Assembly: GCA_035500255.1 (NCBI GenBank)
Contig: DATJXJ010000082.1
Coordinates: 19,188-83,187 of the forward strand
Length of the DNA: 64,000 nucleotides
Source of the DNA: Verrucomicrobiia bacterium
GTDB taxonomy: Bacteria; Acidobacteriota; Terriglobia; Acidiferrales; UBA7541
Direction of reading: 5' to 3'
Part shown: positions 1-64,000 of the stretch, piece after piece
Position numbering within the stretch: position 1 is the first letter of the stretch
How the letters are laid out: the number at the start of each line of letters is the position of its first letter
Translations under genes and position numbers: made by a program
The notes under the pieces: generated by a model
Seen by the model: only the letters and a program-made list of their open reading frames with translations
Databases searched by the model: none
What the model was told of the DNA's origin: nothing

Positions 1-20
1 TGCTGCATTCGCGCGCGGGC

Positions 21-1184
21 GTGGCCGCCGGGCGGCGCTCATCCGGAAAAGGCTCCGTTTTGTACGTCAATTTGCCGTTGACGCTGCTCGCGCAGAATAC
101 CGACGGGCTGCCTCTCCACGCGTTTCTCAAATACTTCGCGGACCGCGTACTTTCGCTGCCGTACCTTCTGCCCGTGCCGGATGGCGTCGGCGGCATCACG
201 CTCGATTGGCATGTCGATTCGAACGCCGCCGTCCCGTCGCTCCAGGAAATAGGCACGTGGTCACTCATGCGGCAGGGTCCCTACTCGATCGACATTACCG
301 CGGGCCCCGACGCTTACCGAATCGGCGACCACGAGGGCTTTGACGTTCTCCACAATCCCGTCAGTCAGGGTTTGGTGCGCCACCTGGCGGCGCTGGGCAA
401 CGAGATCGGAAGTCATGGCGGTTGGATTCACGATTACTTTGCGAACCATATCGACGTTGATCCTCCCGCGCAAATGGAGAAGTTTCTCGATCTCAACAAA
501 TCGGCTCTCGAGCAGGTCACGGGGAAGCCGGTCGTCGAGTATTCCGCGCCCAACGGGAATCAACCGGAGTGGGTCACCCACTGGCTCGAAGCGCACGGTT
601 TCCTCGCCTACTACTTCACCGGCGACACGGGAATGGGGCCGACCGAAGGCTACCGCGCCGGCCACCGCGCCGGCCGCGACATCTGGGCCTTCCCCATCCT
701 TCACATGGATCGCGCCGCTTCGTTCGAGGAAATGGAGGCGCAGTCGATTCCGCTGCCGGCGATTCAGAAATGGCTCGATTCAGTCACCGATTTCGTCGTG
801 AGCCATCGGCAGGTGCGTCTGGCCTATTTTCATCCGCCCGGAATTCTTCCCTACCGCCGCGTCGTCGAAGCCTGGCTCGCCAAGACCGCGCAGCTGCATT
901 CGCAAGGCAGCTTTCGCTGGTACACCATGGCGCAGATTGCGAACTTCTTGAACTCCCGCAAGAAAGTGAAGTGGAAATTCACCGAGCACGATGGGACTGC
1001 CTCGCTTGAGGCCGGCGCCGAGACAACTCTCGCGCACATGGCCTGGAAATTTCCGGCGGATCGGTACGGCAGGCCGGAAATAGTCCACGGCTCGGCGCAA
1101 GTTCTACCCGCAAGCGACGGATGGATCATCGTCGCGGGCGAAGGAAACGAACTCAAAGTCGAATCCAAGGTGTCAAAACAATGA
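21..1184 (+). CDS. polysaccharide deacetylase-like (NodB-fold) protein, possibly 5'-truncated at the window edge
   Basis: The 387-aa ORF stays open in frame to the window start. 'IGSHGGWIH' and 'EYSAPNG' resemble NodB-type His and substrate motifs. The stop overlaps the next start (ATGA at 1181). Confidence 0.45.
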   Translation: MAAGRRSSGKGSVLYVNLPLTLLAQNTDGLPLHAFLKYFADRVLSLPYLLPVPDGVGGITLDWHVDSNAAVPSLQEIGTWSLMRQGPYSIDITAGPDAYRIGDHEGFDVLHNPVSQGLVRHLAALGNEIGSHGGWIHDYFANHIDVDPPAQMEKFLDLNKSALEQVTGKPVVEYSAPNGNQPEWVTHWLEAHGFLAYYFTGDTGMGPTEGYRAGHRAGRDIWAFPILHMDRAASFEEMEAQSIPLPAIQKWLDSVTDFVVSHRQVRLAYFHPPGILPYRRVVEAWLAKTAQLHSQGSFRWYTMAQIANFLNSRKKVKWKFTEHDGTASLEAGAETTLAHMAWKFPADRYGRPEIVHGSAQVLPASDGWIIVAGEGNELKVESKVSKQ

Positions 1185-2053
1185 GTCCTAGCCGCTTTGT
1201 TTCATACGCGTTGCTCTTCTGGATCGTGAGTCTGGGTTTCTCTCTCGCCGCGCGCGCACAGCAGGATCCCGCGCCCGGCGATCCGCCCCAAACGCCGGCG
1301 CAGCAGCCGACGGCCCCAGCTCCCCCTGCGCCGGCACCGGAGAAGATCCTGACGAATTTCGTGGAGGCGGGCGGCAGCTACCGGCAATTGACCGAAGGAT
1401 TCGGTGATTGGAGCGGTGGCTACGCTCGCGCGGTCTACACCGCGGGGAAAAACACCTGGAGCGGGGAAATCAACGGCCAGCACGAATTCAGCGACGGCGG
1501 CGTGTATCTGGCCGCGGGCGACACCTACGATTTCAATCAGAATTGGTATGCGTCGCTGACTCTCGGTTCCAGCGTCGGAGGATTTTTCTGGCCGCGATTT
1601 CGAGCCGATGCATTCGTCAACCGCAAGCTGAAATCACGTAAGCAGCTGATCGCGACGCTGGGCTATGGCTACTATGCGTCCAAGGATGTTCACAGCGATC
1701 AGAGCGTGTTCGCCGGAACCGCCTACTATTTCGCGAAGCCTTGGATCCTGGAAGACGGCGTCCGGTTCAACGTCAGCAATCCCGGAACCGTCTTTTCCCC
1801 TTCGGGGTTTTTCGCCGTCACGCAGGGTAGCAACAAGAAGCACTACATCACCGTGAATGCCGAGTTCGGCGAGGAAGCCTACCAGTTGGTCGGGCCGACC
1901 ACGGTCTTGAACCGCTTCAACAGCCAGAGCCTCACGATCACATGGCGGCAGTGGACCGGCAAGAATTGGGGCTTCAATCTCGTCGCAGACTACTATCACA
2001 GCCCGTTCTACGAGAGAGGGGGCGGCAGCTTTGGATTCTTCAAGGAGTTTTGA
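1181..2053 (+). CDS. outer-membrane beta-barrel protein (YaiO-like)
   Basis: The ATG at 1181 gives a signal peptide MSPSRFVSYALLFWIVSLGFSLAARA|QQ, followed by a Pro-rich linker. The rest shows an alternating aromatic/Gly beta-strand pattern and ends in a C-terminal Phe (..GFFKEF), typical of OMPs. Confidence 0.55.
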   Translation: MSPSRFVSYALLFWIVSLGFSLAARAQQDPAPGDPPQTPAQQPTAPAPPAPAPEKILTNFVEAGGSYRQLTEGFGDWSGGYARAVYTAGKNTWSGEINGQHEFSDGGVYLAAGDTYDFNQNWYASLTLGSSVGGFFWPRFRADAFVNRKLKSRKQLIATLGYGYYASKDVHSDQSVFAGTAYYFAKPWILEDGVRFNVSNPGTVFSPSGFFAVTQGSNKKHYITVNAEFGEEAYQLVGPTTVLNRFNSQSLTITWRQWTGKNWGFNLVADYYHSPFYERGGGSFGFFKEF

Positions 2054-2132
2054 CCGCCACTCTCCAACCGGAGGCTTCAGCAGAGCGGCTGACCGGGGAC
2101 GATTTCGCGGCCACCGCGGCGGCGTGATCGCG

Positions 2133-2864
2133 ATGCACCGCGCGCTGACGCGGTTCGTTCTGGAGCCTTCCGACCTGGTCACGGCCTCGCTCCTCGTGTT
2201 GCTCTTCACGTTTGCGTGGATCCTGTCGCTGCCGTGGCTCTGCCGTCTGTGGCAGTACATCTTCAGCGAAGGAATTCAATGGACGGGGGCCGCCAGCGAC
2301 GTGGGATTGCGCGAGCATTTCGTGACGCCCTACGTGCGCTTCTTCGTTCCGTATCCGCGGATGCAGGCTGTCAGCCCGGACGCGCAAACATGGTGGCTGA
2401 CGGCGGCGATCGTGGGCGTCCTCCTCGCAGCGACATTCCTGCTGCCGAAGCGATGGATGCCCGTGACGTATCTGGCGAGAGCTGTGCTGTTCATCCAGAC
2501 GACGGCACTGGCCTACTTTTTTTTGGAGCCGGCGCGATTCCCGCATACGCCGGACAGCTACATGGAAGGAATGGTGACGTACGGAATCGCCTTGATTTCA
2601 ATCGTGCCCGCGCTTTTCGGGCTCACCTACTACATCTTCCGATTCCGGCTGATTCGCAAGGCGGCGCTGACGGCGATGACGATGATTCACCTGTCGCTGT
2701 TTTTCCCGCTGCAGATCCTGGCGCAGGCGATCGTGCTGCGAAAATCCGTGCTCTTCATGCCCGTGCTCTACATCGTGTTCGGTCTGCCTGTGGACGTGAT
2801 GATCATTCTGGCCTTCTATTCGTGGGGCATGAGCTGGCCCTCGAAAGCGCAGAACCAAACGTAA
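2133..2864 (+). CDS. polytopic inner-membrane protein, unknown function
   Basis: The ORF has at least 6 hydrophobic segments. I chose the ATG at 2133 (MHRALTRF..) over the Arg-rich upstream extension of the 2031 ORF. Confidence 0.5.
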   Translation: MHRALTRFVLEPSDLVTASLLVLLFTFAWILSLPWLCRLWQYIFSEGIQWTGAASDVGLREHFVTPYVRFFVPYPRMQAVSPDAQTWWLTAAIVGVLLAATFLLPKRWMPVTYLARAVLFIQTTALAYFFLEPARFPHTPDSYMEGMVTYGIALISIVPALFGLTYYIFRFRLIRKAALTAMTMIHLSLFFPLQILAQAIVLRKSVLFMPVLYIVFGLPVDVMIILAFYSWGMSWPSKAQNQT

Positions 2865-2870
2865 GCGGTA

Positions 2871-4490
2871 TCAGGACTGCAAGGAGCGCAGCATGCGGCG
2901 CGCGTCGCCGTAGGGATCGTCGACGACTTTGCACTCGTTGTTGAAGATCATTATGGCGCGCCTGGTGGTATCGAAAGCAGGCCAGGCCGGCAGTTCCTTC
3001 GTATTCGGATTGCCCGTGCGCGCGAAGGCGACCCACGCGGCGCTCATCCTGGTCGCGAGCGCGTAGCGGTCCTCGCCGGAACCGGTCATCGACTTTGCGG
3101 CGTCGACGTTATCGAACACGAACGGAATTTCGAGAGTGTGGAATGACCGGAGCTTGCCTTCGCGCACCGGCGATCTCCACGTGAAGTAATACTGATAGAC
3201 GGCGGCCTTGGCTTGATCCGCCTTGCGCTCCGCCTCGACGACGACGCCGGCGCGGAACGTGGCGTCGGAAGCGATGATCAGGAAGATGTCCGTGTTGCCC
3301 GCATTCGGCCGGCCCGCTTTGTAGGTGGCGATCAGTTTGTCGACCTGATCGTCGCTCGCCCCGCGGAGCGTCTGTTTCACGTGCGCGTGGAGACTGGCGT
3401 CGTCGATGGGATCGAGGATCTGAGTGGTGATGAATGTGACTTCCGTTTCAACGGAGCCGATCAGCAGCGGCACATTGGCCGACAGTTCGGGCGCAGCCGG
3501 ATCGAACGGATTCGTCGGAAGCGTCGTGCCGTCGACGACGGGCGACAGAGCCAGTCCCGGCAGGCCAAACAGCCCTCCGCCCGTGGGGGCGAGCAATTGG
3601 TCGGTTGAAAGTTTTTCGAGTTGATCCACCTGGTTCGGTTTGAGGTTCAGCTTCGAAAGAAGCAGCTCGGTGGACTTGTTCGCCGCGTCGATGGGAACGC
3701 CCCGCAGCGCCGCCCCGCTTTGCACGATCGCGCGATGAAACAGGCCCTTTGCCGCAGGCATCGCCATCAGCGTGCTGACTTTCCCTCCGCCGCCGGACTG
3801 GCCGAAGATCGTCACGTTGCCCGGGTCGCCGCCGAACGCCGCGATATTGTCGCGCACCCATTCGAGCGCCGCGATAATGTCAAGATTGCCGACATTGCTC
3901 GAATGCGCGTACTTTTCCCCGCCGATTCCCGCGAGATAGAGATAGCCGAGCGCCGACAGACGGTGATTGAGCGTGATCGCAACGACGTCGTGTTTCTTCG
4001 CGAGCTGCAAGCCGTCGTAGCAGATGAAGCCGCCGGAACCGCTGGTGAATCCGCCGCCGTGGAGCCAGACCATCACGGGGCGCTTGCGAGCCGCGCCGAT
4101 TCCCGGCGTCCACACGTTAAGCATGAGGCAGTCCTCGCTCATGGGTTCGTCGCGGTCCATGACCTCGACTTCCGGCGGGACTGCGCCGTGGAACGAGCTG
4201 AGCAGTTGAGGAGAACGCGGACCGAGTTCGAAGCAGTCGCGGACGCCGGTCCACGGTTCGCGCTTCTTCGGAGGCATGAATCGGTTTTCGCCGGCGGTCG
4301 ACGCGGCGTAGGGAATGCCCTTGAACGCGTGAACTTTGTCCTGGAGGGTTCCGCGAATTTTCCCGGCGGCGGTGGAAACGGTCGCTCCGGGCACAGGTTT
4401 CGCGTCGTCTCCCAGAGCCCGGCCGAGATTACCGCCGAAAAGGGCGCTCGCGGCGAGCGTGCCAAAACCGATAAATGATCGACGGTCCAT
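2871..4490 (-). CDS. type-B carboxylesterase/lipase, Tat-exported
   Basis: The N-terminus MDRRSFIGFGTLAASALFG looks like a twin-arginine signal. 'WLHGGGF' is an oxyanion-hole motif and 'GQSGGG' a nucleophile elbow (GxSxG), as in the carboxylesterase family. Confidence 0.85.
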   Translation of the reverse strand: MDRRSFIGFGTLAASALFGGNLGRALGDDAKPVPGATVSTAAGKIRGTLQDKVHAFKGIPYAASTAGENRFMPPKKREPWTGVRDCFELGPRSPQLLSSFHGAVPPEVEVMDRDEPMSEDCLMLNVWTPGIGAARKRPVMVWLHGGGFTSGSGGFICYDGLQLAKKHDVVAITLNHRLSALGYLYLAGIGGEKYAHSSNVGNLDIIAALEWVRDNIAAFGGDPGNVTIFGQSGGGGKVSTLMAMPAAKGLFHRAIVQSGAALRGVPIDAANKSTELLLSKLNLKPNQVDQLEKLSTDQLLAPTGGGLFGLPGLALSPVVDGTTLPTNPFDPAAPELSANVPLLIGSVETEVTFITTQILDPIDDASLHAHVKQTLRGASDDQVDKLIATYKAGRPNAGNTDIFLIIASDATFRAGVVVEAERKADQAKAAVYQYYFTWRSPVREGKLRSFHTLEIPFVFDNVDAAKSMTGSGEDRYALATRMSAAWVAFARTGNPNTKELPAWPAFDTTRRAIMIFNNECKVVDDPYGDARRMLRSLQS

Positions 4491-4875
4491 CAGCGTGCCT
4501 CCCGGAAAAATTGGCGATTAGGAGCGTCCTCGGTTGCTTGTTTGCAATCAGTTAGCGCGGGTTCTAATAACTGGAATTGGCGATTAAGAATTTCATAGCC
4601 CAGGAGAGGCTGTCCCGCAAACATCGGCACGGCACCCCACCGTCGCCGCATCGCTTTCCCCCTCGCGGCCGGCTGCTGAACTGCGCAGCAGGCTCGCGCG
4701 ACTGACACTTCATCCCACACCGGCGCCATTCTACTGCACGGCGAGAGAAGTGCAAGCGGGAGAGTATGTGGACTTCGTCGGGGGCCGATCTGCAGCGGCC
4801 GAATTTGCATCGTCATGATGCTTCGCCGCTCTTTTCCGGTATCATGAGTGCTTTCCATCGAAGGGATCAGCGACC

Positions 4876-5277
4876 ATGGCGAAGGCGAAGGAGCTGACTG
4901 TAACGATCGAGGACAAACCGGGCGCGCTTGGCAGGTGTTTTCTCGCCCTCGCGGAACGAGGAGTGAACATTCTGGCGTTCCAATCGTATGTCGAGGAAGG
5001 CGAAAGCTTGACGCGATTCCTGGTGGACGATCTGGCCACCGCCAAGGAAGTGCTCGGCAAGATGCGGATGATTTTCGAAATCACGGACGTCGCGACCGTG
5101 AAGGTGGCGCACAGGCCGGGCGAGCTGGGGCGCGCAGCCGCGCGGCTGGGCGAGAACCACATCAATATCGACTACTCCTACTGCGGCGTGGAGCCGGGGT
5201 CGATGCAGAGCATGCTCGTTTTCGGGGTCGATAACCTGACGAAGGCGGCCACGGTCCTCGACGAACTCGCGGCGTAG
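4876..5277 (+). CDS. ACT-domain protein
   Basis: 133 aa with two ACT-like repeats: 'LTVTIEDKPGALGRCFLALAERGVNILA' and 'VKVAHRPGELGRAAARLGENHINIDY'. Confidence 0.7.
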   Translation: MAKAKELTVTIEDKPGALGRCFLALAERGVNILAFQSYVEEGESLTRFLVDDLATAKEVLGKMRMIFEITDVATVKVAHRPGELGRAAARLGENHINIDYSYCGVEPGSMQSMLVFGVDNLTKAATVLDELAA

Positions 5278-5336
5278 AGAAAGCTCGATTCACTTCGCCT
5301 GGCGCGGGCGCAACCTCTCCGAGAACACTCGAAGCT

Positions 5337-6491
5337 CTAGTTTGCGCGGCCCCAGAGCCTTTTCGAGGCGATGCGGGCGCCCTCCGCGAGGGACTTGAAC
5401 TTCATCCACGAAAACGCGGGGAAAACAGGACCAAAGCCCGCGAACGTGCCGAAGCCGCAGTCGCTGCCCGCAATGACGCGCTCCTTGCCGACCACGTTCG
5501 CATAGCGGATCAGGCGCTGCGCCACGACTTCGGGATGCTCCACGTAGTTCGTGCTTGAAGCGATCACGCCGGGGATCAGGATCTTGTCGTCGGGCAGCTT
5601 GATCTTCGTCCAGGCTTCCCATTCGTGCTCGTGACGAGGGTTGGCGGCTTCGATGAGCAGCGCCATCGGCTTCACCTTGATGGCGATGGGGAAGATCTTC
5701 ATGCAATCCATGTCGTAGATGTGTGTGCCTTCGTAATTTCCCCAGCAGACGTGCAGCCGGACGCGATCGGCCGGAACATTGGCCAGCGCGTGATTCAGAG
5801 CTTCGACTTGCAGCTGGGCGTAGCGCAGAAATTCTTCGTCCGTCAGATTCTTGAAGCGCGAATGGCGCCCCATGGCAAGATCGGGGCAATCGAGCTGCAG
5901 CAGCAAGCCCGACTTCACGATCATTTCGTATTCTTCCCGCATGGCGTCGGCCAGCGCGGCGAGATACGTCTCGTGCGAGGGGTAGTATTCGTTCGGCTGG
6001 AATACGGCGATGGTGCCGGGCGAAACGGAATTCAGAAATCCTTCGACGACGTTCGCCTTTGACAGCGCCTCCTTCATGTGCGCGATATCCAGCTCGACCG
6101 GCTTGAGGTTCTTCACTTTGATCGGGCCCTTGCAGACGGGGCGTTTATAGGTTGCCGAATGGCCCGCTTTCACGAGGCGGTCGCGATATTCCGGAAAGTC
6201 CTCGAGGTCCTGAGGGGTCGGCCGCGCCGAATCGCCTTCAAAGCCCGTGAGGCGGTGGCGGATGTAGGTGGCGTAGCTGATCTTGCTTGTCTCTCCGTCG
6301 CTCACGACGTCGATGCCCGCTTCGGACTGACGCTTGACGAGATCGGCGGCGGCGCGGCGCATGGTTTCGTTGAATACACCTTCGTCGACAGGTTCGCCGC
6401 GGTCCTGCGCGAACAGCAGATCGACAACTTCCTGTGGGCGCGGCAGGCTGCCCACGTGCGTCGTAAGAAAACGGTCCTGGCTCGTCTTCAT
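5337..6491 (-). CDS. cobalamin-independent methionine synthase (MetE C-terminal domain)-like protein
   Basis: The N-terminal 'THVGSLPRP' and the overall 384-aa length match the MetE-like / methionine synthase II family. Confidence 0.7.
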   Translation of the reverse strand: MKTSQDRFLTTHVGSLPRPQEVVDLLFAQDRGEPVDEGVFNETMRRAAADLVKRQSEAGIDVVSDGETSKISYATYIRHRLTGFEGDSARPTPQDLEDFPEYRDRLVKAGHSATYKRPVCKGPIKVKNLKPVELDIAHMKEALSKANVVEGFLNSVSPGTIAVFQPNEYYPSHETYLAALADAMREEYEMIVKSGLLLQLDCPDLAMGRHSRFKNLTDEEFLRYAQLQVEALNHALANVPADRVRLHVCWGNYEGTHIYDMDCMKIFPIAIKVKPMALLIEAANPRHEHEWEAWTKIKLPDDKILIPGVIASSTNYVEHPEVVAQRLIRYANVVGKERVIAGSDCGFGTFAGFGPVFPAFSWMKFKSLAEGARIASKRLWGRAN

Positions 6492-6625
6492 CGGAGGTCC
6501 TTGGAGAAGTGCGTAACAGAGCGGGAGAGAAAATACTCCGCGCGGCGTGACGTTGCAACCACAAATCGGGCGGTCCCGGGACGCCGTTGCGAGGCGGGAA
6601 GTCGTGTGATGTATACTCCGGCACC

Positions 6626-7747
6626 ATGGAACCCATCCAAGCCGATTTCCACTTGAGCAAACTGGAACGAGTCGTCTCGGGCCCGGGGAAAATTGCCGCG
6701 CTGGGCGAGGAGCTGGAGCGGCGCGGATTGCAGCGCGCGATCATTGTGACGGGAAAGTCGCTTGGCGCCTCGCCGCTGCTCGAGAAGGTGAAGAGCGCGG
6801 CGGGATCGCGCGGCGTGGCCGTTTTCAAGGGCGCGCGGCAGCACGTCCCGCGGAGCAGCGTGGATGAACTGCAGGCGCTGATCGAGCGAGAGAGCGCCGA
6901 TGGCCTAGTCAGCTTCGGCGGGGGCAGTCCGATCGACACGTGCAAAGTGGCGAGCTACGCGTTTCTTAACAAGAGAGAAGTGACGCATATTGCCATCCCA
7001 ACCACGCTTTCGGCGGGCGAGTACACGCACGCGGGCGGCGTGACGGATGAGCAGACGCTGGTGAAGTCGGGAGTGTCCGATCCGCGGTTGCAAGCAAGGA
7101 CGGTGATCAACGATCCGGCGCTGACTTTGGAAACGCCGAATTGGCTATGGATCGCGACCGGCATGCGTGCGCTGGATCACGCGATCGAGACGATCTACAC
7201 GCCGAGGCACCATCCGCTGAGCGACGCGCTGGCGTCGAAGGCCATCGCGCTGCTGGTGGAGCACCTGCCGGCTTCCATCCACACGCAGGGGATGGAGCGG
7301 CTGGCTCATCGCGGGAGTTGCCAATTCGCGGCGTGGTTTTCGATCTACGGTTCGATGAACACGCGGTTCGGAATTTCGCACCTGCTGGGACATCAGATCG
7401 GGCCGCGGTGGAACGTGGCGCACGGGGTCACTTCGTGCATCACGCTGCCCCATGCGATGCGATTCATGGCGGGAATCGCGCCGGAGCGGTTTGGCCCGAT
7501 TGCGGAGGGATTTCGCGTTCCGTTCGATCCGGCGAAACCGAAGGCGGCGGCGCTCGCGTGCGCGGAGCGAACGGCGGACTTCGTCGCGCAGTTCGACGTG
7601 CCCCGCTCCTTGAAGGATGCGGGCGTGCCTCGCGCGGAGATCACCCAGATCGTTCCAACAGTGCTGCACGAGTTGGAGAAATCGGGAGTGGTCGACCGGC
7701 CGGTGACGGCTCAGGATGTAACGGCGTTGCTGGAAGCGGCGTACTAG
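6626..7747 (+). CDS. iron-containing alcohol dehydrogenase / maleylacetate reductase family
   Basis: 'IIVTGKSL' and 'SFGGGSPIDTCK' (GGGS nucleotide motif) plus a His-rich metal region 'HLLGHQIGPRWNVAHG'. Start taken at ATG 6626 (MEPIQ..). Confidence 0.75.
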   Translation: MEPIQADFHLSKLERVVSGPGKIAALGEELERRGLQRAIIVTGKSLGASPLLEKVKSAAGSRGVAVFKGARQHVPRSSVDELQALIERESADGLVSFGGGSPIDTCKVASYAFLNKREVTHIAIPTTLSAGEYTHAGGVTDEQTLVKSGVSDPRLQARTVINDPALTLETPNWLWIATGMRALDHAIETIYTPRHHPLSDALASKAIALLVEHLPASIHTQGMERLAHRGSCQFAAWFSIYGSMNTRFGISHLLGHQIGPRWNVAHGVTSCITLPHAMRFMAGIAPERFGPIAEGFRVPFDPAKPKAAALACAERTADFVAQFDVPRSLKDAGVPRAEITQIVPTVLHELEKSGVVDRPVTAQDVTALLEAAY

Positions 7748-7859
7748 CGCAGGCTCAGGGTGAAGAGAGATTCTTCGACTTCGCGTCTCGGCGCGGAGAT
7801 CGAAATGCGATCTCCGGAACAGCAAACCGCCGAGACGCTCCGCGCAGAATGACGAGCGC

Positions 7860-8942
7860 TTACTTGTTTGCCGGCTTGTCGCCGCCGATGAAGACCGCGC
7901 TGGTGCGCCGCGACGCGCCGGTCGGCGACGCCTCGGATGAGGCAACGGCCGGTGCAGCCTTCACGGGAGCCTTCATGCCGCCCGGGAAATTGCTCTCGGG
8001 AACCTTGATCGGCTCGAGCATCGCCTCGATTTCCGCTCGCCGCGCTTCGAACCACGGCGGAAGAAGCAAACTCTGACCGAGCTGGTCCGCGGGTTCATCG
8101 ACGGCAAATCCCTGCGGCACGGTGGCAGCGCACTCAACCAGAATTCCGCCCGGGCAGCGGCAATAGACCGAGTGGAAGTACATGCGGTCTTTGATTTCCG
8201 AAGCGTCGGTGTAGCCGAGCTCTTCGTAGATGCCTTTCTGCTCGGCAAGCTTTTCGTCGTTTTCCACTTCGAGCGCCATGTGGTGCGCGGTGCCAGCGCC
8301 GAAAATCCAGCTGCCCGACGGGCGCTCAGGTTCATGCAACAAAGTCACCGTCTTGTTGGGGCCGCCCTTGCCGATTTCGTAGCGGTGATAGGGGCCTTCC
8401 TGTCCGGTCTTCTTGAAGCCGAGCGCGTCGATGAAGAAACGCTCGGTCTCCGCGATCTCGCGGACCGAGAGGACCGGGCCGTGAAATCCGCGCGTGGCCA
8501 CGTCGCCGCTCACTTCTCCAACCGACCAGGGCTTGCGGGTATCAGAGCTGTCTTCGAAGACTTCCAGCTGGATGCCTGATGGATGATCGAAGCGGATGAA
8601 TTTTTGGCCGAACCGCTCCTCAATCCCGTTGTTCTTCACCTTGTGGCGGTTCAAATGTTCCAACCAGAATTTCAGAGAGCCTTTGGGGACCGAATACGCG
8701 GTCGACTGAATTTGCCCGGAACCTTGGCGCCCCCGCACACGTCCATAGGGAAAGGTCGTGTAGACGGAACCCGGCTCGGCATTCGCATTCGCGTAATACA
8801 GGTGATAGTGAGCATAGCGGCCATCGAAGAGAACCGTTTGCTTGATCATGCGCTGACCGAAAATCCTGGTCTGGAAGTCGATATCTTCCTGGGCGCCACC
8901 CACGCACACCGTCATGTGATGAAGACCCTTGACGAGAGACAT
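7860..8942 (-). CDS. VOC/glyoxalase-family ring-cleaving dioxygenase
   Basis: Two VOC modules, 'GLHHMTVCVG' and 'GFHGPVLSV', plus 'GTAHHMALEV'. The architecture is typical of MhqO/YfiE-like extradiol dioxygenases. Start taken at MSLVKGLHH. Confidence 0.75.
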   Translation of the reverse strand: MSLVKGLHHMTVCVGGAQEDIDFQTRIFGQRMIKQTVLFDGRYAHYHLYYANANAEPGSVYTTFPYGRVRGRQGSGQIQSTAYSVPKGSLKFWLEHLNRHKVKNNGIEERFGQKFIRFDHPSGIQLEVFEDSSDTRKPWSVGEVSGDVATRGFHGPVLSVREIAETERFFIDALGFKKTGQEGPYHRYEIGKGGPNKTVTLLHEPERPSGSWIFGAGTAHHMALEVENDEKLAEQKGIYEELGYTDASEIKDRMYFHSVYCRCPGGILVECAATVPQGFAVDEPADQLGQSLLLPPWFEARRAEIEAMLEPIKVPESNFPGGMKAPVKAAPAVASSEASPTGASRRTSAVFIGGDKPANK

Positions 8943-9137
8943 GAAGCTTACCTCCGTGCGCGGAGTGTACCACAAGTGGCTTGGGGCGGCGGGGCGGCCG
9001 GCCGAGCGCCGGCGACCGGCGTGCGCGAAAATTCAGCGTGGCCCGATGCGGAAAAACGGTGATCGCGGGCGCGACTTTTGTGATACAAGTTGGGGCCGAT
9101 CCGGCGGACACTGGGCGGGAGTTCGCGGGGGAGTGAC

Positions 9138-10034
9138 ATGGGTGGAATCGCTCGGGCGAGACTCCTGAGCATTGGGGCTTTGTTCGTTTTCCAAGCAGCG
9201 CTGATGGTGCGGCCGGCGGCAGCACAGCTGGATCCCTCCGGAATGTGGGCTCCGCGATTCGATGAAGATTGGGAAGAGAGGATCCCGGGTCCCGAGATTG
9301 GCGACTACCTCGGATTGCCGATCAACGCAGCGGCAAGGCTGAGGGGCGACAGTTGGGACGCGGCGCTGGTGGAGCTCCCCGAGAATCAGTGCCGGGCGCA
9401 CGGCTCGGATTACGGCTGGCGCGGCCCGTCGAACCTGAGCATCTGGAAAGAGGTCGACCGACCGACGCAGAAACTGATCGCGTATCACACGCATCTTTCC
9501 GCGTACGGCGCCGAGCAGACGATCTGGATGGACGGGCGGCCGCATCCGCCGGAATACGCCGCGCATACGTGGGCGGGATTCTCGACGGGCGAATGGGACG
9601 GCGACGCGCTGGTGATCACGACCACGCATCTGAAAGAGAACTGGATTCGGCGCAACGGAATTCCTCGCAGCGACCTGGCGACGGCGCGGGTGCACGTGCT
9701 GAAACACGGCAACTATCTGACGGTGGCTGTGATCGTGTATGACCCGGTGTATTTGACCGAGCCGTTCGTTCGCACGACGGATTTCGCTTTCGCGCCGCAG
9801 CAGCAGATGGCTCCGTGGCCGTGCGAAGTCGTGGATGAAGTGGACCGCCCGGCGGGGGTCGTGCCCAGCCATTTGATCGGCGCGAATCCGTTTCTGGACG
9901 AGTTTCCGGCGAACTACGGTATACCTCCCGAAGCAGCGAGAGGCGGCGCCGAGACGGCGTATCCGGAATACATGCTCAAGATGAAAGACATGAAACGATT
10001 GCCGCGTCCGGCAAAGAAGGTTACGAACCGATGA
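9138..10034 (+). CDS. secreted protein of unknown function (paralogue 1 of 2)
   Basis: An SD (GGGGGAG) precedes ATG 9138, which gives the signal peptide MGGIARARLLSIGALFVFQAALMVRPAAA|Q. It shares 'QC', 'W.G.S.G.W.G', 'IRRNGIP', 'DPVYL.EPF' and 'PCE' blocks with 11606..12424. Confidence 0.7.
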   Translation: MGGIARARLLSIGALFVFQAALMVRPAAAQLDPSGMWAPRFDEDWEERIPGPEIGDYLGLPINAAARLRGDSWDAALVELPENQCRAHGSDYGWRGPSNLSIWKEVDRPTQKLIAYHTHLSAYGAEQTIWMDGRPHPPEYAAHTWAGFSTGEWDGDALVITTTHLKENWIRRNGIPRSDLATARVHVLKHGNYLTVAVIVYDPVYLTEPFVRTTDFAFAPQQQMAPWPCEVVDEVDRPAGVVPSHLIGANPFLDEFPANYGIPPEAARGGAETAYPEYMLKMKDMKRLPRPAKKVTNR

Positions 10035-11083
10035 CGGCCATGGGCAGGAAGACTTCGCGCAGCGTGAGAATGAGATTCGCGGTATGGACGTTGAGCGCCG
10101 CTCTCGTCCCTTTCTGCACGGCAGTGAGTACGGCGCGCGCGCAGCAAAGTTCGAGTCAGGCTCCGAGCGCGCCGCCGGCGCGGGACTATTCGAAGGCGGA
10201 AGTTCACATACTGCCGGTGCAGGGCAACATCTACATGCTGGTCGGCGCGGGCGGGAACATAACTGCGCAGGTGGGGAATGACGGCGTGCTGCTGGTGGAC
10301 ACCGGCGTGACTCAGATGAGCGACAAAGTGCTGGCCGCAGTTCGCAGCCTTTCGGACAAGCCGATTCGCTACATCATCAACACGCACATGCATGCGGATC
10401 ACACGGGCGGAAACGAGCCGATTGCCAAGGCGGGCAGCACGATTGCCGGAGGCAACGTGGTGGGCGACATTGGCGCAAGCGCGGGCAATCAGGCCACGGT
10501 GCTGGCGTTCCAGAACGTGCTGGACCGGATGAGCGCGCCGACCGGACAGCAGGCGCCGACGCCGCAAGGCGCATGGCCCACCGAGACGTACACGACTCCC
10601 GAGCGAAAACTCTTCTTCGACGGCGAAGGGATCCAAGTGATCCACATTCCCGAGGCGCACACGGATGGGGACAGCATTGTCTTCTTTCGGCGGTCCGATG
10701 TGATCAGCACGGGCGATATTTTCGTGACCACGGGCTATCCTCTCGTGGACTTGCAGCACGGCGGCAACATTCAGGGCGTGATCGCGGGACTGAACAAGAT
10801 CGTCGAGCTGGCGATCCCGGCGGATGAGCAGGAAGGCGGCACGATGATCATTCCCGGCCATGGACGGTTGTGCGACGTGGCCGACGTCGTTTTTTACCAG
10901 GAAATGGTGACGATCATCCGCGACCGAATTCAGGACATGATCAAGAAGGGGATGACGCTCGAGCAGGTGAAGGCGGCGAAGCCCACGCTTGACTACGATC
11001 CGCGCTACGGATCGACGACCGGTTTCTGGACGACGGACAAGTTTGTAGAAGCCGTGTACAAGAGTCTGGCTCCGAAGCAGTAG
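10031..11083 (+). CDS. exported MBL-fold metallo-hydrolase
   Basis: The start overlaps the upstream stop (ATGA). It has a signal peptide ending ..STARA|QQ and an HxHxDH motif 'NTHMHADHTGGN'. Confidence 0.85.
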   Translation: MTAMGRKTSRSVRMRFAVWTLSAALVPFCTAVSTARAQQSSSQAPSAPPARDYSKAEVHILPVQGNIYMLVGAGGNITAQVGNDGVLLVDTGVTQMSDKVLAAVRSLSDKPIRYIINTHMHADHTGGNEPIAKAGSTIAGGNVVGDIGASAGNQATVLAFQNVLDRMSAPTGQQAPTPQGAWPTETYTTPERKLFFDGEGIQVIHIPEAHTDGDSIVFFRRSDVISTGDIFVTTGYPLVDLQHGGNIQGVIAGLNKIVELAIPADEQEGGTMIIPGHGRLCDVADVVFYQEMVTIIRDRIQDMIKKGMTLEQVKAAKPTLDYDPRYGSTTGFWTTDKFVEAVYKSLAPKQ

Positions 11084-11099
11084 AGGACGCCGGGGCGCA

Positions 11100-11129
11100 C
11101 GGACAAGCTTGCTTTCGCCGCGCTATAAT
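11100..11129 (+). promoter_or_regulatory. sigma-70-type promoter candidate
   Basis: Perfect -10 TATAAT at 11124-11129 and -35-like CGGACA at 11100-11105, with an 18-nt spacer. It lies about 28 nt upstream of ATG 11157, and GGGAGG (SD) sits between them. Confidence 0.45.
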
Positions 11130-11156
11130 AGTTGCATCGGTTTGGGAGGTGGTTCC

Positions 11157-11543
11157 ATGAAGCGCGCATTTCTGGCGGTGGCGATCGTTGCCGCCCTGGC
11201 AGCCGGCGGTCGGGCATACGCACATCATTCCTTTGCAGCGACCTACTTCGTCGACCAGGAAGTCACGGTGGAAGGGACGCTCACGCAGTTTCTGTACCGC
11301 AATCCGCATTCGTTCATAAAAGTCGAGGGGAAAGACGACAAGGGCGAGACCGTGACGTGGTCCGTGGAGTGGGGCGGCGGGGCACAATTGACGCAGGAGC
11401 ACGTGACCCGGGACACGCTGAGGCCCGGCGATCACGTGATTGTTTCGGGAAATCCCGGCCGCGATCCTTCCGAGCACAGGATTCGCTTGCACAAGATCGT
11501 CCGTCCCGCGGACGGCTGGAAGTGGGAAGGCGTGATCATGTAG
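11157..11543 (+). CDS. small periplasmic protein (DUF6152-like), predicted mature N-terminus His-His
   Basis: SD GGGAGG, then signal peptide MKRAFLAVAIVAALAAGGRAYA|HHSFAATYF with an AxA cleavage site. The mature protein of about 105 aa looks beta-rich. Confidence 0.7.
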   Translation: MKRAFLAVAIVAALAAGGRAYAHHSFAATYFVDQEVTVEGTLTQFLYRNPHSFIKVEGKDDKGETVTWSVEWGGGAQLTQEHVTRDTLRPGDHVIVSGNPGRDPSEHRIRLHKIVRPADGWKWEGVIM

Positions 11544-11605
11544 CGCGCTCTCCCGGCGAATCGGGAGAGGATGTGGGCAGTGGGTGGGGACCCCGGGGGC
11601 GAGAC

Positions 11606-12424
11606 ATGGGTTTGATTGCGTTCGTGAGACGTAGTGAGCTGCCGCTGGCTATCATGGCCTTGGCGTTGCTGGCGGCGCCCAGCCACGTTGGCGCGCAAAT
11701 CGGTTTCGCTCCTTCCGGCGGCCCCGCGAACGCCCGTGCAGGCGCTCCCGTCGACATGACCGGATACTGGGTTTCCCTCGTCACCGAAGACTGGCGCTAT
11801 CGAATGCTAACTCCCGACAAGGGAGACTATCCCGGCATTTTCCTCACGCCGGAGGGCATGCGCGTCGCGAACTCCTGGGATCCGGCTAAGGATGAGGCGG
11901 CGGGAGAGCAGTGCAAGTCGTATGGCGCCGGCGCGATCATGCGCGTTCCAACGCGGCTGCACATCACTTGGGACAACGACACGACATTGCGCGTTGAAAC
12001 GGACGCGGGAAAGCAGGTCCGGCTGTTCCATTTCGGAGGAAGCGATGTGCCGAAGGGCGAGGCGCCTTCCTGGCAGGGTTATTCTTTGGCGAGCTGGGAA
12101 GGGCTGAGGCCGCGGGGATTCGGATTGCCAACGGTGGCGTCCGGCGGAGCGAGGGTGGCCCACCACGATGAGGGATATCTGAAGGTGACCACGAAAGACT
12201 TGCGGCCCGGGTACATCCGAAAGAACGGCGTGCCGTACGGCGCGAACGCGGTGGTAGAAGAGTATTTCGACAGCTTCACGGAACCCAACGGGGATACATG
12301 GCTCGTGGTGACGTCGGTGGTCACCGACCCCCAGTATCTGGCGCAACCCTACCTGACGAGTTCGCAGTTCAAGAAGCTTCCCGACGCCTCCGGGTGGAAT
12401 CCCATGCCGTGCGAGGCGAAGTAG
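11606..12424 (+). CDS. secreted protein of unknown function (paralogue 2 of 2)
   Basis: ATG 11606 gives the signal peptide MGLIAFVRRSELPLAIMALALLAAPSHVGA|Q. The blocks 'EQCKSYG', 'YIRKNGVP', 'DPQYLAQPY' and 'PCEA' align with 9138..10034. The upstream part of the 11132 ORF overlaps the previous gene and is discounted. Confidence 0.7.
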   Translation: MGLIAFVRRSELPLAIMALALLAAPSHVGAQIGFAPSGGPANARAGAPVDMTGYWVSLVTEDWRYRMLTPDKGDYPGIFLTPEGMRVANSWDPAKDEAAGEQCKSYGAGAIMRVPTRLHITWDNDTTLRVETDAGKQVRLFHFGGSDVPKGEAPSWQGYSLASWEGLRPRGFGLPTVASGGARVAHHDEGYLKVTTKDLRPGYIRKNGVPYGANAVVEEYFDSFTEPNGDTWLVVTSVVTDPQYLAQPYLTSSQFKKLPDASGWNPMPCEAK

Positions 12425-12498
12425 ATCCACGGCCGCTGCCTGGCGCAGGGGCGCGATCGACGGCCAGTCCGCAGAGCGGTCTTTCCGGGGTGTGACGG

Positions 12499-13005
12499 AT
12501 GTGGCTTTCTAACTTCTTGCAGTGGCTTGCCGACACGCAGTTCAGCACGACGATGCGCGAATCGGTGTGGGCCGAGCCGATCGTCGAAACGATCCACGTA
12601 CTGACGCTCACGCTGTTTCTGGGTTTCGCCGTGCTGCTCGACTTGAGGCTGCTGGGCGTCTGCCTGACGCGCAAGCGGGTATCCGAAGTGCTCGCGCAAT
12701 TCAATCCGTGGCTCTTCGGCGGATTTGCCGTGATGATCGTTACGGGCGTGCTGCTCTTCTGCGGCGATCCGGTCTCCTTCTACCACACCAAGCCGCCGTT
12801 TTTCATCATCAAGATGGTGATGCTGGTGCTCGCCGGCCTGAACGTGATCATTTTCAATCTGACGCTGGGGAGAAAAGTGGCCGAGTGGGATGCGGACAGC
12901 AAGACGCCGCGGGGTGCAAAGATGGCGGGCGTCGTATCGATTGTGCTGTGGGTACTGATTGTGGCAGCGGGACGAGCGATCGCATACGCCCTTCCGCCCC
13001 CCTGA
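12499..13005 (+). CDS. 4-TM membrane protein, tandem paralogue A (DUF6644-like / CopD-like?)
   Basis: Four hydrophobic helices. Motifs shared by all four copies: 'P.VE..H' in TM1, 'LDLRLLG', 'PW', 'TG..LF..DP' and a C-terminal 'GRAIA'. Confidence 0.7.
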   Translation: MWLSNFLQWLADTQFSTTMRESVWAEPIVETIHVLTLTLFLGFAVLLDLRLLGVCLTRKRVSEVLAQFNPWLFGGFAVMIVTGVLLFCGDPVSFYHTKPPFFIIKMVMLVLAGLNVIIFNLTLGRKVAEWDADSKTPRGAKMAGVVSIVLWVLIVAAGRAIAYALPPP

Positions 13006-13020
13006 GGAGGCTCGTTGCAC

Positions 13021-13545
13021 ATGTGGTTTCGTCATCTGGTGCTGACGTTCTGCCAGTGGTGCAACAATTCGTTCTTCGGACACGGCATCCGGAACTCCGT
13101 GTGGTTGTTTCCGTTTGTCGAAATATTCCATCTGCTCGGCCTCGGCATTTTGGGAGGAACGCTGCTGGTGCTGAATCTGCGCCTGCTCGGCCTCGGATTT
13201 CGCGGGGAGAGAACCTCAGAGCTTGAGAGAGACTTCCGCCCGTGGATACTGGGAAGCCTCGGCGTGATGCTGATTTCGGGCTTCCTGCTCTTTTCGACCG
13301 AAGCCGTGAAGATGTACGGCAACTGGGCGTTTCGCTGGAAGATGCTGTTCCTGCTGTGCGCGATCGTCTATACGTTCACAATCTACCGAAGGGTCGTGAT
13401 CTCGGATGAGACGCGCGTGACGGTGACGTGGCGCGTGGTAGCAGCTCTGCTTTCAATCATGCTGTGGGCCGGAGTCGGGCTCGGTGGCCGGGCGATCGGC
13501 TATGTGACCACGTCCGTGAGTTCGGTAAGCACTTCTGGACAGTAA
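13021..13545 (+). CDS. 4-TM membrane protein, tandem paralogue B
   Basis: SD GAGGAGG at 13004-13010, 10 nt before ATG 13021. Motifs 'FPFVEIFH', 'LNLRLLG' and 'GRAIGY'. Confidence 0.7.
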   Translation: MWFRHLVLTFCQWCNNSFFGHGIRNSVWLFPFVEIFHLLGLGILGGTLLVLNLRLLGLGFRGERTSELERDFRPWILGSLGVMLISGFLLFSTEAVKMYGNWAFRWKMLFLLCAIVYTFTIYRRVVISDETRVTVTWRVVAALLSIMLWAGVGLGGRAIGYVTTSVSSVSTSGQ

Positions 13546-13578
13546 GGAATAAGCGCTCGAAGTCGAGAGCAACCATCG

Positions 13579-14055
13579 ATGCTTCTCACTTTCATCTTGC
13601 AGGGAACCCCTGAAGCGATTCCTCTGAATCCGATCGCGCGATGGGAGTGGGTATTCCCGATCGTCGAGTCGCTCCACATCTGCGGTTTCGTGCTGCTGGT
13701 GGGGACCGCCGTGATTCTCGATCTTCGTCTGCTCGGGATTGTCTTGCGAGGGCAACCGGTTTCGCGGCTTGCCAGAGAGCTGTCGCCATGGATCTGGGCA
13801 GGCCTGGCGATTCAGCTGGTCACGGGGCCGTATCTTTTCTCCGGCGATCCGCGCGAATACGTTCAGATCACAGCGTTCCGCGTAAAGATGCTGCTTTTCG
13901 CGCTGGCTTTGGTCTACCAGTTCACCGTGATCCGAAAAGCAGCCGCGTCCGCCGAGCCGGCCGGCGACTTGGGCTGGCGCAAGCCGGCGGCGATCGTGTC
14001 GCTGGGGCTTTGGCTTGGCGTGATGGTGGCGGGGATGTGGATCGGGAATCTGTAA
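13579..14055 (+). CDS. 4-TM membrane protein, tandem paralogue C
   Basis: Motifs 'FPIVESLH', 'LDLRLLG', 'PW' and 'TGPYLFSGDP'. The C-terminal motif is degenerate (GMWIGNL). Confidence 0.7.
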   Translation: MLLTFILQGTPEAIPLNPIARWEWVFPIVESLHICGFVLLVGTAVILDLRLLGIVLRGQPVSRLARELSPWIWAGLAIQLVTGPYLFSGDPREYVQITAFRVKMLLFALALVYQFTVIRKAAASAEPAGDLGWRKPAAIVSLGLWLGVMVAGMWIGNL

Positions 14056-14085
14056 CGCGGCCGTGGCACGAGGGAAACTTCTGGA

Positions 14086-14574
14086 ATGTCGCTCCTGAGA
14101 TTCTGCGAATGGTTGAGCCAGACGGACTTCAGCATCTGGCTTCGCGAAGCTCCCTATCCGTTTCCAGTGCTGCTGATGGTCCATTTGCTGACGATCGGAA
14201 TTGTGGGGGGCATGGTCGCGATGGGGAATCTGCGAGTGCTGGGATGGGCGATGCGCGATGTGCCCGTGTCGCAGGTAGTCGGCCAGTTTCGGCCGTGGAA
14301 ATGGGCCGCGTTCGTCGTGTTGCTGCTGACGGGCCTGCTGCTTTGCGCGTCCGATCCGATGGAATATTACGGCAACAAAATGTTCTGGATTTCGAATGGG
14401 ATTCTGGCGCTTGCGGGTGTAAATGCGCTCGTCTTTCGATACGGAATCTACCGAAGCGTGAACGAATGGGATACCGCGACTGAAACGCCCGGGCGCGCAA
14501 GACGCTGGGCGGGCGTCTCATTGTTGCTCTGGATCGCCTTGATCTTTGCGGGAAGAGCGATCGCCTTCTTCTGA
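14086..14574 (+). CDS. 4-TM membrane protein, tandem paralogue D
   Basis: Motifs 'FPVLLMVH', 'GNLRVLG', 'RPW', 'TGLLLCASDP' and 'GRAIAFF'. The N-terminus 'FCEWLSQTDFS' parallels 'FLQWLADTQFS' in copy A. Confidence 0.7.
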   Translation: MSLLRFCEWLSQTDFSIWLREAPYPFPVLLMVHLLTIGIVGGMVAMGNLRVLGWAMRDVPVSQVVGQFRPWKWAAFVVLLLTGLLLCASDPMEYYGNKMFWISNGILALAGVNALVFRYGIYRSVNEWDTATETPGRARRWAGVSLLLWIALIFAGRAIAFF

Positions 14575-14603
14575 CGCGCGGCGGTCCGCCGCAATCCTGC
14601 GCA

Positions 14604-17282
14604 CTACAATCCGATGTAATACTGAAAGGGCGCCCAGTAAAAGGGCCGCTGATACACGCCGTTCGAATGAAGCAGAGCAAGCTTCGCGTTTCGGAGCGCG
14701 ACCGCGGGATCTTTCCCTTTGCTCATCTGGCCGTACAAATCACCCATCAAACGCGCGGTGGAAGCGTCATTGACGTCCCAAAGCGCCGCAATCACACTGC
14801 GCGCACCAGCCCTTAGAAACGCCCAGGACAATCCGACCAGGCCTTCTCCCGAATAGTTTCGCGATCCCACGCCGTGGCATGCGGAGATGGTGACCAGTTC
14901 CGCTTTCAGAGGATGCCGCACCACGTCGCGCCCGTAGAGCTTGAAGGAGTCACCCTGCCGACTCAGGATCACGGCAGATTCGAGCGGCCGGGCGCGGCTC
15001 GAGGTGCCGTGCGCGACAAAATGAATGAACGCAAACTGGCCCGGGTTGCTATCGACATATGCCTGTGCCGTCGCGCTGCTGCCGGATAGAACGCGCGTGT
15101 CCGGGGATGGAAAGTACTTTTCGATGCTCGCCATTTCGGCCGCAGCTTGCGGCAGCTGGGGAAAATCGCTGCCGGGCGAAACGGGATCGCCGATCAGCAG
15201 CAGCTTGCCGTGCATCGTCGCCGTGGCGCGACGCGCGGCGGCGACGAGGATCAGGGAATCCGAATAGGTGATGGTAGCGTCCTCGATCCAGTAGTGCGGC
15301 ACGGGCTCGGGCGCGAGCAGCGTCTCGAAATTAAGGCCGCACAGACTGCCGTCCGGCACGATCACGACGCGCGATCCCTTGGGGATCAGATCCTGCGCCG
15401 GAGCGACGAGCATTTTGTAGAGGGCGGTTCCGCTGGAATTCGCGGTTTGCAGGACGTCGCGCGGGCCGAGCAGCGCTCCGGCGTACGATTGCACGGCTGC
15501 ATCGATTTGTTCGGCCGGGGCCAGGAAGAAAATCCTAAGCCGGCCCGAGGGCAGGATCGCCCAGAGATAGGAATGACGCGAACCGAGCCAGTAGCAGAGA
15601 ATCACCGCGTCCTGACGCCGCGCGGCGCCTTTCCAGTCTTCAGGCGTGAGGCGCGCGAGCCCCTTTTCAGGATCGAGCCCGAGCCCTTCGACGAGCGTGC
15701 GTGCACGCGTCAGAGCGGCGAGGCGCAGGGCGTCCTCTGCGCGGTTCTGGGAGACGAGGAATTCCAAATAGTCGTCGTACAGCTCGGCGGCATTGGCGAG
15801 AAACGGAATACGAAGCTCCTCCGACTGGACTGAACGCCTTGCCGCCTCAAGCGTGTCGACGGCTCCGCGAAACTCGCGCTCCGCGGCCGCCGGATTGCCC
15901 GCGTCTGCGTAGACGGAGGCGAGACGAGCCTGTGCCTCCCAGCGAAGAGATGGGGTTGCGGCTGGATCGGCGATCACGCCGTTCAAGATCTGCACGGCAC
16001 GCTGACGATTGTGCCGGCCGCCCTCAATGCGGGCCGCGGTGATTGTCGATGCAAGCTCGCCATTGCGATCTTGCGCGGCTCGCGACAGGCGCAGCGCTTC
16101 CCGGTTTTCTGAATCGGCGGCGTCGAGCCGGTCGCGCGCCAGGTCGATGTCCGAGAGTGAGCGAAGCGATTGCGCGATTCCGACATTTTGGTCCTGCTGC
16201 CGCGCCAGGTTCAGGGCGCTGCGAATCTCGGATTCCGCGTCGCCGAAGTCGCGCCGGTAGGAGTCGACCGAGCCCACATTGATGCGCCAGAGGAGCTGAT
16301 CGCCGAGATTGCCTTCTTTCGCCGCCGATTCCTCTGCCTGTTGGAAGAGCGCGCGGGAGTTTTCGTAGTCGCCCAGCTCGAAGTAGCTCCACGCCATGTT
16401 GCCGAGCGTCTTGGTGGCGGACGTGCGCGCGCCAATCGACTGCGCGAGACTCAGCGCGGCCGTGTTCCACTGGATCGACTCGTCGTAGTGCTCCTGCTGC
16501 GCCGCGGTGAGCCCGAGACTGCCGAGCGCGGCCGCTTCGAGAAACGGATCCTTTTGCTCGCGCGCGATTCGAAGGGAATCGCGATAGGCGAGCGCGGCAT
16601 GCGCAGAATCATCGCGGAGGAAACAGAGAGTCCCTTTGCGCAGGGCGACTTCGCCGAGCAGCTCGGGATGAAACCTTTCAGCGAGCGCTTGCGCCTCGCC
16701 CAAACGCGCGTCGGCATCGGCAAACTGAGAGAGGAAACCGTCCGCGGCGGCCTGTGACATCTTGCGCCACACGGCGAGATCGGAGGTGCCGAGCGTCACC
16801 GGCAGTTGCGGCTGGAGCAGATCCAGCGCCTCTTGATTGCGCCGCTGCCGAACCAGAATCTCGGCTTTCAGCGCGCGAAATCTCCAGTTCCATTCCGCCG
16901 CGGGGTCGGGAAACGCGCGGAGCTGCAGATCCGCCTGCTGAAGAGCGTCCTGCCATTCTCCGCGCTTCAGCTTGAGCCAGGTGTCCCTATATATCTGATC
17001 CGGGGGGACGGATGGCGGGCGCTTGCATGCGGCGCATGCAAGCGCGATTGCGGCGAGGAGAAATCCTATGGCCAGGGACTGCCATTGACGGTGGCCTGGG
17101 CGGCGACCACGGTGCCGCTCGAGGGAGAGCCCATCTCGAGGCGAAGCATCGTGAGCGTGCGGCTGCCATGCCGCGCGAGCATTTCGGCGACGTAGACTCG
17201 GCCAAACTCGGGCACGACGAAGCAATGTCCGCGACGCGTTACGCCCGGGCACGTCGTCTTCATGTCTTTCACGAGCGAGCAA
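14604..17282 (-). CDS. TPR-repeat CHAT-domain (caspase-like) protease with N-terminal hydrophobic anchor; start codon uncertain
   Basis: C-terminal CHAT signature: 'FIHFVAHG' (His), 'VTISACHG' (Cys), 'WDVND' and 'PFYWAPF'. The central ~500 aa consists of TPR-like repeats. The hydrophobic segment 'LAIGFLLAAIALACAAC' follows an Arg-rich stretch. I see no ATG/GTG/TTG in frame between roughly 17228 and the hydrophobic segment, so the annotated start (TTG 17282) overlaps the upstream gene. Confidence 0.8.
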   Translation of the reverse strand: MLARERHEDDVPGRNASRTLLRRARVWPSLRRRNARAAWQPHAHDASPRDGLSLERHRGRRPGHRQWQSLAIGFLLAAIALACAACKRPPSVPPDQIYRDTWLKLKRGEWQDALQQADLQLRAFPDPAAEWNWRFRALKAEILVRQRRNQEALDLLQPQLPVTLGTSDLAVWRKMSQAAADGFLSQFADADARLGEAQALAERFHPELLGEVALRKGTLCFLRDDSAHAALAYRDSLRIAREQKDPFLEAAALGSLGLTAAQQEHYDESIQWNTAALSLAQSIGARTSATKTLGNMAWSYFELGDYENSRALFQQAEESAAKEGNLGDQLLWRINVGSVDSYRRDFGDAESEIRSALNLARQQDQNVGIAQSLRSLSDIDLARDRLDAADSENREALRLSRAAQDRNGELASTITAARIEGGRHNRQRAVQILNGVIADPAATPSLRWEAQARLASVYADAGNPAAAEREFRGAVDTLEAARRSVQSEELRIPFLANAAELYDDYLEFLVSQNRAEDALRLAALTRARTLVEGLGLDPEKGLARLTPEDWKGAARRQDAVILCYWLGSRHSYLWAILPSGRLRIFFLAPAEQIDAAVQSYAGALLGPRDVLQTANSSGTALYKMLVAPAQDLIPKGSRVVIVPDGSLCGLNFETLLAPEPVPHYWIEDATITYSDSLILVAAARRATATMHGKLLLIGDPVSPGSDFPQLPQAAAEMASIEKYFPSPDTRVLSGSSATAQAYVDSNPGQFAFIHFVAHGTSSRARPLESAVILSRQGDSFKLYGRDVVRHPLKAELVTISACHGVGSRNYSGEGLVGLSWAFLRAGARSVIAALWDVNDASTARLMGDLYGQMSKGKDPAVALRNAKLALLHSNGVYQRPFYWAPFQYYIGL

Positions 17283-17842
17283 AGCAAGACACCTCGCGGG
17301 TCCGGCAGCTTGACGGGTTCGCCTGACTGAAAGGGATCCTCGGCCATTTTCCGAAATTGGGGATTGTTTGCAAGTTCATTCGACAGGGCGTCGAACGTCT
17401 TCAGGCGAAGGAAGAAGTCGTGGTCGAATTCGACGTCGACACGGCAGCCGGCGATCTGCAGATTCTCAAACTTGCTGCCAAGCAGAACGACGTTTGGCTC
17501 GCGGCTTTCCCAGGGATGCTGGGTGGCCAGACGAGCGACCACACGGTCGGCCGTCACAACGTCGAGAATGTTCAGGCCTTCGACGGTCGAGGTGACCAGC
17601 GTGGTGTACGCGCCGTCGACGGGATTGTGGCTGCCCGACACGGCGGAATAGGCTGCCTTGAACGAGACGAACTCCTGAAAGCTGAACTTTTCCACGCGCG
17701 CGTGGCCATGCCCTCCGGTCGTGGGAAGTGAGGTGCCCGCCTGCACTTCGATCAGGTGTTCGACAGGCCGATGAAACTGTCCGCTGAGACCGTGCCCGTG
17801 GGCATTGTAGTGATACGTCTGCTTGGAGGCCGAAGTGCTCAT
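17066..17842 (-). CDS. hypothetical cytoplasmic protein, His/Gly-rich N-terminus
   Basis: 258 aa with SD AAGGAAGGA upstream of ATG 17842 and no signal peptide. The N-terminus carries 'HYNAHGHG' and 'GGHGHAR'. I recognise no family. Confidence 0.6.
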   Translation of the reverse strand: MSTSASKQTYHYNAHGHGLSGQFHRPVEHLIEVQAGTSLPTTGGHGHARVEKFSFQEFVSFKAAYSAVSGSHNPVDGAYTTLVTSTVEGLNILDVVTADRVVARLATQHPWESREPNVVLLGSKFENLQIAGCRVDVEFDHDFFLRLKTFDALSNELANNPQFRKMAEDPFQSGEPVKLPDPRGVLLCSLVKDMKTTCPGVTRRGHCFVVPEFGRVYVAEMLARHGSRTLTMLRLEMGSPSSGTVVAAQATVNGSPWP

Positions 17843-17873
17843 CGAAGATCATCCTTCCTTTTGATGATTGTGA

Positions 17874-18587
17874 TTATGGATTCGAGGAACCGCTCGAGTG
17901 CGCATAGGCGATCGAGAAGTTGTAGCGGGCGAGTTCGGCGCCTTGCGCGTCGCCGGACCCGGATGCTCCCCGAACAACGAGTGCGTACGGGCCTGGAGTC
18001 AGACGGGAAGCCGGAACCAGAATCTGCACCGTGTTTCTGGCTTCGTCAGCGGAGATGGAGACCGCGAATTGCGCGGCTCCGGCTTCGCTTTCAACCCGCA
18101 GAGTATACACGGGAAACGACGGCTGCGGCGGCACGTCTGCGTAAAGAGAGAAGGGCTGATCGGGTTGAACAATGAATGCGGCCGCGCCTTCGCCGCGCGC
18201 GTTGCTGTCGATCAATGAGAAGGAAGTCAGGGCGCGCGGAGCGGCGGTCCTCGATGCCGAGGATTCCAGGCGAGGGATTACGACCCCGGATTGATATCCG
18301 ATAATCGCCAGAAGAACGGCAAACGCGGGCACGGCAAACGCGGGACGCAGAATCCAGGCGAGCCAACCACGCGACGGCCCGGCAGTCTTTGCAGCGACCA
18401 ATTCGGAGGCTTGCGAGCGAAATACGTCCCGCGCACTTTCCACGAACATAACTCCGGCGCGAAGGTCCGCCGCGCATTCCGCGCAGGACATGAAGTGCTC
18501 TTCGAACTCCGCACGCAAGTCCCCGCTGATTTCTCCAAGCAGGTACTGCTCGGCGGCTTTCAAGCGGATGGCGTCAGAATGTTCCAT
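17874..18587 (-). CDS. zf-HC2 anti-sigma factor, single-pass membrane protein
   Basis: N-terminal 'HFMSCAECAADL' (H-x3-C-x2-C), a TM segment 'AFAVPAFAVLLAIIGY', and an extracytoplasmic domain of about 125 aa. Confidence 0.8.
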   Translation of the reverse strand: MEHSDAIRLKAAEQYLLGEISGDLRAEFEEHFMSCAECAADLRAGVMFVESARDVFRSQASELVAAKTAGPSRGWLAWILRPAFAVPAFAVLLAIIGYQSGVVIPRLESSASRTAAPRALTSFSLIDSNARGEGAAAFIVQPDQPFSLYADVPPQPSFPVYTLRVESEAGAAQFAVSISADEARNTVQILVPASRLTPGPYALVVRGASGSGDAQGAELARYNFSIAYAHSSGSSNP

Positions 18588-18648
18588 ATTCCGTCTTCCC
18601 TATAGTGCGGCTCGACTTCCAATCGTTTCGCTCCGCCTTTGCGTGATG

Positions 18649-19278
18649 TCAACAACCCTCGGGTATCGGGCGGCGGTCTGCGGCTCCCGCGCTTCTTTCG
18701 TAAAGGGCCTTGAAGCTGTGCTTGGCGCGGTGCAGAAGCACCCTCAGATAGTCGCGGTCGACCTTGAACTCGCGGCAGACCTGGTCCTTTTCCTTCTCTT
18801 CCAAGAAGAGCGCATGCAGCAGGCGTTTGTCTCTATCTGGAAGCTGGTCAAGCACTTGCCGCACCTGTTGGCACGTCTGCTTCGTAACCAGGAAGCCGTC
18901 AAGATCAATCGCTGTGTCGGAGGGCTCGACAGCCTCGGTTTCCAACTGGCCGGTTCGCGCGGACGAGCGGTAGAACTCCATTAGGATGTTGTTACACACT
19001 GAGTTAACAAAGGCGCCCAAACGCTCGGGAGCACGAATCCCGCCTTCGCTCCGAAGCGCGGCCAGAACCCGAACGAAGGTCTCCTGCTTGACGTCCTCGA
19101 TGGCCTGCACGGAATGAAGGCGCGACCTCAATTTGATGTGCAGCAGATCGCTGAAGTAGGAAACGAAATGACTCTCCGTGGCTGGATCACGGCTTTGGAG
19201 GCGGCGGAAGTAGGTCTCATCGAACTCGAAGAATTCCACGCTGCCCTCGCGAGAAGGGCAGAAGTATAGCTTCCCCAT
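18649..19278 (-). CDS. ECF-type RNA polymerase sigma-70 family factor
   Basis: Region 2 ('DVKQETFVRVL') and region 4 ('LPDRDKRLLHALFLEEKEKDQVCREFKVDRDYLRVLLHRAKHSFK'). Start set at ATG 19278; the longer ORF extension to 19845 looks non-coding. Confidence 0.8.
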   Translation of the reverse strand: MGKLYFCPSREGSVEFFEFDETYFRRLQSRDPATESHFVSYFSDLLHIKLRSRLHSVQAIEDVKQETFVRVLAALRSEGGIRAPERLGAFVNSVCNNILMEFYRSSARTGQLETEAVEPSDTAIDLDGFLVTKQTCQQVRQVLDQLPDRDKRLLHALFLEEKEKDQVCREFKVDRDYLRVLLHRAKHSFKALYERSAGAADRRPIPEGC

Positions 19279-19539
19279 TCTGTAGGTGCAATGAACGAGC
19301 CGACTTATGGGTGCTCGGTGCAGGTGTCGCCCCGGTAAGCTTGCGGCAACCCGAAGAAAGCTTTCCCAGAATGAAACGAAGCTGATGCTTCGTTCACTAC
19401 TAGGCGAGAAACCGAACCCAACGCGACAGGCCATCCGCCTACCCCAACCGTCACCCAAAGACAACGGACGGCCTGTCGCCCCCCAGTTCTTTTCGATCGC
19501 GCTGCGAACGGGTCGGTCGAGTGGCAGGAGGGCCAAGTG

Positions 19540-19980
19540 ATGGAAATGGAGTCGGCGGCAAAAGAGCCGGGAGATTGCGACACTCCTTTCGAGGTGTTGT
19601 TGCCGGCCGGGAGCTTTGGTCCAGACGACAAGCTCGATCGGCCAAGCTGGGCGGTTCGAAGCATTGGGTTCATCGCCAAGCCTGACAAAACACGCGAACT
19701 GACAGCTTGCCTCGAAGGGCCGGTGAGCACTTTGCTGAGAGAAACCCCCGGGTTCGCGGGTTTGATGGTAATGCACTCGCAGCACGAGGAACGCAATTTG
19801 CTCGTCCTTACATTCTGGGAGACGGAAAAGCAGGCGGCAAACCACTGGGAAGAGTTCAGCAGCGTGCGGAGAATCGTGAGCCCCCTAGTGGACGTGTGCG
19901 CGAAGGTGCAGACGTTTCACGCCGCGGCGCTGCTCGTCACACGGGGCGCGAAGGGCAAGCGAGCAGCGAAAGCCTCCTGA
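19540..19980 (+). CDS. ABM/Dabb-like ferredoxin-fold protein (putative)
   Basis: SD AGGAGG sits about 9 nt upstream of ATG 19540. 'GFAGLMVMHSQHEERNLLVLTFWETEKQA' resembles antibiotic-biosynthesis-monooxygenase-like domains. Confidence 0.45.
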   Translation: MEMESAAKEPGDCDTPFEVLLPAGSFGPDDKLDRPSWAVRSIGFIAKPDKTRELTACLEGPVSTLLRETPGFAGLMVMHSQHEERNLLVLTFWETEKQAANHWEEFSSVRRIVSPLVDVCAKVQTFHAAALLVTRGAKGKRAAKAS

Positions 19981-20010
19981 ACCGATACATACCAACTCAT
20001 CGGTCTGCGC

Positions 20011-20451
20011 ATGCAATTCAGATTTCAAGAAGAGGGGCCTACGACATCGATGGATCCGCTACAGTTTCCGGCACGACCCGGCGGTTTTTCTGCAGGCGGC
20101 AGATCGAAGATGTGCGCGGAGACCGGGTGTTCGCAGGACGCGATCCTGCTGCTCGACGGGCGGTCATTCTGCGCCGAGCATCTCGTCTCGCACTGCTACT
20201 CGCGTTTGCAGGAATGCGAGCAGGGAGAAGGTTCACCGCGGTCCACTGCGGAGGCCGCTATGTCAGGCGACACGGCGTTTCTCGACGAGTGCCGCACGAA
20301 GCTGGCGAGTCTGCTGGTCGTCTACACGCGTCTGACGAACATCGAGCGCGCGCGCGTGTTGGACATCCTGCTCTGGGCGAGCGAACTGTCTGAGAAACAG
20401 CGGGAGCAACGTCCGGGCCGCGCCACGGCCGCCGGAATGTTCGGAGAGTGA
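20011..20451 (+). CDS. hypothetical Cys-rich protein
   Basis: High GC3 in frame. It has a possible zinc-ribbon pattern, 'MCAETGC..(13)..FCAEHLVSHC'. The start is uncertain (ATG 20011 or ATG 20110). Confidence 0.4.
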   Translation: MQFRFQEEGPTTSMDPLQFPARPGGFSAGGRSKMCAETGCSQDAILLLDGRSFCAEHLVSHCYSRLQECEQGEGSPRSTAEAAMSGDTAFLDECRTKLASLLVVYTRLTNIERARVLDILLWASELSEKQREQRPGRATAAGMFGE

Positions 20452-20458
20452 ATCTCCC

Positions 20459-21262
20459 CTAGCGGCGCGCAGGCGCAACATCGAGCCGCACGACGATGCC
20501 GCTCAATTCAGGCTTGGCGGCAGGATAGAACTTCATCACCAGCGGATCATGGCCCGGCAGGATGTGTTCGGGAGAATCCGCCAACTGACGAAGCCGGTTG
20601 AACCCTTCGAGCATTTCCGCGATGTTGTAGACCACAGGGAACGGACGGCGCTGTTCGAAGTTCGCGTAGAGATGCGACGCGTCGGAGGCGACCACGACCC
20701 AGCCGCGGCGGGTCCATACGCGCAAAACCTGCAAGCCCGCTGAATGTCCGCCGATGCGATGCAGGCTCAGCCCCGGCACGATGTCCGCTTCGCCGTCGTG
20801 GAATACCGTCCGCTCTGAGTAGGCGATCCGCACCATCTCGAGCGCGTTGTCGAGATCGAAGGGCGCGCGCAGCACCGGATGACACATGCAGCGGCCGGTG
20901 GCAAAGGCCATTTCGCGGTCCTGTAGATGGAAGCGCGCGCGCGGAAAGCGGTCCAGGTTTCCCGCGTGGTCGTAGTGCATGTGCGTGAGGATTACGTCGC
21001 TCACCTGCGACGCATCGATTCCGATCAATCCCAGCGACTCGGCCGGACAGCGCAGCCATTCGCGCTTTCTGCGCGCCGCAGCCTCTTTGCCGAATCCGGT
21101 ATCGACGACAAAGCTGCAGTCGCTTCGGCGCACTACCCAAACGAAGTAGTCCAGATCGGAGGCGAATTCGTGGGGATCGGCGAGCATGAAATTCTCGCCC
21201 GGATGCCGGCTGCCGAGATGCGCATAGCGAATGGCGAAGATTTCAAATGGCTCGATCTGCAC
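20459..21262 (-). CDS. MBL-fold hydrolase, N-acyl-homoserine-lactonase-like
   Basis: 'LTHMHYDHAGN' (HxHxDH) and 'IGGHSAG'. Size and layout resemble AttM/AiiB-type lactonases. Confidence 0.75.
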   Translation of the reverse strand: MQIEPFEIFAIRYAHLGSRHPGENFMLADPHEFASDLDYFVWVVRRSDCSFVVDTGFGKEAAARRKREWLRCPAESLGLIGIDASQVSDVILTHMHYDHAGNLDRFPRARFHLQDREMAFATGRCMCHPVLRAPFDLDNALEMVRIAYSERTVFHDGEADIVPGLSLHRIGGHSAGLQVLRVWTRRGWVVVASDASHLYANFEQRRPFPVVYNIAEMLEGFNRLRQLADSPEHILPGHDPLVMKFYPAAKPELSGIVVRLDVAPARR

Positions 21263-21381
21263 ACAGCACCTCGCACGGCCACGGAGCGTGAATTGTTACG
21301 GGCGCTATCATAGGGCATAATGCGGCGTCGGAAAAACGCACTTTTTCCGCGCACGCGCGGCCAGCACCGGAGGAAATAAGA

Positions 21382-22278
21382 ATGGCGCAGCAGAGTATCG
21401 GCTTTGTGGGAGTCGGCAGAATGGGCGCTCGCATGGTGGCCCGGCTGATCAACGCGGGCTACGAGCTCACGATCTACGACACCAGCAAGGCCGCGATGGC
21501 GCCGCTTGTCCAGATGGGCGCCAAGGCCGCAGAGTCTCCGGCAGCGGTGGCGTCCGCGGCCGAGATCGTTTTCGCGAGTGTGCCCACTCCGCCGGTCGTT
21601 CTGACGGTCGCGCTAGGTCCTGACGGAGTCGTTGCGGGCGGCCGCGCCAAGATCTTCATCGACGTTTCCACCACAGGCGCGACCGTTGCGAAGGCGGTGG
21701 CCGAGGGCTTGGCGATGAAGGGAATCATCGCAGTGGATGCACCGGTGAGCGGCGGAATTGCGGGAGCGGAGAAGGGAACGCTGGCGGTGATGTTGTCGTG
21801 CCCGGAGAGCACGCTTCCTATCGTGAAGCCGATACTGGAAGTGCTCGGCAAGATCTTCGTGGTCGGCACGCAGCCGGGCCAGGGCCAGACGATGAAGCTG
21901 CTGAACAATCTACTGTCCGCGTCGGCGATGGCGATCACATCCGAGGCAGTCGCGATGGGCGTGAAGGCAGGCCTCGATCCGTCGCTGATGGTCGACGTGT
22001 TCAACGCCGGGACTGCGCGCAACAGCGCGACGCAGGACAAAATCAAGCAGCATGTGATCTCGCGCAGCTTCAGCTACGGATTCGGGATCGGGCTGCTCAA
22101 CAAAGACATTCGATTGTGCATGTCTGAGGCGGATGCGCTGAGCGTGCCGATGGTCGTCGGCAGCGCCGTGAGGCAGCTACTTTCCATTTCGACGGCGACC
22201 GAGGGGCCTGACGCGGACATGACGGCGATGGCGAAGACCGTCGAAGCATTCGCGGGGGTCCAGATCGGGCACAAGTGA
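21382..22278 (+). CDS. NAD(P)-dependent 3-hydroxyisobutyrate dehydrogenase-family oxidoreductase
   Basis: Rossmann motif 'IGFVGVGRMGARM', plus 'DAPVSGG' and 'GQGQTMKLLNN', typical of the HIBADH/6PGDH-like family. Confidence 0.85.
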   Translation: MAQQSIGFVGVGRMGARMVARLINAGYELTIYDTSKAAMAPLVQMGAKAAESPAAVASAAEIVFASVPTPPVVLTVALGPDGVVAGGRAKIFIDVSTTGATVAKAVAEGLAMKGIIAVDAPVSGGIAGAEKGTLAVMLSCPESTLPIVKPILEVLGKIFVVGTQPGQGQTMKLLNNLLSASAMAITSEAVAMGVKAGLDPSLMVDVFNAGTARNSATQDKIKQHVISRSFSYGFGIGLLNKDIRLCMSEADALSVPMVVGSAVRQLLSISTATEGPDADMTAMAKTVEAFAGVQIGHK

Positions 22279-22347
22279 CGGCGGATGGGAATTCCCGTTG
22301 GCTTTCCGAGATTCTGAATTCTCCACCTGGAAGAGAGGAACAACGAT

Positions 22348-22740
22348 ATGGATCAGAAGACGTTTGAGCGGGGACGCGAGATTCGCAGCTCGGTTCTCGG
22401 AAAAGAGTTTGTCGACAACGCGTTCAAGACGGCGGACGAGTTCAATCGTCCGCTGCAGGAACTGGTTACTGAATACTGCTGGGGCGCAATCTGGGGTCGC
22501 GAGGAGCTGCCGCGCAAGACGCGCAGCATGCTGAATCTGGCGATGATCAGCGCGTTGAACCGGCCTCACGAATTGAAGGCGCATATCAAAGGCGCGCTGG
22601 CCAATGGCGTGACGCGCGTGGAAATTCGCGAAGTGCTTTTGCAGGTGGCCATTTATTGCGGCGTGCCCGCGGCCGTGGACTCGTTCCGAATTGCGCGCGA
22701 AGCATTTGCGGAGCTCGAAGCCGCCAAATCCAAGGCATAA
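22348..22740 (+). CDS. carboxymuconolactone decarboxylase-family protein (PcaC-like)
   Basis: 130 aa. 'YCWGAIWGREELPRKTRSMLNLAM' and 'EVLLQVAIYCGVPAA' match the CMD family pattern. Confidence 0.8.
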   Translation: MDQKTFERGREIRSSVLGKEFVDNAFKTADEFNRPLQELVTEYCWGAIWGREELPRKTRSMLNLAMISALNRPHELKAHIKGALANGVTRVEIREVLLQVAIYCGVPAAVDSFRIAREAFAELEAAKSKA

Positions 22741-22773
22741 CGGCGCGTTGCCGTCAGAAGGAAAGCAACCAAG

Positions 22774-24252
22774 ATGAAGAAGCATCAGATGTTGATCGGC
22801 GGTCAGTGGGTCGATCCCACTTCTGGAAAGTGGTTCGAGTCCGTCAATCCGTTCACGGCCCAGCCATGGGCCTTGGTCCCGCAGGGCACGAAGGGCGATG
22901 TGGATCGCGCTGTCGCTGCGGCGAAGGCGGCGTTCTACGGCGACGCCTGGCGCAAACTGACGGCTACCGCGCGCGGCGAGCTGCTGCGCCGCCTTGCCGA
23001 TCTAATCGTCGCCGAATCGCAAAAACTCGGAGAAATCGAAACCACGGACAACGGCAAGCTGATCGCCGAGATGCAGGGGCAGGTCAACTACGTTCCCCAG
23101 TGGTATCGGTATTTCGGCGGGCTTGCGGACAAAGTGGAAGGCCGCGTGATTCCCATCGACAAGCCCGGCGTATTCAATTTCACGCGCGAAGAGCCGCTGG
23201 GTGTCGTCGGGGCAATCACGCCGTGGAATTCACCGCTGCTGCTGGCGACGTGGAAGCTGGCGCCGGCGCTAGCGGCGGGGAACACGGTGGTGTGGAAGCC
23301 TTCGGAGTTTGCTTCGGTTTCGGCGCTGACTTTCGGCGAGCTGTTCGAGCGCGCCGGCTTTCCGCCGGGAGTCGTCAACATCGTCACCGGTTACGGCGCC
23401 GAAGTGGGTGAACCGCTGATCACGCATCGCGACGTTGCCAAGATCGCATTCACGGGTGGAGACAAGACGGGCGAGCACGTTTACGGGCTTGCGGCGCGCG
23501 GCATCAAACCGATCACGCTCGAGCTGGGCGGCAAGTCGGCCAACATCGTGTTCGACGATGCCGATCTTGACGGCGCGATCAAGGGCGTCGTCTCCGGCAT
23601 CTTCGCGGCCACGGGGCAAACCTGCATCGCGGGCTCCCGTGCGCTGATCCATCGCCCGATCTACGATCAGTTCGTCGAGCAACTCCTGGCACTAGCCAAG
23701 ACGGCACGCATGGGCAATCCGCTCGACTATGCCACGCAGGTCGGGCCGATCACCACGCAGCCGCAATACCAGAAAGTGCTCGACTACATCCGCATCGCAA
23801 AGGAGGAGGGCGCGGTGTGCCGGCTGGGAGGCGCACCCGCGCAGCGGCCGGAGTGCGGCTCGGGCTGGTTCGTCGAGCCGACGATTTTCACGGGCGTGAA
23901 GCCGGAGATGCGCATCGCGCAGGAAGAAGTGTTTGGCCCGGTGCTCTCCATCATTCCGTTCGACACGGAAGAGGAAGCGATTCGGATCGCCAATGGCACG
24001 GTGTATGGTCTTGCGGCCGGCGTCTGGACGAAGAGCATCCGCCGCGCGCTGGTGATGTCCGAACAACTGGAAGCCGGCACAGTGTGGGTCAACACCTATC
24101 GCGCAGTCAGCTACATGTCGCCGTTCGGCGGCTACAAGCGATCGGGAATTGGCCGCGAGAGCGGTATCGAGGCTATCCGCGAGTACCTGCAAACAAAGAG
24201 CGTTTGGATCGACGTCGCGGGAAACGTTCCCAACCCGTTCGTGATGCGCTAG
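22774..24252 (+). CDS. NAD(P)+-dependent aldehyde dehydrogenase
   Basis: 'VVWKPSE', 'ELGGKSANIV' (catalytic Glu) and 'GQTCIAGSR' (catalytic Cys). Confidence 0.9.
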   Translation: MKKHQMLIGGQWVDPTSGKWFESVNPFTAQPWALVPQGTKGDVDRAVAAAKAAFYGDAWRKLTATARGELLRRLADLIVAESQKLGEIETTDNGKLIAEMQGQVNYVPQWYRYFGGLADKVEGRVIPIDKPGVFNFTREEPLGVVGAITPWNSPLLLATWKLAPALAAGNTVVWKPSEFASVSALTFGELFERAGFPPGVVNIVTGYGAEVGEPLITHRDVAKIAFTGGDKTGEHVYGLAARGIKPITLELGGKSANIVFDDADLDGAIKGVVSGIFAATGQTCIAGSRALIHRPIYDQFVEQLLALAKTARMGNPLDYATQVGPITTQPQYQKVLDYIRIAKEEGAVCRLGGAPAQRPECGSGWFVEPTIFTGVKPEMRIAQEEVFGPVLSIIPFDTEEEAIRIANGTVYGLAAGVWTKSIRRALVMSEQLEAGTVWVNTYRAVSYMSPFGGYKRSGIGRESGIEAIREYLQTKSVWIDVAGNVPNPFVMR

Positions 24253-24262
24253 CGACCCGCGC

Positions 24263-25516
24263 TCAAGCCGCAGCAGCGCTGGCGCGATTGTCGCTGGTGC
24301 GGCCGATCCACCACCACAGCGTCGTGCCGATGATGGGAATCACGCTCAGCGAAACAAAAGTCAGCCCGTACAACTGCCGGTCGAACCAGCGGCCATAGAT
24401 CGGCAGCAGTATCGCGACCAGCGCGGACCACGCCCCGGACCCAATGCCCGCGACCAGCCCTCTGTCTTCGCGCGGATACGCGCGAGCGCTGAGGTGCAGC
24501 GACGTCACGATGAAGGCGACGGCAATGAACATCGCCCAGGAAAAAAGCGCGAGCGCGACGATCCGCGAGTTCGTCCGAGTGACCAGGGCGAGCGGCAGCG
24601 CAAGAATCGTGAACAGGATGTAGAGCCGCACGGGCCGGGGATTCTCGCGCACGTAGCGGTCGTTGATCCAGCCCCAGAAGTAGTAGCCGAACTCCCAGCA
24701 AACCGCCGGGATCCAAAGAATCCGTCCAAGCTCGGCCTGTGAAACTCCCAGCACGCGATTCAAATAGATCGGACAGAGATTGAGCGTGGGGCCGAGCGCC
24801 GCTCCTCCCAGTCCCATGCCGGCGACGAGCAGCCAGAAGCGCCGCTCGAGCATATTGGGCCACGGAACCATTCGCTTCTTTTCCTGCGCGGGCCGCAGCA
24901 GTGGAGGACGCGCGATCGCCCACCACACCGCGAGCCACATCAGGCCGAGTGCTCCCGTCACCAGAAATGCCGCGTGCCATCCCCACTTCAGCGCGATCGG
25001 CGTGATCACGAGCGGCGCGAAGACGGATCCGAGCGACGCGCCGCTGTAGGAGATCCCCATTCCGCGCGACTGTTGATCGACCGGCAGCGATTCGGCGGCC
25101 GTGCGCAGCCCTCCGGGAAACGTCGCCCCTTCGCCGAAACCGAGCAGAGCGCGCGCCGCTGCGAATCCGAGAAAGCCTCCGACCCACGCGTGCGACGCGC
25201 TCGCCAGCGTCCAGATGCTAACGGCCGCGAGCATGCCGATCCGCAGCCCGACATAGTCGAGCAGCGAGCCCCACAGCGGATTCGCGATCATGTAGACGAT
25301 CGAAAAGACGGACAGCGCGTCGCCGTACGAAGCCGTGCTCAGGCCCGTATCTTTGAGGATCATGGGAGAAATCACGACGAGCGCTTGCCGGTCGATGTAG
25401 GAAAGCCACGAGCACGTCATCATGACGGCGACGGGAATCCACATGCGCCAGGCCGCGACGGATGGATTCGCAGGTTCAGCCGCGGAATTCGTGTTTGTTT
25501 GGGCGTCGGCGGACAT
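24263..25516 (-). CDS. MFS transporter
   Basis: 417 aa with about 12 hydrophobic segments. 'SYIDRQAL' and 'GSLLDYVGLR' resemble MFS signature loops. Confidence 0.8.
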   Translation of the reverse strand: MSADAQTNTNSAAEPANPSVAAWRMWIPVAVMMTCSWLSYIDRQALVVISPMILKDTGLSTASYGDALSVFSIVYMIANPLWGSLLDYVGLRIGMLAAVSIWTLASASHAWVGGFLGFAAARALLGFGEGATFPGGLRTAAESLPVDQQSRGMGISYSGASLGSVFAPLVITPIALKWGWHAAFLVTGALGLMWLAVWWAIARPPLLRPAQEKKRMVPWPNMLERRFWLLVAGMGLGGAALGPTLNLCPIYLNRVLGVSQAELGRILWIPAVCWEFGYYFWGWINDRYVRENPRPVRLYILFTILALPLALVTRTNSRIVALALFSWAMFIAVAFIVTSLHLSARAYPREDRGLVAGIGSGAWSALVAILLPIYGRWFDRQLYGLTFVSLSVIPIIGTTLWWWIGRTSDNRASAAAA

Positions 25517-25582
25517 TCCGCGATCCTTTCGGGAAGCGGGAGTGTATCACGCGCGGTTCGAGGCAGACGGAAGCGTGGTAAT

Positions 25583-26455
25583 GTGGCGAGCGCGGAGCCC
25601 ACCAAAGTGAACATCGCAGAACTCCAGAAATGGATCGGGAGGACGGAGACGGTCACCGATCAGATCACGCCCGTTCCAATGACCGCACTGGCGGCGACGC
25701 TCGATATCGACGCGCCGGCGCCGCGGCCCGGCGACGCTTTGCCTCCGCTATGGCACTGGCTCTACTTCCTGTCGCTTCACCGCCAATCGGACCTTGGCCA
25801 GGAGGGTCACTCCGAAAAGGGCGGGTTCTTGCCGCCGATTCCGCTGCCTCGGCGGATGTGGGCCGGCGGGCGATTCGAGTTTCACCGGCCGCTGAGAGTC
25901 GGCGAGACCTGCACGCGCACGTCGCGAATCGCCGACGTGCAGGAGAAACACGGCCGGACGGGACATCTGGTCTTCGTCGTGGTTTGCCACGAATTCAACG
26001 ACGCCCGGGGCATCGCGCTCACCGAAGAACAGGATCTCGTTTATCGCGAGCATGCCAGGCCCGGCGATCCGCCGCCGTCTCCGCCACCCGCGCCCGCGGG
26101 GCCGAAGTGGGAGCGCATGATCCGGCCGGACGACGTGCTGCTGTTTCGCTATTCGGCGCTGACGTTCAACGCGCATCGCATTCATTACGATCGGCGCTAC
26201 GCGACGGAAGTCGAGGGTTACCCGGGACTGGTCGTGCACGGCCCACTGATCGCGACGCTGCTGCTCGATTTGCTCCGGCGCAGCCTTCCGCAAGCGAGCG
26301 TCGCGCGCTTCGACTTTCGCGCGGTGAGTCCGCTCTTCGACACGGGGCCGTTTTGGGTTTGCGGCAAGCCAGAAAGCGACGGGAAATCAGTTTCGCTGTG
26401 GGCGAGGAACGAATCGGGCGGCCTGGCCACAACCGCGACGGCTACACTCGTCTAG
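25583..26455 (+). CDS. MaoC/hot-dog-fold (itaconyl/mesaconyl-CoA hydratase-like) dehydratase
   Basis: Tandem hot-dog pattern: 'RRMWAGGRFEFHRPLRVGE' and 'FNAHRIHYDRRYATEVEGYPGLVVHGPL'. The start is GTG 25583 or GTG 25607. The upstream part of the 24974 ORF is antisense to the MFS gene. Confidence 0.7.
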   Translation: MASAEPTKVNIAELQKWIGRTETVTDQITPVPMTALAATLDIDAPAPRPGDALPPLWHWLYFLSLHRQSDLGQEGHSEKGGFLPPIPLPRRMWAGGRFEFHRPLRVGETCTRTSRIADVQEKHGRTGHLVFVVVCHEFNDARGIALTEEQDLVYREHARPGDPPPSPPPAPAGPKWERMIRPDDVLLFRYSALTFNAHRIHYDRRYATEVEGYPGLVVHGPLIATLLLDLLRRSLPQASVARFDFRAVSPLFDTGPFWVCGKPESDGKSVSLWARNESGGLATTATATLV

Positions 26456-26458
26456 CCA

Positions 26459-27334
26459 CTAATCGTAATACTTCGGCGATTTCTTCAGCTTCGAGTTGGC
26501 GATGAAGTCGTGCTCGATCCAAAGCTGCGTATTCGTCTTCTTGCAGTAGTCCTCGATCATCGCGCGGCTGGCTAGAGACTGATCTCTGTCGAACTCAAAC
26601 GTCGGCGTTCGTCCGGAATTGCGCTCTTCCGGATAGTGATACAAGTCGCCGGCAAGCATCACGTTGCCGGTCTTCTTCAGATGAAGAATCAAGACTTGGT
26701 GGCCCGGCGTATGGCCCGGGGCCGATTTGATGATCACCTTTCCATCGCCGAACACGTCGTATTCGTCCGTGGTGATCAGAACGGTCTTCGCGTTCTTGAG
26801 CTTGTCGAAGTACTTGGGATCAACCAGCGCCGGCGGCTTATCGGCAAACATCGCATCGCGTTCCACAGGGCGGACCAGCCACGTCGCGGTTGCAAATTCG
26901 TTGGAATTCGCGATGTGGTCGCCGTGATAGTGGGAGTGAGCCAGGAAGGTAATATCTGGAGGTTCGTAGCCGACTTGCTGAAGTTGCGACTTCAGCGTGC
27001 GAGTCGCCGTCGAAGGGCCTTGCGTCACCGGCTGCCCGTCGTCCTTGAAGGCGCTATCCGGAATGACGCCGACGTCCCACATCAGCGTTCCTTTCGGATG
27101 AACGATCAGGAAGCAGGGAACTGCAAGGTCCGTCGTCGCCACTTCCTCTTTCTTGAGATTGAAGAGGGCAGGATCGAGCCCCTTGATGACCCCACAATCG
27201 AAGACGTAGAGCCGCAGCCGCTTCACCCGTTGCGCGTGATGGTGCTGCGCCAGCGCGGAACCGACCACGACAATGGCTAGGATGCCCAGCACGAGGGCCG
27301 GGCTCAATCTCACGGGCCGACGGGGACTCGTCAT
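26459..27334 (-). CDS. exported MBL-fold hydrolase, AHL-lactonase-like
   Basis: Signal/anchor 'LSPALVLGILAIVVVGSALA', 'LAHSHYHGDHIAN' (HxHxDH) and 'APGHTPGH'. Confidence 0.75.
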   Translation of the reverse strand: MTSPRRPVRLSPALVLGILAIVVVGSALAQHHHAQRVKRLRLYVFDCGVIKGLDPALFNLKKEEVATTDLAVPCFLIVHPKGTLMWDVGVIPDSAFKDDGQPVTQGPSTATRTLKSQLQQVGYEPPDITFLAHSHYHGDHIANSNEFATATWLVRPVERDAMFADKPPALVDPKYFDKLKNAKTVLITTDEYDVFGDGKVIIKSAPGHTPGHQVLILHLKKTGNVMLAGDLYHYPEERNSGRTPTFEFDRDQSLASRAMIEDYCKKTNTQLWIEHDFIANSKLKKSPKYYD

Positions 27335-27515
27335 GGCACGCTCCTTCAAATTGCGGGTGCCCATCATACTCAAATTCGGTCGCACGTCCAGCGGGAACGT
27401 GGTTTCTCAACGCCTCTGGCCGGCGCCCGGCCGAGGGCCAAGCCCGCCATGAATCGGCCCGCGAATTCCCACGCGGGATGAGCGTATAATGCGCGGCGGC
27501 CACAAGGAGGAATTC

Positions 27516-27920
27516 ATGCCGGACGTCGAAAAGCGCAACGAAGAGATCGTCAGGGCGTTCTTCGAGACTCTGAGTGCGGGCGAGCTCGAGAAACTGCGCC
27601 TGCTTCTGCACGAAGACGCCACCTGGGGAATCATGGTGACGGGAATTCAGGGCGCGGGCGACAAGCACGGCCGCAAAGAGATCATCGACGACTTTCTGAA
27701 GCCTATCCGGGAGGGCTTGTTCATTCCGGCCAATCCGAAGGTCGTGATTCAGCATCTTGTGGTGCAGGGCCAATACGCCGCGGTGGAAGCGAAGGGATTG
27801 GGAAAATTCAAGAACGGCAAAGACTACAACAATCGCTACGCGTTCTTTCTCGAGATCAAGGACGACAAGATATTTCACCTGCGCGAGTACATGGACAGCT
27901 ATTACGTGAGCACACTGTAG
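27516..27920 (+). CDS. SnoaL-like / NTF2-fold protein
   Basis: SD AAGGAGG lies upstream of ATG 27516. 'NEEIVRAFFETLSAGELEKLRLLLHEDATW' is a typical SnoaL-like N-terminus. Confidence 0.65.
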   Translation: MPDVEKRNEEIVRAFFETLSAGELEKLRLLLHEDATWGIMVTGIQGAGDKHGRKEIIDDFLKPIREGLFIPANPKVVIQHLVVQGQYAAVEAKGLGKFKNGKDYNNRYAFFLEIKDDKIFHLREYMDSYYVSTL

Positions 27921-27961
27921 AGCGCGCGCCTCGTCTGCTCTTTCGCTGCCCAGGCCATGGC

Positions 27962-28726
27962 CTACGCGCCGCCGTTAACCGTGGTTCCTCCGTCAATTCG
28001 CAAGATCGCCGCCGAAATATAGGATGCCTCAGGCGACGCCAGGAAAACCGCCGCCGCCGCGACATCTTCTGCCGTTCCATTGCGCCCGAGCGGGCATCTC
28101 TGCCGCCGCGATTCATACAGCGCGTCGTCGAAGTTGTTCATCGCGCGGGCGCCGGGAGTCGGCACAGTCCCCGGGCACACGGCATTGACACGAATGTGTC
28201 GCGGGCCGAACTCCACCGCCAGAGAGCGCGTCAGGGAAGACACTCCGCCCTTGATCGCCGAATACACAGTCGAGCGCGGCACTCCAAGCTCGGCGGCCGG
28301 GGAGGTGTTGTTGATGATCACTCCGCCTCGCTCCGGATCCATGTGACGCAGGGCCGCCTGCGCGCTCCAGAAAATAGCCTTCAACCCCACGTCGATCATC
28401 CGCGTCACGGTTTCCTCGCGGATTTCCGGAACCGGCTCGCGTTTGAAAACGATCGCGTTGTTCGCGACGATATCGAGCCGGCCGAATTCGCCCACGAGTT
28501 CATCCACGGCGCGCAGAAAATCGTCCCGCCGGCTGACGTCGATCGGAAATGCGCGGGCGGTTCCTCCGTTTTTCGCGATTTCGGTGACGGTTGCTTCGGC
28601 GGTCGTTTCGTCTATGTCCGCGACGCCCACGATCGCTCCCTCCGCTGCGAAGGCGAGCGCCATCGCCTGCCCGATTCCCCGGCCTGCTCCTGTCACGAAC
28701 GCAACTTGACCCTTCAGACGCGACAT
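27962..28726 (-). CDS. SDR-family oxidoreductase
   Basis: 'VTGAGRGIG' (TGxxxGxG), 'NNA', and 'YSAIK' (YxxxK). Confidence 0.9.
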   Translation of the reverse strand: MSRLKGQVAFVTGAGRGIGQAMALAFAAEGAIVGVADIDETTAEATVTEIAKNGGTARAFPIDVSRRDDFLRAVDELVGEFGRLDIVANNAIVFKREPVPEIREETVTRMIDVGLKAIFWSAQAALRHMDPERGGVIINNTSPAAELGVPRSTVYSAIKGGVSSLTRSLAVEFGPRHIRVNAVCPGTVPTPGARAMNNFDDALYESRRQRCPLGRNGTAEDVAAAAVFLASPEASYISAAILRIDGGTTVNGGA

Positions 28727-28746
28727 CGCTTTGCTCCCGACGAAAT

Positions 28747-30411
28747 TTACAAACTGACGGAAACCGCAGAGGCGGCCCTCACGCCGCCGGAGGCAACGCC
28801 ACTTCGCTGATCTTCCTTGATAAGGTCCGCGCCCTTTTCAGCGATCATGAACACGGCCGGGGCCGGTCCGGCCGACGGCAGCGCGGGCATGACCGATGCG
28901 TCGATCACTCGCAGCGACTCGACGCCGCGGACTCGCAATCGCTCGTCCACCACAGACATCGCGTCCTGCCCCATCTTGCAGGTGCCGCTGGGATGGCAGA
29001 ACGTGCTCGCCGCCCGGTAGAGAAACTGGCGGACGTCGTCGTCGGTGCGGCAGGCTTCTCCTGGCAAATCCTCGCCGAGCACCATCGAGCGGAGTGGTTC
29101 GGTGGCGAAGATCCGGCGCACCAGCTTCACGCCAGAGAGCAGACTTTCCTCATCGCTCGGCACGGAGAGATAGTTCGCGTGCATTTCCGGCGTCTGTTTC
29201 GGATTGGTCGATTTCAGCAGCAACCGCCCCCGCGATTTCGGCCGCGTGAATGCGACGCCTCCCGTCACTCGCGGAATCGGATCGGGCGAAAGGCGACCGC
29301 TCTTGTCGTAGACGTGGCTCATCGCCCGGAAGACGAGTTGCAAATCGGGGCAGGGCGTGTCCGCGGAACTGCGGGCCAGCGCCGTGGCCTGCGATGCGCC
29401 GTTCGTCAGGGGTCCGCGCTTCGCGACGTAGTAGGTGATCGCGTGGCCGAGCACCGAAAGTCCGCTGAGTTCGCGATTCAGCGAGTTTTTCGGCTCCGTC
29501 CGAAACGTGAGCTGCGCGGAGACGTGATCGTGCAGATTCTCGCCGATACCAGGGACGTCCGCCACGATGGAAATACCGAGTTGCCGCAGGTGTCCCGCTG
29601 GGCCGATCCCCGAAAGCATCAGGATTTGCGGCGAGCCGATGGCGCCCGCGCAGAGAATCACCTCGCGCGTGGCCTGCGCGTTGTGAATCGCCCCGCCGCG
29701 TTCGTATTCGACGCCCGTCGCGCGCCGGCCCGCCATCGACAGGCGCAGCGCGAACCCGGACGTTTCAACCGCAAGATTCGCTCGAGAACGTACGGGCCGC
29801 AGATACGCCTCGTACGCTGAATTGCGCTCGCCGTGGCGGATCGAATAGGGCATCAGGCCGATGCCCTCCGGAGACGCACCGTTGAGATCTGTCGCTTTCG
29901 GCAGGCCTGCGCGCAAGCCGGCTTCGATGAACGCACGAGCGATCGGGCTTACGAAAACGGGATAGCTGACCGTGAGCTTTCCTTTTCCGTTGGCCGATGC
30001 CCCGTGCAAATCCTCGCGGCGCTCCAGTTTTTGGAAATACGGGAGCACGTCCGACCAGCCCCAGCCGACGTTGCCGAGCGCGCGCCAGCCATCGTAGTCC
30101 TCCGCCTGGCCGCGAACGTACGCGCTGCCATTGATAGAGCTGCATCCGCCCAGCACCTTGCCGCGGGGCCAGAAAATTGTCCGGTTGTTGAGTTTCGCTT
30201 CAGGCTCCGTGTAAAGACCCCAGTTCAGCGTCGGGTGCGTGAAGAGCTTGCCCATGGCGAGGGGCATCTTGATCCATGGGCTGGTCGGCTCGGATCCAGC
30301 CTCGATCACCAGAACGCGAATGGACGAATCTTCCGTCAGCCGGGCAGCGAGGACACAGGCAGCGGTGCCGCCGCCGACGATGATGTAATCGAAACTGCGG
30401 GTTTCGGGCAT
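28747..30411 (-). CDS. GMC-family FAD oxidoreductase (choline dehydrogenase-like)
   Basis: 'FDYIIVGGGTAACVLAARL' FAD-binding fold and a C-terminal 'HPSGTCKMG' GMC signature. I prefer ATG 30411 over the TTG at 30444, which would overlap the upstream gene. Confidence 0.9.
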   Translation of the reverse strand: MPETRSFDYIIVGGGTAACVLAARLTEDSSIRVLVIEAGSEPTSPWIKMPLAMGKLFTHPTLNWGLYTEPEAKLNNRTIFWPRGKVLGGCSSINGSAYVRGQAEDYDGWRALGNVGWGWSDVLPYFQKLERREDLHGASANGKGKLTVSYPVFVSPIARAFIEAGLRAGLPKATDLNGASPEGIGLMPYSIRHGERNSAYEAYLRPVRSRANLAVETSGFALRLSMAGRRATGVEYERGGAIHNAQATREVILCAGAIGSPQILMLSGIGPAGHLRQLGISIVADVPGIGENLHDHVSAQLTFRTEPKNSLNRELSGLSVLGHAITYYVAKRGPLTNGASQATALARSSADTPCPDLQLVFRAMSHVYDKSGRLSPDPIPRVTGGVAFTRPKSRGRLLLKSTNPKQTPEMHANYLSVPSDEESLLSGVKLVRRIFATEPLRSMVLGEDLPGEACRTDDDVRQFLYRAASTFCHPSGTCKMGQDAMSVVDERLRVRGVESLRVIDASVMPALPSAGPAPAVFMIAEKGADLIKEDQRSGVASGGVRAASAVSVSL

Positions 30412-30422
30412 CTGGCGAAATG

Positions 30423-31343
30423 TCACTCCGTGGAGAAGCGCCAACTCTGCGCGTCGCGCACGACTCGGCCGACCGGTTCGTTGAAGTGAATCGCGAAGAA
30501 GCGGACGGGGCTATTCCCGTAGCGCGCGATGAAATCGCGGCGCGTCTGTCGCGACATGTCCTTATCCACGCAGGCCGCCGAGCAAATCTCCGGCTCGGCG
30601 AATTGAATCGGATTGTGAAAGACATCGCCGGTAACGACCGCTTCCTGCCCGCGCGACGAAACGTGCACGCTGACGTGCCCGGGCGTGTGGCCATGCGATG
30701 GCTCCAGCCAGACTTCGTCCATCAGCTTGTGATTCGTGTCGACGAAATCGGCCAATCCTGCGTCGATGATCGGCTGCACCGAATCGAGAATGTGCCGCAC
30801 ATCCTCGCTGTTTTCCTTCAGCACGTGCTGCCAGTAGGCCCATTCCTTGCGGCCAAATAGGTAGCGGGCCTTTGGAAACGTCGGCACCCACCGACCGTTT
30901 TCCAGCTTCGTGTTCCATCCGCAATGGTCGAAGTGAAGGTGCGTGCAAAGCACGAAATTGACCGAATCGGGATCCAGTCCCGCCGACTTGAAATCTTCCA
31001 GAAATGCCGTCTGAAGATTGGCACACTGCGGGAGCGCCCGCTCGCGATCGTTGCCCACGCACGTATCGATCACGATTCGCTGGCCGCGGACCTCGAGCAC
31101 AAACGCCTGCACCGCCAGAATGATTTCGCCAGCCGGCGAAATAAACTTCGGCACGAGCCAGTCATATTTCTTGTAGTGCTCCGCCGTTTCAGCAGGGAAA
31201 AGGGGCGCCCATGGAATCCGATCTGCCGATTCCATGATGCTCGTCACTTTCACGTCGCCGACCTGCCATCGGCGGATTCGTGACTCGCCTTTCTTGCTCT
31301 GCGGAGCCGACTGGCCCGTCGCCGCCGCCTCGTGTGCACTCAT
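30423..31343 (-). CDS. MBL-fold metallo-hydrolase
   Basis: 'CTHLHFDHCGWN' (HxHxDH) and 'SHGHTPGH'. Confidence 0.8.
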   Translation of the reverse strand: MSAHEAAATGQSAPQSKKGESRIRRWQVGDVKVTSIMESADRIPWAPLFPAETAEHYKKYDWLVPKFISPAGEIILAVQAFVLEVRGQRIVIDTCVGNDRERALPQCANLQTAFLEDFKSAGLDPDSVNFVLCTHLHFDHCGWNTKLENGRWVPTFPKARYLFGRKEWAYWQHVLKENSEDVRHILDSVQPIIDAGLADFVDTNHKLMDEVWLEPSHGHTPGHVSVHVSSRGQEAVVTGDVFHNPIQFAEPEICSAACVDKDMSRQTRRDFIARYGNSPVRFFAIHFNEPVGRVVRDAQSWRFSTE

Positions 31344-31383
31344 GATCCCCCCAACCGCGGATCCTTCTGTCCGCGCTCAGCCG

Positions 31384-32841
31384 TCACTGCCCCACTTCAT
31401 CCCAAATCCGATGCCCATGGGTTTCCTTTAGTAGCAACGCGCCCAGCACAAACGTTACAGACGCCACGACCATTGGATAGTAGAGCCCCGCGATGATATT
31501 CCCTGTCGCCGCGCACGTCCATAACCCGATCAGCGGCAGCAAGCCGCCGAAGACCCCGTTGCCGATGTGGTACGGCAACGAGAGCGACGTGTACCTGACC
31601 TTCGCCGAGAATGCCTCCACCAGATACGCCGCGATGGGCCCGTAGATCATGCAAACGTAGATCACCTGCACGAAGACCAGCAGCACGAGCACCGGGACAT
31701 TGGGGTTCGGCGCTTCCGGCGCGGGCACCAGCTTGTTCGTCGCCGGGTCGATGGTCATAGCGTTCAGATTGGTCGCTCCGGTTACCTTGTTGACCGTCGA
31801 CTTCAGCGCCACCACGTTGTTCCCCGCCGCGTGTTGCATCGTCTTGTAGATCGGGATGTACGTCACCACGGCAAGCAGGCACGCGGCAAGCATGAGCCAT
31901 TTTCGTCCGATCTTGTCCGAAAGGGCCCCGAATAGCGTGAAGAAGGGCATCGCACACAGCAGGGCAATCGCCACGATGATGTTCGCCGTCTTGTTGTTCA
32001 CCTTCAGGATGGTCTGCAGGTAAAACAGCGCGTAGAACTGCCCGCAGTACCACACCACGCCCTGTCCGGCCGTCGCGCCGAAAAGCGAAATCAGCACGCG
32101 CTTCAGGTTCTCCCAGTGCCCGAACGCGTCCCGCAGGGGCTTTGCCGAAGTTTTTCCCGCCGTCTTCATCGCCGCGAAGATCGGCGATTCCTTCATTCTC
32201 CAGCGGACGTAGAGAGAAATCGAAACCAGAATGATCGACAGCAGAAACGGCACGCGCCAGCCCCAGCCGTTGAAGTCATCCTTGCTCATCGAAAACTGCG
32301 TCGCCAGGATCGCCAGAAGCGAGATGAAAAGTCCCAGCGTCGCTGTTATCTGGATGAAGCTGGTGTAGAACCCCCGCTTTCCGTCAGGAACGTGCTCGGC
32401 CACGTAGATGACTGCGCCGCCATATTCGCCTCCCAGCGCCAGCCCCTGCAGCACGCGGATCACAATCAACGTCACCGGCGAAAACCAGCCCGCGCGCGCA
32501 AAGGTCGGCATCAGCCCGATCAAGAACGTCGACAGGCCCATGACGCTCAGAGTCACCAGAAACGCGTACCGCCTCCCGACCAGATCTCCGATGTGCCCGA
32601 AGAAAAGAGCGCCGAACGGCCGCACGACGAACCCTACGGCGAATGTCGCCAGATAGGCGATGTAGGCGAATGTATCGTTGCCCGGAGGATAAAACTTCAG
32701 CGCCAGCACGGACGCCAGGCTGCCGAAGATGTAGAAGTCGTACCATTCGATCATCGTTCCGACGCTCGAGCCGAAGATCACGCGCCCGATGCTGTACTCG
32801 CGGGTCCCTGCCATTCGCAGTTCCGCGGCAGTCGTAGCCAT
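31384..32841 (-). CDS. MFS transporter, metabolite:H+ symporter (MHS) type
   Basis: 'GTMIEWYDFYIFG' is an MHS-type N-terminal motif, and the protein has about 12 TM segments. SD AGGAG lies 7 nt upstream of ATG 32841. Confidence 0.85.
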   Translation of the reverse strand: MATTAAELRMAGTREYSIGRVIFGSSVGTMIEWYDFYIFGSLASVLALKFYPPGNDTFAYIAYLATFAVGFVVRPFGALFFGHIGDLVGRRYAFLVTLSVMGLSTFLIGLMPTFARAGWFSPVTLIVIRVLQGLALGGEYGGAVIYVAEHVPDGKRGFYTSFIQITATLGLFISLLAILATQFSMSKDDFNGWGWRVPFLLSIILVSISLYVRWRMKESPIFAAMKTAGKTSAKPLRDAFGHWENLKRVLISLFGATAGQGVVWYCGQFYALFYLQTILKVNNKTANIIVAIALLCAMPFFTLFGALSDKIGRKWLMLAACLLAVVTYIPIYKTMQHAAGNNVVALKSTVNKVTGATNLNAMTIDPATNKLVPAPEAPNPNVPVLVLLVFVQVIYVCMIYGPIAAYLVEAFSAKVRYTSLSLPYHIGNGVFGGLLPLIGLWTCAATGNIIAGLYYPMVVASVTFVLGALLLKETHGHRIWDEVGQ

Positions 32842-33007
32842 AAGGGCTCCTATGGGTCTCAAAAGAAGTGGGGTGCGGCTCTCGCTGGCGGCCTTCATAC
32901 ATATGCCGTGCCGGTGTTGTCAAGCGCGATGCTCGCAGGGGCAGATGCGGACCCGCGTGGCCTGCCTTTGATCGCGCCTTGGGCGCTGATCCACGCCTCG
33001 ATTGGGG

Positions 33008-34171
33008 TTAGATGGCCGCAGAGACGGCGATATCGGACAGCCGCTGGAAGCGCTCGATGTTGTCGACTCCGTTCATCACACCGGCCGTGAGGCATACGAA
33101 CGTCAGTTGTCGTTCTGGATCGACCCAGAAGAGCGAGCTGCCCGCGCCATAGTTGCCGAATGTCCGCGGAGAAGTGAGCGTGCCCAGCAAATTGTGGATG
33201 ATTTTCTCGCCGCGCACCTGGAATCCAAGTCCAAGATATGCCGGATACTCGCCCCAACCTCGAGGTTCGACCAGTTTCTTGTAAAGCTCATTGGGTTTGT
33301 CGCCGGTCCAGTTGCGGTTCGCCAAATCGAGAATCGCAGGCGAAAGAATTCGCGCGCCGTCGAGCTCGCCGCCTCGCCGCAGCATTTCAGCGAACCGGAA
33401 GAGATCGGAGCACGTGGAAACAGCGCCGAGCCAGGGCATCTCGGCGTCTTCTTCTTCGAATGCGCCGTTCGGCCCCAGATTGCTGTGGCCCGGGTGAACG
33501 GCTGGAAAGGGATCGATGAAGATGGGAATGATCTTGCGCGGCTTGAGGTCTTTGCGCACGCCGATGGATGTGTCTTTCATCTTCAGCGGCTTGAAGATCT
33601 CGTCCGTGGCCAACTGTCGATACGAACGCTTTTTCGGATCGGTCCGGCGGACGGCCTCGCCCATCAGCGCGTGCGCAGCCATGGGCGCGTAGTTGATCAC
33701 CTCTCCCGGCGCAGCGACGGAGTGCACATTCTCACAAATCGCCGCGACGATTTCGTCCAGCCGGTCGATGTACATGCCTTCGCGCGGAGTGAAGACGCTG
33801 GGCAGCCCGCTGCTGTGCGTCAGCAGATGAAAGAACGTGATCTGCTGGCGCTGACCACCGGAAAACTCCGGGATGATCTCGGAGACTCTGGTCGTGAGAG
33901 CGAATTGGCCGAGCTCGATCGCCCGCAACACGAGCACATTGGTGATGGCCTTGGTGGTCGAGAACAGGCTGAAGACGTGATCCTTCCTGACGGGCTTGCG
34001 CGTCCGCGGATCGATGAAGCCAATCGCATCATGCATGCCGACGACGCCGTGGCGAGCAACGATGACAACGCCGCCGTAGTAGCGGCCGCGTTTGACGTCG
34101 TCCTCGATCGCGGCCTTCAAATGCCGCAGGCGCACCGCGTCCAGCCCGTTTCGTTTCGCCCGACCAGCCAT
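33008..34171 (-). CDS. serine hydrolase (beta-lactamase / class-C-like esterase family)
   Basis: 'FSTTKAITN' SxxK motif. Overall length of 387 aa fits the family. Confidence 0.8.
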   Translation of the reverse strand: MAGRAKRNGLDAVRLRHLKAAIEDDVKRGRYYGGVVIVARHGVVGMHDAIGFIDPRTRKPVRKDHVFSLFSTTKAITNVLVLRAIELGQFALTTRVSEIIPEFSGGQRQQITFFHLLTHSSGLPSVFTPREGMYIDRLDEIVAAICENVHSVAAPGEVINYAPMAAHALMGEAVRRTDPKKRSYRQLATDEIFKPLKMKDTSIGVRKDLKPRKIIPIFIDPFPAVHPGHSNLGPNGAFEEEDAEMPWLGAVSTCSDLFRFAEMLRRGGELDGARILSPAILDLANRNWTGDKPNELYKKLVEPRGWGEYPAYLGLGFQVRGEKIIHNLLGTLTSPRTFGNYGAGSSLFWVDPERQLTFVCLTAGVMNGVDNIERFQRLSDIAVSAAI

Positions 34172-34191
34172 TCGATGTCGCTCCCGACGGG

Positions 34192-34398
34192 TTACTTGCG
34201 GAAAAGAAAAGTGAGCAAGAACAGGATCAGTCTGAAATTCAGAAGCCGCAACGCGTTGCGGGCCTCGCGCGGCGTCAGCTTGGCCGTCAGCGGCATCGAG
34301 CCGAACACTTTGCCCTTCATCACGAGTTTGCCGTCCGCGCTCTCGAGCGAGGTGATCTGCATCAGCTCGCTGTTATCCTGCCCGTAGAGCTTCATCAT
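34192..34398 (-). CDS. small (68 aa) C-terminally anchored protein
   Basis: The start is nested in the upstream stop (ATGATGA at 34392-34398). The hydrophobic tail is 'LLNFRLILFLLTFLF'. Confidence 0.4.
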   Translation of the reverse strand: MMKLYGQDNSELMQITSLESADGKLVMKGKVFGSMPLTAKLTPREARNALRLLNFRLILFLLTFLFRK

Positions 34399-35978
34399 CG
34401 CTGCTGGCCGATCTTGTCGAAGTCGATTTTCAGGTCTTCGCACATCTTCATCGCCGTAGCGCGGCCAGCGCCGAAGACGCCGCCGCCCGGATGCTGGAAC
34501 GGTCCAACGAGATAGAGCCGGTCGACACCGGGTACCGTGTTCATGCCGAGATCAGGCGTCGGGCGATGCGCGCCGGATTGGTACAGGTACGGCGCGGCAC
34601 CGTGAAGGTCGCCGCGTTGAAAACTCTCCGAGCAGCGCTCCAGATCCAGAGGACTGTCACAAACGTAGGCGATGATGTTCTGCGGCGTCAGGTTTTCGCA
34701 GAATTTGGCCGTCCGCTCGATCATGGTGCGCGCAAATGCGTCTTTCGCCTTGTCCCAATGCTGCGGTCCGCCGTCGGGATGCGAGTAGGGAACATAGTCC
34801 CAGATGTGGAATGTCGATTTGCCCGGAGGGCAGCGTGTCGCGTCGAAATTCGATGGGCATGCGACGCCCAGCAGCGCCGTGTCCGGTATTCGCCCGTATC
34901 GCAGCGCGTCGAAATACTGCCGCAGGACGGTCATGCTTCCCGGGATCAAGTCCGTGAAGTAGGACTTGCTGACGTGAGGTCCGGCCTTGAACCGCAGCGG
35001 CTCGTTCAAAGCTCCGTGCACTGTGAAGCATGAATTTGCCGATAGCTCCACGCGCTCTGCGTCGCGCGCGACCCGTGAGTCGACTCCCGGGACGTATTTC
35101 CCCAGGAAGTGTGGATGGAGCGAACCGATCACGCCGTCCTTAGCCAGATACTCGGCGCCATCGGCAGTTCGCACACCGGCGGCGCGGCCGTTCTTGACCA
35201 GCACCTGCTGCACCGACGTCTTGTTGACCACTTTCCCGCCGTGGTCCTCGATGCAGCGAACGAGAGACGCCGTCAGCGCGCCGCTGCCGCCCACGGCCAC
35301 ACCAATGCCGTAGGTTTCCATAAAGCCGAGAAAGACGAAGATGCCGATGCCCGTGCCCTTTTCTTCGGGCCCGGTGAGATTCTCCGAGACCATGCGAACG
35401 AGAAACAAGCGCACTTTCTCGTTCTCGAAATTGTCCATGATGATGTCGTAGGGGCTCTTCTGCATCAGTGCAAACAGCTCGCGCCCTTCGGCGCTCTGAT
35501 CGAGCATGGCGAGCATTGCACCCATCGGCGGAGGCGGCGTGTAGAACGAGGCGGAAATCATCGGGAGATATTTCATCGCCGTTTCCGCGAATCTCAGATA
35601 TGTCTCCGCATCTCTCTTGGAGAATCGCGAAATCTCCTCGTAGTTCTTCTGCCGGTCGCGATAAAGGCCGAGCGTCGAGCCGTCTTCAAAGACGACCATG
35701 AAGGGTATTTCCGGGTAAACATATTTCAGTCCGTAGCGCGAGAGCAGCTTGAGCTCGTCATTCTTGATGAGTGGGTTGCCTTGAATGAAGATGTGGCCCG
35801 TGCTGAACCGGTCATGCAAGAAGTCCGGGCCGGTCAGCTTGGCTGTGACCACGCCTCCGCCGAACCATTCGTTTCGCTCGAGTACGAGGACGCTTTTTCC
35901 AGCCGCGGCCATATAGGCGGACGCGACCAGGCCATTGTGGCCGGAGCCGATTGTGACGATGTCGTAGTTGGATGGCAT
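34395..35978 (-). CDS. FAD/NAD(P)-dependent oxidoreductase (phytoene-desaturase/amine-oxidase fold)
   Basis: Dinucleotide-binding N-terminus 'YDIVTIGSGHNGLVASAYMAAAGKSVLVLE'. Confidence 0.85.
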   Translation of the reverse strand: MPSNYDIVTIGSGHNGLVASAYMAAAGKSVLVLERNEWFGGGVVTAKLTGPDFLHDRFSTGHIFIQGNPLIKNDELKLLSRYGLKYVYPEIPFMVVFEDGSTLGLYRDRQKNYEEISRFSKRDAETYLRFAETAMKYLPMISASFYTPPPPMGAMLAMLDQSAEGRELFALMQKSPYDIIMDNFENEKVRLFLVRMVSENLTGPEEKGTGIGIFVFLGFMETYGIGVAVGGSGALTASLVRCIEDHGGKVVNKTSVQQVLVKNGRAAGVRTADGAEYLAKDGVIGSLHPHFLGKYVPGVDSRVARDAERVELSANSCFTVHGALNEPLRFKAGPHVSKSYFTDLIPGSMTVLRQYFDALRYGRIPDTALLGVACPSNFDATRCPPGKSTFHIWDYVPYSHPDGGPQHWDKAKDAFARTMIERTAKFCENLTPQNIIAYVCDSPLDLERCSESFQRGDLHGAAPYLYQSGAHRPTPDLGMNTVPGVDRLYLVGPFQHPGGGVFGAGRATAMKMCEDLKIDFDKIGQQR

Positions 35979-36120
35979 CTGCGTTCCTGTTTTCAGCCGG
36001 CGATCGAAAGATGCGAACGCCGACGATCATTGCGTTTGATCGGGAGCGCAGTCTGTTACAGGTTGGTTCCTCGTTCAACCATTTTCTGCCGGCATCGGGC
36101 AGCAGGCCGCGGCTGGCCCG

Positions 36121-36161
36121 AAAACAAAACAGGGCTGCCGTGTGCGTGCAGCAGCCCTGCA
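36121..36161 (-). terminator. Rho-independent terminator
   Basis: The minus strand reads CAGGGCTGC-(12 nt)-GCAGCCCTG, a perfect 9-bp GC-rich stem, followed by TTTTGTTTTC. Confidence 0.75.
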
Positions 36162-36189
36162 TGTGTGTCGAATCTGGATGTGGGTGGAG

Positions 36190-36246
36190 CTACTTCTTCT
36201 TGGCTGGCTTTGCCGCCTTGGCCTGCTTGGCTGACTTCTTCGCCAT
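36190..36246 (-). CDS. 18-codon Lys/Ala-rich micro-ORF (MAKKSAKQAKAAKPAKKK)
   Basis: GGAGG lies 7 nt upstream of the ATG, followed by 18 sense codons and TAG. The terminator begins about 30 nt downstream. This ORF is too short to appear in the supplied ORF track. Confidence 0.45.
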   Translation of the reverse strand: MAKKSAKQAKAAKPAKKK

Positions 36247-36292
36247 TCGGATGCCTCCTGCGTCGGCTGTGCCCCCTGGGGCAGTCGCGACT

Positions 36293-36321
36293 GTTATAAG
36301 CAATTTCGGCGTCAATATCCA
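36293..36321 (-). promoter_or_regulatory. sigma-70-type promoter candidate for the micro-ORF
   Basis: On the minus strand, TGGATA-(17 nt)-TATAAC. The predicted TSS is about 40 nt upstream of the micro-ORF ATG. Confidence 0.35.
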
Positions 36322-36374
36322 GCGTTCGCGCAGGCGAATTGGGCGAGGCGGCAATCCGGGCCCGCGCCCGGCGC

Positions 36375-37361
36375 CTAGCGCACCGGTTCGTGCGCCCGCT
36401 CGGTTGCACTGGCGCGCGTCTCGTTACCCTGGGCCGGCCGCTCCACCTCGCAGCGATTCCGCCCGAGTTCTTTGGCGCGATAGAGTGCATCGTCGACGCG
36501 GAGCAGGAGGGTGTCGGCCGCGATCGGTTCGCGCGGATCGCTTGCGGCGACTCCGAAACTGGCAGTGACGTTGATCGGCCCGGCATCGGTCATGATTGGC
36601 GAGGCTGCAATTGTTTCCCGCATCCGCTCCGCCAGACTGAGGGCGCCTCTGGCATCCGCCGATGGCACCACGATCAGGAATTCCTCGCCGCCGTAGCGAC
36701 CCACCGTGTCGTATGGGCGAACGCAATTGCCCATGCGGCGGGCGGCTTCCTTCAGCACGGCGTCGCCGAGGAGGTGGCCGTGCGTGTCGTTGATCTGCTT
36801 GAAATGGTCGAGATCCGCCAGAATGACTCCTAGAGCCCCGCCTTCCCGCTTTTGCCGAGAGCGCTCGCGGTGAATCGCTTCCAGCACCGCGCCGCGATTG
36901 AAAACTCCAGTCAGCCCGTCGTGAGTGGCCTGAAAGCGCAGTTCTTCGCGCGCCGAAATCAGGCTCTGCTGAAGGCTTAAGATCCGCAGCCCCACACGCA
37001 CGCGTGCCCGCAGCTCCTGGGCATCAAACGGCTTCGTAAGGTAGTCATCCGCTCCGGATTCGAGCCCATAAAGCACGTTGCCCTTTTGGGTGAGGGCCGT
37101 GAGCAGGAGGATGTAGACGTACGGGCGGTCGCGCCGCTGGCGAACTTTCTCGCAGACTTGTGGTCCCTCCATTCCCGGCATCACCCAATCGAGGATGGCC
37201 AGAGAAGGTGCTCCCTCGCTTTCCAGTACTCGCAAGGCCTGCGTGCCGTCGGCCACGGCCACGACTTCATAGCCGGACTTGATGAGCAGCGCCTCCAACA
37301 TGCGGCGCAGGACCGGGTCATCCTCGGCGATCAGGATCCTGTTCGTGGGCTTGAGATCCAT
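36375..37361 (-). CDS. response regulator-diguanylate cyclase (REC-GGDEF, PleD/WspR-like)
   Basis: Canonical REC ('ILIAEDD', 'ILDWVMPG', 'YLTKPF'). It has an active-site 'GGEEF' with an RxxD I-site ('RPYD') five residues upstream. Confidence 0.9.
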   Translation of the reverse strand: MDLKPTNRILIAEDDPVLRRMLEALLIKSGYEVVAVADGTQALRVLESEGAPSLAILDWVMPGMEGPQVCEKVRQRRDRPYVYILLLTALTQKGNVLYGLESGADDYLTKPFDAQELRARVRVGLRILSLQQSLISAREELRFQATHDGLTGVFNRGAVLEAIHRERSRQKREGGALGVILADLDHFKQINDTHGHLLGDAVLKEAARRMGNCVRPYDTVGRYGGEEFLIVVPSADARGALSLAERMRETIAASPIMTDAGPINVTASFGVAASDPREPIAADTLLLRVDDALYRAKELGRNRCEVERPAQGNETRASATERAHEPVR

Positions 37362-37422
37362 CGAGCTTCTCGTTTCTCTTAACCGTCTGCCGAGATCTGA
37401 ATCTCGTCGCTCAGCTGCAGCG

Positions 37423-38169
37423 CTACCGAGTCGCGTGCTTCAAAAGCGAATCGAGTTCGGGTATCAAGCGTGCCAATTCCTTTTCCAATTTCGCGACATG
37501 ATCCTCCGCGATCTTCGGAGCGCCCGATCGCGCCAACTGCTCCAAGGTGAACGCGGCGTCCGATACGGCCGTCGCTCCCACGTTTGCCGAGGAGCCCTTG
37601 AGAGTGTGAGCCAGCCGTCCGACCAGGCTGAAATCGCCTGCGCTCCAAGACTCGCGAATCTGGCGCACTGTGGTCTTGCACTCGTCGAGGAAAAGACGGA
37701 GCAATTCCTCCAGCAGAGCGCGATCCCCTTCGACCCGCTCCAGCGCGGCCTCGAAGTCCAGCGCCGCAGGCACCGCTGATCCTGCAACCCGGGACGCCGA
37801 AGATGAACCATCCTTTGCCATCGTTTGGTCCAGGACGTCCGACAGTTCGGACTTGCGAACAGGCGCCGAAAGGACCGCATCGGCGCCCGCTTCCGCGCAT
37901 CTTTGCCGGTTCGCCAGCGTGTCGCCGACGACGAGAGCGATCACGGGTGTGTGAGTGCCGTCGGCGCGCTCTTTTGTCCGAATCGCGCGAACCAGATCGT
38001 ATCCGTCGCCCTCGAAATCCACCACCATGGCCTCGATCGGTTCTGTTGCGATGGCGCTCCAGGCCTCTTGCCGGTTCGCAGCCGATGCGAGCAGGTATCC
38101 GCGCTCTTGCATCACACTGGTCAGCAGCCTCCGGCTCATCGCGTCCAGTTGATATAGCAGAACCTTCAT
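37423..38169 (-). CDS. REC-Hpt fusion protein
   Basis: The REC has the phospho-Asp context 'AMVVDFEG' but 'LSAPV' where the conserved 'KP' is expected. The C-terminal Hpt motif is 'HTLKGSSANVGA'. Confidence 0.75.
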   Translation of the reverse strand: MKVLLYQLDAMSRRLLTSVMQERGYLLASAANRQEAWSAIATEPIEAMVVDFEGDGYDLVRAIRTKERADGTHTPVIALVVGDTLANRQRCAEAGADAVLSAPVRKSELSDVLDQTMAKDGSSSASRVAGSAVPAALDFEAALERVEGDRALLEELLRLFLDECKTTVRQIRESWSAGDFSLVGRLAHTLKGSSANVGATAVSDAAFTLEQLARSGAPKIAEDHVAKLEKELARLIPELDSLLKHATR

Positions 38170-38353
38170 GTGCTCGTTCACCCGGTGCGAGAAGACGACA
38201 AACAGCCGTCTCCAGGCCGGAGAATCCCCTGGGCCTAATATCGGCACTTCAGAGCGGGAACTTTAGCCGACGTGGTCTGAATTCAGACATGAACGGTGAG
38301 GCGAGGCCCGACACACGATCCCGCGGGAGCGCGCGAAGCCGAGTCGGGAGTGT

Positions 38354-38662
38354 CTAGTGGAGCGTGAATTTCTGCCAGGGGATCGAGTTCAGCGGAACGC
38401 TGGCCATGTACCCGGCCACATCCCCGCGGCCGTAGTAGGTCGGCGCACCCTGCGCGTCCTGGGCCATCAAGACGACCGGCTTGCCGTCGAGCACCTTCTG
38501 AAACGCAGCGATTATTGAATTAGCCTCGCGCGAATTTGCGATCACGTCGGGCTTCACGATCACCACGGCGAAAGTGGTGCCCTCCGCGTTCATCACCGCT
38601 GCCTCGAATTGCATGAGCTTCTCCAAGGCCGCAGAATCTGCCGAATTGGCCCGGTGCGCCAC
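38354..38662 (-). CDS. hypothetical 102-aa protein
   Basis: ORF with coding-like composition, upstream of REC-Hpt on the same strand. I recognise no family. Confidence 0.45.
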   Translation of the reverse strand: MAHRANSADSAALEKLMQFEAAVMNAEGTTFAVVIVKPDVIANSREANSIIAAFQKVLDGKPVVLMAQDAQGAPTYYGRGDVAGYMASVPLNSIPWQKFTLH

Positions 38663-38913
38663 TGTTCTTTGGTACAGGAAAGGGTCAGTCAGGACAGGTT
38701 CAGCAACTTTCCATCCGCCCTAACAGCTCAAGTTTCAACCGAATCCAGCCGATGTAGACCGTGTAGGCGAGGCGCCTGGTTCGGGATTCTTGTCTGCCCG
38801 ATGCTATGCGAATTGGCGCCGAACTTCCCTTTTTCCGAGAGGTTCTCTTTGTCGCTGCCCGTAGTGCACGTGATCGCGTACCGGGCAGTCTTGGTGTGTG
38901 CGGGGGAGGAATT

Positions 38914-41175
38914 GTGAGGAAGTTCCCGGCCTGGCCTTGGATCCTGGCGCCGCTTATGCTGGTGTCCGGCTGCGGCAACGTGAGCCCGGCGCCCCCTCCG
39001 CCTCCGGCAACCCTTTCGATCTTACCTGTGTCGGCGCCCGCGGGGACGGTCGGCTTCTCATACAGCCTGACGCTCAGCGCCAGCGGCGGACAATCACCTT
39101 ACACTTGGTCCTTGATCTCGGGAGCGCTCCCGTCCGGCCTGAGTCTCAATCCCAGCACGGGCGTCCTCTCCGGCGTCCCGACCGCCAGCGGCACCTCGAA
39201 CTTCACTGTTCAGGCTACAGATTCATCGGGGCCAGCAGTGACAGGCAACATGCCACTGGCGATTGTCGTTAACCCGCAACTCGCCTTCTCGATCACGTCG
39301 CTGCCGGACGGAGCTGTGGGCGTCCCCTACAATGCCAATGCCTCAATCGTCGGAGGCATCGCGCCCTGCACGTGGAGCATAGCGAGCGGCGGCCTACCGC
39401 CGGGTCTCTCGCTGAACAGCGCGACAGGTGCGATCACCGGTACGCCGACGAGCGCCGGCGGATTTGGTCTCGGTTTGCAAGTTACGGATTCCTCCGCGCC
39501 GCCCCAGACGGCGAAATTCTTCAGCGGCATCAACGTGAATCCACAAATGAGCATCACATCCAGCACGCTGCCGGATGGCACCGTGGGCGTTTCGTACAGT
39601 GCGACCCTGACGGCGACGGGTGGAACGGACATCTATACGTGGTCAATCAGTGCGGGCAGTCTGCCGGACGGAATTGTCCTCGATCCGAACACCGGAATTC
39701 TCTCCGGCACTCCCACCTCGGCCGGCCAAGCCAGTTTCACGGTCGAAGCCGCCGACACGGCGAATCCGCCCCAGACGACGACGCTCCCGCTTTCCCTGAA
39801 CGTTGCCGCCGACAGCTCCAACGACGGACTTTTGAGGGGGACGTACTCATTTCTCCTGCGAGGTTTCGATTCGAATGGCGCCGTTGCCGTCGCGGGCAGC
39901 ATCGACGCCGATGGAGCGGGCAGAATTGCGGCTGGAGTCTTCGACGCGAATCGTTCCACCGGCTCCGAAGAAAATGTGCGAATCGAGTCTGGAAGTTTCG
40001 CGATTGGCTCCGATCACCGTGGCACGGTGACGATTCACTCCGCACGGGGCGACCAGACATTTCGCGTTGCCATGAACGCGGCGGGAACCCTGGCGCACTT
40101 CATCGTGTTGGACACGGCAGATCCGGCCGCGGTGCGCGGGAACGGCGTCATGGAGCGGCGCGATCCCGCGACTCCTTCGTCGCTGATTTGGGACGGTAGC
40201 TACGCATTTTCCTTTTCCGGAGCGACACTGTCCGGGCATCGGTCGGCAATTCTCGGAAGTTTTTCGGCGAAAGAAAGCGGCGCGATCCCCGAGGGCATTG
40301 CGGACGCGAATTCAGGAGGACTTGTCGTGCCGGCCGCCGTTATCGATGGCAGCTCAAGTTACGCTCCGGAGACCAACAGCCGTGGCAAGTTGCGATTGGT
40401 TGTCAGCGGGCTCGGCACCATCGAAGGCGCAATCTATTCCGTTTCCCAGGGGGAATCGTTCTTCGTCAGACTCGATGCGCCCGGTTCCGACGTGTTGTCC
40501 GGAGAGATTGAGAGGCAGGCAGGCGAGCCCGCCTCGGAGTCACCGTTTGCAGGCGCGAGCATCCTTCGCCTGCAAGGCGAATCGGACCCGGGCTCCAGCG
40601 TCGTCGCGATGGGCCGTGTCGTCAGCGACGGAGCTTCTACGCTGACGGGGACCTATGACAGCAACGACGGGGGGCGGGTCAATTCGATTCCGCTTGCCCA
40701 TGGAAGTTATGAGATCACTTCCGCCATTCGCGGTCGCGGCACGATTGAGTTCGCCGGGAACGATCTTGTCTTCTATTCGGTGGACCCGTCGAAAGCTTTC
40801 GTGATGGACACAATGGGAAGGGGAGCGAGAACTGGGCAACTGGACAAGCAGTCGACGGAAGTGCCTGCGCAACGGTGTCCCGTAGGAACGTTCTCGGAAG
40901 GATCGGAGGGCAACACGGGCACTAGCGTCGAGCTGGAATCAGGTGTGTTGACAATCGAGTCGAGCGGCAGACTATCAGCCATCAAAGACGTGAGCCCTGC
41001 CGGCAACACTCCTTCGTCGGCGCGAACACTACGTGCCACTCTCTCCGCGCGGCAGGACGGGCGGATCACAGCGCCCAACGGCCTACTTCTCTACGTGATT
41101 TCGCCTACGCGGTTTGTCGAAACGGAGATGAACGAAGGGCAAGCCAATCCCGAGATCGCAGCCGCCGACCAATAG
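38914..41175 (+). CDS. lipoprotein with three putative-Ig (He_PIG-like) domains and a repeated C-terminal region
   Basis: SD GGGGGAGGA precedes GTG 38914. The lipobox is 'LMLVSGC' followed by a poly-Pro linker. Three ~90-aa repeats carry 'Y..TL.A.GG...YTWS...G.LP.GL.L....G...GTPT..G...F.V...D'. Confidence 0.75.
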   Translation: MRKFPAWPWILAPLMLVSGCGNVSPAPPPPPATLSILPVSAPAGTVGFSYSLTLSASGGQSPYTWSLISGALPSGLSLNPSTGVLSGVPTASGTSNFTVQATDSSGPAVTGNMPLAIVVNPQLAFSITSLPDGAVGVPYNANASIVGGIAPCTWSIASGGLPPGLSLNSATGAITGTPTSAGGFGLGLQVTDSSAPPQTAKFFSGINVNPQMSITSSTLPDGTVGVSYSATLTATGGTDIYTWSISAGSLPDGIVLDPNTGILSGTPTSAGQASFTVEAADTANPPQTTTLPLSLNVAADSSNDGLLRGTYSFLLRGFDSNGAVAVAGSIDADGAGRIAAGVFDANRSTGSEENVRIESGSFAIGSDHRGTVTIHSARGDQTFRVAMNAAGTLAHFIVLDTADPAAVRGNGVMERRDPATPSSLIWDGSYAFSFSGATLSGHRSAILGSFSAKESGAIPEGIADANSGGLVVPAAVIDGSSSYAPETNSRGKLRLVVSGLGTIEGAIYSVSQGESFFVRLDAPGSDVLSGEIERQAGEPASESPFAGASILRLQGESDPGSSVVAMGRVVSDGASTLTGTYDSNDGGRVNSIPLAHGSYEITSAIRGRGTIEFAGNDLVFYSVDPSKAFVMDTMGRGARTGQLDKQSTEVPAQRCPVGTFSEGSEGNTGTSVELESGVLTIESSGRLSAIKDVSPAGNTPSSARTLRATLSARQDGRITAPNGLLLYVISPTRFVETEMNEGQANPEIAAADQ
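39013..39807 (+). repeat. three tandem protein-level Ig-like (He_PIG-type) repeats inside the lipoprotein gene
   Basis: 'SPYTWSLISGALPSGLSLNPSTGVLSGVPT', 'APCTWSIASGGLPPGLSLNSATGAITGTPT' and 'DIYTWSISAGSLPDGIVLDPNTGILSGTPT'. Confidence 0.8.
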
Positions 41176-41220
41176 AGCTGGCTTCCGAATTTCGGCCCTC
41201 ACCAGGAACGCTGGACAGGG

Positions 41221-41892
41221 TCAGGCGCCGCCGATCTGATATCCGATACCGCGCACGGTGTGGATGAGCGGGCGGTCAAAACCCGAGTCCACTTTCTTTC
41301 GCAGGTAGTTGATGTAGACGTCCACGACATTCGTCATTGAGCCGGGACTGAGCTTCCACGCCTGCTCTACAATCGCCTTGCGAGGCACCGGCTGCAGCGC
41401 GTGCTGCATCAGGAAGTCCAGCAGGACGAACTCCTTGTGGGTCAGTTCAATCGTGTAGCCACCGCGACGCACAACGCGCTTGATACGGTCCAGCTCCAGA
41501 TCTTCTACCTTAAGCACCAGCTTCGCCGGACCGTTCAGCCGCCTGAGAAGGGCCCGCAGGCGGGCCGACAGCTCCGCGGCGGAGAAGGGCTTCGTCATAT
41601 AGTCGTCCGCGCCCGCTTCCAGGCACCGAATGCAGTCTTGCACGGCGACGCTTGAGCTCAAGACGAGAACAAGCACCCCGGGCCTCGCTGCCCGGATACG
41701 CGAGAGCGCTTCCATGCTGCCGTTGACCGGCGAGCCCACATCCAAGATGACCAAGTCGTAGGCGTCGGTCTCGATTTGATGTTGTGCTTCAGACGCGTTT
41801 GGAACGGTTACGACGTCGAAACCTTCGCCCTGCAGATGACGAACGACAAACTCGGCCAGTATGGGATCGTCCTCGATTGCCAGTATGTGCAC
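41221..41892 (-). CDS. OmpR-family response regulator (orphan, no adjacent kinase)
   Basis: REC motifs ('ILAIEDD', 'LVILDVG', 'YMTKPF') plus a winged-helix C-terminus ('LTHKEFVLLDFLM', 'VDVYINYLRKK', 'IHTVRGIGY'). Confidence 0.9.
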   Translation of the reverse strand: MHILAIEDDPILAEFVVRHLQGEGFDVVTVPNASEAQHQIETDAYDLVILDVGSPVNGSMEALSRIRAARPGVLVLVLSSSVAVQDCIRCLEAGADDYMTKPFSAAELSARLRALLRRLNGPAKLVLKVEDLELDRIKRVVRRGGYTIELTHKEFVLLDFLMQHALQPVPRKAIVEQAWKLSPGSMTNVVDVYINYLRKKVDSGFDRPLIHTVRGIGYQIGGA

Positions 41893-42502
41893 GGCTCTCC
41901 CCCAATCGTGAAGAAAATCTTAGAATCCGAAATCGAACCGCCCACAGCCCAAACCGCAGGCAACCTCGATCACGTTTCTCTCATGCTGTGGAAATCTTGC
42001 CGTCATTTCTTTCAAATCGCTTATGTCTCTAAGCACAATTTCGGAAATGCCATATACATTTGGGAAGTCGCTAAGAAAGCTCAGCCAGCGTGCGTGGATC
42101 GTGCTGCTCGGATAACGAAGCACGTGCCACCGAAAAACGACGAAAAGGCGGCACAGAAACGGCTCTTCATTCTCGTCGGCAGGAAGCATCGTTTCTTAGA
42201 TGTTTATTATCATTCTGCCGAGGTACAGAGTAAATTCGGCGCTATCCCTAGGGGAAAATCTGTAGGCAGCAAAACGACGGCGCGAGACTGCCCCCGCTCC
42301 ACTCTTGCCCTCGCATCGCGACGCAATGCACGCGATGACGGCACGCGGAACATTAGAGCCTTTTATTCCGCGAAAAGTTAACTGGTTCGCAACACAGACA
42401 CCAAGAGAGTGACTCAGCGGCCGCAATCTCAAACACCTCTTGTGATAAAGAGCTAACGCAGACGGTGAAGGCTGTCACTGTCGCTCTTGGGGGAATCCAC
42501 TC

Positions 42503-43669
42503 ATGTCAACTAGTGCGCTGCCCGTCACGAAATCCGAGAAGACGCGATTTCTCGTCGCAAGTCCGGACGCCGCGTTTCGCAGGTCGTTCACGCGCGATCT
42601 TGGAGATTCGAATGGCCGCGTCGAGGAAGTCTCTAGCGGAGCACACGCGCTTTCAAAGCTCGAATCGACTCCCTTTGATGTGCTTGTTCTCGACCGGCAC
42701 CTGCCGGATTTGGATTCACAAGAGATTGCGGATCTGGCGCGGAGTCGGTTCGCGCCAATGGAAGTGCGCCTGGTCGATTCGCGCGTGGTTGCGCAAAGAA
42801 ATGCGACCGAACCGGTGACGTCCGTCGTGCCGGCCGCGCCCATCCCGCCGCTGCCGGCGCGCCAGCAGTCCGCCCCGATCGATCCACAGGCGCTGCCCGG
42901 CATGGTCGGAACGTCTCGGGCGATGCAGCAGGTGTATCGCATGGCGCGTCTTGTGGCGCCGCGAGACACGACGGTGCTCATCACGGGAGAAACGGGAACC
43001 GGAAAGGAAGTGGTGGCGCGCGCGATTCATGAATTGAGCTCGCGATCGCAGAATCCGTTTGTCGTGGTGAACTGCGCCGCGATCCCCGAGTCTCTGCTCG
43101 AAGCCGAACTGTTCGGACACGCGCGGGGAGCTTTCACGGGAGCGGTGCAATCGCGAGCCGGGCGCATTCACATGGCGCACGGCGGCACGTTCTTCCTGGA
43201 CGAAGTCGGCGACCTTCCGCTTGCCATGCAGGCGAAGCTGCTGCGTTTCTTGCAGGATGGGGAAGTGCAGAGGCTTGGCAGCTCGGAGGTGTTTCGGGTG
43301 GACGTGCGCGTCGTTTGCGCGACAAACGTCCGCTTGCTCGACTACGTCAAGCAAAAGTTGTTCCGCCAGGATTTGTACTACCGCATCGCCGTGTTTCCGA
43401 TCGAGCTTCCGCCGCTGCGCGAACGCAAGGAAGATATGGGCCCGCTCGCCGAGCACTTTCTGAGCGAGCTGTGCCGGGCGGCAGCCATGCCGCCGAAGAG
43501 ACTGTCCGCTTCGGCGCTCGCCGTGCTGCGACAGTTGCCATGGTCCGGAAATGTGCGCGAACTGCAGCACGCAGTCGAACGCGCATTCATTCTCGCGGGC
43601 GAAGAACCGCAGCTCCACGTGGAGCATTTCAGTCGCGCTGACGATCCGGCACACTTTAGAGAAATCTAA
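42503..43669 (+). CDS. sigma-54-dependent AAA+ activator with degenerate receiver and no C-terminal HTH (FleQ/FleT/FlrA-like)
   Basis: Walker A 'GETGTGKE', 'ELFGHARGAFTGA' (GAFTGA), 'FFLDEVG' and 'GNVRELQH'. The ORF ends about 27 aa after the sensor-II motif, so there is no Fis-type HTH. The N-terminal REC-like domain lacks the DD pair ('LVASPD'). Confidence 0.8.
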   Translation: MSTSALPVTKSEKTRFLVASPDAAFRRSFTRDLGDSNGRVEEVSSGAHALSKLESTPFDVLVLDRHLPDLDSQEIADLARSRFAPMEVRLVDSRVVAQRNATEPVTSVVPAAPIPPLPARQQSAPIDPQALPGMVGTSRAMQQVYRMARLVAPRDTTVLITGETGTGKEVVARAIHELSSRSQNPFVVVNCAAIPESLLEAELFGHARGAFTGAVQSRAGRIHMAHGGTFFLDEVGDLPLAMQAKLLRFLQDGEVQRLGSSEVFRVDVRVVCATNVRLLDYVKQKLFRQDLYYRIAVFPIELPPLRERKEDMGPLAEHFLSELCRAAAMPPKRLSASALAVLRQLPWSGNVRELQHAVERAFILAGEEPQLHVEHFSRADDPAHFREI

Positions 43670-43716
43670 GTTATCGCCCTCGCTCTTGGCATCCGAGATG
43701 CAATGTACGCGCGAGG

Positions 43717-44997
43717 ATGCCGAAATTGCCCACAACCCGGCAAAATCGCCTCGCGGCAAGCCGACGCGAGGCGCGCGCCACCGACCGCTCCTCGCTCGCG
43801 CGCGCGTTCCGGACATTCACGCAAGCCGCCGGATCGCTCGAGAAGTCGTACGCGCAGCTTCAGGGTGAAGTCGCACGCCTGCGCGGCCAACTGGAATCCG
43901 CGAACGCCGAGCTGTCGCGCAGAGCGGAGGAGAACGTCCGCGTCCGCGCCTTCTTGACGCGCGTCCTCGAGAGTTTGCCGTGCGGCGTGGTCGTTACGGA
44001 CATCTGTGGCCGTCCGCGCATGGTGAACCCCGAAGCGCGCCGGCTGCTTCAACTCCAAGCTGCGTGGACCCCGGGTGAAGACGCGGCGTGCCCGCCCGCG
44101 CTCGAGGCGCTCCTTGCAACTTCCGTTGCCATCGACTCTTCGTGCGAGCAGGAGTGGGTTTCTGGCCTTGGTGACAATTCAAGAACCCTCGGAGTCTCGC
44201 GCGCCGAGGCGGGGGAATCGTCTGGGGGAGTCGAGAGCATCTGGATCATTCGCGACGTCAGTGATCAGAAGAGGCTTGCCGCGGAACGCGAGGCTGCGCG
44301 TCGCGCGCACGCATTGGCGGAAATCGCCACCGTCCTCGCGCACGAAATCAGAAATCCGCTCGGCAGCATGGAATTGTTTGCCGGTTTGCTTGCCGATGCG
44401 ACCGCTGCGATGCCGGAAACGCGCGAGTGGGTCATGCACATGCAAGCCGGCCTGCGGTTGCTATCAGCTACGGTCAACAATGTTCTGCAGTTTCACAGCG
44501 AGCCTTGCCGCGAGTTGGTTCTGACGAGTCTCGACCGCCTGCTCCGGGAAACGGCCGGTTTTCTCGGACCCCTGGCGAAGCAGCGCGGCCTGGGAATCGC
44601 GATCGACAACGCCGTCCAGGAGGCGTCGATCCTCGCAGACCCCCAGAGGATTCAGCAGGTGTTTTTCAATCTTGCTTTGAACGCGTTTTCGACGATGAAC
44701 CAGGGCGGCACGCTGACGATTCGCGTTCGTCGGGCGATTGGTGCGCCGGAGATCATTCAAGTGGACTTCGAAGACCAGGGCCATGGTATCGACCCGGCCG
44801 TGATCGATCGGATCTTTGCGCCCGGATTTACGACGAAGCCGGGAAGCCCGGGTCTCGGGCTATCGGTCTGCCACAAGGTGGTGGAGCAGCACGGCGGCAG
44901 CATTCGCGTGCAAAGCCAGCGAGACTGCGGGACGACATTTTCGATTTTCTTGCCGGTTGCGGAGGAACTGCATGAGTCACGTGCTTGTGGTCGATGA
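43717..44997 (+). CDS. cytoplasmic PAS-histidine kinase (FleS/FlrB/FlgS-like)
   Basis: No TM segment. It has a coiled-coil plus a PAS-like region, an H-box 'LAHEIRNPL', an N-box 'FFNLALNA', G1 'DQGHGI' and G2 'GSPGLGLSV'. Confidence 0.85.
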   Translation: MPKLPTTRQNRLAASRREARATDRSSLARAFRTFTQAAGSLEKSYAQLQGEVARLRGQLESANAELSRRAEENVRVRAFLTRVLESLPCGVVVTDICGRPRMVNPEARRLLQLQAAWTPGEDAACPPALEALLATSVAIDSSCEQEWVSGLGDNSRTLGVSRAEAGESSGGVESIWIIRDVSDQKRLAAEREAARRAHALAEIATVLAHEIRNPLGSMELFAGLLADATAAMPETREWVMHMQAGLRLLSATVNNVLQFHSEPCRELVLTSLDRLLRETAGFLGPLAKQRGLGIAIDNAVQEASILADPQRIQQVFFNLALNAFSTMNQGGTLTIRVRRAIGAPEIIQVDFEDQGHGIDPAVIDRIFAPGFTTKPGSPGLGLSVCHKVVEQHGGSIRVQSQRDCGTTFSIFLPVAEELHESRACGR

Positions 44998-46300
44998 CGA
45001 GGCCTCGATGTGCCGTGCCCTCGACGCGAACTTTCGGCGCCGTGGTTGGCAGGTGACGACCGCGTATGGCGTGGCGGACGCGTTGGCCAAGTTTCGCATG
45101 ACGCCGAGCCGGCTCGTCGTCACGGACATGCGGATGAGCGATGGAGACGGCCTGGCAGTGCTGCAAGGCGTTCGCGAAGTGGCGCCTCAGACACCGGTGA
45201 TCTTCCTTACGGCCTACGGAAGCGTTCCCGAAGCCGTGACCGCGATGCGCGAAGGCGCTTGCGACTATTTGATGAAGCCTGTTTCGTTCGAGCAGCTCGA
45301 AGAGACGGCGCAACGAATCCTGGGTGCGAGTTCCGGCGAGATTGATCCGAAAGAGCCGGAGTTTTTTGTCGGAGAGTCGGCCGGCTTCCGCGACCTGATC
45401 GCAAAGTCAAAGCACATCGCGCAGACCGACGCGGACATTCTGATCGAAGCTGAGAGTGGAACCGGCAAGGAACTGCTGGCTCGCTTCATCCATCGCTCAA
45501 GCCCGCGCGCACCGAAGCCTTTCGTGGCGGTGAACTGCTCCGCGTTTCCGGAGAACCTGCTTGAGAGCGAACTTTTCGGCCACGTGCGCGGCGCCTTCAC
45601 AGGAGCGATGGCCGCCAAGCCGGGAAAATTCCAGGTGGCCAACGGCGGAACGCTGTTGCTCGATGAGATCGGCGAGATGCCATTGAGTCTCCAGCCAAAG
45701 CTGCTTCGCGTGCTGCAGGAGCGGGAAGTCGACCGGCTGGGCGACACGCATCCTGTGCCGATCGACGTCCGCGTGATTGCGACGACGAACCGCTCGCTCA
45801 CGTCGCAGATTGAGGCGGGGCTATTCCGCGCCGATCTGTTCTATCGGCTCAACGTGATTCCACTTTCGATACCGCCGCTGCGCGATCGTCGCGAGGACAT
45901 TCTCAGCCTGGCGGAACATTTCCTCCGGAAATTCGAGCCCTCTTCCCGGCGCGGGCAGTTCCGTATTTCGCCGGAGCTGGCGATCGCGCTGCGCGACCAC
46001 GCCTGGCCTGGCAACGTCCGCGAGCTCGCAAATTTCATTCGCCGGGGCGTCGCGCTGGCGCACGGAAGCACTCTCGGCGCCGAGTCGTTTGGCTCCGTGG
46101 CACGGGCACAGATGCCCGCGGCCAACGACCGCCCGAAGGCGGGCATGACTCTGGAAGATATGGAACGACAGCTCTTGGAAGCGACGCTCGAAGCGACAAA
46201 AGGCAATCGCACGCGAACCGCCGAAATGATGGGCGTCAGCCTGCGGACAGTCCGCAACAAGATCCGCGAATACGGCCTCGCGCCGAAGGAGGCGCTGTGA
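44972..46300 (+). CDS. NtrC-family sigma-54-dependent response regulator (FleR/FlrC/FlgR-like)
   Basis: SD GGAGGA precedes ATG 44972. Canonical REC ('VLVVDDE', 'VVTDMRM', 'YLMKP'), AAA+ ('GESGTGKE', 'GAFTGA'), and a Fis-type HTH 'RTAEMMGVSLRTVRNKIREYGL'. Confidence 0.9.
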   Translation: MSHVLVVDDEASMCRALDANFRRRGWQVTTAYGVADALAKFRMTPSRLVVTDMRMSDGDGLAVLQGVREVAPQTPVIFLTAYGSVPEAVTAMREGACDYLMKPVSFEQLEETAQRILGASSGEIDPKEPEFFVGESAGFRDLIAKSKHIAQTDADILIEAESGTGKELLARFIHRSSPRAPKPFVAVNCSAFPENLLESELFGHVRGAFTGAMAAKPGKFQVANGGTLLLDEIGEMPLSLQPKLLRVLQEREVDRLGDTHPVPIDVRVIATTNRSLTSQIEAGLFRADLFYRLNVIPLSIPPLRDRREDILSLAEHFLRKFEPSSRRGQFRISPELAIALRDHAWPGNVRELANFIRRGVALAHGSTLGAESFGSVARAQMPAANDRPKAGMTLEDMERQLLEATLEATKGNRTRTAEMMGVSLRTVRNKIREYGLAPKEAL

Positions 46301-46662
46301 ACTGGCTCGATTCTCCGCAGAGCAATCTGCTGGGGCGCTATCTCGATCTCACCGCCATGCGACAGGCGCTGATCAGCAGCAACATCGCCAACGTCGATAC
46401 GCCCGGCTACCGCACGCGCGACATCGACTTTCACGGCGAGCTGATGCGAGCGCTCCAAGGCAACGGCGAAGAAACCACGGAGCCGGCAGTCCGCGAAGTG
46501 CCGGGCCTGATCGCGCGCCCGGACGGCAACAACGTGAGCATTGATCGCGAAAGCATGCTGCTGGCTGAAGTCCAACTGCAGTTCAGCGCCGCCGAGCAGC
46601 TTCTGAAATCGCAGTTCAAGGTTCTGAACATGGCAATCAACGAAGGGGGAAGCGGATCATGA
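46297..46662 (+). CDS. flgB: flagellar basal-body rod protein FlgB
   Basis: 'ISSNIANVDTPGYRTRDIDF' is the rod-protein N-terminal signature. The GTG start overlaps the regulator stop (GTGA). Confidence 0.85.
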   Translation: MNWLDSPQSNLLGRYLDLTAMRQALISSNIANVDTPGYRTRDIDFHGELMRALQGNGEETTEPAVREVPGLIARPDGNNVSIDRESMLLAEVQLQFSAAEQLLKSQFKVLNMAINEGGSGS

Positions 46663-47102
46663 ATCTCTTCAAGGTGCTGGATATCAGCGGCTCTGCGCTT
46701 CTGGCGGAACGCCAGCGCGCGGAAGTCGTTTCAAGCAATCTGGCGAACGCGGAGAGCACGCACACTTCCGACGGCGGCCCATACAAGCGCATGCACGTCG
46801 TCTTCGGCGCGCACCCGATGCAAAACCACGGCTTTGCGCTCACGCTCGCCTCGTTCACGGATATGAACGCGGAGGGCGTGCGCGTCGACCGCGTCGTCCA
46901 GGACGGCGCACCTCCGATTCGCCGCTTCGAGCCGGGTCATCCCGACGCAGACGCGGATGGCTACGTGTCGTACCCGGCGATCAATCCTGTCGAGGAGCTG
47001 GTCAACCTGATGGGCGCGGCGCGCGCGTATCAGCTCAACGCGTCGGCCATTCAGAGCACGAAGAACATGATTCAGGCGTCGATCGACATCATTAAGGCGT
47101 AG
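46659..47102 (+). CDS. flgC: flagellar basal-body rod protein FlgC
   Basis: 'ISGSALLAERQRAEVVSSNLANAEST' and the C-terminal 'VNLMGAARAYQLNASAIQSTKNMIQASIDI'. The ATGA overlaps flgB. Confidence 0.9.
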   Translation: MNLFKVLDISGSALLAERQRAEVVSSNLANAESTHTSDGGPYKRMHVVFGAHPMQNHGFALTLASFTDMNAEGVRVDRVVQDGAPPIRRFEPGHPDADADGYVSYPAINPVEELVNLMGAARAYQLNASAIQSTKNMIQASIDIIKA

Positions 47103-47123
47103 GTCTGAGCCAGGAGAAGGCGC

Positions 47124-47420
47124 ATGACGAATCCGATTCAAGGGCTGCCGCAGCCGCATATGGACTATGGCATTTCGGTCGCCAACGAACAGCAGGGCGG
47201 CTCCGAATTCCTCGATACGTTGCGCAACGCCGTGGGCCAGGTGAAGGACCTGCAGTCTCAGGCGGACACGCAGGTGGCTTCCCTGTTGAGCGGCGACGGC
47301 CAGGACGTGCATTCGGCAATGATTGCGGTCGAAAAAGCGAATCTGGCTTTCGAGCTGATGCTGCAGGTTCGCAACAAGATCGTTTCGGCGTATCAAGAAG
47401 TCTCGAAGATTCCGTTTTGA
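47124..47420 (+). CDS. fliE: flagellar hook-basal body complex protein FliE
   Basis: 98 aa. 'FLDTLRNAVGQVKDLQSQAD' and 'HSAMIAVEKANLAFELMLQVRNKIVSAYQEV'. Confidence 0.9.
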   Translation: MTNPIQGLPQPHMDYGISVANEQQGGSEFLDTLRNAVGQVKDLQSQADTQVASLLSGDGQDVHSAMIAVEKANLAFELMLQVRNKIVSAYQEVSKIPF

Positions 47421-47480
47421 TGCCGGCGATCGGGTCCGATTCGCAGATCGTAGTTCCCGACGCATCGAGTAACTCACGTA

Positions 47481-49124
47481 TTGACGGACGGCAAAGTGGA
47501 TAAGCTGCAAAAACAGATTGTCGCCTTCTTGCGCGGGTTGACGCCCACGCAGATCGGTCTCTTGATCGGTAGCGCCGCTCTCGTCGGCGTCACGATCTGG
47601 ATCTTTGTCCGCTTGCTCGGCGGCGCCGATTACAAGCCGCTTTACACGGGCCTGGCGAACGGTGATGCACAGGCGCTGACGCAGGAGCTGGCGTCGCAGA
47701 ACATCGACTTTCAGGTTTCCAGCGACGGCACCACCGTCCTCGTTCCCTCGGATCAAATCGATAAGGCGCGCCTGGAAGTGGCCTCGCGCGGACCGCTCAG
47801 CAGTGGCCGGATGGGTTTCGAGCTTTTCGACAAACCCAACTGGTCCGGCAGCGACTTCTCCGAAAAGGTGAACTATCAGCGGGCCCTCGAAACCGAACTC
47901 GAGCGCACGATTCAGACGATGAACGGAGTCGAGGCTGTGCGCGTTCACCTCGTGCTGCCCCACGAGTCGCTGTTCACAGAAAGGGAGCGCCCGGCGAAAG
48001 CGGCTGTCGTGTTGAAGCTCCGCGGCGTGCGGATGAGCGACCAAGTGGCACACTCGGTGGCAAATCTCGTGTCCAGCTCCTGGGACGATCTTTCGCCGCA
48101 GAACGTCACCGTGATCACGACGGATGGCCAGATGCCCGGACAGATGCATGGTGAATCCTCGGACGGCGTGGGCGGCATGGCTGACGTCGAAACAGCGATG
48201 GCGGAGCGCGTGGTGCAGGTTCTTACGCCGATCGTCGGCTCCGATCACGTTCGGTCGAGCGTCACCATCGAGTACGATCCAACCTCCGGCGAAAGCACAC
48301 AGGATCTCTATGATCCGACAGCGAGCGCGGTGCTCACCTCACAGACCTCGCAGGAAACGGCGGACGGGCTTGAGCCTTCCGGTATTCCCGGCACTGCGAC
48401 CAACGCGCCCAATACTCCTCCTGCCGGTGCGGCCGCCAACCAGTCGAAGACAGATCAGGACGGCCAGGCGATTCGAACGGAGAGCAAGACTTTCGCTGTC
48501 AGCCACACCGTGCGCCACTTGATCGAACCAGCGGGCCGCATCAAGCGCGTTGCCGCCGCAGTCCTCGTGGATGACGTCGTCGAAGCCAAGACGGAGAACG
48601 GCAAGGCAACCGAGGCGCGCCGCAAGCGCACTCCCGACGAGATGAAACAGATCGAAGACCTTACCAAGGCCGCGATTGGATGGGATGGCACGCGCGGCGA
48701 TCAAATCTCCGTGCAGAACGTTTCCTTCCGCAGCGCTGACGTCGACAAGCCGGAGCCGCCCTCGGTGCCGGAGCGCATCCGCGTCGTCGCCGAGCGTTGG
48801 ACCGGACTGCTGCGCTACGTCGGCGTGTTCGGCCTATTCCTGTTGGTCTATTTCCTGATCCTCAATCCCGTGAAGAGCCGCGTCCTGACCGCTATCGAAG
48901 CGGCGGGCGCGCGAGCCGCGAATCCTCCCGCGCTGGGCACGGACGGGGCGCTCGCTTCACCTGAGCTTTACACTGGCGATCAGGCGACGCTCGGGGCCGG
49001 AGCGGCGGCTCAGCACCAGCTCCAGCAGGCGAACGTGCTGAAACAGCAAATCGTTGCGCGCGTGAAGAGCGATGCAGAAGGCGCGGCCAAGCCGGTTCAA
49101 GGCTGGCTGCGGACAGGAGCCTGA
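47481..49124 (+). CDS. fliF: flagellar MS-ring protein FliF
   Basis: TTG start. N-terminal TM segment, then 'YKPLYTGL', 'GMGFELFDK', 'YQRALETELERTI' and a C-terminal TM segment. Confidence 0.9.
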   Translation: MTDGKVDKLQKQIVAFLRGLTPTQIGLLIGSAALVGVTIWIFVRLLGGADYKPLYTGLANGDAQALTQELASQNIDFQVSSDGTTVLVPSDQIDKARLEVASRGPLSSGRMGFELFDKPNWSGSDFSEKVNYQRALETELERTIQTMNGVEAVRVHLVLPHESLFTERERPAKAAVVLKLRGVRMSDQVAHSVANLVSSSWDDLSPQNVTVITTDGQMPGQMHGESSDGVGGMADVETAMAERVVQVLTPIVGSDHVRSSVTIEYDPTSGESTQDLYDPTASAVLTSQTSQETADGLEPSGIPGTATNAPNTPPAGAAANQSKTDQDGQAIRTESKTFAVSHTVRHLIEPAGRIKRVAAAVLVDDVVEAKTENGKATEARRKRTPDEMKQIEDLTKAAIGWDGTRGDQISVQNVSFRSADVDKPEPPSVPERIRVVAERWTGLLRYVGVFGLFLLVYFLILNPVKSRVLTAIEAAGARAANPPALGTDGALASPELYTGDQATLGAGAAAQHQLQQANVLKQQIVARVKSDAEGAAKPVQGWLRTGA

Positions 49125-49126
49125 TC

Positions 49127-50155
49127 GTGAGCCGCTCCGCACAAATTCCCGCGATGACGCCCGCCCGAAAAGCAGCCGTGCTGTTGGCGCTGCTCGGAGA
49201 CGACGCGTCCACCGAGATTTGCAAGCACCTCGGCAAAGACGATCTGAAGTTGCTCGCGCAGGAGATTTCGGATCTCGACGAAATCACCGCCGAGATGGCC
49301 GCGCAAGTGTTGCAGGAGTATCAAGGACTCGCCGTTGCGCCCACTGCCGTGGCGCAGGCTGGCCCCGCTTTCGCGAAGAAACTCGTGGTCAAGACGCTTG
49401 GAGACGAGGGGTCTCGCCCTCTGGTTGAGAACGTAATTCGCGCCAAAGAGAAGGCCGCCCAGAATCTGGAAGCGCTGGAGAAGGCCGATCCCAAAGAGAT
49501 CGCCAAGGTGCTGCAGGAGGAACATCCGCAGACAATCGCCCTGATTCTCGCTCACCTGAATACCAACTTGACCAAGGCTGTGCTGCTGCTCCTGCCGGAT
49601 CAAACCCGCACCAACGCGATCAAGAGACTGGCGCAGATGCAGAACTTTTCGCCCGACATCGTGAACAAAGTGACCGCCCGTCTGCTCGGAAAACTGAAGC
49701 CGAAGAAGGAAGACGACCGCCGGGCGTACGGCGGCGTGCGCGCTGTCGCCGAGCTGCTAAATCGCATCGACGGCAACGTCGCAAAGAGCATTCTCGAAAC
49801 GATCGAAAAAGAAAACGATGGCTTGGCTGTCTCCATCCGCGACCAAATGTTCACGTTCGAGGATTTCGCCGGCGTCCCGGACGTTGCGATGCGCGAGCTG
49901 CTCTCCCAGGTCGACAAGAAATCTCTCGCGATGGCTCTAAAGGGGGCGTCGGAGGGAGTGCAGAATCGCTTCTACAGCTCCATGTCTTCGCGCGCAGTCG
50001 AAATGTTGAAAGAAGACTCGGAGGCCCTTGGTCCCGCCCGCGCGAGCGACGTGAAGCAAGCGCAAGCCGAAATCATTCTCGTTGCGCGGAAGCTGGAAAC
50101 GGAAGGGAAGATTACGCTCCGGGCCAGCGAAGAGGAAGGGGCATATGTCGGCTGA
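49127..50155 (+). CDS. fliG: flagellar motor switch protein FliG
   Basis: 'RKAAVLLALLGDD' and 'FTFEDF'. The 342-aa length and the position after fliF also fit. Confidence 0.9.
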   Translation: MSRSAQIPAMTPARKAAVLLALLGDDASTEICKHLGKDDLKLLAQEISDLDEITAEMAAQVLQEYQGLAVAPTAVAQAGPAFAKKLVVKTLGDEGSRPLVENVIRAKEKAAQNLEALEKADPKEIAKVLQEEHPQTIALILAHLNTNLTKAVLLLLPDQTRTNAIKRLAQMQNFSPDIVNKVTARLLGKLKPKKEDDRRAYGGVRAVAELLNRIDGNVAKSILETIEKENDGLAVSIRDQMFTFEDFAGVPDVAMRELLSQVDKKSLAMALKGASEGVQNRFYSSMSSRAVEMLKEDSEALGPARASDVKQAQAEIILVARKLETEGKITLRASEEEGAYVG

Positions 50156-50819
50156 GATATCGAAGGGCAACGGTTCTCCAGCGCGCGCAGCTGAACCGTT
50201 TCTCTACGCCCCCGCAGTAGCGGCGAACGCGCAAGCGCGCGCGTCCAAGGTGCCTCCCGTGCCGCGCGAGGTCGTCCCGATCAGCGCTGATCGGCCCGGG
50301 GATACGCCGAGCGACCAGCGCGCGTACGAGAAAGGAATCGGCGAAGGCGAAGCCCGGGCGCGAGTCGCGTATGAGAAGACTCTCGCAGAGTTGCGCAGCC
50401 AGGTTTCCGAAGCGCTGCGTCAGTTCACGAAACAGCGCGAGATGTACTTCGAGCGCGTCGAATCGGACGTCGTCCAACTGGCTTTGTCCATCGCGCGCAA
50501 GATTCTGCACCGCGAGAGTCAAATCGATCCGCTCCTGCTGACGGGCGTGGTTCGCGTGGCGATGGAGGGCGTGAATCGTGATACGCAAGTCCGCCTTCGC
50601 GCCAATCCCGACGAAGTGCGCTTCTGGCGCGACTACTTCGCTCACACCGAAGGTATTCGGCCCACTCCGGAGCTCGTCGGCGATCCCTCTCTTTCCGTCG
50701 GCCATTGCGTTCTGGAGACCGATCTCGGCAGCACGCACATCAGTTTCGATACTCAACTGAAAGAGATCGAGCAGGGATTTCTCGACTTGCTCGGGCAGCG
50801 CCCAAGGGCGAGCGAATGA
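50145..50819 (+). CDS. fliH: flagellar assembly protein FliH
   Basis: Position between fliG and fliI. 'VQLALSIARKILHRE' and the C-terminal 'GHCVLETDLGSTHISFDTQLKEIE'. Confidence 0.8.
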   Translation: MSAEISKGNGSPARAAEPFLYAPAVAANAQARASKVPPVPREVVPISADRPGDTPSDQRAYEKGIGEGEARARVAYEKTLAELRSQVSEALRQFTKQREMYFERVESDVVQLALSIARKILHRESQIDPLLLTGVVRVAMEGVNRDTQVRLRANPDEVRFWRDYFAHTEGIRPTPELVGDPSLSVGHCVLETDLGSTHISFDTQLKEIEQGFLDLLGQRPRASE

Positions 50820-52132
50820 CCTCGCACGTCCGCCCGCTTGGTCCCTTCTTCCGCCGCCTCGAAGATTTCTCGACATTCCGATGGATGGGCCGCGTGACGA
50901 AAGTCGCCGACTATCTCGTCGAGTCCGAGGGACCGTTTTGCTCGGTGGGCGAGGGATGCGCCATTCTCACCTCGGACGGACGCACGCTCGCAGGCGAAAT
51001 CGTCGGCTTCCGCGGCCGCGTGGTTTTGTCGATGCCACTCGAGCGCCCGATCGGAATTCGCTACGGCGACCGCATCGTCACGCGCGGCACGCAGCCGTCT
51101 CTGCGGGTCGGGCCGGGTCTTCTCGGCCGCGTCATCGATGGCACGGGCAAGCCCCTGGACTCGAAGGGTTCGTACACGGCCCGCGAGTATTGGACACTGC
51201 GAGGTGACACACCTCTCGCGCTGGATCGCGCGCTGATTCGAGATCCGCTCGGCTGTGGCATTCGAGCGATCGACGGCATGCTGACGTGCGGGCGCGGCCA
51301 GCGCATGGGCATCTTCGGCGGCAGCGGCGTCGGAAAAAGCACGCTCGTCGGAATGATGACGCGCGGCACATCCGCGGATCTGACGGTGTTGGCTCTGGTG
51401 GGTGAGCGAGGCCGCGAAGTGCGCGAGTTCCTGGAGGAATCCATCGGCGAGGAGGGCCTAGGCAGATCGGTCGTCGTGACGTCCACTTCCGATCAGCCGC
51501 CGCTGATGCGAATTCGGGCGGCTCTCGCGGCCACGACTGTCGCCGAGTATTTCGCGGCTCAGGGGAAGCACGTCTTATTGGTCGTGGACTCGCTGACGCG
51601 GTTCGCGATGGCCCAGCGAGAAATCGGATTGGCCGCGGGCGAGCCGCCGACGGCGAAGGGTTACACACCGTCGGTCTTCACATTGCTCGCGCAGGTGCTG
51701 GAGCGCGCCGGTCATTTCGGCACTGGCAGCATCACGGGATTCTACACAGTGCTGATGGAAGGCGACGATCAGCAAGACCCGCTCGTGGACGCCGTGCGCG
51801 CCATCCTCGATGGCCACATCATTCTCGACCGGCGCCTGGCGGCAAAAGGGCACTACCCGCCGATTTCCGTCCTCGATAGCCTCAGCAGACTGATGCCTTC
51901 GGTCTGCACGCCCGAGCATCTCGCGAAGGCGCGCCATCTGCGCAGCTTGATAGCGTCGTACACTGCGTCGGAGGATCTGATCCGCGTGGGCGCGTACCAG
52001 AAGGGAAGCGATCCAATTTTGGATCACGCAGTGGCGGCTCTGCCCGACATCAATGCGTTCCTGCAGCAGCGAAAAGACGACAAGACGTCAATCGAGCAAG
52101 CGATCAAGGCTCTGCTCGCTCTCTCTGCCTGA
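50816..52132 (+). CDS. fliI: flagellum-specific ATPase FliI
   Basis: Walker A 'GGSGVGKST', Walker B 'VLLVVDSLTR', and an ATGA overlap with fliH. Confidence 0.95.
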   Translation: MTSHVRPLGPFFRRLEDFSTFRWMGRVTKVADYLVESEGPFCSVGEGCAILTSDGRTLAGEIVGFRGRVVLSMPLERPIGIRYGDRIVTRGTQPSLRVGPGLLGRVIDGTGKPLDSKGSYTAREYWTLRGDTPLALDRALIRDPLGCGIRAIDGMLTCGRGQRMGIFGGSGVGKSTLVGMMTRGTSADLTVLALVGERGREVREFLEESIGEEGLGRSVVVTSTSDQPPLMRIRAALAATTVAEYFAAQGKHVLLVVDSLTRFAMAQREIGLAAGEPPTAKGYTPSVFTLLAQVLERAGHFGTGSITGFYTVLMEGDDQQDPLVDAVRAILDGHIILDRRLAAKGHYPPISVLDSLSRLMPSVCTPEHLAKARHLRSLIASYTASEDLIRVGAYQKGSDPILDHAVAALPDINAFLQQRKDDKTSIEQAIKALLALSA

Positions 52133-52137
52133 GGCCC

Positions 52138-52614
52138 ATGCCATTTCATTTCACGCTCGCACCGATTCTGCGATTGCGCGAGGGCCTGGAGAAACTCGAG
52201 CTGCGCCGACTACAGGCCATTGCCGCACAGATCGTGCAGGTCGGCGCGGAGATAGCGGCGATCGATGCGGAGACCGAAATGGCGCGGCGCGAAATCCTGG
52301 AGCAGGCCGCGGGCGGGATCACGGGCGCCGAACTTCACGCCGCCGCCCTGGCTGAGCTTGTTCGCAACGATCGGCGTGCAGCGCTGGAGGCCAAGCGCGT
52401 AGAGCTGGAGCAAGAGCGCGCCGTGCAGCAGACCCGCTATACCGAAGCCCGTCGGCGCCGTGAAATCCTCGAAAACCTACGGCAGCGTCAACTCGCGGCG
52501 TATCAGTTGGAGCAGTCGCGTCGCGAACAGCAACGGATCGACGAATTGTTCCTCATTCGTCGCGCCAGCAAGCAGCGCTCGACCCGGGAAGACAGCGACA
52601 ATACATCACCGTGA
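52138..52614 (+). CDS. fliJ: flagellar export chaperone FliJ
   Basis: 158-aa coiled-coil protein rich in R/E/Q, located directly after fliI. Confidence 0.7.
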   Translation: MPFHFTLAPILRLREGLEKLELRRLQAIAAQIVQVGAEIAAIDAETEMARREILEQAAGGITGAELHAAALAELVRNDRRAALEAKRVELEQERAVQQTRYTEARRRREILENLRQRQLAAYQLEQSRREQQRIDELFLIRRASKQRSTREDSDNTSP

Positions 52615-52803
52615 GCTCCGTCCTCGGACGCCTGCGGCCGGCTTCTTCATCGGTCGCTCCTTGCCTAGCTGAGTCGGCAAAGCTTTCCGATCTGCCATAG
52701 GTCCGTTCTCGGCATTTTCCAGAGAAACTTGAGCGACGGTTGTATCGCGTTCAATTCCCGCCAGTTGCTGCCAATCCAATGCCGCTCGCCCGAGTCGGCC
52801 GAT

Positions 52804-52820
52804 TTGGCCATGCGGGTGCA
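52804..52820 (+). promoter_or_regulatory. sigma-54 promoter candidate upstream of fliK
   Basis: tTGGCCATGCGGGTGCAa: GG at 52806-07 and GC at 52818-19, the canonical 12-nt register (consensus TGGCACG-N4-TTGCA). It lies 26 nt upstream of ATG 52846. Confidence 0.4.
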
Positions 52821-52845
52821 ATTCACCCGACCGTTTCGAAGACCC

Positions 52846-55413
52846 ATGCCCATTGAGACAAACGCAGTTTCCGTCGCCGGCAGCGGTGCTGTTTCCGCGG
52901 CGGCGAGTACAAGGACGTCGATGCCGACAGCGATGCAGCAAGCCGCGGACTCAATGCCAGCCTTCGCGCAGGTGCTGAATCTGTCGTTCGCGAGCGCGGG
53001 CGGTAGCTCGCGTGCGTTGACGCCGGGCGTTACGATCCAGCCGGATCGGAACGGGAACGAAGTTGTCTCGACTCCTCTGATTGGCGGCAATAGAAAGCCC
53101 GCTAGGTCACATCAGGCGGTCGATTCGGTCACACCGGCCGCCGGCAGCGTTCCGAAGGAGAGCACTTCCATCACGGCAGAGCCAACGTTCAACTTCGTCT
53201 TCGTTCCCTCGGATCCGACTGCTACAAAGACTGTGTCTTTCGACGCCGGCACTTCGTGGGTACCGATACTGCAACCGCCAGGGAGCGTCGAGGAGGCAAC
53301 ACAGCCAACGCCGAATGTTGAATCGAGCATCGGCGAGGCGCTGTCGCCCGATTTCTCAGCGGCGGTCGCAATCCCGCGCGCGACCCATGAGACTGCGGCG
53401 AAATCCGGTTCGCCAGCATCGAACGGCGTTGCATCGAGTGTTGCGCAAACGCTTCTGCCGTCAGCGGAGTCGTCATCTCCAGCCGGCGGCGTGCAAATCG
53501 CGGCTGGCACGCCAAGCGCGCCGCCATCTCCCGCGCCTCCGCCGTCTCTGCCTGGTTATGGGGGGGAAATCGAAATACAAGATCCCAACCCGGTGCCGAC
53601 ACCGGTTTGGGCGCCAACTCACGGATTCACGGATACATCGACGCACGGGGCGGATCGCTTTATTTTCGGCCGCGCGTCTTCCGCACCCGGGAATGCAGGC
53701 GACACTGCCATGGCGCAGCCCCCGGCACAATTTCCGGAGCCGTCGCCCTCAGCGAATGCAGCGCCGCAGTACGGCAACCCTGAACAGGCCGATCAAAAGC
53801 AGGCGCCAAGCTCGACGAACTTCAAGTCAACGTTTACACAGGTCGCCAGCCCGACAGCCGCCTCTGCCCTGCAGGGCAGCGTGCCGACATTCTCGATTTC
53901 GCAGCCGTCCGCTTCCGATTTCCAGGAGTCCGCGAAACCGGACGTCCAACAGCCGAACGCGCCCGCGGCGATTGCCGCGCCTGTGGCTGCGGGAACGAAC
54001 AGGTTCACGATCGCAGCGGCAGGTTCTTCGACGGCCAACAATTCCACAGTGCCGTCCGAAACATTTCCATCCGCGTCCACATCTTCTTCGACCGTCAGCG
54101 CTCCAACGGTTCGCCAGCCGATCGGCCCAGTTCCGGCCAAAATGCAGATGTGGATGGCTGATGGCGTCCGCGACGCCGCGGTGCAGCCCCGACCGCTCGT
54201 TGCGTCGCACGGGCAGGGCGACTCGACGAAGACCGCTGCGCAAACGGTCCCGTTCGTCGCCGATCCCCGCGTTTCTTCGGCGACCGGCGAGAACAACTCA
54301 GTCGCCACGCCGCAACTCGCGACGCCGATCCTGGCGCACGAATCGCAAATCGCGGATTCGCAATCGCGTCCGAAGATCACCCCTTCATCGAGTCTTCGGC
54401 CCGCTCCGCAGACGCGAATCCCGGCGCAGCAGGTTCCAAACACAGAAGCCTCCAAGGTGCGAAATTCCACGCCGTGGACCGTGCCGCTTGCAGCGCCGCC
54501 GGTGAACGTCGTCGCGAGCGAGCTGACGCCGGACGATGATGCGGTACTTGGCGCTCCGGCCTCCGCGGAGCACGCTACGGCGCCGGCTTCGCGGCCCGCC
54601 CCCGTTCGTGCGGCTGCCGCACCGGACGTCGCGGCTTCGACGGCCTTAGAAACATCGGACGCAACACAGGAATCGCAAGCTCCCGTGAACTCGCGCGCCT
54701 CGCGCGTGGAGGCTGTCAGTTCCAAGTCCAATAGCGTGCCCAGTTCGGCAGCCATCATCGCAAGCGACGCTCCCGAGGCTTCGCAACAGACTTCGCTAGC
54801 AGCCAGCTCGGCAAAGGTCGAGTTGACATCACAACCGCCGGCAAGCTCCGCCGATGGCCATCCGAGCGCCTCGGGCGATGCTCCCCTGCCGAGCGCAGTC
54901 CGCGTGCGTGATGCCGCGGAGACGATCGAGCTCTCCAAGAGCCTGCAGGCGTGGAATGGCGGCGACAATTCTCAGACGCGCCTGGTTCAGTCGGCAAGTC
55001 TGGGCGGCAATCTTCGTGAATCCGAAATGAATATTGCACTGCATGCCGAAACACTTGGATCCGTCGAACTGCGCACGCGGGTTGTTGGCGACGTCGTTGG
55101 TGCCTCCATCGGCGTCGAAAGGCACGAGGCCCACACGCTGATCGCGAGCGACCTTCCGGCGCTGCATCAGGCTCTGCACGAACGGCAGCTTCGCGTGGGA
55201 GAAGTCTCGGTTTTTCAAGGTCCGTTGACCTCCGGCGGCGCAGCCGGAGACGGCCGTCAATCGCGGCACCAGGAAGGGAATTCGCCGCGGCCTTCATCCT
55301 CAACGTGGACGGCGGAACGAGATTCGTCACCGGCGAGCGCGGCTTCCTTCAACGAAGGCTACGACGCCGGAGCAGTTTTCGACTCGAACGGCAGACTCAG
55401 CGTGCGCGCCTGA
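52846..55413 (+). CDS. fliK: flagellar hook-length control protein FliK (unusually long, ~855 aa)
   Basis: C-terminal Flg_hook-like block 'LHAETLGSVELRTRVVGDVVGASIGVERHEAHTLIASDLPALHQALHERQLRV'. The preceding ~700 aa or so are low-complexity and rich in P/S/A/T/Q. I chose ATG 52846 because it lies downstream of the sigma-54-like promoter. ATG 52729 and ATG 52810 are alternatives. Confidence 0.75.
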   Translation: MPIETNAVSVAGSGAVSAAASTRTSMPTAMQQAADSMPAFAQVLNLSFASAGGSSRALTPGVTIQPDRNGNEVVSTPLIGGNRKPARSHQAVDSVTPAAGSVPKESTSITAEPTFNFVFVPSDPTATKTVSFDAGTSWVPILQPPGSVEEATQPTPNVESSIGEALSPDFSAAVAIPRATHETAAKSGSPASNGVASSVAQTLLPSAESSSPAGGVQIAAGTPSAPPSPAPPPSLPGYGGEIEIQDPNPVPTPVWAPTHGFTDTSTHGADRFIFGRASSAPGNAGDTAMAQPPAQFPEPSPSANAAPQYGNPEQADQKQAPSSTNFKSTFTQVASPTAASALQGSVPTFSISQPSASDFQESAKPDVQQPNAPAAIAAPVAAGTNRFTIAAAGSSTANNSTVPSETFPSASTSSSTVSAPTVRQPIGPVPAKMQMWMADGVRDAAVQPRPLVASHGQGDSTKTAAQTVPFVADPRVSSATGENNSVATPQLATPILAHESQIADSQSRPKITPSSSLRPAPQTRIPAQQVPNTEASKVRNSTPWTVPLAAPPVNVVASELTPDDDAVLGAPASAEHATAPASRPAPVRAAAAPDVAASTALETSDATQESQAPVNSRASRVEAVSSKSNSVPSSAAIIASDAPEASQQTSLAASSAKVELTSQPPASSADGHPSASGDAPLPSAVRVRDAAETIELSKSLQAWNGGDNSQTRLVQSASLGGNLRESEMNIALHAETLGSVELRTRVVGDVVGASIGVERHEAHTLIASDLPALHQALHERQLRVGEVSVFQGPLTSGGAAGDGRQSRHQEGNSPRPSSSTWTAERDSSPASAASFNEGYDAGAVFDSNGRLSVRA

Positions 55414-55438
55414 CGGCCGCCGCGAAAGGAGAAATGGC

Positions 55439-55762
55439 ATGACTTCAACGAACCCACTGCTTGGTGCCGGCGCTTCGGCCGCCAATGCAGCGGCGTCTTC
55501 CAGCTCGCAGCCGGCTGCGTCGTCCAGCTCGGACAACGGTTTGAGCAATCCGAACACGTTCATTACGCTGCTGACCGCGCAACTGCAAGCCCAGGATCCG
55601 CTCGACCCGATGAGCCCTTCCGAAATGGTCGACCAGCTCACGCAGATCAATTCGCTGCAGCAGTTGATGCAGATTCAGTCGGACCTGCAAAGCATTCTGA
55701 GCCTGTCGACAACCGCGTCGCAGGCCGGCGGCTCGCAGGGCACGAACAGTTCAGCTTCGTAG
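55439..55762 (+). CDS. flgD: flagellar hook capping protein FlgD, N-terminal domain only (107 aa)
   Basis: 'FITLLTAQLQAQDPLDPMSPSEMVDQLTQINSLQQ' is the FlgD N-terminal signature. The ORF stops before any Tudor/Ig-like C-terminal domain. Confidence 0.75.
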   Translation: MTSTNPLLGAGASAANAAASSSSQPAASSSSDNGLSNPNTFITLLTAQLQAQDPLDPMSPSEMVDQLTQINSLQQLMQIQSDLQSILSLSTTASQAGGSQGTNSSAS

Positions 55763-55815
55763 GACAAACTTTTCGACGAGCTTCGCGCTCGCGACAAATC
55801 GACAGGAGGAACGAC

Positions 55816-57366
55816 ATGGGATTGTTTTCAGTAGCACTCTCAGGACTCAACGCCAGCTCGGAGGACCTCTCGGTCATTTCGAACAACCTGGCGAACATGA
55901 ATACGGTGGGATTCAAATCCTCGACCGCGAACTTCCAGGACCTGTTCTATCAGCAGATCGGCACCAGCGGAAACAACAACCCCGAGCAGATCGGCGAAGG
56001 CGTGCAAGTCGGCTCCGTCGATTCGCAGTTTACGCAGGGCAGCATTCAGTCCACGGGAGTTCCCACCGATGTCGCCATTCAGGGACAGGGCTTCTTCATG
56101 ATCAACAAGGGTGGCACGAGCGAATACACCCGCGCCGGCAATTTCTCAATCGGGGCGAACGGACAACTCATGACGACGGATGGCGGTGAGGTGATGGGTT
56201 ATGCAGCCGTCAACGGCGTCGTGAATCCAAACTCCACGGTCGCGCCGCTCACGATTCCTGCGGGACTCACGATCCCGCCCAAGGCCTCGACGCAGTTTTC
56301 GGTCGCGATGACGCTGGATTCCGACGCGAGCCTCGCAACCGCCGCCGCCGCGCAGCAAACGGGTACGGGAATCGCACCGGCGACCGTGCTCAAGACAGGC
56401 AGCACGCTCAATTTTAACGACGGCACCAACAACTTCACGTACACATCAGCCGCGGGAGACACGCTGAACTCGCTGGTCACCGCGATCAACGCCAATACCA
56501 ACTTCACTGCCAGCATCGCTGGCAATTCGCTGATTGTTACGGCGAAGAACGGCGGGGCCGTCAACTTCACTGCAAACACGCTCACGGACGCTGCGGCGGG
56601 AACGGAAGCCGAGACGTTCGCGACATCCGGTACCGCAGTTCCAGCCGGTTCCTTCAGCACGCCCGTCACGGTGTACGATTCGCTCGGCGCCACGCACGTG
56701 CTGACGGCGAATTTCACGAAGACCGCCGCCAACACGTGGAACTACACGCTGACGATCCCGGCTTCCGATCTCGGCCAGACGGGTGCTCCCGTCACCGTGA
56801 ACAGCGGCACGCTACTGTTCAACGGCAACGGCCAGCTCGTTTCTCCGGCCAGCAACGTAGCCATCACGATCAACAACCTTGCGGACGGCGCCAGCCCACT
56901 CGGCGTGACCTGGAATCTGCTCAACCCCTCGGGCGGAGCAATGATCTCTCAGGTTTCCGGCCCTTCGGCTGCAACGGCAACCCAGACGGACGGCTATGCG
57001 AGCGGCGCATTGCAGACGATATCCATCGCAGCGGATGGCACGATCAACGGCGTCTTCAGCAACGGTCAAACGCTGGCGGTCGGGCAGATCGCACTTGCTT
57101 CGTTCGCCAACTCACAGGGCCTGATGAAAAACGGCTCGAATACCTACCTGGCCTCGCTGGCTTCGGGGCAGCCGACGATCGGCGCGCCGAACGCCGGTGG
57201 CCTCGGGTCGGTGACGGGTGGCGCGCTCGAGCAATCGAACGTGGACATCGCAACCGAGTTCGCAAACCTCATCATCGCGCAGCGCGGATACCAGGCCAAC
57301 GCTCAGACGGTCACGACGCTTGACCAGGTGTCGCAGTACGCGATCAGCATGATTCAGAACGGATAA
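55816..57366 (+). CDS. flgE: flagellar hook protein FlgE
   Basis: 'ALSGLNASSEDLSVISNNLANMNTVGFK', 'RAGNF', and the C-terminal 'LEQSNVDIATEFANLIIAQRGYQANAQTVTT'. Confidence 0.95.
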   Translation: MGLFSVALSGLNASSEDLSVISNNLANMNTVGFKSSTANFQDLFYQQIGTSGNNNPEQIGEGVQVGSVDSQFTQGSIQSTGVPTDVAIQGQGFFMINKGGTSEYTRAGNFSIGANGQLMTTDGGEVMGYAAVNGVVNPNSTVAPLTIPAGLTIPPKASTQFSVAMTLDSDASLATAAAAQQTGTGIAPATVLKTGSTLNFNDGTNNFTYTSAAGDTLNSLVTAINANTNFTASIAGNSLIVTAKNGGAVNFTANTLTDAAAGTEAETFATSGTAVPAGSFSTPVTVYDSLGATHVLTANFTKTAANTWNYTLTIPASDLGQTGAPVTVNSGTLLFNGNGQLVSPASNVAITINNLADGASPLGVTWNLLNPSGGAMISQVSGPSAATATQTDGYASGALQTISIAADGTINGVFSNGQTLAVGQIALASFANSQGLMKNGSNTYLASLASGQPTIGAPNAGGLGSVTGGALEQSNVDIATEFANLIIAQRGYQANAQTVTTLDQVSQYAISMIQNG

Positions 57367-57397
57367 CGGAGGCTAGTAACGGTCGTTCGTAGCGCGA

Positions 57398-57430
57398 TCC
57401 GCGCCTTGCGCCTCATGCGCAGGGCGCGGA
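57398..57430 (+). terminator. GC-rich hairpin after flgE (possible terminator or stabiliser; no clear U-tract)
   Basis: TCCGCGCC-T-TGCGC-CTCAT-GCGCA-G-GGCGCGGA gives 13 bp with symmetric 1-nt bulges. Confidence 0.35.
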
Positions 57431-57604
57431 CTCGCATCATTCTAAGCGCCCTTTAATGAGAGTCCGTCGATCTGCGCCAGCCGAAAAGTAACGGCCCGCC
57501 GCGGAAATTCGTGATTCGATTTTCATCGCCTTCAACACCTGTGTTTTCTGCATTCTTGGGCGTGTGTACTGAACGCTATGCACACGCTCGTCCCGCCTTT
57601 GGTT

Positions 57605-57620
57605 CGGCTCGCTAATTGCA
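57605..57620 (+). promoter_or_regulatory. sigma-54 promoter candidate upstream of fliL
   Basis: CGGCTCGCTAATTGCA: GG at 57606-07 and GC at 57618-19 (12-nt register), with a perfect -12 TTGCA. It lies only 16 nt from ATG 57636, which would leave a very short leader. Confidence 0.35.
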
Positions 57621-57635
57621 TTCCTCGGTTCCGCC

Positions 57636-58133
57636 ATGGCTGACGAACCTAAGAATGCCGCAACACCAGCAGAGGCGCCCAAGAAATCGAAAGCGCCCAT
57701 TCTGCTGGCGATCATCGCCGTCGTGCTGCTAGGCGGCGGAGGCGCCGCTTTCTACCTGTTGCACCACAGCAAGACTGCCGAAGCCGCGCCGGAGAACAAC
57801 GCAAAACCCGATGCGCCAGAATTCGTTATTCACCTGGATACCTTCACGGTGAATCTCGCCGACCCGGAAGAGGGTCACTTCTTGCGCGTCACGATCGACT
57901 TGGGCTTGGGCCATCCACCGAAGGGCGCGGCGGAGCGCGGCTACGGCGATTTTCCGATGGCACGCGCGCGCGACGCGATTCTCTCTGTGCTGACGGTCGG
58001 CAAAGCAGATGTGCTGCTGACGCTGGATGGCAAGAACCAGCTGAAGCGCGATTTGGTTCAGACGCTGCAGGACAAGGTGCCGGAAGCGGATGTCCGGAAC
58101 ATCTACTTTACGGAGTTCATCGTTCAGCGCTAG
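57636..58133 (+). CDS. fliL: flagellar basal body-associated protein FliL
   Basis: Single TM 'ILLAIIAVVLLGGGGAAFYLL', then 'FVIHLDTFTVNLAD', 'FLRVTIDL' and 'VRNIYFTEFIVQ'. Confidence 0.85.
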   Translation: MADEPKNAATPAEAPKKSKAPILLAIIAVVLLGGGGAAFYLLHHSKTAEAAPENNAKPDAPEFVIHLDTFTVNLADPEEGHFLRVTIDLGLGHPPKGAAERGYGDFPMARARDAILSVLTVGKADVLLTLDGKNQLKRDLVQTLQDKVPEADVRNIYFTEFIVQR

Positions 58134-58135
58134 CC

Positions 58136-58414
58136 ATGGCCACCGTTCTCGCACTTCCGAAAGCGGACGAGCCCGGGATCTCCGAGGCGGCATGGCGTGA
58201 GGCTAGCTGGCTGCCGTGCCGAGTGACGGCAGAGGTCGCCGTAGCCCGCTTCACGATGGGCGACTTGATGAGTCTTGAGGTGAATTCCGTGATTGCGACG
58301 CGCACACCGACATCGGCGGACATTCTCGTAGGCGTCAATGGAGAGCTCGTGGCGCGGGCCGAGATGGACGCTGTTGGCGACCGCATCGCCGTACGGATCG
58401 CCGAGGTCGCATGA
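58136..58414 (+). CDS. fliN: flagellar motor switch protein FliN (SpoA domain only, 92 aa)
   Basis: 'LPCRVTAEVAVARFTMGDLMSLEVNSVIATRTPTSADILVGVNGELVARAEMDAVGDRIAVRI' has the SpoA/FliN C-terminal domain pattern. Confidence 0.8.
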   Translation: MATVLALPKADEPGISEAAWREASWLPCRVTAEVAVARFTMGDLMSLEVNSVIATRTPTSADILVGVNGELVARAEMDAVGDRIAVRIAEVA

Positions 58415-58713
58415 GCGTGGCCCGCCCGTCAGAAGGAGGAACGATGTCGAGCACTCCTGCCGTGGCTTCTGCGGCAAGGTTCGGATCTCTGCTGACCTCG
58501 ATCTGGCCGCGAATCGGCGCCGCGCTTTCGAAAATGGCGGCTGGCAAGCGCCGCGGCCTACGTTTGTGCGAAAGCCTTTCGCTCGGTGAAAAGCGTGTCG
58601 TGGCGATCATTGAGTGTGATCGACAGCGGTTCCTGATTGCGGCTACGCCGCAGAATATCTCTCTGTTGCAATCGCTCGGTCCCGCAAAGCCCGACGATGC
58701 GGAAGAAAAGTAA
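58411..58713 (+). CDS. fliO: flagellar biosynthesis protein FliO (putative)
   Basis: Position between fliN and fliP (ATGA overlap with fliN). 'LRLCESLSLGEKRVVAIIECDRQRFLIAATPQNISLL' resembles the FliO C-terminal pattern. The TM segment is weak. Confidence 0.55.
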   Translation: MSVARPSEGGTMSSTPAVASAARFGSLLTSIWPRIGAALSKMAAGKRRGLRLCESLSLGEKRVVAIIECDRQRFLIAATPQNISLLQSLGPAKPDDAEEK

Positions 58714-58718
58714 ACCGG

Positions 58719-59483
58719 ATGAATCGACTTCTCAAGTTCGCAGCGCGGGCGGCCTGCTTGCTCGCACTCCTGCTCGCGATCGGCGGCGCCGCTCCGGCGC
58801 ATGCTGCTGCGGCTCCTCAAGGTGTGTCGATCCAGATCCCCGGATTCAGCATGCACGGCGATTCGGCCTCCTGGACGATCGTCATACTTCTGACGCTCCT
58901 GACGCTGGTGCCCGCCCTATTGTTGTCGATTACGCCGTTCGTTCGAATCCTCGTCGTGTTTCACTTTCTTCGCCAGGCGCTCGGCACACAGAGCACCCCT
59001 TCGAACCAAACTCTGATTGGACTGTCTCTCTTCCTGACCTACTTCTTGATGCAGCCGGTGGCCGTCGCCGTGAATCAGCAGGCCATCGTGCCGCTGGAAA
59101 ACGGAACGATCAGCGCGTGGGAAGCGCTCGATAAGGGCTCCGTGCCGGTGCGGCAGTACATGCTCCAGTACACGCGCGAAAAGGACCTCGCCCTGTTTGT
59201 CGATATGGCGCACGAGGCGCGCCCAAAGCAGCCCGCCGATCTCTCGATGCGTATCGTGATCCCGGCCTACATCCTTTCCGAGTTGAAGACAGGGTTTCAG
59301 ATCGGCGCCATTTTGTTCTTGCCGTTTCTTGTGATCGACATGGTGACGGCATCCGTGACGACTTCGATCGGAATGATGCAGCTGCCCCCAGTCGTGATTT
59401 CGACTCCTTTGAAAATTCTGCTTTTCGTGGTGGCAGACGGCTGGAATCTCGTCGTCGGCTCCATGCTGAAGAGCTTCCATTAG
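58719..59483 (+). CDS. fliP: flagellar export apparatus protein FliP
   Basis: Signal peptide, then 'PFVRILVVFHFLRQALGTQSTPSNQ', 'FLPFLVIDMVTASVTTSIGMMQLPP' and 'LKILLFVVADGWNL'. Confidence 0.95.
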   Translation: MNRLLKFAARAACLLALLLAIGGAAPAHAAAAPQGVSIQIPGFSMHGDSASWTIVILLTLLTLVPALLLSITPFVRILVVFHFLRQALGTQSTPSNQTLIGLSLFLTYFLMQPVAVAVNQQAIVPLENGTISAWEALDKGSVPVRQYMLQYTREKDLALFVDMAHEARPKQPADLSMRIVIPAYILSELKTGFQIGAILFLPFLVIDMVTASVTTSIGMMQLPPVVISTPLKILLFVVADGWNLVVGSMLKSFH

Positions 59484-59492
59484 GAATTGCGA

Positions 59493-59762
59493 ATGACGCC
59501 CGAACAACTGATCGCCATCACGCGCCACACGCTCGAAGCAGCGCTTTGGGTAGCCGCGCCGATCCTGCTATCGGCCACTCTGATCAGTCTGTTGATCAAC
59601 ATCGGGCAGGTAATGACATCGATTCAGGATCCGACGGTTTCGACCGTGCCGCGGCTCGCGGCCGTCGGCACGATTTTGTTCTTGCTGATGCCCTGGATGC
59701 TCCATTACCTGCTGAGTTTCACGACGAGTTTGCTGGGAGATTTCAGCGTCTTCGCGCGTTGA
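59493..59762 (+). CDS. fliQ: flagellar export apparatus protein FliQ
   Basis: 89 aa with two TM segments. 'LLINIGQVMTSIQDPTVSTVPRL'. Confidence 0.9.
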   Translation: MTPEQLIAITRHTLEAALWVAAPILLSATLISLLINIGQVMTSIQDPTVSTVPRLAAVGTILFLLMPWMLHYLLSFTTSLLGDFSVFAR

Positions 59763-59777
59763 AGGAGCGCACCCAAA

Positions 59778-60545
59778 TTGTCGCCGCTGCTCGAACATTT
59801 TCTGGCGCACGCGCTGCCGATCGGTCTGCGAACCGGCGGCTTGATGACGTTTGCGCCGTTCCTCGGTGACGAAGCGATTCCGGCGCGCGTGAAGGCGGGT
59901 TTCACCCTCGTCCTCACGGCGATGCTCTATAGCGTGTGCCCCGTGCCGGATTTCCAGCTCGACGCGCTTCACTGGACGCGAATCGTGGTTGGTGAGGCAG
60001 GAGTCGGCCTGTTGATGGGGTTATCGGTGCGGCTGGTGCTTGAGGGAATGCAGATTGCCGGGCAGCTGGCTGGCGCGCAGCTGGGTTTTTCTTTGGCCGC
60101 GATCATTGATCCTCAAACGAACATCGAAACGCCGGTGCTCGCGGTGTTTCACCAGATGATCGCGCTCCTGATTTTCCTTCAGCTCGACGTGCACCATTGG
60201 ATGCTGCGCGCGATCGTAAGGAGTTTTGACTACCTTCCCGCGGGCGCGCTCGTTATGACGCGCGCCACGGTCGAGGAGATGGTTCATGCGGCTGGAGGCA
60301 TGTGGCTGATCGGGGTGCAGGTTGCTGCGCCCGTATTGCTCGCCACGATGCTCGTGGACATCGCCGTCGGGTTCTTGAGCAAGGCTTCACCGCAACTTCC
60401 CGCGCTGTTCGTCGGTATGTCGGCGAAGAGCTTGATCGGATATCTGGTCTTGGCTGCGGCCGCCGCTCTGTGGCCGCATTTGCTCGAAGGTCAATTTGCA
60501 CACGCGCTGGGATGGAGCGAGCGAATGCTCCATCTGGCGCAATAG
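59778..60545 (+). CDS. fliR: flagellar export apparatus protein FliR
   Basis: TTG start, 255 aa, polytopic. 'RTGGLMTFAPFLG' and 'GFSLAAIIDPQT'. Confidence 0.9.
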   Translation: MSPLLEHFLAHALPIGLRTGGLMTFAPFLGDEAIPARVKAGFTLVLTAMLYSVCPVPDFQLDALHWTRIVVGEAGVGLLMGLSVRLVLEGMQIAGQLAGAQLGFSLAAIIDPQTNIETPVLAVFHQMIALLIFLQLDVHHWMLRAIVRSFDYLPAGALVMTRATVEEMVHAAGGMWLIGVQVAAPVLLATMLVDIAVGFLSKASPQLPALFVGMSAKSLIGYLVLAAAAALWPHLLEGQFAHALGWSERMLHLAQ

Positions 60546-60557
60546 GCTGAAACGATC

Positions 60558-61634
60558 GTGGCGAGCGAAAACAGGTCGGAACGAGCCACAGCGCGGCGGA
60601 GGGAGAAGGCGCGCGAGAAGGGACAGGTTCCTCGCTCGCGCGATCTGGTCACGGCGCTCACTCTGTTGACCGTCACGCTGATGCTCTCGTGGCAGCCGGA
60701 AGTGTGGATCGGGCGGTGGCACGACTTCTTCGGCCGCCTGCTCACCAGCAGCTACGCCGGGGACATCGGTCTTGGCAGCTCGATATTTTCCTGGACCGCG
60801 CTGACGATCGTTCAGTGGATTGCGCCGATTCTCCTTCTGGCCCTGGGCGTTGCGGTTTTTTCCAGCGCGGCGCAGGGCGGCTTCATCTTCGCGCCAGATG
60901 CCTTCAAGCCAAATTGGAGCCGGTTGAACCCGGCCAGCAACATCGGCCAGATGTTTTCTTTCGCGGGCCTGAGCCGGGCACTACGGTCGCTGATCCCCGG
61001 CAGCGCGATTCTCTTCATCTTGGTCAATGTTTTCCAGCGTGACATCGCAAAGATCGTTCACCTGTCGCGCTTTGGTCCTCGGGCGGTCCTGACGCAAGAA
61101 GGAAGCCTGCTTTTCGAACTCGCCTGGAAGTGCGGCCTGGTAATGCTCGCGTGGTCCGGCGCCGACTATTTCTTCCAGCGCTGGAACTACGAGCGCTCCC
61201 TTCGCATGACCAAGCAGGAGGTGAAGGAGGAGACCAAGGACACGGAAGGAAATCCGCTGATCCGCGGCAGAATGCGACGAATCCGCCGCGCTTTCATGCG
61301 CAAGATTCTGACGAAAGACGTGGCGCGCGCCACCGCCGTCGTCACCAACCCGACGCACTACGCGGTCGCTCTCGAATATCGACCTGAAACGATGTCGGCC
61401 CCCGTGGTCGTGGCCAAAGGCCGCAACCTTCTCGCCGAGCGGATCAAACAGATCGCGCGCTGGCACGAAATTCCGATCATCGAAAACCCGCCGCTCGCCC
61501 AGGCGCTTTTCAAGGCCACGGAAGTCGGCCAGGCCATTCCGCCGAAGCTCTACGTCGCGGTGGCCGAGATTCTTGCGTTCCTCTACCGCACGAAATCGCG
61601 CATGCAGTCCATTCAACCTAGGGCGGGGGCGTAG
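60558..61634 (+). CDS. flhB: flagellar export switch protein FlhB
   Basis: N-terminal 'RREKAREKGQVPRSRDL', four TM segments, and the autocleavage motif 'NPTHYAVAL'. Confidence 0.95.
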   Translation: MASENRSERATARRREKAREKGQVPRSRDLVTALTLLTVTLMLSWQPEVWIGRWHDFFGRLLTSSYAGDIGLGSSIFSWTALTIVQWIAPILLLALGVAVFSSAAQGGFIFAPDAFKPNWSRLNPASNIGQMFSFAGLSRALRSLIPGSAILFILVNVFQRDIAKIVHLSRFGPRAVLTQEGSLLFELAWKCGLVMLAWSGADYFFQRWNYERSLRMTKQEVKEETKDTEGNPLIRGRMRRIRRAFMRKILTKDVARATAVVTNPTHYAVALEYRPETMSAPVVVAKGRNLLAERIKQIARWHEIPIIENPPLAQALFKATEVGQAIPPKLYVAVAEILAFLYRTKSRMQSIQPRAGA

Positions 61635-61645
61635 CGAACACGACC

Positions 61646-63727
61646 ATGGCCGCAGCCGCTCAAGCCCAGCCGAGGATCCTGCGGAGCGCCTCCGCCGACT
61701 GGCTCGTTCCCGTCGCGACCGTCGCCCTCGTTTTCATGATGCTCGTGCCCGTGCCGAGCTTCGTGCTCGATATTTTTCTCGCGACGAGCGTGACTCTTGG
61801 AATTGTCGTCCTCTTGTCCGCTCTGTACATTCTCAAGCCCGTGCAGTTTTCAGTATTTCCCACGTTGCTCTTGTTCCTCACGCTGTTCCGGATTTCGCTC
61901 AACATCGCCAGCAGCCGTCGGATTTTGCTGCACGGCAACGAAGGCGCCAGCGCCGCCGGCCACGTGATCGAGGCGTTCGGACAATTCGTCGTCGGCGGCA
62001 ATTACGTCGTTGGCTTCGTGGTCTTCCTGGCGTTGATCGCGATTCAGTATCTGGTCATCAACCATGGTGCGGTGCGAACCGCCGAAGTGGCGGCGCGCTT
62101 CACTTTGGACGCCTTGCCGGGCAAGCAGATGGCGATCGATGCGGACATGAACGCCGGTCTGATCGACGAGACGCAGGCGCGCTCCCGCCGCGAACAGATC
62201 GCCCGCGAAGCGGAGTTCTACGGCGCGATGGATGGAGCGGCGCGATTCAGCCAGCGCGATGCTCTCGCAACCATCTTGATCACCGCGATCAATATCATCG
62301 CCGGCTTCCTGATCGGCGTGATTCAGCTGCACATTCCCTTCGATCAGGCGCTCAAGACCTATACGGTTCTTACAGTCGGCGATGGCCTGGTCACCATGAT
62401 TCCCTCGCTGCTCGTCTCGGTCGCGGGCGGCATGGTCGTCACGCGCACGTCGACGGACAACGTGCTGGGCGTCGAGCTGGGCAAGCAGCTCTTCAGCAAG
62501 AAGGTCCCGCTGCGTATCGCCGCGGGGGTGATGTTTTTTCTCGGGCTCATTCCGGGCCTTCCCAAGCTGTCGTTTTTCCTGCTGTCCGCGATCTCTTTCT
62601 ATCTGTCTTCGCGCGCCTCCGATCAAGCCGCGACGCCCGCGCAAGAGAGCAGCGCCGGAGGCGCAAAGAAGGATCCGAAGGCAAACGCACAGCAGCAAAT
62701 TGAGCAGCTGCTCAAACTCGACGAGCTCAGCCTCGAAGTGGGCTACGCGCTCGTCTCGCTGGTCGATCAGGCGCAGGGTGGGCAGTTGCTGCAGCGCATT
62801 CGCGCGCTTCGCCGCCACCTGGCCCTGCAGCTCGGCTTCCTGGTGCCTTCGATTCACATCACGGACAACATGAAGCTCAAGCCGCGCGAGTACGTCATCT
62901 ATCTTCGCGGCGTCGAAATCGCCCGATGGCAGATGTACCAGGACCACATTCTCGCCATTAGCTCGGAGCCAAACCCCGCGCCGCTCGATGGTTTTGACGC
63001 GCGCGAGCCCGCCTTCGGCACGCCTGCAAAGTGGATTCCGCCGGCTTTGCAGGAGCAGGCGATCGCCAAGGGTTACGTCGTGGTGGACCAGACGTCGGTG
63101 CTTGCCACACACGTCGCCGAAATCGTGCGCCAGTTCGCTTACGAATTGCTGACGCGGCAGGAAGTGAAGCGTCTGATGGACGCCCTTGCCGAGACGAAGC
63201 CGAAACTTGTCGACGAGCTCGTGCCGCGCCTGCTCACGATGGGCGAGGTGCAGCGAGTGCTGCAGCAGCTTCTGCGCGAGCAGGTCTCGATCCGCGACCT
63301 CTCGACGATTCTCGAAGTGCTCATCGATACGGCCCCTGTCAACAAGTCGCAAGTCGCGCTCGTGGAGGCCACGCGGCAGGCGCTCGGCCGCGCGCTCGTT
63401 CAGCCGCTGCTCGGCGACGACCGCAAGCTGAAAGTGATGACGCTCGATCCGATATTGGAGCAGCAGATTCAGCGGAGTTTTGAGCCGCAGCCCGCCGGCG
63501 AGCGCACCGCCCTGGCGCAACCCTCGCCGTTGCGCCGCGTGCTCGAAAGTCTTCAGAAGGTCGTCGGAGACAAAGTGGCGCTGAATTCCATGACGCTGCT
63601 CTGCAACAGCCCCGCGCGATTTCATCTGCGCCGATTGCTGGAGCCCTTCCTTCCGCGCGTCGTCGTGCTTTCGCCGGCTGAGATTCCGGCCAGTGTTTCG
63701 ATTCAATCTCTTGGAGTCGTGCGATGA
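61646..63727 (+). CDS. flhA: flagellar export gate protein FlhA
   Basis: 693 aa. 'FPTLLLFLTLFRISLNIASSRRIL', 'RFTLDALPGKQMAIDADMNAG' and 'FYGAMDGAARF'. Confidence 0.95.
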   Translation: MAAAAQAQPRILRSASADWLVPVATVALVFMMLVPVPSFVLDIFLATSVTLGIVVLLSALYILKPVQFSVFPTLLLFLTLFRISLNIASSRRILLHGNEGASAAGHVIEAFGQFVVGGNYVVGFVVFLALIAIQYLVINHGAVRTAEVAARFTLDALPGKQMAIDADMNAGLIDETQARSRREQIAREAEFYGAMDGAARFSQRDALATILITAINIIAGFLIGVIQLHIPFDQALKTYTVLTVGDGLVTMIPSLLVSVAGGMVVTRTSTDNVLGVELGKQLFSKKVPLRIAAGVMFFLGLIPGLPKLSFFLLSAISFYLSSRASDQAATPAQESSAGGAKKDPKANAQQQIEQLLKLDELSLEVGYALVSLVDQAQGGQLLQRIRALRRHLALQLGFLVPSIHITDNMKLKPREYVIYLRGVEIARWQMYQDHILAISSEPNPAPLDGFDAREPAFGTPAKWIPPALQEQAIAKGYVVVDQTSVLATHVAEIVRQFAYELLTRQEVKRLMDALAETKPKLVDELVPRLLTMGEVQRVLQQLLREQVSIRDLSTILEVLIDTAPVNKSQVALVEATRQALGRALVQPLLGDDRKLKVMTLDPILEQQIQRSFEPQPAGERTALAQPSPLRRVLESLQKVVGDKVALNSMTLLCNSPARFHLRRLLEPFLPRVVVLSPAEIPASVSIQSLGVVR

Positions 63728-63773
63728 GTGACCGCCGCAGGTGCCACATGAGAATTCAAGGACGACACAGCCG

Positions 63774-64000
63774 ATGACCAGGGACCCCAACATCGAGAAC
63801 AACGAAGCCGCGCTCAGCGCCGCCGAGCGAGAGAAACTCGTGCTCGAGCATCTGCCCGAAGTGCGTTACATCGCCCGGCGAATTCACGAGCGCCTGCCTG
63901 TGCAGGTTCCGTTCGAAGATCTCGTGCACGCGGGCATTATCGGCTTGATGGAAGCGCTGCAGCGGTTCGATCCCAAGAAACAAGTTCACTTGAAGAGCTA
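63774..64000 (+). CDS. fliA: flagellar sigma factor (FliA/sigma-28-like), 3'-truncated by the window end
   Basis: Not in the ORF track because there is no stop in the window. My translation from ATG 63774: MTRDPNIENNEAALSAAEREKLVLEHLPEVRYIARRIHERLPVQVPFEDLVHAGIIGLMEALQRFDPKKQVHLKS. This is a sigma-70 region 2.1/2.2 pattern, located directly after flhA. Confidence 0.65.
   Translation, partial: MTRDPNIENNEAALSAAEREKLVLEHLPEVRYIARRIHERLPVQVPFEDLVHAGIIGLMEALQRFDPKKQVHLKS

Follow-up and report, generated by a model that had tools for sequence, protein, structure and literature searches.

Genes of the envelope cluster

Eight consecutive open reading frames occupy the + strand at positions 9138-14574 of the window, by which we mean the whole stretch of 64,000 nucleotides analyzed here. 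Gene calls made independently on public contigs of identical sequence returned the same products (298, 350, 128, 272, 168, 174, 158 and 162 aa). Hydropathy profiles gave a single N-terminal hydrophobic segment for each of the four signal-peptide proteins (P1, MBL, DUF6152 and P2) and four transmembrane (TM) segments for each of the four DUF6644 proteins, in agreement with a preliminary description of the locus as eight same-strand genes for exported or membrane proteins. By the same analysis, the neighboring VOC and Fe-ADH proteins have no hydrophobic segment.

The secreted proteins P1 (9138-10034, +, 298 aa) and P2 (11606-12424, +, 272 aa) are paralogs, as had been suggested: BLASTP aligned them over 233 residues with 26% identity (E=6e-21), including all of the motifs originally quoted and both Cys residues. 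These two residues (C103 and C269 in P2) are invariant among 65 members of what we call the P family. Neither protein has a match in Pfam, NCBIfam or PDB, even though P1 has more than 5000 homologs and P2 has 2680 representative clusters at E<=1e-3. The best 120 of the P1 homologs are 70-100% identical to it, with source labels absent or reading 'hypothetical'. The AF2 model of P2 (pLDDT 75 overall, above 90 in the barrel) ends in a confidently predicted, up-and-down, 8-stranded C-terminal barrel, for which Foldseek returned weak avidin/streptavidin-like matches (E about 0.03, TM-score about 0.5, below 12% identity). A ligand-binding role for this barrel is thus suggested at the level of fold class only.

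The gene after P1 (MBL, 10031-11083, +) encodes an exported hydrolase of the metallo-beta-lactamase fold with an intact HxHxDH...H...D...H ligand set (Lactamase_B in Pfam, 68 bits). Its start overlaps the end of P1 in an ATGA, coupling the two genes translationally, and this overlap recurs in two other loci (L007 and L009). Among 79 cluster-linked MBL homologs, variation at D123, H124, H205, D229 and H277 is almost absent. H119 and H121, conserved in about 58 of the 79, are both present in the window MBL, which has a complete metal-ligand set. The top NCBIfam match is TIGR04559, at 94 bits with a cut-off of 280, and PDB matches include 8d2z (1e-12) and the chlorothalonil hydrolytic dehalogenase Chd (6uxu, 2e-8). 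Beta-lactamase models also score far below their cut-offs (e.g. 45 vs 100 bits). Every NCBIfam score is far under its cut-off, and the likeness to characterized enzymes is generic.

Downstream lies the gene for a small secreted DUF6152 protein (11157-11543, +; Pfam 79.8 bits), modeled by AF2 at pLDDT 77 with OB-fold matches in Foldseek. Its mature N-terminus is predicted to be His-His, a position that depends on the predicted signal-peptidase cleavage site. The AHH(S/G/A) motif, with cleavage after the Ala, is invariant in all DUF6152 homologs, including distant paralogs and alphaproteobacterial copies, and a second motif, (N/A/M)PH (NPH in the window), is nearly invariant in all of them across phyla. 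The last four genes encode 4-TM inner-membrane proteins of the DUF6644 family: T1 (12499-13005, +, 40.4 bits), T2 (13015-13545, +, 56.4 bits; public gene calls start at 13021, giving 174 aa), T3 (13579-14055, +, 37.1 bits) and T4 (14086-14574, +, 47.1 bits). T1 has weak DUF2214 and CopD matches and a His at the start of TM1, and T4 is closest to CopD (26.3 bits, gathering score 32.1). The family has N-out topology and a single invariant His, located at the periplasmic end of TM1. Candidate functional motifs therefore exist in DUF6152 and DUF6644, although no catalytic motif had at first been recognized outside MBL. Profile searches left the P family unmatched and placed MBL, DUF6152 and DUF6644 in Pfam models; literature searches found no paper mentioning either DUF, so these families are indeed uncharacterized.

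A promoter-like CGGACA-18-TATAAT (11100-11129, +; TATAAT at 11124-11129) is present in the MBL-DUF6152 spacer with 10 of 12 consensus matches. The region holds two such sites, which is within the chance expectation of 1.4 +/- 1.2. Apart from the window, the TATAAT is found in its closest relative (L013) only, and in Steroidobacteraceae the spacer shrinks to 10-26 nt, leaving no room for a promoter. While the site is real, the argument for two transcription units built on it is weak.

Catabolic neighbors and conservation across genomes

Four catabolic genes (2871-8975) lie upstream and accompany the cluster, which is real and conserved, in a modular unit of more than eight genes. An exported carboxylesterase (2871-4490, -; COesterase, Pfam 340 bits) has the leader MDRRSFIGFG..., of twin-arginine-like type. 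Next comes a MetE-like protein with a Meth_synt_2 catalytic domain (5337-6491, -; Pfam 51.7 bits, PDB 1ypx E=1.4e-6), possibly responsible for a methyl-transfer or demethylation step. A cytoplasmic, maleylacetate-reductase-like enzyme of the Fe-ADH family (6587-7747, +; Pfam Fe-ADH and ADH_Fe_C) best matches 9ph0 'MAR1' (3.9e-44), with maleylacetate reductases 3hl0 and 3w5s at about 1e-24. Finally, a cytoplasmic protein with a two-domain VOC fold (7860-8975, -) is a PcpA/MhqO-type hydroquinone ring-cleaving dioxygenase, matching 2,6-dichloro-p-hydroquinone 1,2-dioxygenase (4huz, E=5.6e-75) and MhqO (3oaj, E=5.5e-61).

We examined synteny in 80 genome loci anchored on P2 homologs, drawn from a collection with one genome per species. 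MBL was present in 76 loci and P1 in 73, in Acidobacteriota, Steroidobacteraceae and others, and about 90% of loci, from several phyla, retained the P1-MBL-P2 order. DUF6152 (43/80) and DUF6644 (28/80) were less frequent, and the core often occurred without one or the other. The cluster is thus no chance neighborhood: P1-MBL-P2 is its core, DUF6152 and DUF6644 are accessories, and the whole is conserved in many soil bacteria. A lack of synteny elsewhere, named in advance as grounds against a dedicated system, was not what the other genomes showed. Co-occurrence of P-like, DUF6152 and DUF6644 proteins was also found in Alphaproteobacteria, where cultured Novosphingobium, Sphingobium and Croceibacterium carry all three, often with a TonB-dependent receptor. 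P-family proteins are a recurrent partner of the DUF6152/DUF6644 pair, although Azospirillum brasilense Sp7 harbors the bare pair, with one DUF6644 gene and neither P nor MBL. Modules re-associate in varied gene orders, and alphaproteobacterial contexts are diverse (G8-domain proteins, a GH39-like protein, ssu/tauD sulfur genes). In Steroidobacteraceae, P1, MBL and DUF6152 share 78-79% identity with the window copies, whereas the VOC protein shares only 41% and is located elsewhere in the locus. This gap points to independent recruitment, and the block appears to have moved between phyla.

The upstream genes recur less regularly. Homologs of the carboxylesterase were found within 10 kb in 19/80 loci, in three gene arrangements, of the Fe-ADH protein in 19/80 and of the MetE-like protein in 11/80. 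A PcpA-like VOC protein was present in 21/28 loci with DUF6644 and in 1/52 without, a correlation that may partly reflect shared ancestry or whole-island transfer. Other relatives carry different ring-cleavage or beta-ketoadipate genes in place of the four. In L009 and L026 the core is bordered by PnpCD, aldehyde dehydrogenase, AraC and MFS genes, and L103 has genes for a thiolase and two CoA-transferase subunits after the cluster. Similarly, a LigB dioxygenase, an MTHFR-like protein and an IclR regulator adjoin the module in Novosphingobium PP1Y. Solo P1 genes were found among GcvT-type, Amidohydro_2 and Meth_synt_2 proteins (L104) and near an intradiol dioxygenase (L004). An aromatic context is therefore found repeatedly, with enzymes that are not homologous and genes in differing order; many core-only loci, mostly from Bryobacterales, had no ring-cleavage gene among the queries used. 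Regulators adjacent to the module were of the MarR, TetR, AraC, IclR and LysR types, typical of catabolic operons. TonB-dependent receptors were encoded in 22/80 loci and in three alphaproteobacterial loci, and PQQ/cytochrome c dehydrogenases were nearby in 11/80 and also adjoined a solo P1.

A candidate periplasmic front end and its alternatives

The duplicated components beside a metallo-hydrolase had initially been read as a dedicated periplasmic processing or uptake system. That interpretation is supported in part, and we infer, as a plausible reading that stops somewhat short of probable, that the cluster serves a hydroquinone-type pathway as its periplasmic front end for binding and hydrolysis, together with a CopC/CopD-like accessory pair. 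The eight genes would form the envelope portion of an aromatic catabolic island, made of two uncharacterized modules, in which an aromatic compound is captured and hydrolyzed outside the cytoplasm and fed to the adjacent ring-cleavage enzymes. In the P1-MBL-P2 module, a periplasmic binuclear-metal hydrolase would be translationally coupled and placed between two secreted beta-barrel proteins of the same family, which may bind a phenolic substrate of low solubility, or its product, and deliver this to the hydrolase. Many relatives could import the substrate through the co-encoded TonB-dependent receptor, with the exported carboxylesterase acting alongside. The adjacent PcpA-type dioxygenase would then open the ring of the released hydroquinone-like product in the cytoplasm, and the maleylacetate-reductase-like enzyme would channel the cleavage product toward the beta-ketoadipate route. 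The second module, probably a metal-handling pair, would work in a CopC/CopD-like manner. DUF6152 may bind a metal ion through its N-terminal His-His and the NPH histidine and dock on a heteromeric, four-helix, 'truncated-CopD-like' DUF6644 assembly whose single invariant His faces the periplasm, and which may move a metal-phenolate species or the ion itself through, or at, the inner membrane. Gene content, synteny, paralogy, conserved residues and topology are established here, and the folds with moderate confidence; ligand binding by P1/P2, the substrate class of MBL, metal binding by DUF6152 and transport by DUF6644 are proposals.

The same components could instead serve primarily in metal acquisition (copper-like, or Ni, Zn or Fe), which we consider unlikely. 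Here the TonB-dependent receptor would import a phenolic or catecholate metal chelate, P proteins would shuttle it, MBL and the exported esterase would destroy the carrier, DUF6152 would capture the ion and DUF6644 import it, leaving the ring-cleavage genes only to clear the aromatic remains of the carrier. One scheme would then cover every component, in keeping with the histidine motifs of DUF6152, the CopD-like DUF6644 with its periplasmic His, the recurring receptors, a second DUF6152 gene next to such a receptor in L093 and a three-part analogy with E. coli YobA-YebZ-YebY. However, the adjacent regulators are of catabolic types, with none of the Fur, Zur or CueR type seen beside the module, and no metal-specific NCBIfam model reaches its cut-off with the receptors. 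Moreover, the most conserved part, P1-MBL-P2, often lacks DUF6152 or DUF6644, and no chelator biosynthesis genes were noticed.

Markedly less likely again is a periplasm-to-membrane redox system, in which DUF6644 heteromers would bind haem b via the invariant TM1 His and exchange electrons with the quinone pool, thereby reducing toxic benzoquinones, or oxidizing hydroquinones, at P, DUF6152 or MBL. HemJ, a 4-TM protein, would provide a parallel for haem b binding by TM histidines. Each DUF6644 subunit offers one such residue and the subunits come in pairs or quartets; the substrate class suggested by the gene context is redox-active hydroquinone/quinone, PQQ/cytochrome c dehydrogenases lie near some loci, and the best NCBIfam matches of MBL are 'quinoprotein relay system' hydrolases. 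Yet no DUF6644 protein has a Pfam match to haem-binding families or HemJ, a literature search linking HemJ with CopD found nothing, one DUF6644 gene is enough in Azospirillum and the cluster has no conserved cytochrome c. Finally, that the eight genes are vertically kept neighbors rather than one functional unit, or that MBL simply confers beta-lactam resistance or acts as a lactonase with no link to the genes around it, would fit the internal TATAAT and the weak class B beta-lactamase matches, but is highly improbable in view of the conserved core order and its apparent inter-phylum transfer, the rejoining of modules, the ATGA coupling, the sub-threshold beta-lactamase scores and the lack of TATAAT conservation.

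Comparison with known systems

On the front-end reading, the cluster is comparable to hydroquinone routes such as PcpA/PcpE of pentachlorophenol degradation, MhqO and Pnp/Hap. The window VOC protein is a close PcpA/MhqO homolog accompanied by a maleylacetate-reductase-like Fe-ADH, and in relatives PnpCD or PcaIJF-like genes take their place. In known hydroquinone pathways the upstream enzymes (monooxygenases, GSTs, esterases) are cytoplasmic, and no such pathway is known to contain a secreted MBL, a P-family protein, DUF6152 or DUF6644. The best NCBIfam and PDB similarities of MBL, to the SoxH-related 'quinoprotein relay system zinc metallohydrolase' (TIGR04559/04558) and to Chd, likewise involve exported MBL-fold proteins of similar length, but their gene context differs and no shared specific motif was established. 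As for P2, its barrel recalls the calycin type (avidin, lipocalin, YceI class), whereas P proteins are twice as large and have a conserved N-terminal region and the Cys pair.

Parallels for the second module come from CopC/CopD copper uptake (the E. coli YobA-YebZ-YebY AZY operon and B. subtilis YcnI/YcnJ), where the gene for a small periplasmic protein that chelates metal through its N-terminal His adjoins that for a helical-bundle inner-membrane partner with a conserved periplasm-facing His, as in DUF6644. YebY modulates uptake as a third periplasmic protein, a position that P would hold here. Nevertheless, DUF6152 has an OB fold, with no sequence or fold relation and no match to CopC, and DUF6644 proteins score under the CopD gathering score, have 4 rather than 8 TM helices and are encoded by 2-4 paralogous genes. 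CopCD systems also lack a counterpart to the P family or MBL, and their context is copper homeostasis rather than aromatic catabolism. The single TM1 His of DUF6644 suggests a resemblance to the 4-TM 'truncated CopDs', in which the first essential His alone is left (PMC11923076).

A precedent for an N-terminal-His metal binder paired with a permease is given by the 'anglerases' of HupE/UreJ permeases in a signal-strapping study (PMC12537917), and further ones are described in PMC8424229 and PMC12362106. DUF6152 is mentioned neither in PMC12537917 nor in its supplements. The anglerase fold is Ig-like rather than OB, the permease families differ, and anglerase and permease form a single fused protein, whereas DUF6152 and DUF6644 are separate genes. 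The arrangement itself is alike: a secreted domain with an invariant His1 directly after the signal peptide, together with a small membrane permease.

Gene organization of the cluster

The eight genes at 9138-14574 follow one another on the plus strand in the ORF listing, and their products (298, 350, 128, 272, 168, 174, 158 and 162 aa) match those of third-party gene calls on public contigs of identical sequence. They encode, in order, the secreted protein P1 (9138-10034), an exported metallo-beta-lactamase-fold hydrolase (MBL, 10031-11083), a small secreted DUF6152 protein (11157-11543), the P1 paralogue P2 (11606-12424) and four DUF6644 proteins, T1-T4 (12499-14574). Start codons of DUF6152 (11157) and P2 (11606) were revised from the DNA. 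The stop codon of P1 overlaps the start codon of MBL in an ATGA at 10031-10034, and an equal 4-nt overlap is called in two homologous loci (L007 and L009). In a hydropathy scan, P1, MBL, DUF6152 and P2 each show a single hydrophobic segment, at the N-terminus, and T1-T4 each show four transmembrane (TM) segments, with Lys and Arg clustered in loops 1-2 and 3-4; an N-out topology is therefore predicted. The preliminary description of eight same-strand genes for exported or membrane proteins holds.

The cluster had also been described as split into two probable transcription units by a TATAAT. The hexamer itself is present in the MBL-DUF6152 spacer, together with a CGGACA at 18-nt spacing, but promoter-like sites in the region do not exceed the number expected by chance, the motif is shared by the window and its nearest relative (L013) alone, and the Steroidobacteraceae spacer is reduced to 10-26 nt. 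These results do not support a conserved internal promoter, and that reading was rejected.

Other features were noted around the cluster. A large gene encoding a CHAT-domain/TPR protein (14604-17282, minus strand) is convergent to it and probably does not belong to the system, because it is common only to the window and L013; a 258-aa ORF (17066-17842, minus strand) overlaps its start. Upstream of the catabolic genes considered below lie a 387-aa ORF (21-1184) and a 310-aa ORF (1121-2053), the latter with a signal-like N-terminus and the look of an outer-membrane beta-barrel. Finally, a public DUF6152 protein with 100% identity (P0391) carries the NCBI source name of a 'Verrucomicrobiae bacterium' MAG, whereas the close genomic relatives of the cluster all belong to Acidoferrum/Acidiferrales, a mismatch that may reflect a conflict in the binning or the taxonomy of the source organism.

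Protein families

P1 and P2 are paralogues (BLASTP E=6e-21, 26% identity), as first proposed; every motif quoted in support aligns, and both members of the reported cysteine pair are invariant in a 65-sequence alignment. Each protein has thousands of homologues, which are nameless or 'hypothetical' in their sources. Profile searches of Pfam and NCBIfam returned no real match for P1 or P2 and nothing for three distant P-like proteins; none of the 65 family members had a meaningful Pfam match, and a P-family profile had no match among PDB sequences. P1 is the nearer of the two to the superfamily consensus, TDGRxHP...GxSxGxWEGDxLVV. In the AF2 model of P2 (pLDDT 75), the last 150 residues form an 8-stranded barrel predicted with confidence, its strands at pLDDT >90; the N-terminal region is poorly predicted, and P2 carries an insertion of ~20 residues modelled at low confidence. 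Foldseek matched this model only weakly, to avidin/streptavidin-type barrels (E ~0.03, probability 0.9-0.96, TM 0.45-0.5).

Homologues 73-76% identical to the window P1 also occur as solo genes, without MBL or P2. The gene next to the first is a PQQ/cytochrome c dehydrogenase (L001, 8001-11128), the second lies between a serine carboxypeptidase S10 and an inosine-uridine nucleoside hydrolase (L004, 6292-10024), and the third sits among PcpA-like, Meth_synt_2, GcvT and Amidohydro_2 genes (L104, 7001-7897). P1 may thus have more than one periplasmic enzyme as a partner.

MBL belongs to the metallo-beta-lactamase superfamily (PF00753, 68.3 bits against a threshold of 22.7) and carries the complete HxHxDH...H...D...H ligand set (H119-M-H121-A-D123-H124, H205/H210, D229, H277). 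Among 79 cluster-linked homologues the second-site ligands D123, H124, H205, D229 and H277 are nearly invariant. Residues 119/121, the first two His of HxHxDH, are replaced by Asp, Thr, Ser, Asn or Arg in about a quarter of them, which may mark a sub-branch with an altered first metal site. NCBIfam models assign no named subfamily, giving sub-threshold matches alone; for example, TIGR04559 (quinoprotein relay system zinc metallohydrolase 2) scores 94.1 bits against a cut-off of 280. Among named proteins, MBL is closest to SoxH-like 'quinoprotein relay' hydrolases and, weakly, to chlorothalonil dehalogenase; a literature search on PDB code 8D2Z gave nothing useful. A beta-lactam resistance enzyme was considered and rejected, since the best scores against class B (B1/B2/B3) models were 45.5, 42, 31.7 and 30.1 bits, all below cut-offs of 100-240.

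The small secreted protein matches Pfam DUF6152 (PF19649) at 79.8 bits (E=1.7e-22, gathering threshold 27 bits), and public copies are annotated 'DUF6152 family protein'. Every homologue examined, including distant paralogues and alphaproteobacterial copies, carries Ala and then His-His where signal peptidase is predicted to cut, and nearly all share an (N/A/M)PH motif and a conserved Glu. In CopC and histidine-brace copper proteins, the N-terminal His exposed by signal cleavage binds Cu via its amine and imidazole, along with a further His. For DUF6152, both the cleavage site and metal binding are predictions; its modelled fold is OB rather than CopC-like, and it has no CopC Pfam match. The His-His segment of the model is of low confidence, and Foldseek retrieved only generic OB folds (e.g. 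LysRS, SSB), with no metallochaperone among the matches. An N-terminal His liberated by cleavage is an established metal-chelating device, paired with a permease in the anglerase system (PMC12537917); the supplements of that paper, on signal strapping, do not list DUF6152. Two further reports likewise describe N-terminal-His proteins paired with permeases in CopC/YcnI systems (PMC8424229, PMC12362106). A second, divergent DUF6152 paralogue with mature N-terminus HHG and the motif GNPHC was seen in L093 (14683-15075), L016 (~16614), L029 (~15538) and L030 (~15581); in 'type B' clusters it is convergent and stands directly after a TonB-dependent receptor.

T1-T4 all exceed the gathering threshold of Pfam DUF6644 (PF20349; 40.4, 56.4, 37.1 and 47.1 bits against 27). 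One His, located where TM1 meets the periplasm, is invariant in the family, and several Arg, Pro, Gly, Ser and Trp residues are conserved. DUF6644 proteins also give sub-threshold Pfam matches to CopD and DUF2214; for CopD (PF05425, threshold 32.1 bits), T4 scores 26.3 and T1 17.3, and T2 and T3 have no match. A typical CopD protein has 8 TM helices and two conserved His needed for Cu uptake, as required in E. coli YebZ, and truncated four-helix proteins in which only the first His remains make up ~35% of the CopD family (PMC11923076). DUF6644 looks like this truncated class in having four TM helices and one His at the periplasmic end of TM1, a likeness of topology and His count. Against PDB sequences the DUF6644 profile produced a spurious match alone (E=0.05). 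Overall, the proposal that the cluster is built mostly of uncharacterised families held up: the P family, without a Pfam or NCBIfam match, is new to both databases, and no mention of DUF6152 or DUF6644 was found in a literature search.

Recurrence, transfer and catabolic neighbors

We scanned one genome per species for loci anchored on P2 homologues, and counted components in the resulting 80 loci by comparing the window proteins with all six-frame ORFs there; antisense ORF artefacts of greedy ORF selection in high-GC loci were disregarded. MBL was present in 76/80 loci, P1 in 73/80, DUF6152 in 43/80 and DUF6644 in 28/80, so the components proved syntenic in other genomes. The most frequent order is P1-MBL-(DUF6152)-P2, and DUF6644 is present in four copies in the lineage of the window and two elsewhere. 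Some genomes harbor both a full cluster and a core-only P1-MBL-P2 triad (for example L015/L025 in JARLGK01 and L027/L022 in DATDIT01).

P1, MBL and DUF6152 (within 9138-12424) are 78-79% identical to their counterparts in Steroidobacteraceae of the Gammaproteobacteria (L038, L041, L043, L048, L053), whereas copies from Bryobacterales (L050-L091), Acidobacteriota like the closest relatives of the window, are only ~60% identical. P2 and DUF6644 are less conserved (~60%). The contrast between Steroidobacteraceae and Bryobacterales indicates that the block has moved horizontally between phyla.

A tblastn search of plasmids with DUF6152 led to loci in cultured Alphaproteobacteria; the same search with P2 gave no match. 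Croceibacterium atlanticum carries two DUF6152 genes, a 'hypothetical' gene and a TonB-dependent receptor. In Novosphingobium humi, two DUF6644 genes face a 'hypothetical' gene that overlaps a DUF6152 gene, while Sphingobium sp. TomTYG65 alternates two hypothetical and two DUF6152 genes opposite two DUF6644 genes and a TonB-dependent receptor. The 'hypothetical' proteins of these three hosts belong to the P family by profile-profile comparison (probability 94-98%, E down to 4e-13), and the alphaproteobacterial P-like proteins keep the Cys pair and the G-x-S-x-G-x-W-E-G-D and DP...P(W/Y) motifs. Novosphingobium sp. PP1Y similarly combines P, DUF6152 and DUF6644 with a TonB-dependent receptor, Azospirillum brasilense Sp7 has a DUF6152-DUF6644 pair alone behind a LysR regulator, and divergent DUF6152/P-like pairs occur elsewhere within MAG loci. 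P, DUF6152 and DUF6644 therefore form a recurrent combination, of which the acidobacterial P1-MBL-P2 is one elaboration. TonB-dependent receptors were found in 22/80 P2-anchored loci; when three associated receptors were typed with NCBIfam, none fell into a specific subfamily.

The TomTYG65 plasmid module (L098, 1-14243) lies amid a tauD_1 taurine dioxygenase, a sulfonate ABC substrate-binding protein and an alkanesulfonate monooxygenase, with more monooxygenases and a peroxiredoxin annotated nearby. The setting here is one of organosulfur genes, unlike the hydroquinone setting seen in the window.

Upstream of the cluster, the window encodes an exported carboxylesterase (2871-4490), a Meth_synt_2-like protein (5337-6491), an iron-dependent alcohol dehydrogenase family protein (Fe-ADH, 6587-7747, plus strand) and a two-domain VOC protein (7860-8975, minus strand). 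By full-length homology the VOC protein is a PcpA/MhqO-type hydroquinone ring-cleaving dioxygenase in predicted activity: it matches PcpA, a 2,6-dichlorohydroquinone 1,2-dioxygenase (4huz), at E=5.6e-75 over residues 15-321 and MhqO (3oaj) at E=5.5e-61. Fe-ADH best matches 'MAR1' (9ph0, 3.9e-44), and lactaldehyde reductases (~4e-34) rank ahead of maleylacetate reductases (3hl0 and 3w5s, ~1e-24). These upstream neighbors recur in at least three distinct gene orders, and a VOC gene accompanies 21/28 loci with DUF6644 against 1/52 without it. The Steroidobacteraceae VOC is 41% identical to that of the window and differently placed in the locus, which argues for independent recruitment and not simple co-inheritance.

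Other loci have different catabolic genes. PnpCD hydroquinone dioxygenase, an aldehyde dehydrogenase, AraC and MFS are the replacement neighbors in L009 and L026, and a thiolase with two CoA-transferase subunits, resembling PcaF/PcaIJ, in L103. A GcvT-type protein, Amidohydro_2 and Meth_synt_2 surround one solo P1 (L104), an intradiol dioxygenase is near another (L004), and PP1Y has a LigB dioxygenase, an MTHFR-like protein and IclR. On the simplest interpretation, the envelope genes support catabolism of hydroquinone-type or hydroxylated aromatic compounds. DUF8021 proteins of ~320-350 aa, another uncharacterised family, were also observed in L103 (1233-2186) and, three in number, in L104 (including 3464-4414 and 12599-14649), and may be part of the same metabolic context as the aromatic loci with P1.

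Candidate function and known systems

We tentatively favor a composite model, short of an even chance, that joins phenolic binding and hydrolysis by P1-MBL-P2, hydroquinone catabolism and CopC/CopD-like DUF6152 and DUF6644. P1-MBL-P2 would act as a periplasmic unit that binds and hydrolyzes a phenolic substrate, delivered in many relatives by the TonB-dependent receptor, with the exported esterase working alongside. Cytoplasmic breakdown of a hydroquinone-type product would follow, carried out by the PcpA-like dioxygenase and by Fe-ADH as a maleylacetate-reductase-like enzyme, and DUF6152 and DUF6644 would handle a metal ion or metal-phenolate species at the inner membrane in the manner of CopC and CopD.

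Alternatively, the whole set may be devoted to metal acquisition, with MBL destroying a phenolic carrier, which we consider unlikely. Somewhat less probable still is a further proposal, in which the P barrels, DUF6152 and a heteromeric DUF6644, usually with a TonB-dependent receptor, form an unrecognised envelope-spanning import route. The metal or metal-phenolate would be handed to truncated-CopD-type channels by the N-terminal-His OB-fold protein, the acidobacterial MBL would dismantle the carrier, and the hydroquinone skeleton would be burned as carbon. If true, three orphan families and the large class of 'truncated CopD' proteins would gain a first function, and in soil bacteria the acquisition of metals would be tied to the catabolism of aromatics. 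A haem-based redox relay is doubtful: searches of the literature on HemJ with CopD gave nothing useful, and those on HemJ and haem no citable support for a haem reading of DUF6644. That the genes form no functional unit, or that MBL is an ordinary beta-lactamase, is highly improbable given the synteny and the class B scores. The remaining probability falls to functions beyond these.

In summary, the comparisons show P, DUF6152 and DUF6644 to be a recurrent and, as judged from sequence identities, horizontally mobile module, linked to hydroquinone/beta-ketoadipate catabolism. The three families have thousands of members without an assigned function and abound in Steroidobacteraceae and in the Acidobacteriota of peat and forest soils. 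Because the module is present in cultured, tractable Novosphingobium, Sphingobium, Croceibacterium and A. brasilense Sp7, it is accessible to experiment, from which could follow the role of four-TM 'truncated CopD-like' proteins and an explanation of the uptake or detoxification of phenolic or quinone compounds in soil bacteria. Its parts resemble known kinds, namely MBL hydrolases, the logic of CopC/CopD, TonB-linked catabolic uptake and hydroquinone pathways.

Follow-up and report, generated by a model that had tools for sequence, protein, structure and literature searches.

Four consecutive genes in the 64,000-nucleotide stretch of DNA analysed here (the window) encode small, related membrane proteins, and the question they raise is what four such proteins do side by side. 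The initial annotation suggested that they form a hetero-oligomeric membrane complex or have four specificities, and likened them to the CopD-like superfamily of four-helix proteins. The genes, here called A to D, belong to an eight-gene cluster (Table 1), and the ORF coordinates give gaps of 15, 33 and 30 nt between them, in agreement with the back-to-back arrangement originally described. The reading frame of copy B is open from a TTG at 13015, and its ATG at 13021 is preceded by GAGGAGG. Similarly, the frame of bar1 is open from a TTG at 9090, the likely start being the Met at 9138. A scan of the gene cluster for promoters and terminators gave results at chance level.

Table 1. Genes of the cluster that contains the DUF6644 array (positions in the window)
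Gene	Coordinates	Strand	Description
bar1	9138..10034	+	Secreted; opens the + strand cluster of eight genes
MBL	10031..11083	+	Metallo-beta-lactamase-fold hydrolase; secreted; HxHxDH motif intact
DUF6152	11157..11543	+	128 aa; PF19649, 79 bits; OB-fold
bar2	11606..12424	+	Secreted, unnamed family; conserved Cys pair; in 72 of the 80 related loci
DUF6644 copy A	12499..13005	+	A/D class; 168 aa; PF20349, 40.4 bits
DUF6644 copy B	13021..13545	+	B/C class; 174 aa from ATG; PF20349, 56.4 bits
DUF6644 copy C	13579..14055	+	B/C class; 158 aa; PF20349, 37.1 bits
DUF6644 copy D	14086..14574	+	A/D class; 162 aa; PF20349, 47.1 bits

Copies B, C and D are 34–38% identical to A, and 21 alignment columns are invariant among the four, including P27, H33, G42, R50, L52, G53, P70, W71, G83, W151 and G158 (numbering of A). 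All four exceed the gathering threshold of the Pfam family DUF6644 (PF20349; 27 bits) with scores of 37–56 bits, covering profile positions from about 25 to 154 of 155, and their resemblance is therefore not due to chance. At 158–174 aa they also fit the size expected of the family (about 155–180 aa), and a two-domain relative modelled with AlphaFold2 has four transmembrane (TM) helices per domain. No match to A–D was found among the NCBIfam profiles. A sequence search of the PDB with profiles for DUF6644, DUF6152 and the bar family was likewise negative, and a full-text literature search returned nothing on DUF6644 or DUF6152 (PF19649). The motifs quoted in the initial annotation are generally present, except that 'GRAI' is missing from C and that B has a degenerate form of 'TG..LF..DP'. 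The N-terminal motif that it noted as common to A and D is real, and fits their position in the tree described below.

The most striking feature of the four proteins is a His in the first TM helix (TM1), which was proposed from the outset to be invariant. It is H33 in A (codon 12595–12597) and H37 in B (13129–13131), with the equivalent codons in C and D at 13675–13677 and 14182–14184. It is found in 235/235 orthologues of A, B, C and D from 80 genomes, and in 150 of 151 domains from 148 representatives of the DUF6644 family with mutual identities of at most 50%. Within the same domains R50 is 97% conserved, K105 98%, W151 98% and R159 93%. Both the His and the Arg positions are thus kept family-wide. 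Comparison with four orthologous arrays gives dN/dS values of 0.08–0.30 for A–D, with dS saturated (at least 1); purifying selection acts on every copy.

Through an alignment of copy-A orthologues, 80 related loci were collected. The cassette is common to several phyla. All 80 loci have A, and B lies directly downstream in 79; the exception (L047) is a sequence that ends just after A. C and D are also present in 37 loci and the remaining 43 have only A and B, C never being found without D. In the tree, A and D are sisters and so are B and C, with the C and D clades branching deeper than the whole of the A and B clades. These observations bear out the suggestion of an old amplification kept under selection, and the A/D and B/C classes are older than the split between phyla.

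Approximately 30 natural two-domain fusions were identified, which always combine one A/D-class domain with one B/C-class domain and never two of the same class. The order is A-to-B in the P0001 clade, P0152 and P0361, and B/C-to-A/D (C-to-D) in P0360 and P0377. A further candidate, P0198, was dropped as it contains an out-of-frame-like segment. The AlphaFold2 model of fusion P0001 is confident (pLDDT 89, pTM 0.81) and has eight TM helices, four per domain, together with N-terminal amphipathic helices. The fusions and this model lend indirect support to the proposed hetero-oligomer and at the same time refine it: the array is two hetero-pairs, A.B and C.D, and not four equal copies. Within the window itself, the proteins A and B, and C and D, would pair physically in the same way.

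It could alternatively be argued that the four genes are independent paralogues, each forming its own homo-oligomer with a distinct specificity, with the tandem arrangement reflecting serial duplication. The residues conserved do differ from copy to copy, and some 4-TM CopD-like proteins are encoded by single genes (L087). We consider this highly unlikely in view of the mixed-class fusions, the constant succession of A and B and of C and D, and the age of the two classes. The idea of four specificities has gained no support. Homologues are paired in every locus examined that is long enough to show neighbours, and in most of these a DUF6152 gene adjoins the pair. Neither of the two observations named at the outset as telling against the initial annotation, loss of the His and Arg in homologues and single unlinked copies as the rule, was made.

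The two pairs are not equivalent. Copy A has the complete polar set E30, H33, D48, R50, K105, W151 and R159. Copy C lacks R20 and R159 (GMWIGN replaces GRAI), and copy D lacks E30 (Leu in its place) and the otherwise highly conserved K105 (Ser). Because these losses are complementary, C.D probably serves as a second unit that is specialised or has partly degenerated. Both termini of the proteins lie outside (N-out/C-out), since the positive-inside pattern, an N-terminal fusion to a secreted domain and C-terminal fusions to CxxCH cytochromes all require that topology. The cytochrome fusions are P0377, P0489 and P0497, in which a cytochrome c'-like domain with a CxxCH motif follows DUF6644.

The usual companion of the pairs is the secreted protein DUF6152. 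Its gene adjoins DUF6644 genes in 76/80 loci, including the minimal loci L064, L070–L074 and L078–L080, and it is adjacent in three of six further loci of other DUF6644 members (L082, L085, L088). In P0428 the two are fused in a single protein. What recurs is a three-gene unit, DUF6152 with two DUF6644 genes. The signal peptide of DUF6152 ends in A-Y-A, and the mature protein is predicted to start with His-His (codons 11223–11228), with an N-P-H motif further on. The 'AHH' directly after the signal peptide and the 'NPH' are invariant in 17 aligned DUF6152 sequences (25–91% identical to the window copy), and both are at least 90% conserved over all 85 sequences collected. At the level of sequence, DUF6152 thus has the features of a histidine-brace-type protein such as CopC or YcnI: an A-x-A-like site, His-His, and a second conserved His. 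The His-His and the His of NPH would together bind a metal ion. The structural model of DUF6152 is only moderately confident (pLDDT 72), with a disordered N-terminus, and the structural matches of this model are generic OB-folds only (SSB, the LysRS N-domain, YgiW), with E values of 8e-3 or worse.

The relationship to CopD suggested by the initial annotation, in which DUF6644 was one of the families named, holds at the level of Pfam: DUF6644 itself passes its threshold, and CopD (PF05425; E 1e-5) and DUF2214 (E 3e-5) are sub-threshold matches. D gives the best CopD score of the four (26.3 bits), followed by A (17.3 bits, E 0.006), while B and C have no match and no copy reaches the threshold of 32.1 bits. 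The similarity covers TM2–TM4. CopD, which like YebZ and PcoD is a copper importer of the inner membrane, is a single chain of eight TM helices, whereas DUF6644 has four per gene, and reaches eight only in the fusions or in the proposed heterodimer. The two have in common a four-helix bundle as building block, a conserved His in the first helix of this bundle near its periplasmic end, a conserved Lys in the third helix, and a working unit (proposed, in the case of DUF6644) of eight TM helices. No match to CopC (PF04234) was found in the gene cluster of the window, where the conserved partner is instead DUF6152. Like CopC/YobA, this is a secreted partner with His as the predicted mature N-terminus; unlike CopC, which is a β-sandwich, it has an OB-fold. 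The CopC/CopD system also has the same repertoire of fusions, of partner to membrane protein and of membrane protein to cytochrome c.

Among CopD proteins, YebZ is a copper importer that requires His135 and His154 near the periplasmic face, its uptake being abolished by H154A (PMC11923076). In the CopD family, 4-TM 'truncated' forms make up about 35%, CopC–CopD fusions about 9% and proteins with cytochrome c domains about 4% (PMC11923076). The Pfam CopD match spans residues 185–284 of YebZ and 63–155 of D, and an H-x8-G motif is present in both YebZ and DUF6644. The sole hhalign alignment, against a five-sequence CopD alignment, pairs H33 with H154, G42 with G163 and G83 with G205, and is not significant (E 0.28, probability <1%); in this alignment K105 is matched with the invariant CopD Lys (K230). 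Searches of YebZ with the DUF6644 profile using hmmsearch (0–4 bits) and using hhalign against YebZ alone were also non-significant, and the direct comparisons were used for residue correspondence only. The equivalence of H33 and H154 is thus one of collinearity, since the direct profile comparisons with CopD are non-significant. On this basis (the offset, H-x8-G and the hhalign pairing), the one invariant His of each DUF6644 would sit at the position of YebZ His154, and there is no equivalent of His135. Truncated CopDs and DUF2214 are likewise single four-helix bundles with one conserved His. DUF6644 differs from them in being a separate Pfam family of obligate hetero-pairs linked to DUF6152, and the His retained by truncated CopDs is the first one, at the H135 position (PMC11923076), whereas that of DUF6644 maps to H154.

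On the basis of these comparisons, we tentatively favour, at somewhat less than an even chance, the hypothesis that the four genes, with DUF6152, encode a split, CopCD-like relay that carries a metal, probably copper, from periplasm to membrane. One A/D-class and one B/C-class subunit would form an 8-TM pseudo-symmetric unit equivalent to full-length CopD, in which the TM1 His would lie some two turns of the helix below the periplasmic surface and adjacent to E30, K105 and R159. DUF6152 would capture a periplasmic metal ion, most likely copper, by means of its His-His and NPH His, in the way that CopC and YcnI use an N-terminal His. It would then hand the ion to the His site in the membrane, and the pair would pass it into or across the inner membrane, with a fused or adjacent c-type cytochrome supplying an electron in some lineages. 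From this arrangement we infer that a metal is bound, which one it is, and in which direction it moves. A parallel is provided by Bacillus subtilis, where YcnI (DUF1775), an extracytoplasmic protein that binds Cu(II) through an N-terminal His, hands metal to the CopD-type domain of YcnJ, a CopC–CopD fusion; there too, fused and unfused versions both exist. The folds of the soluble partners are however unrelated, and DUF6152 and DUF6644 are known here from sequence and models.

Such a function would be of some consequence. DUF6644 is a large uncharacterised family, with 7,211 representatives at 50% identity (E ≤ 1e-3), frequent in soil Acidobacteriota, Steroidobacteraceae and Gemmatimonadota, and the hypothesis gives this set of more than 7,000 clusters a testable function. 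The hetero-pairs, the secreted partner tipped with His-His and the CopC/CopD-like fusions turn two domains of unknown function into a concrete proposal that is cheap to test. If it is true, the recently established mechanism of copper import by CopD would extend to an architecture of two half-transporters, with a bearing on the unexplained 4-TM truncated CopDs.

Several observations count against the hypothesis. One is that the direct profile comparisons with CopD are non-significant, a second the mismatch between H135 and H154 in the comparison with truncated CopDs, and a third the absence of CopC and of copper-homeostasis genes (CopA, CueO, Sco, PCuAC) from every locus examined. There is also only one invariant His per subunit, with no Met or Cys motif, and the invariant Lys beside the His site is unusual in a path for cations. 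Further points are the moderate quality of the DUF6152 model, its disordered N-terminus, and a weak resemblance of the fold to cytochrome bd subunits, the closest among solved structures. In a Foldseek search with the fusion model, the best PDB matches were CydA/CydB (7d5i_A, E 2.7e-3; TM-score 0.5–0.6) and ActF of alternative complex III. CydA and CydB are N-out, and the TM1 His of CydA ligates haem near the periplasmic side. They share with the DUF6644 fusion two consecutive four-helix bundles, whereas DUF6644 has no detectable sequence similarity to them and lacks the Q-loop, the ninth helix and the other haem ligands.

The main alternative is that each hetero-pair serves either as a small b-type cytochrome in the membrane or as an anchor for electron transfer. 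As in cytochrome b559, a haem close to the periplasmic face would be ligated by two TM1 His, one from either subunit, with R20 and R159 holding the propionates. The unit would connect the quinone pool with redox proteins of the periplasm (cytochrome c', dihaem cytochrome c, PQQ or GMC dehydrogenases) and carry electrons between them. It is consistent with this that R20 and R159 are lost together in C, and that three family representatives carry the cytochrome c'-like domain. In addition, the minimal module of L070 follows a dihaem cytochrome c, the module has PQQ dehydrogenases as neighbours in L079 and L082, and a fusion in L081 lies next to a GMC oxidoreductase and its small subunit. Together with the periplasmic hydrolases of the neighbourhood (a TAT-exported esterase and the MBL), such neighbours suit a redox role at least as well as a metal relay. 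Against it, the Foldseek matches to the PDB all have E values above 1e-3, and stacks of two four-helix bundles are widespread among proteins. HemJ-type haem-b protoporphyrinogen oxidase (PF03653) is itself CopD-like, and neither this nor any cytochrome b family gave a Pfam match to A–D at E ≤ 0.1. The cluster in the window contains no redox enzyme, the recurring secreted partner with its N-terminal His-His is left unexplained, and genuine CopD proteins also have cytochrome c fusions (PMC11923076). We regard a haem-binding pair as rather unlikely; it would constitute a new small membrane cytochrome.

It is also conceivable, if unlikely, that the DUF6644 pairs and DUF6152, in some lineages with the cytochrome c' domain, act as a relay from periplasm to membrane of a kind not recognised before, with a role other than copper import. 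This may be a b559-like heterodimeric cytochrome to which each subunit contributes one His ligand and which links enzymes of the periplasm to the quinone pool, or a system for the reductive uptake of a different metal. In either version the partly degenerate C.D would be a regulatory or asymmetric partner.

The remaining genes of the neighbourhood suggest a different role, as accessory to a catabolic island. A TAT-exported carboxylesterase, the MBL, bar1 and bar2 would generate an organic hydrolysis product, for which the DUF6644 pairs and DUF6152 would act as importer or sensor, and which would be degraded by a cytoplasmic VOC dioxygenase and an Fe-ADH-type reductase encoded upstream. Most of the 80 loci do keep the order bar1–MBL–DUF6152–bar2–A–B, a carboxylesterase (790–950 bits) adjoins the cassette even in Steroidobacteraceae, and the dioxygenase and the Fe-ADH are nearby in 49/80 and 43/80 loci respectively. 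However, the module of DUF6152 and two DUF6644 genes is found without any of these enzymes in L064, L070–L074, L085 and L088. An invariant His-His at the N-terminus and one buried His are better explained by a metal or a cofactor than by an organic substrate, and a bundle of 4+4 TM helices with no obvious polar network lining a cavity is atypical of solute carriers. This role is accordingly very doubtful, and the split metal relay remains the reading that we prefer. Among NCBIfam models the MBL comes closest to the SoxH-related 'quinoprotein relay system zinc metallohydrolases', with scores far below the cut-offs. A 249-aa protein in L070 was considered as a homologue of the bar proteins and ruled out. 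Finally, bar1 and bar2 are themselves paralogues, with 26% identity (E 6e-21).

The four genes A to D lie at the end of an eight-gene plus-strand cluster, with the order bar1, MBL, DUF6152, bar2, A, B, C, D. All four match Pfam DUF6644 (PF20349), with scores of 37–56 bits that exceed the gathering score of 27, and the family is already catalogued. No literature on DUF6644 was found. The genes are separated by 15, 33 and 30 nt, and B, C and D are 34–38% identical to A. A MAFFT alignment of the four copies has 21 invariant columns, which include P27, H33 (the histidine of TM1), G42, R50, L52, G53, P70, W71, G83, W151 and G158 (numbered as in A). Together, the ORFs, alignment and Pfam scores bear out the initial annotation of four tandem diverged paralogues with shared motifs. 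The motifs it quoted are present, except that 'GRAI' is missing in C and 'TG..LF..DP' is degenerate in B.

Features of the window in and around the DUF6644 cluster
Feature	Position	Strand	Description
Carboxylesterase	2871-4490	-	COesterase family; twin-arginine (TAT) signal MDRRSFIG...
MetE-like, Fe-ADH and VOC genes	5337-8975		Upstream of cluster; MetE-like (Meth_synt_2), Fe-ADH-family and two-domain VOC dioxygenase
bar1	9138-10034	+	Secreted; paralogue of bar2
MBL	10031-11083	+	Secreted metallo-beta-lactamase-fold hydrolase; intact HxHxDH motif
DUF6152	11157-11543	+	Cluster gene, upstream of bar2
bar2	11606-12424	+	Secreted; paralogue of bar1
Copy A	12499-13005	+	ORF, 168 aa
Copy B	13021-13545	+	174 aa from ATG after GAGGAGG; ORF opens at 13015
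Copy C	13579-14055	+	ORF, 158 aa
Copy D	14086-14574	+	ORF, 162 aa
Downstream block	14604-19845	-	CHAT-TPR protein (892 aa), unknown 258-aa protein, zf-HC2 anti-sigma-like protein, 398-aa ORF (no Pfam match)

A species-level scan (one genome each), with an alignment of copy-A orthologues as query, gave 80 loci, all ORFs of which were classified by comparison with the window proteins. The loci are mostly from Acidobacteriota (Candidatus Acidiferrales/Acidoferrum), the remainder being Steroidobacteraceae and other Gammaproteobacteria, Bryobacteraceae and Gemmatimonadota, and in most of them cassette synteny is kept. Orthologous A-B-C-D arrays are present in 37 and A-B alone in 43; B directly follows A in 79 of the 80, the exception (L047) being a contig that ends just past A. 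Comparison with four orthologous arrays gives a dN/dS of 0.08–0.30 for each copy, dS being at least 1. The four genes are thus old and maintained by selection, as had been suggested.

H33, G42, G83 and W151 are conserved in 100% of 235 orthologues, and R50 in 97%. A HMMER search of 1.84 billion representatives with a four-paralogue profile recovered 7,211 clusters with E <= 1e-3, of which 3,678 reach E <= 1e-10. In the 148 best representatives (mutual identity <= 50%), the TM1 histidine is present in 150 of 151 domains, with K105 and W151 at 98%, R50 and S147 at 97%, R159 at 93%, D48 at 86% and E30 at 78%. The initial annotation was to be abandoned if the histidine and arginine varied among homologues, or if these were single and unlinked; both residues are conserved, and in the loci long enough to show neighbours the homologues are paired and mostly linked to DUF6152, so it stands.

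In a neighbour-joining tree A groups with D and B with C, so that in the array A-B is succeeded by one B-like and one A-like gene, in that order. The clades of C and D fall outside those of A and B as a whole, Gemmatimonadota sequences included. Conserved residues have been lost differently in individual copies: in D, E30 is replaced by Leu and the otherwise near-universal K105 by Ser, and R20 and R159 are missing from C. Pairing is best supported by the natural fusions. An A-class domain is followed by a B-class domain in P0001 and about 28 relatives (72–88% identical, about 308 aa), P0152 and P0361, while a B/C-class domain precedes an A/D-class domain in P0360 and P0377; none of the natural two-domain fusions found joins domains of the same class. 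The AlphaFold2 model of P0001, from a 65-sequence alignment, is confident (mean pLDDT 89, pTM 0.81), and has two N-terminal amphipathic helices and eight TM helices. Adjacent pairs also occur on short contigs of unrelated members (L085, L086), and one sampled member is apparently single (L087). The hetero-oligomeric complex proposed initially is thus supported indirectly, in the form of pairs, and A to D probably make up two heterodimers, A.B and C.D.

The minimal loci (L064, L070-L074, L078-L080) keep DUF6152 and the A-B pair, the module in L078-L080 being on the opposite strand. Six more loci were fetched around other members of the family; DUF6152 adjoins DUF6644 in three of them (L082, L085, L088) and not in L081, L086 and L087. 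The DUF6152 signal peptide ends in A-x-A or a similar site, after which the mature protein is predicted to start with an invariant His-His. The protein also has an invariant N-P-H and conserved W and E, and its model, of moderate confidence (pLDDT 72), has OB-folds as its sole structural matches. In P0428 DUF6152 is fused to DUF6644, with 'ARA|HH' after the signal peptide. In three representatives (P0377, which has two DUF6644 domains, P0489 and P0497) the C-terminus is a cytochrome c'-like domain with CxxCH, and the gene order in L088 is DUF6152, DUF6644, DUF6644-cytochrome c'. These fusions and the positive-inside pattern fix the topology of DUF6644 as N-out/C-out. The invariant histidine accordingly sits about 8 residues deep in TM1, counted from the periplasm, level with E30, with K105 at the start of TM3 and with R159 at the end of TM4.

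In several Acidiferrales loci (L016, L023, L035, L037, L076), a stand-alone DUF6152 paralogue lies on the strand opposite to the array, a few kb downstream of it. In L016 (11969-16263), the sole locus scanned, the paralogue adjoins a large outer-membrane beta-barrel protein with CarboxypepD_reg.

The resemblance to the CopD-like superfamily that was noted originally is supported by sub-threshold Pfam matches: CopD is matched by D (26.3 bits, E 1e-5) and A (E 0.006), and DUF2214 by A (E 3e-5) and C (E 0.003). A to D match no other Pfam family besides DUF6644, and no NCBIfam model. The E. coli CopD protein YebZ imports copper, for which it needs two histidines, His135 and His154, both near the periplasmic face; uptake is abolished by H154A and enhanced by the CopC homologue YobA (PMC11923076, Commun Biol 2025). 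About 35% of PF05425 members are 'truncated' 4-TM proteins, which keep the first histidine and not the second, about 9% are CopC-CopD fusions and about 4% have cytochrome c domains (PMC11923076). The DUF6644 system has the same fusion repertoire, with a different soluble partner.

The Pfam CopD domain covers residues 185-284 of YebZ and 63-155 of copy D, which places H33 at about YebZ 154-155, and both proteins have H-x8-G (H33/G42 and H154/G163). A single hhalign alignment, non-significant at E 0.28 (64-sequence DUF6644 alignment against five CopD sequences), pairs H33/H154, G42/G163 and G83/G205, and K105 pairs with the invariant CopD lysine K230 in a weak, non-significant hmmsearch alignment (0–4 bits). 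We infer the equivalence of H33 and H154 rather than read it from these alignments, since the comparisons are non-significant and truncated CopDs keep the first histidine. DUF6644 is outside PF05425: it scores below the threshold, has four TM helices per chain, and lacks both an equivalent of His135 and a CopC partner. Nevertheless, it plausibly works like CopD. The DUF6644 pair would be a split, heterodimeric, CopD-like unit, to which the His-His-tipped DUF6152 would hand metal, probably copper. This is overall the best-supported mechanism, proposed tentatively; the structure and organisation in it have good support, and the metal-transport function is inferred. The initial interpretation is supported and sharpened.

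The pair could instead transfer electrons, its two TM1 histidines ligating haem b. The best PDB matches of the fusion model in Foldseek are cytochrome bd CydA and CydB (7d5i_A, E 2.7e-3, TM-score 0.5–0.6), followed by ActF of alternative complex III, with no match at E <= 1e-3. The cytochrome c' fusions also suit this reading, although real CopD proteins carry cytochrome c fusions too. Its other support is from gene neighbours: in L070, a dihaem cytochrome c upstream of the minimal module; in L079 (7296-8918) and L082 (3876-5102), PQQ dehydrogenases next to the module; and in L081 (3168-6927), a GMC oxidoreductase with a Gluconate_2-dh3 small subunit beside a DUF6644 fusion. It leaves the His-His partner unexplained, and we consider it unlikely. 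There may be a recurring link of the module to periplasmic dehydrogenases (L079, L081, L082).

Within the cluster, bar1 and bar2 are 26% identical and have no relatives in Pfam, NCBIfam or the PDB. The family has an invariant Cys pair and many conserved acidic (Asp, Glu) and Trp residues; no His is conserved. In the Gemmatimonadaceae locus L079, DUF6152 is followed on the minus strand by distant homologues (4749-5825 and 5840-6925; hhalign probability 94–96%). The NCBIfam models closest to MBL, SoxH-related 'quinoprotein relay system' hydrolases, score 94 bits where the cut-off is 280, and in 7–8 of 69 orthologues its first two histidines are replaced (S-x-D-x-D-H). L048 (600-12100) has two bar/MBL/DUF6152 cassettes in opposite orientations, and a four-gene DUF6644 array in which genes 3 and 4 are only distantly C-like and A/D-like.

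The conserved region extends beyond the eight genes. A VOC dioxygenase is nearby and syntenic in 49 of the 80 loci, Fe-ADH in 43 and MetE-like in 23; the first two look like a putative hydroquinone-type ring-cleavage and maleylacetate-reductase pair. It is possible that the DUF6644 pairs serve this hydrolase island, but their general function must be a different one, since DUF6152 and a pair also occur as a module without the hydrolases. Carboxylesterase orthologues (790–950 bits) adjoin the cassette in Acidobacteriota, Steroidobacteraceae and other Gammaproteobacteria, and such high scores even in Steroidobacteraceae suggest that the whole island moves between phyla. The downstream block is common only to the closest locus, L003, and is therefore outside the cassette. 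The loci L005, L017 and L040, with cassettes about 72–78% identical, carry the labels Candidatus Cybelea, Baltobacteraceae and Dormiibacterota; either the cassette has been transferred or the contigs are mis-binned.
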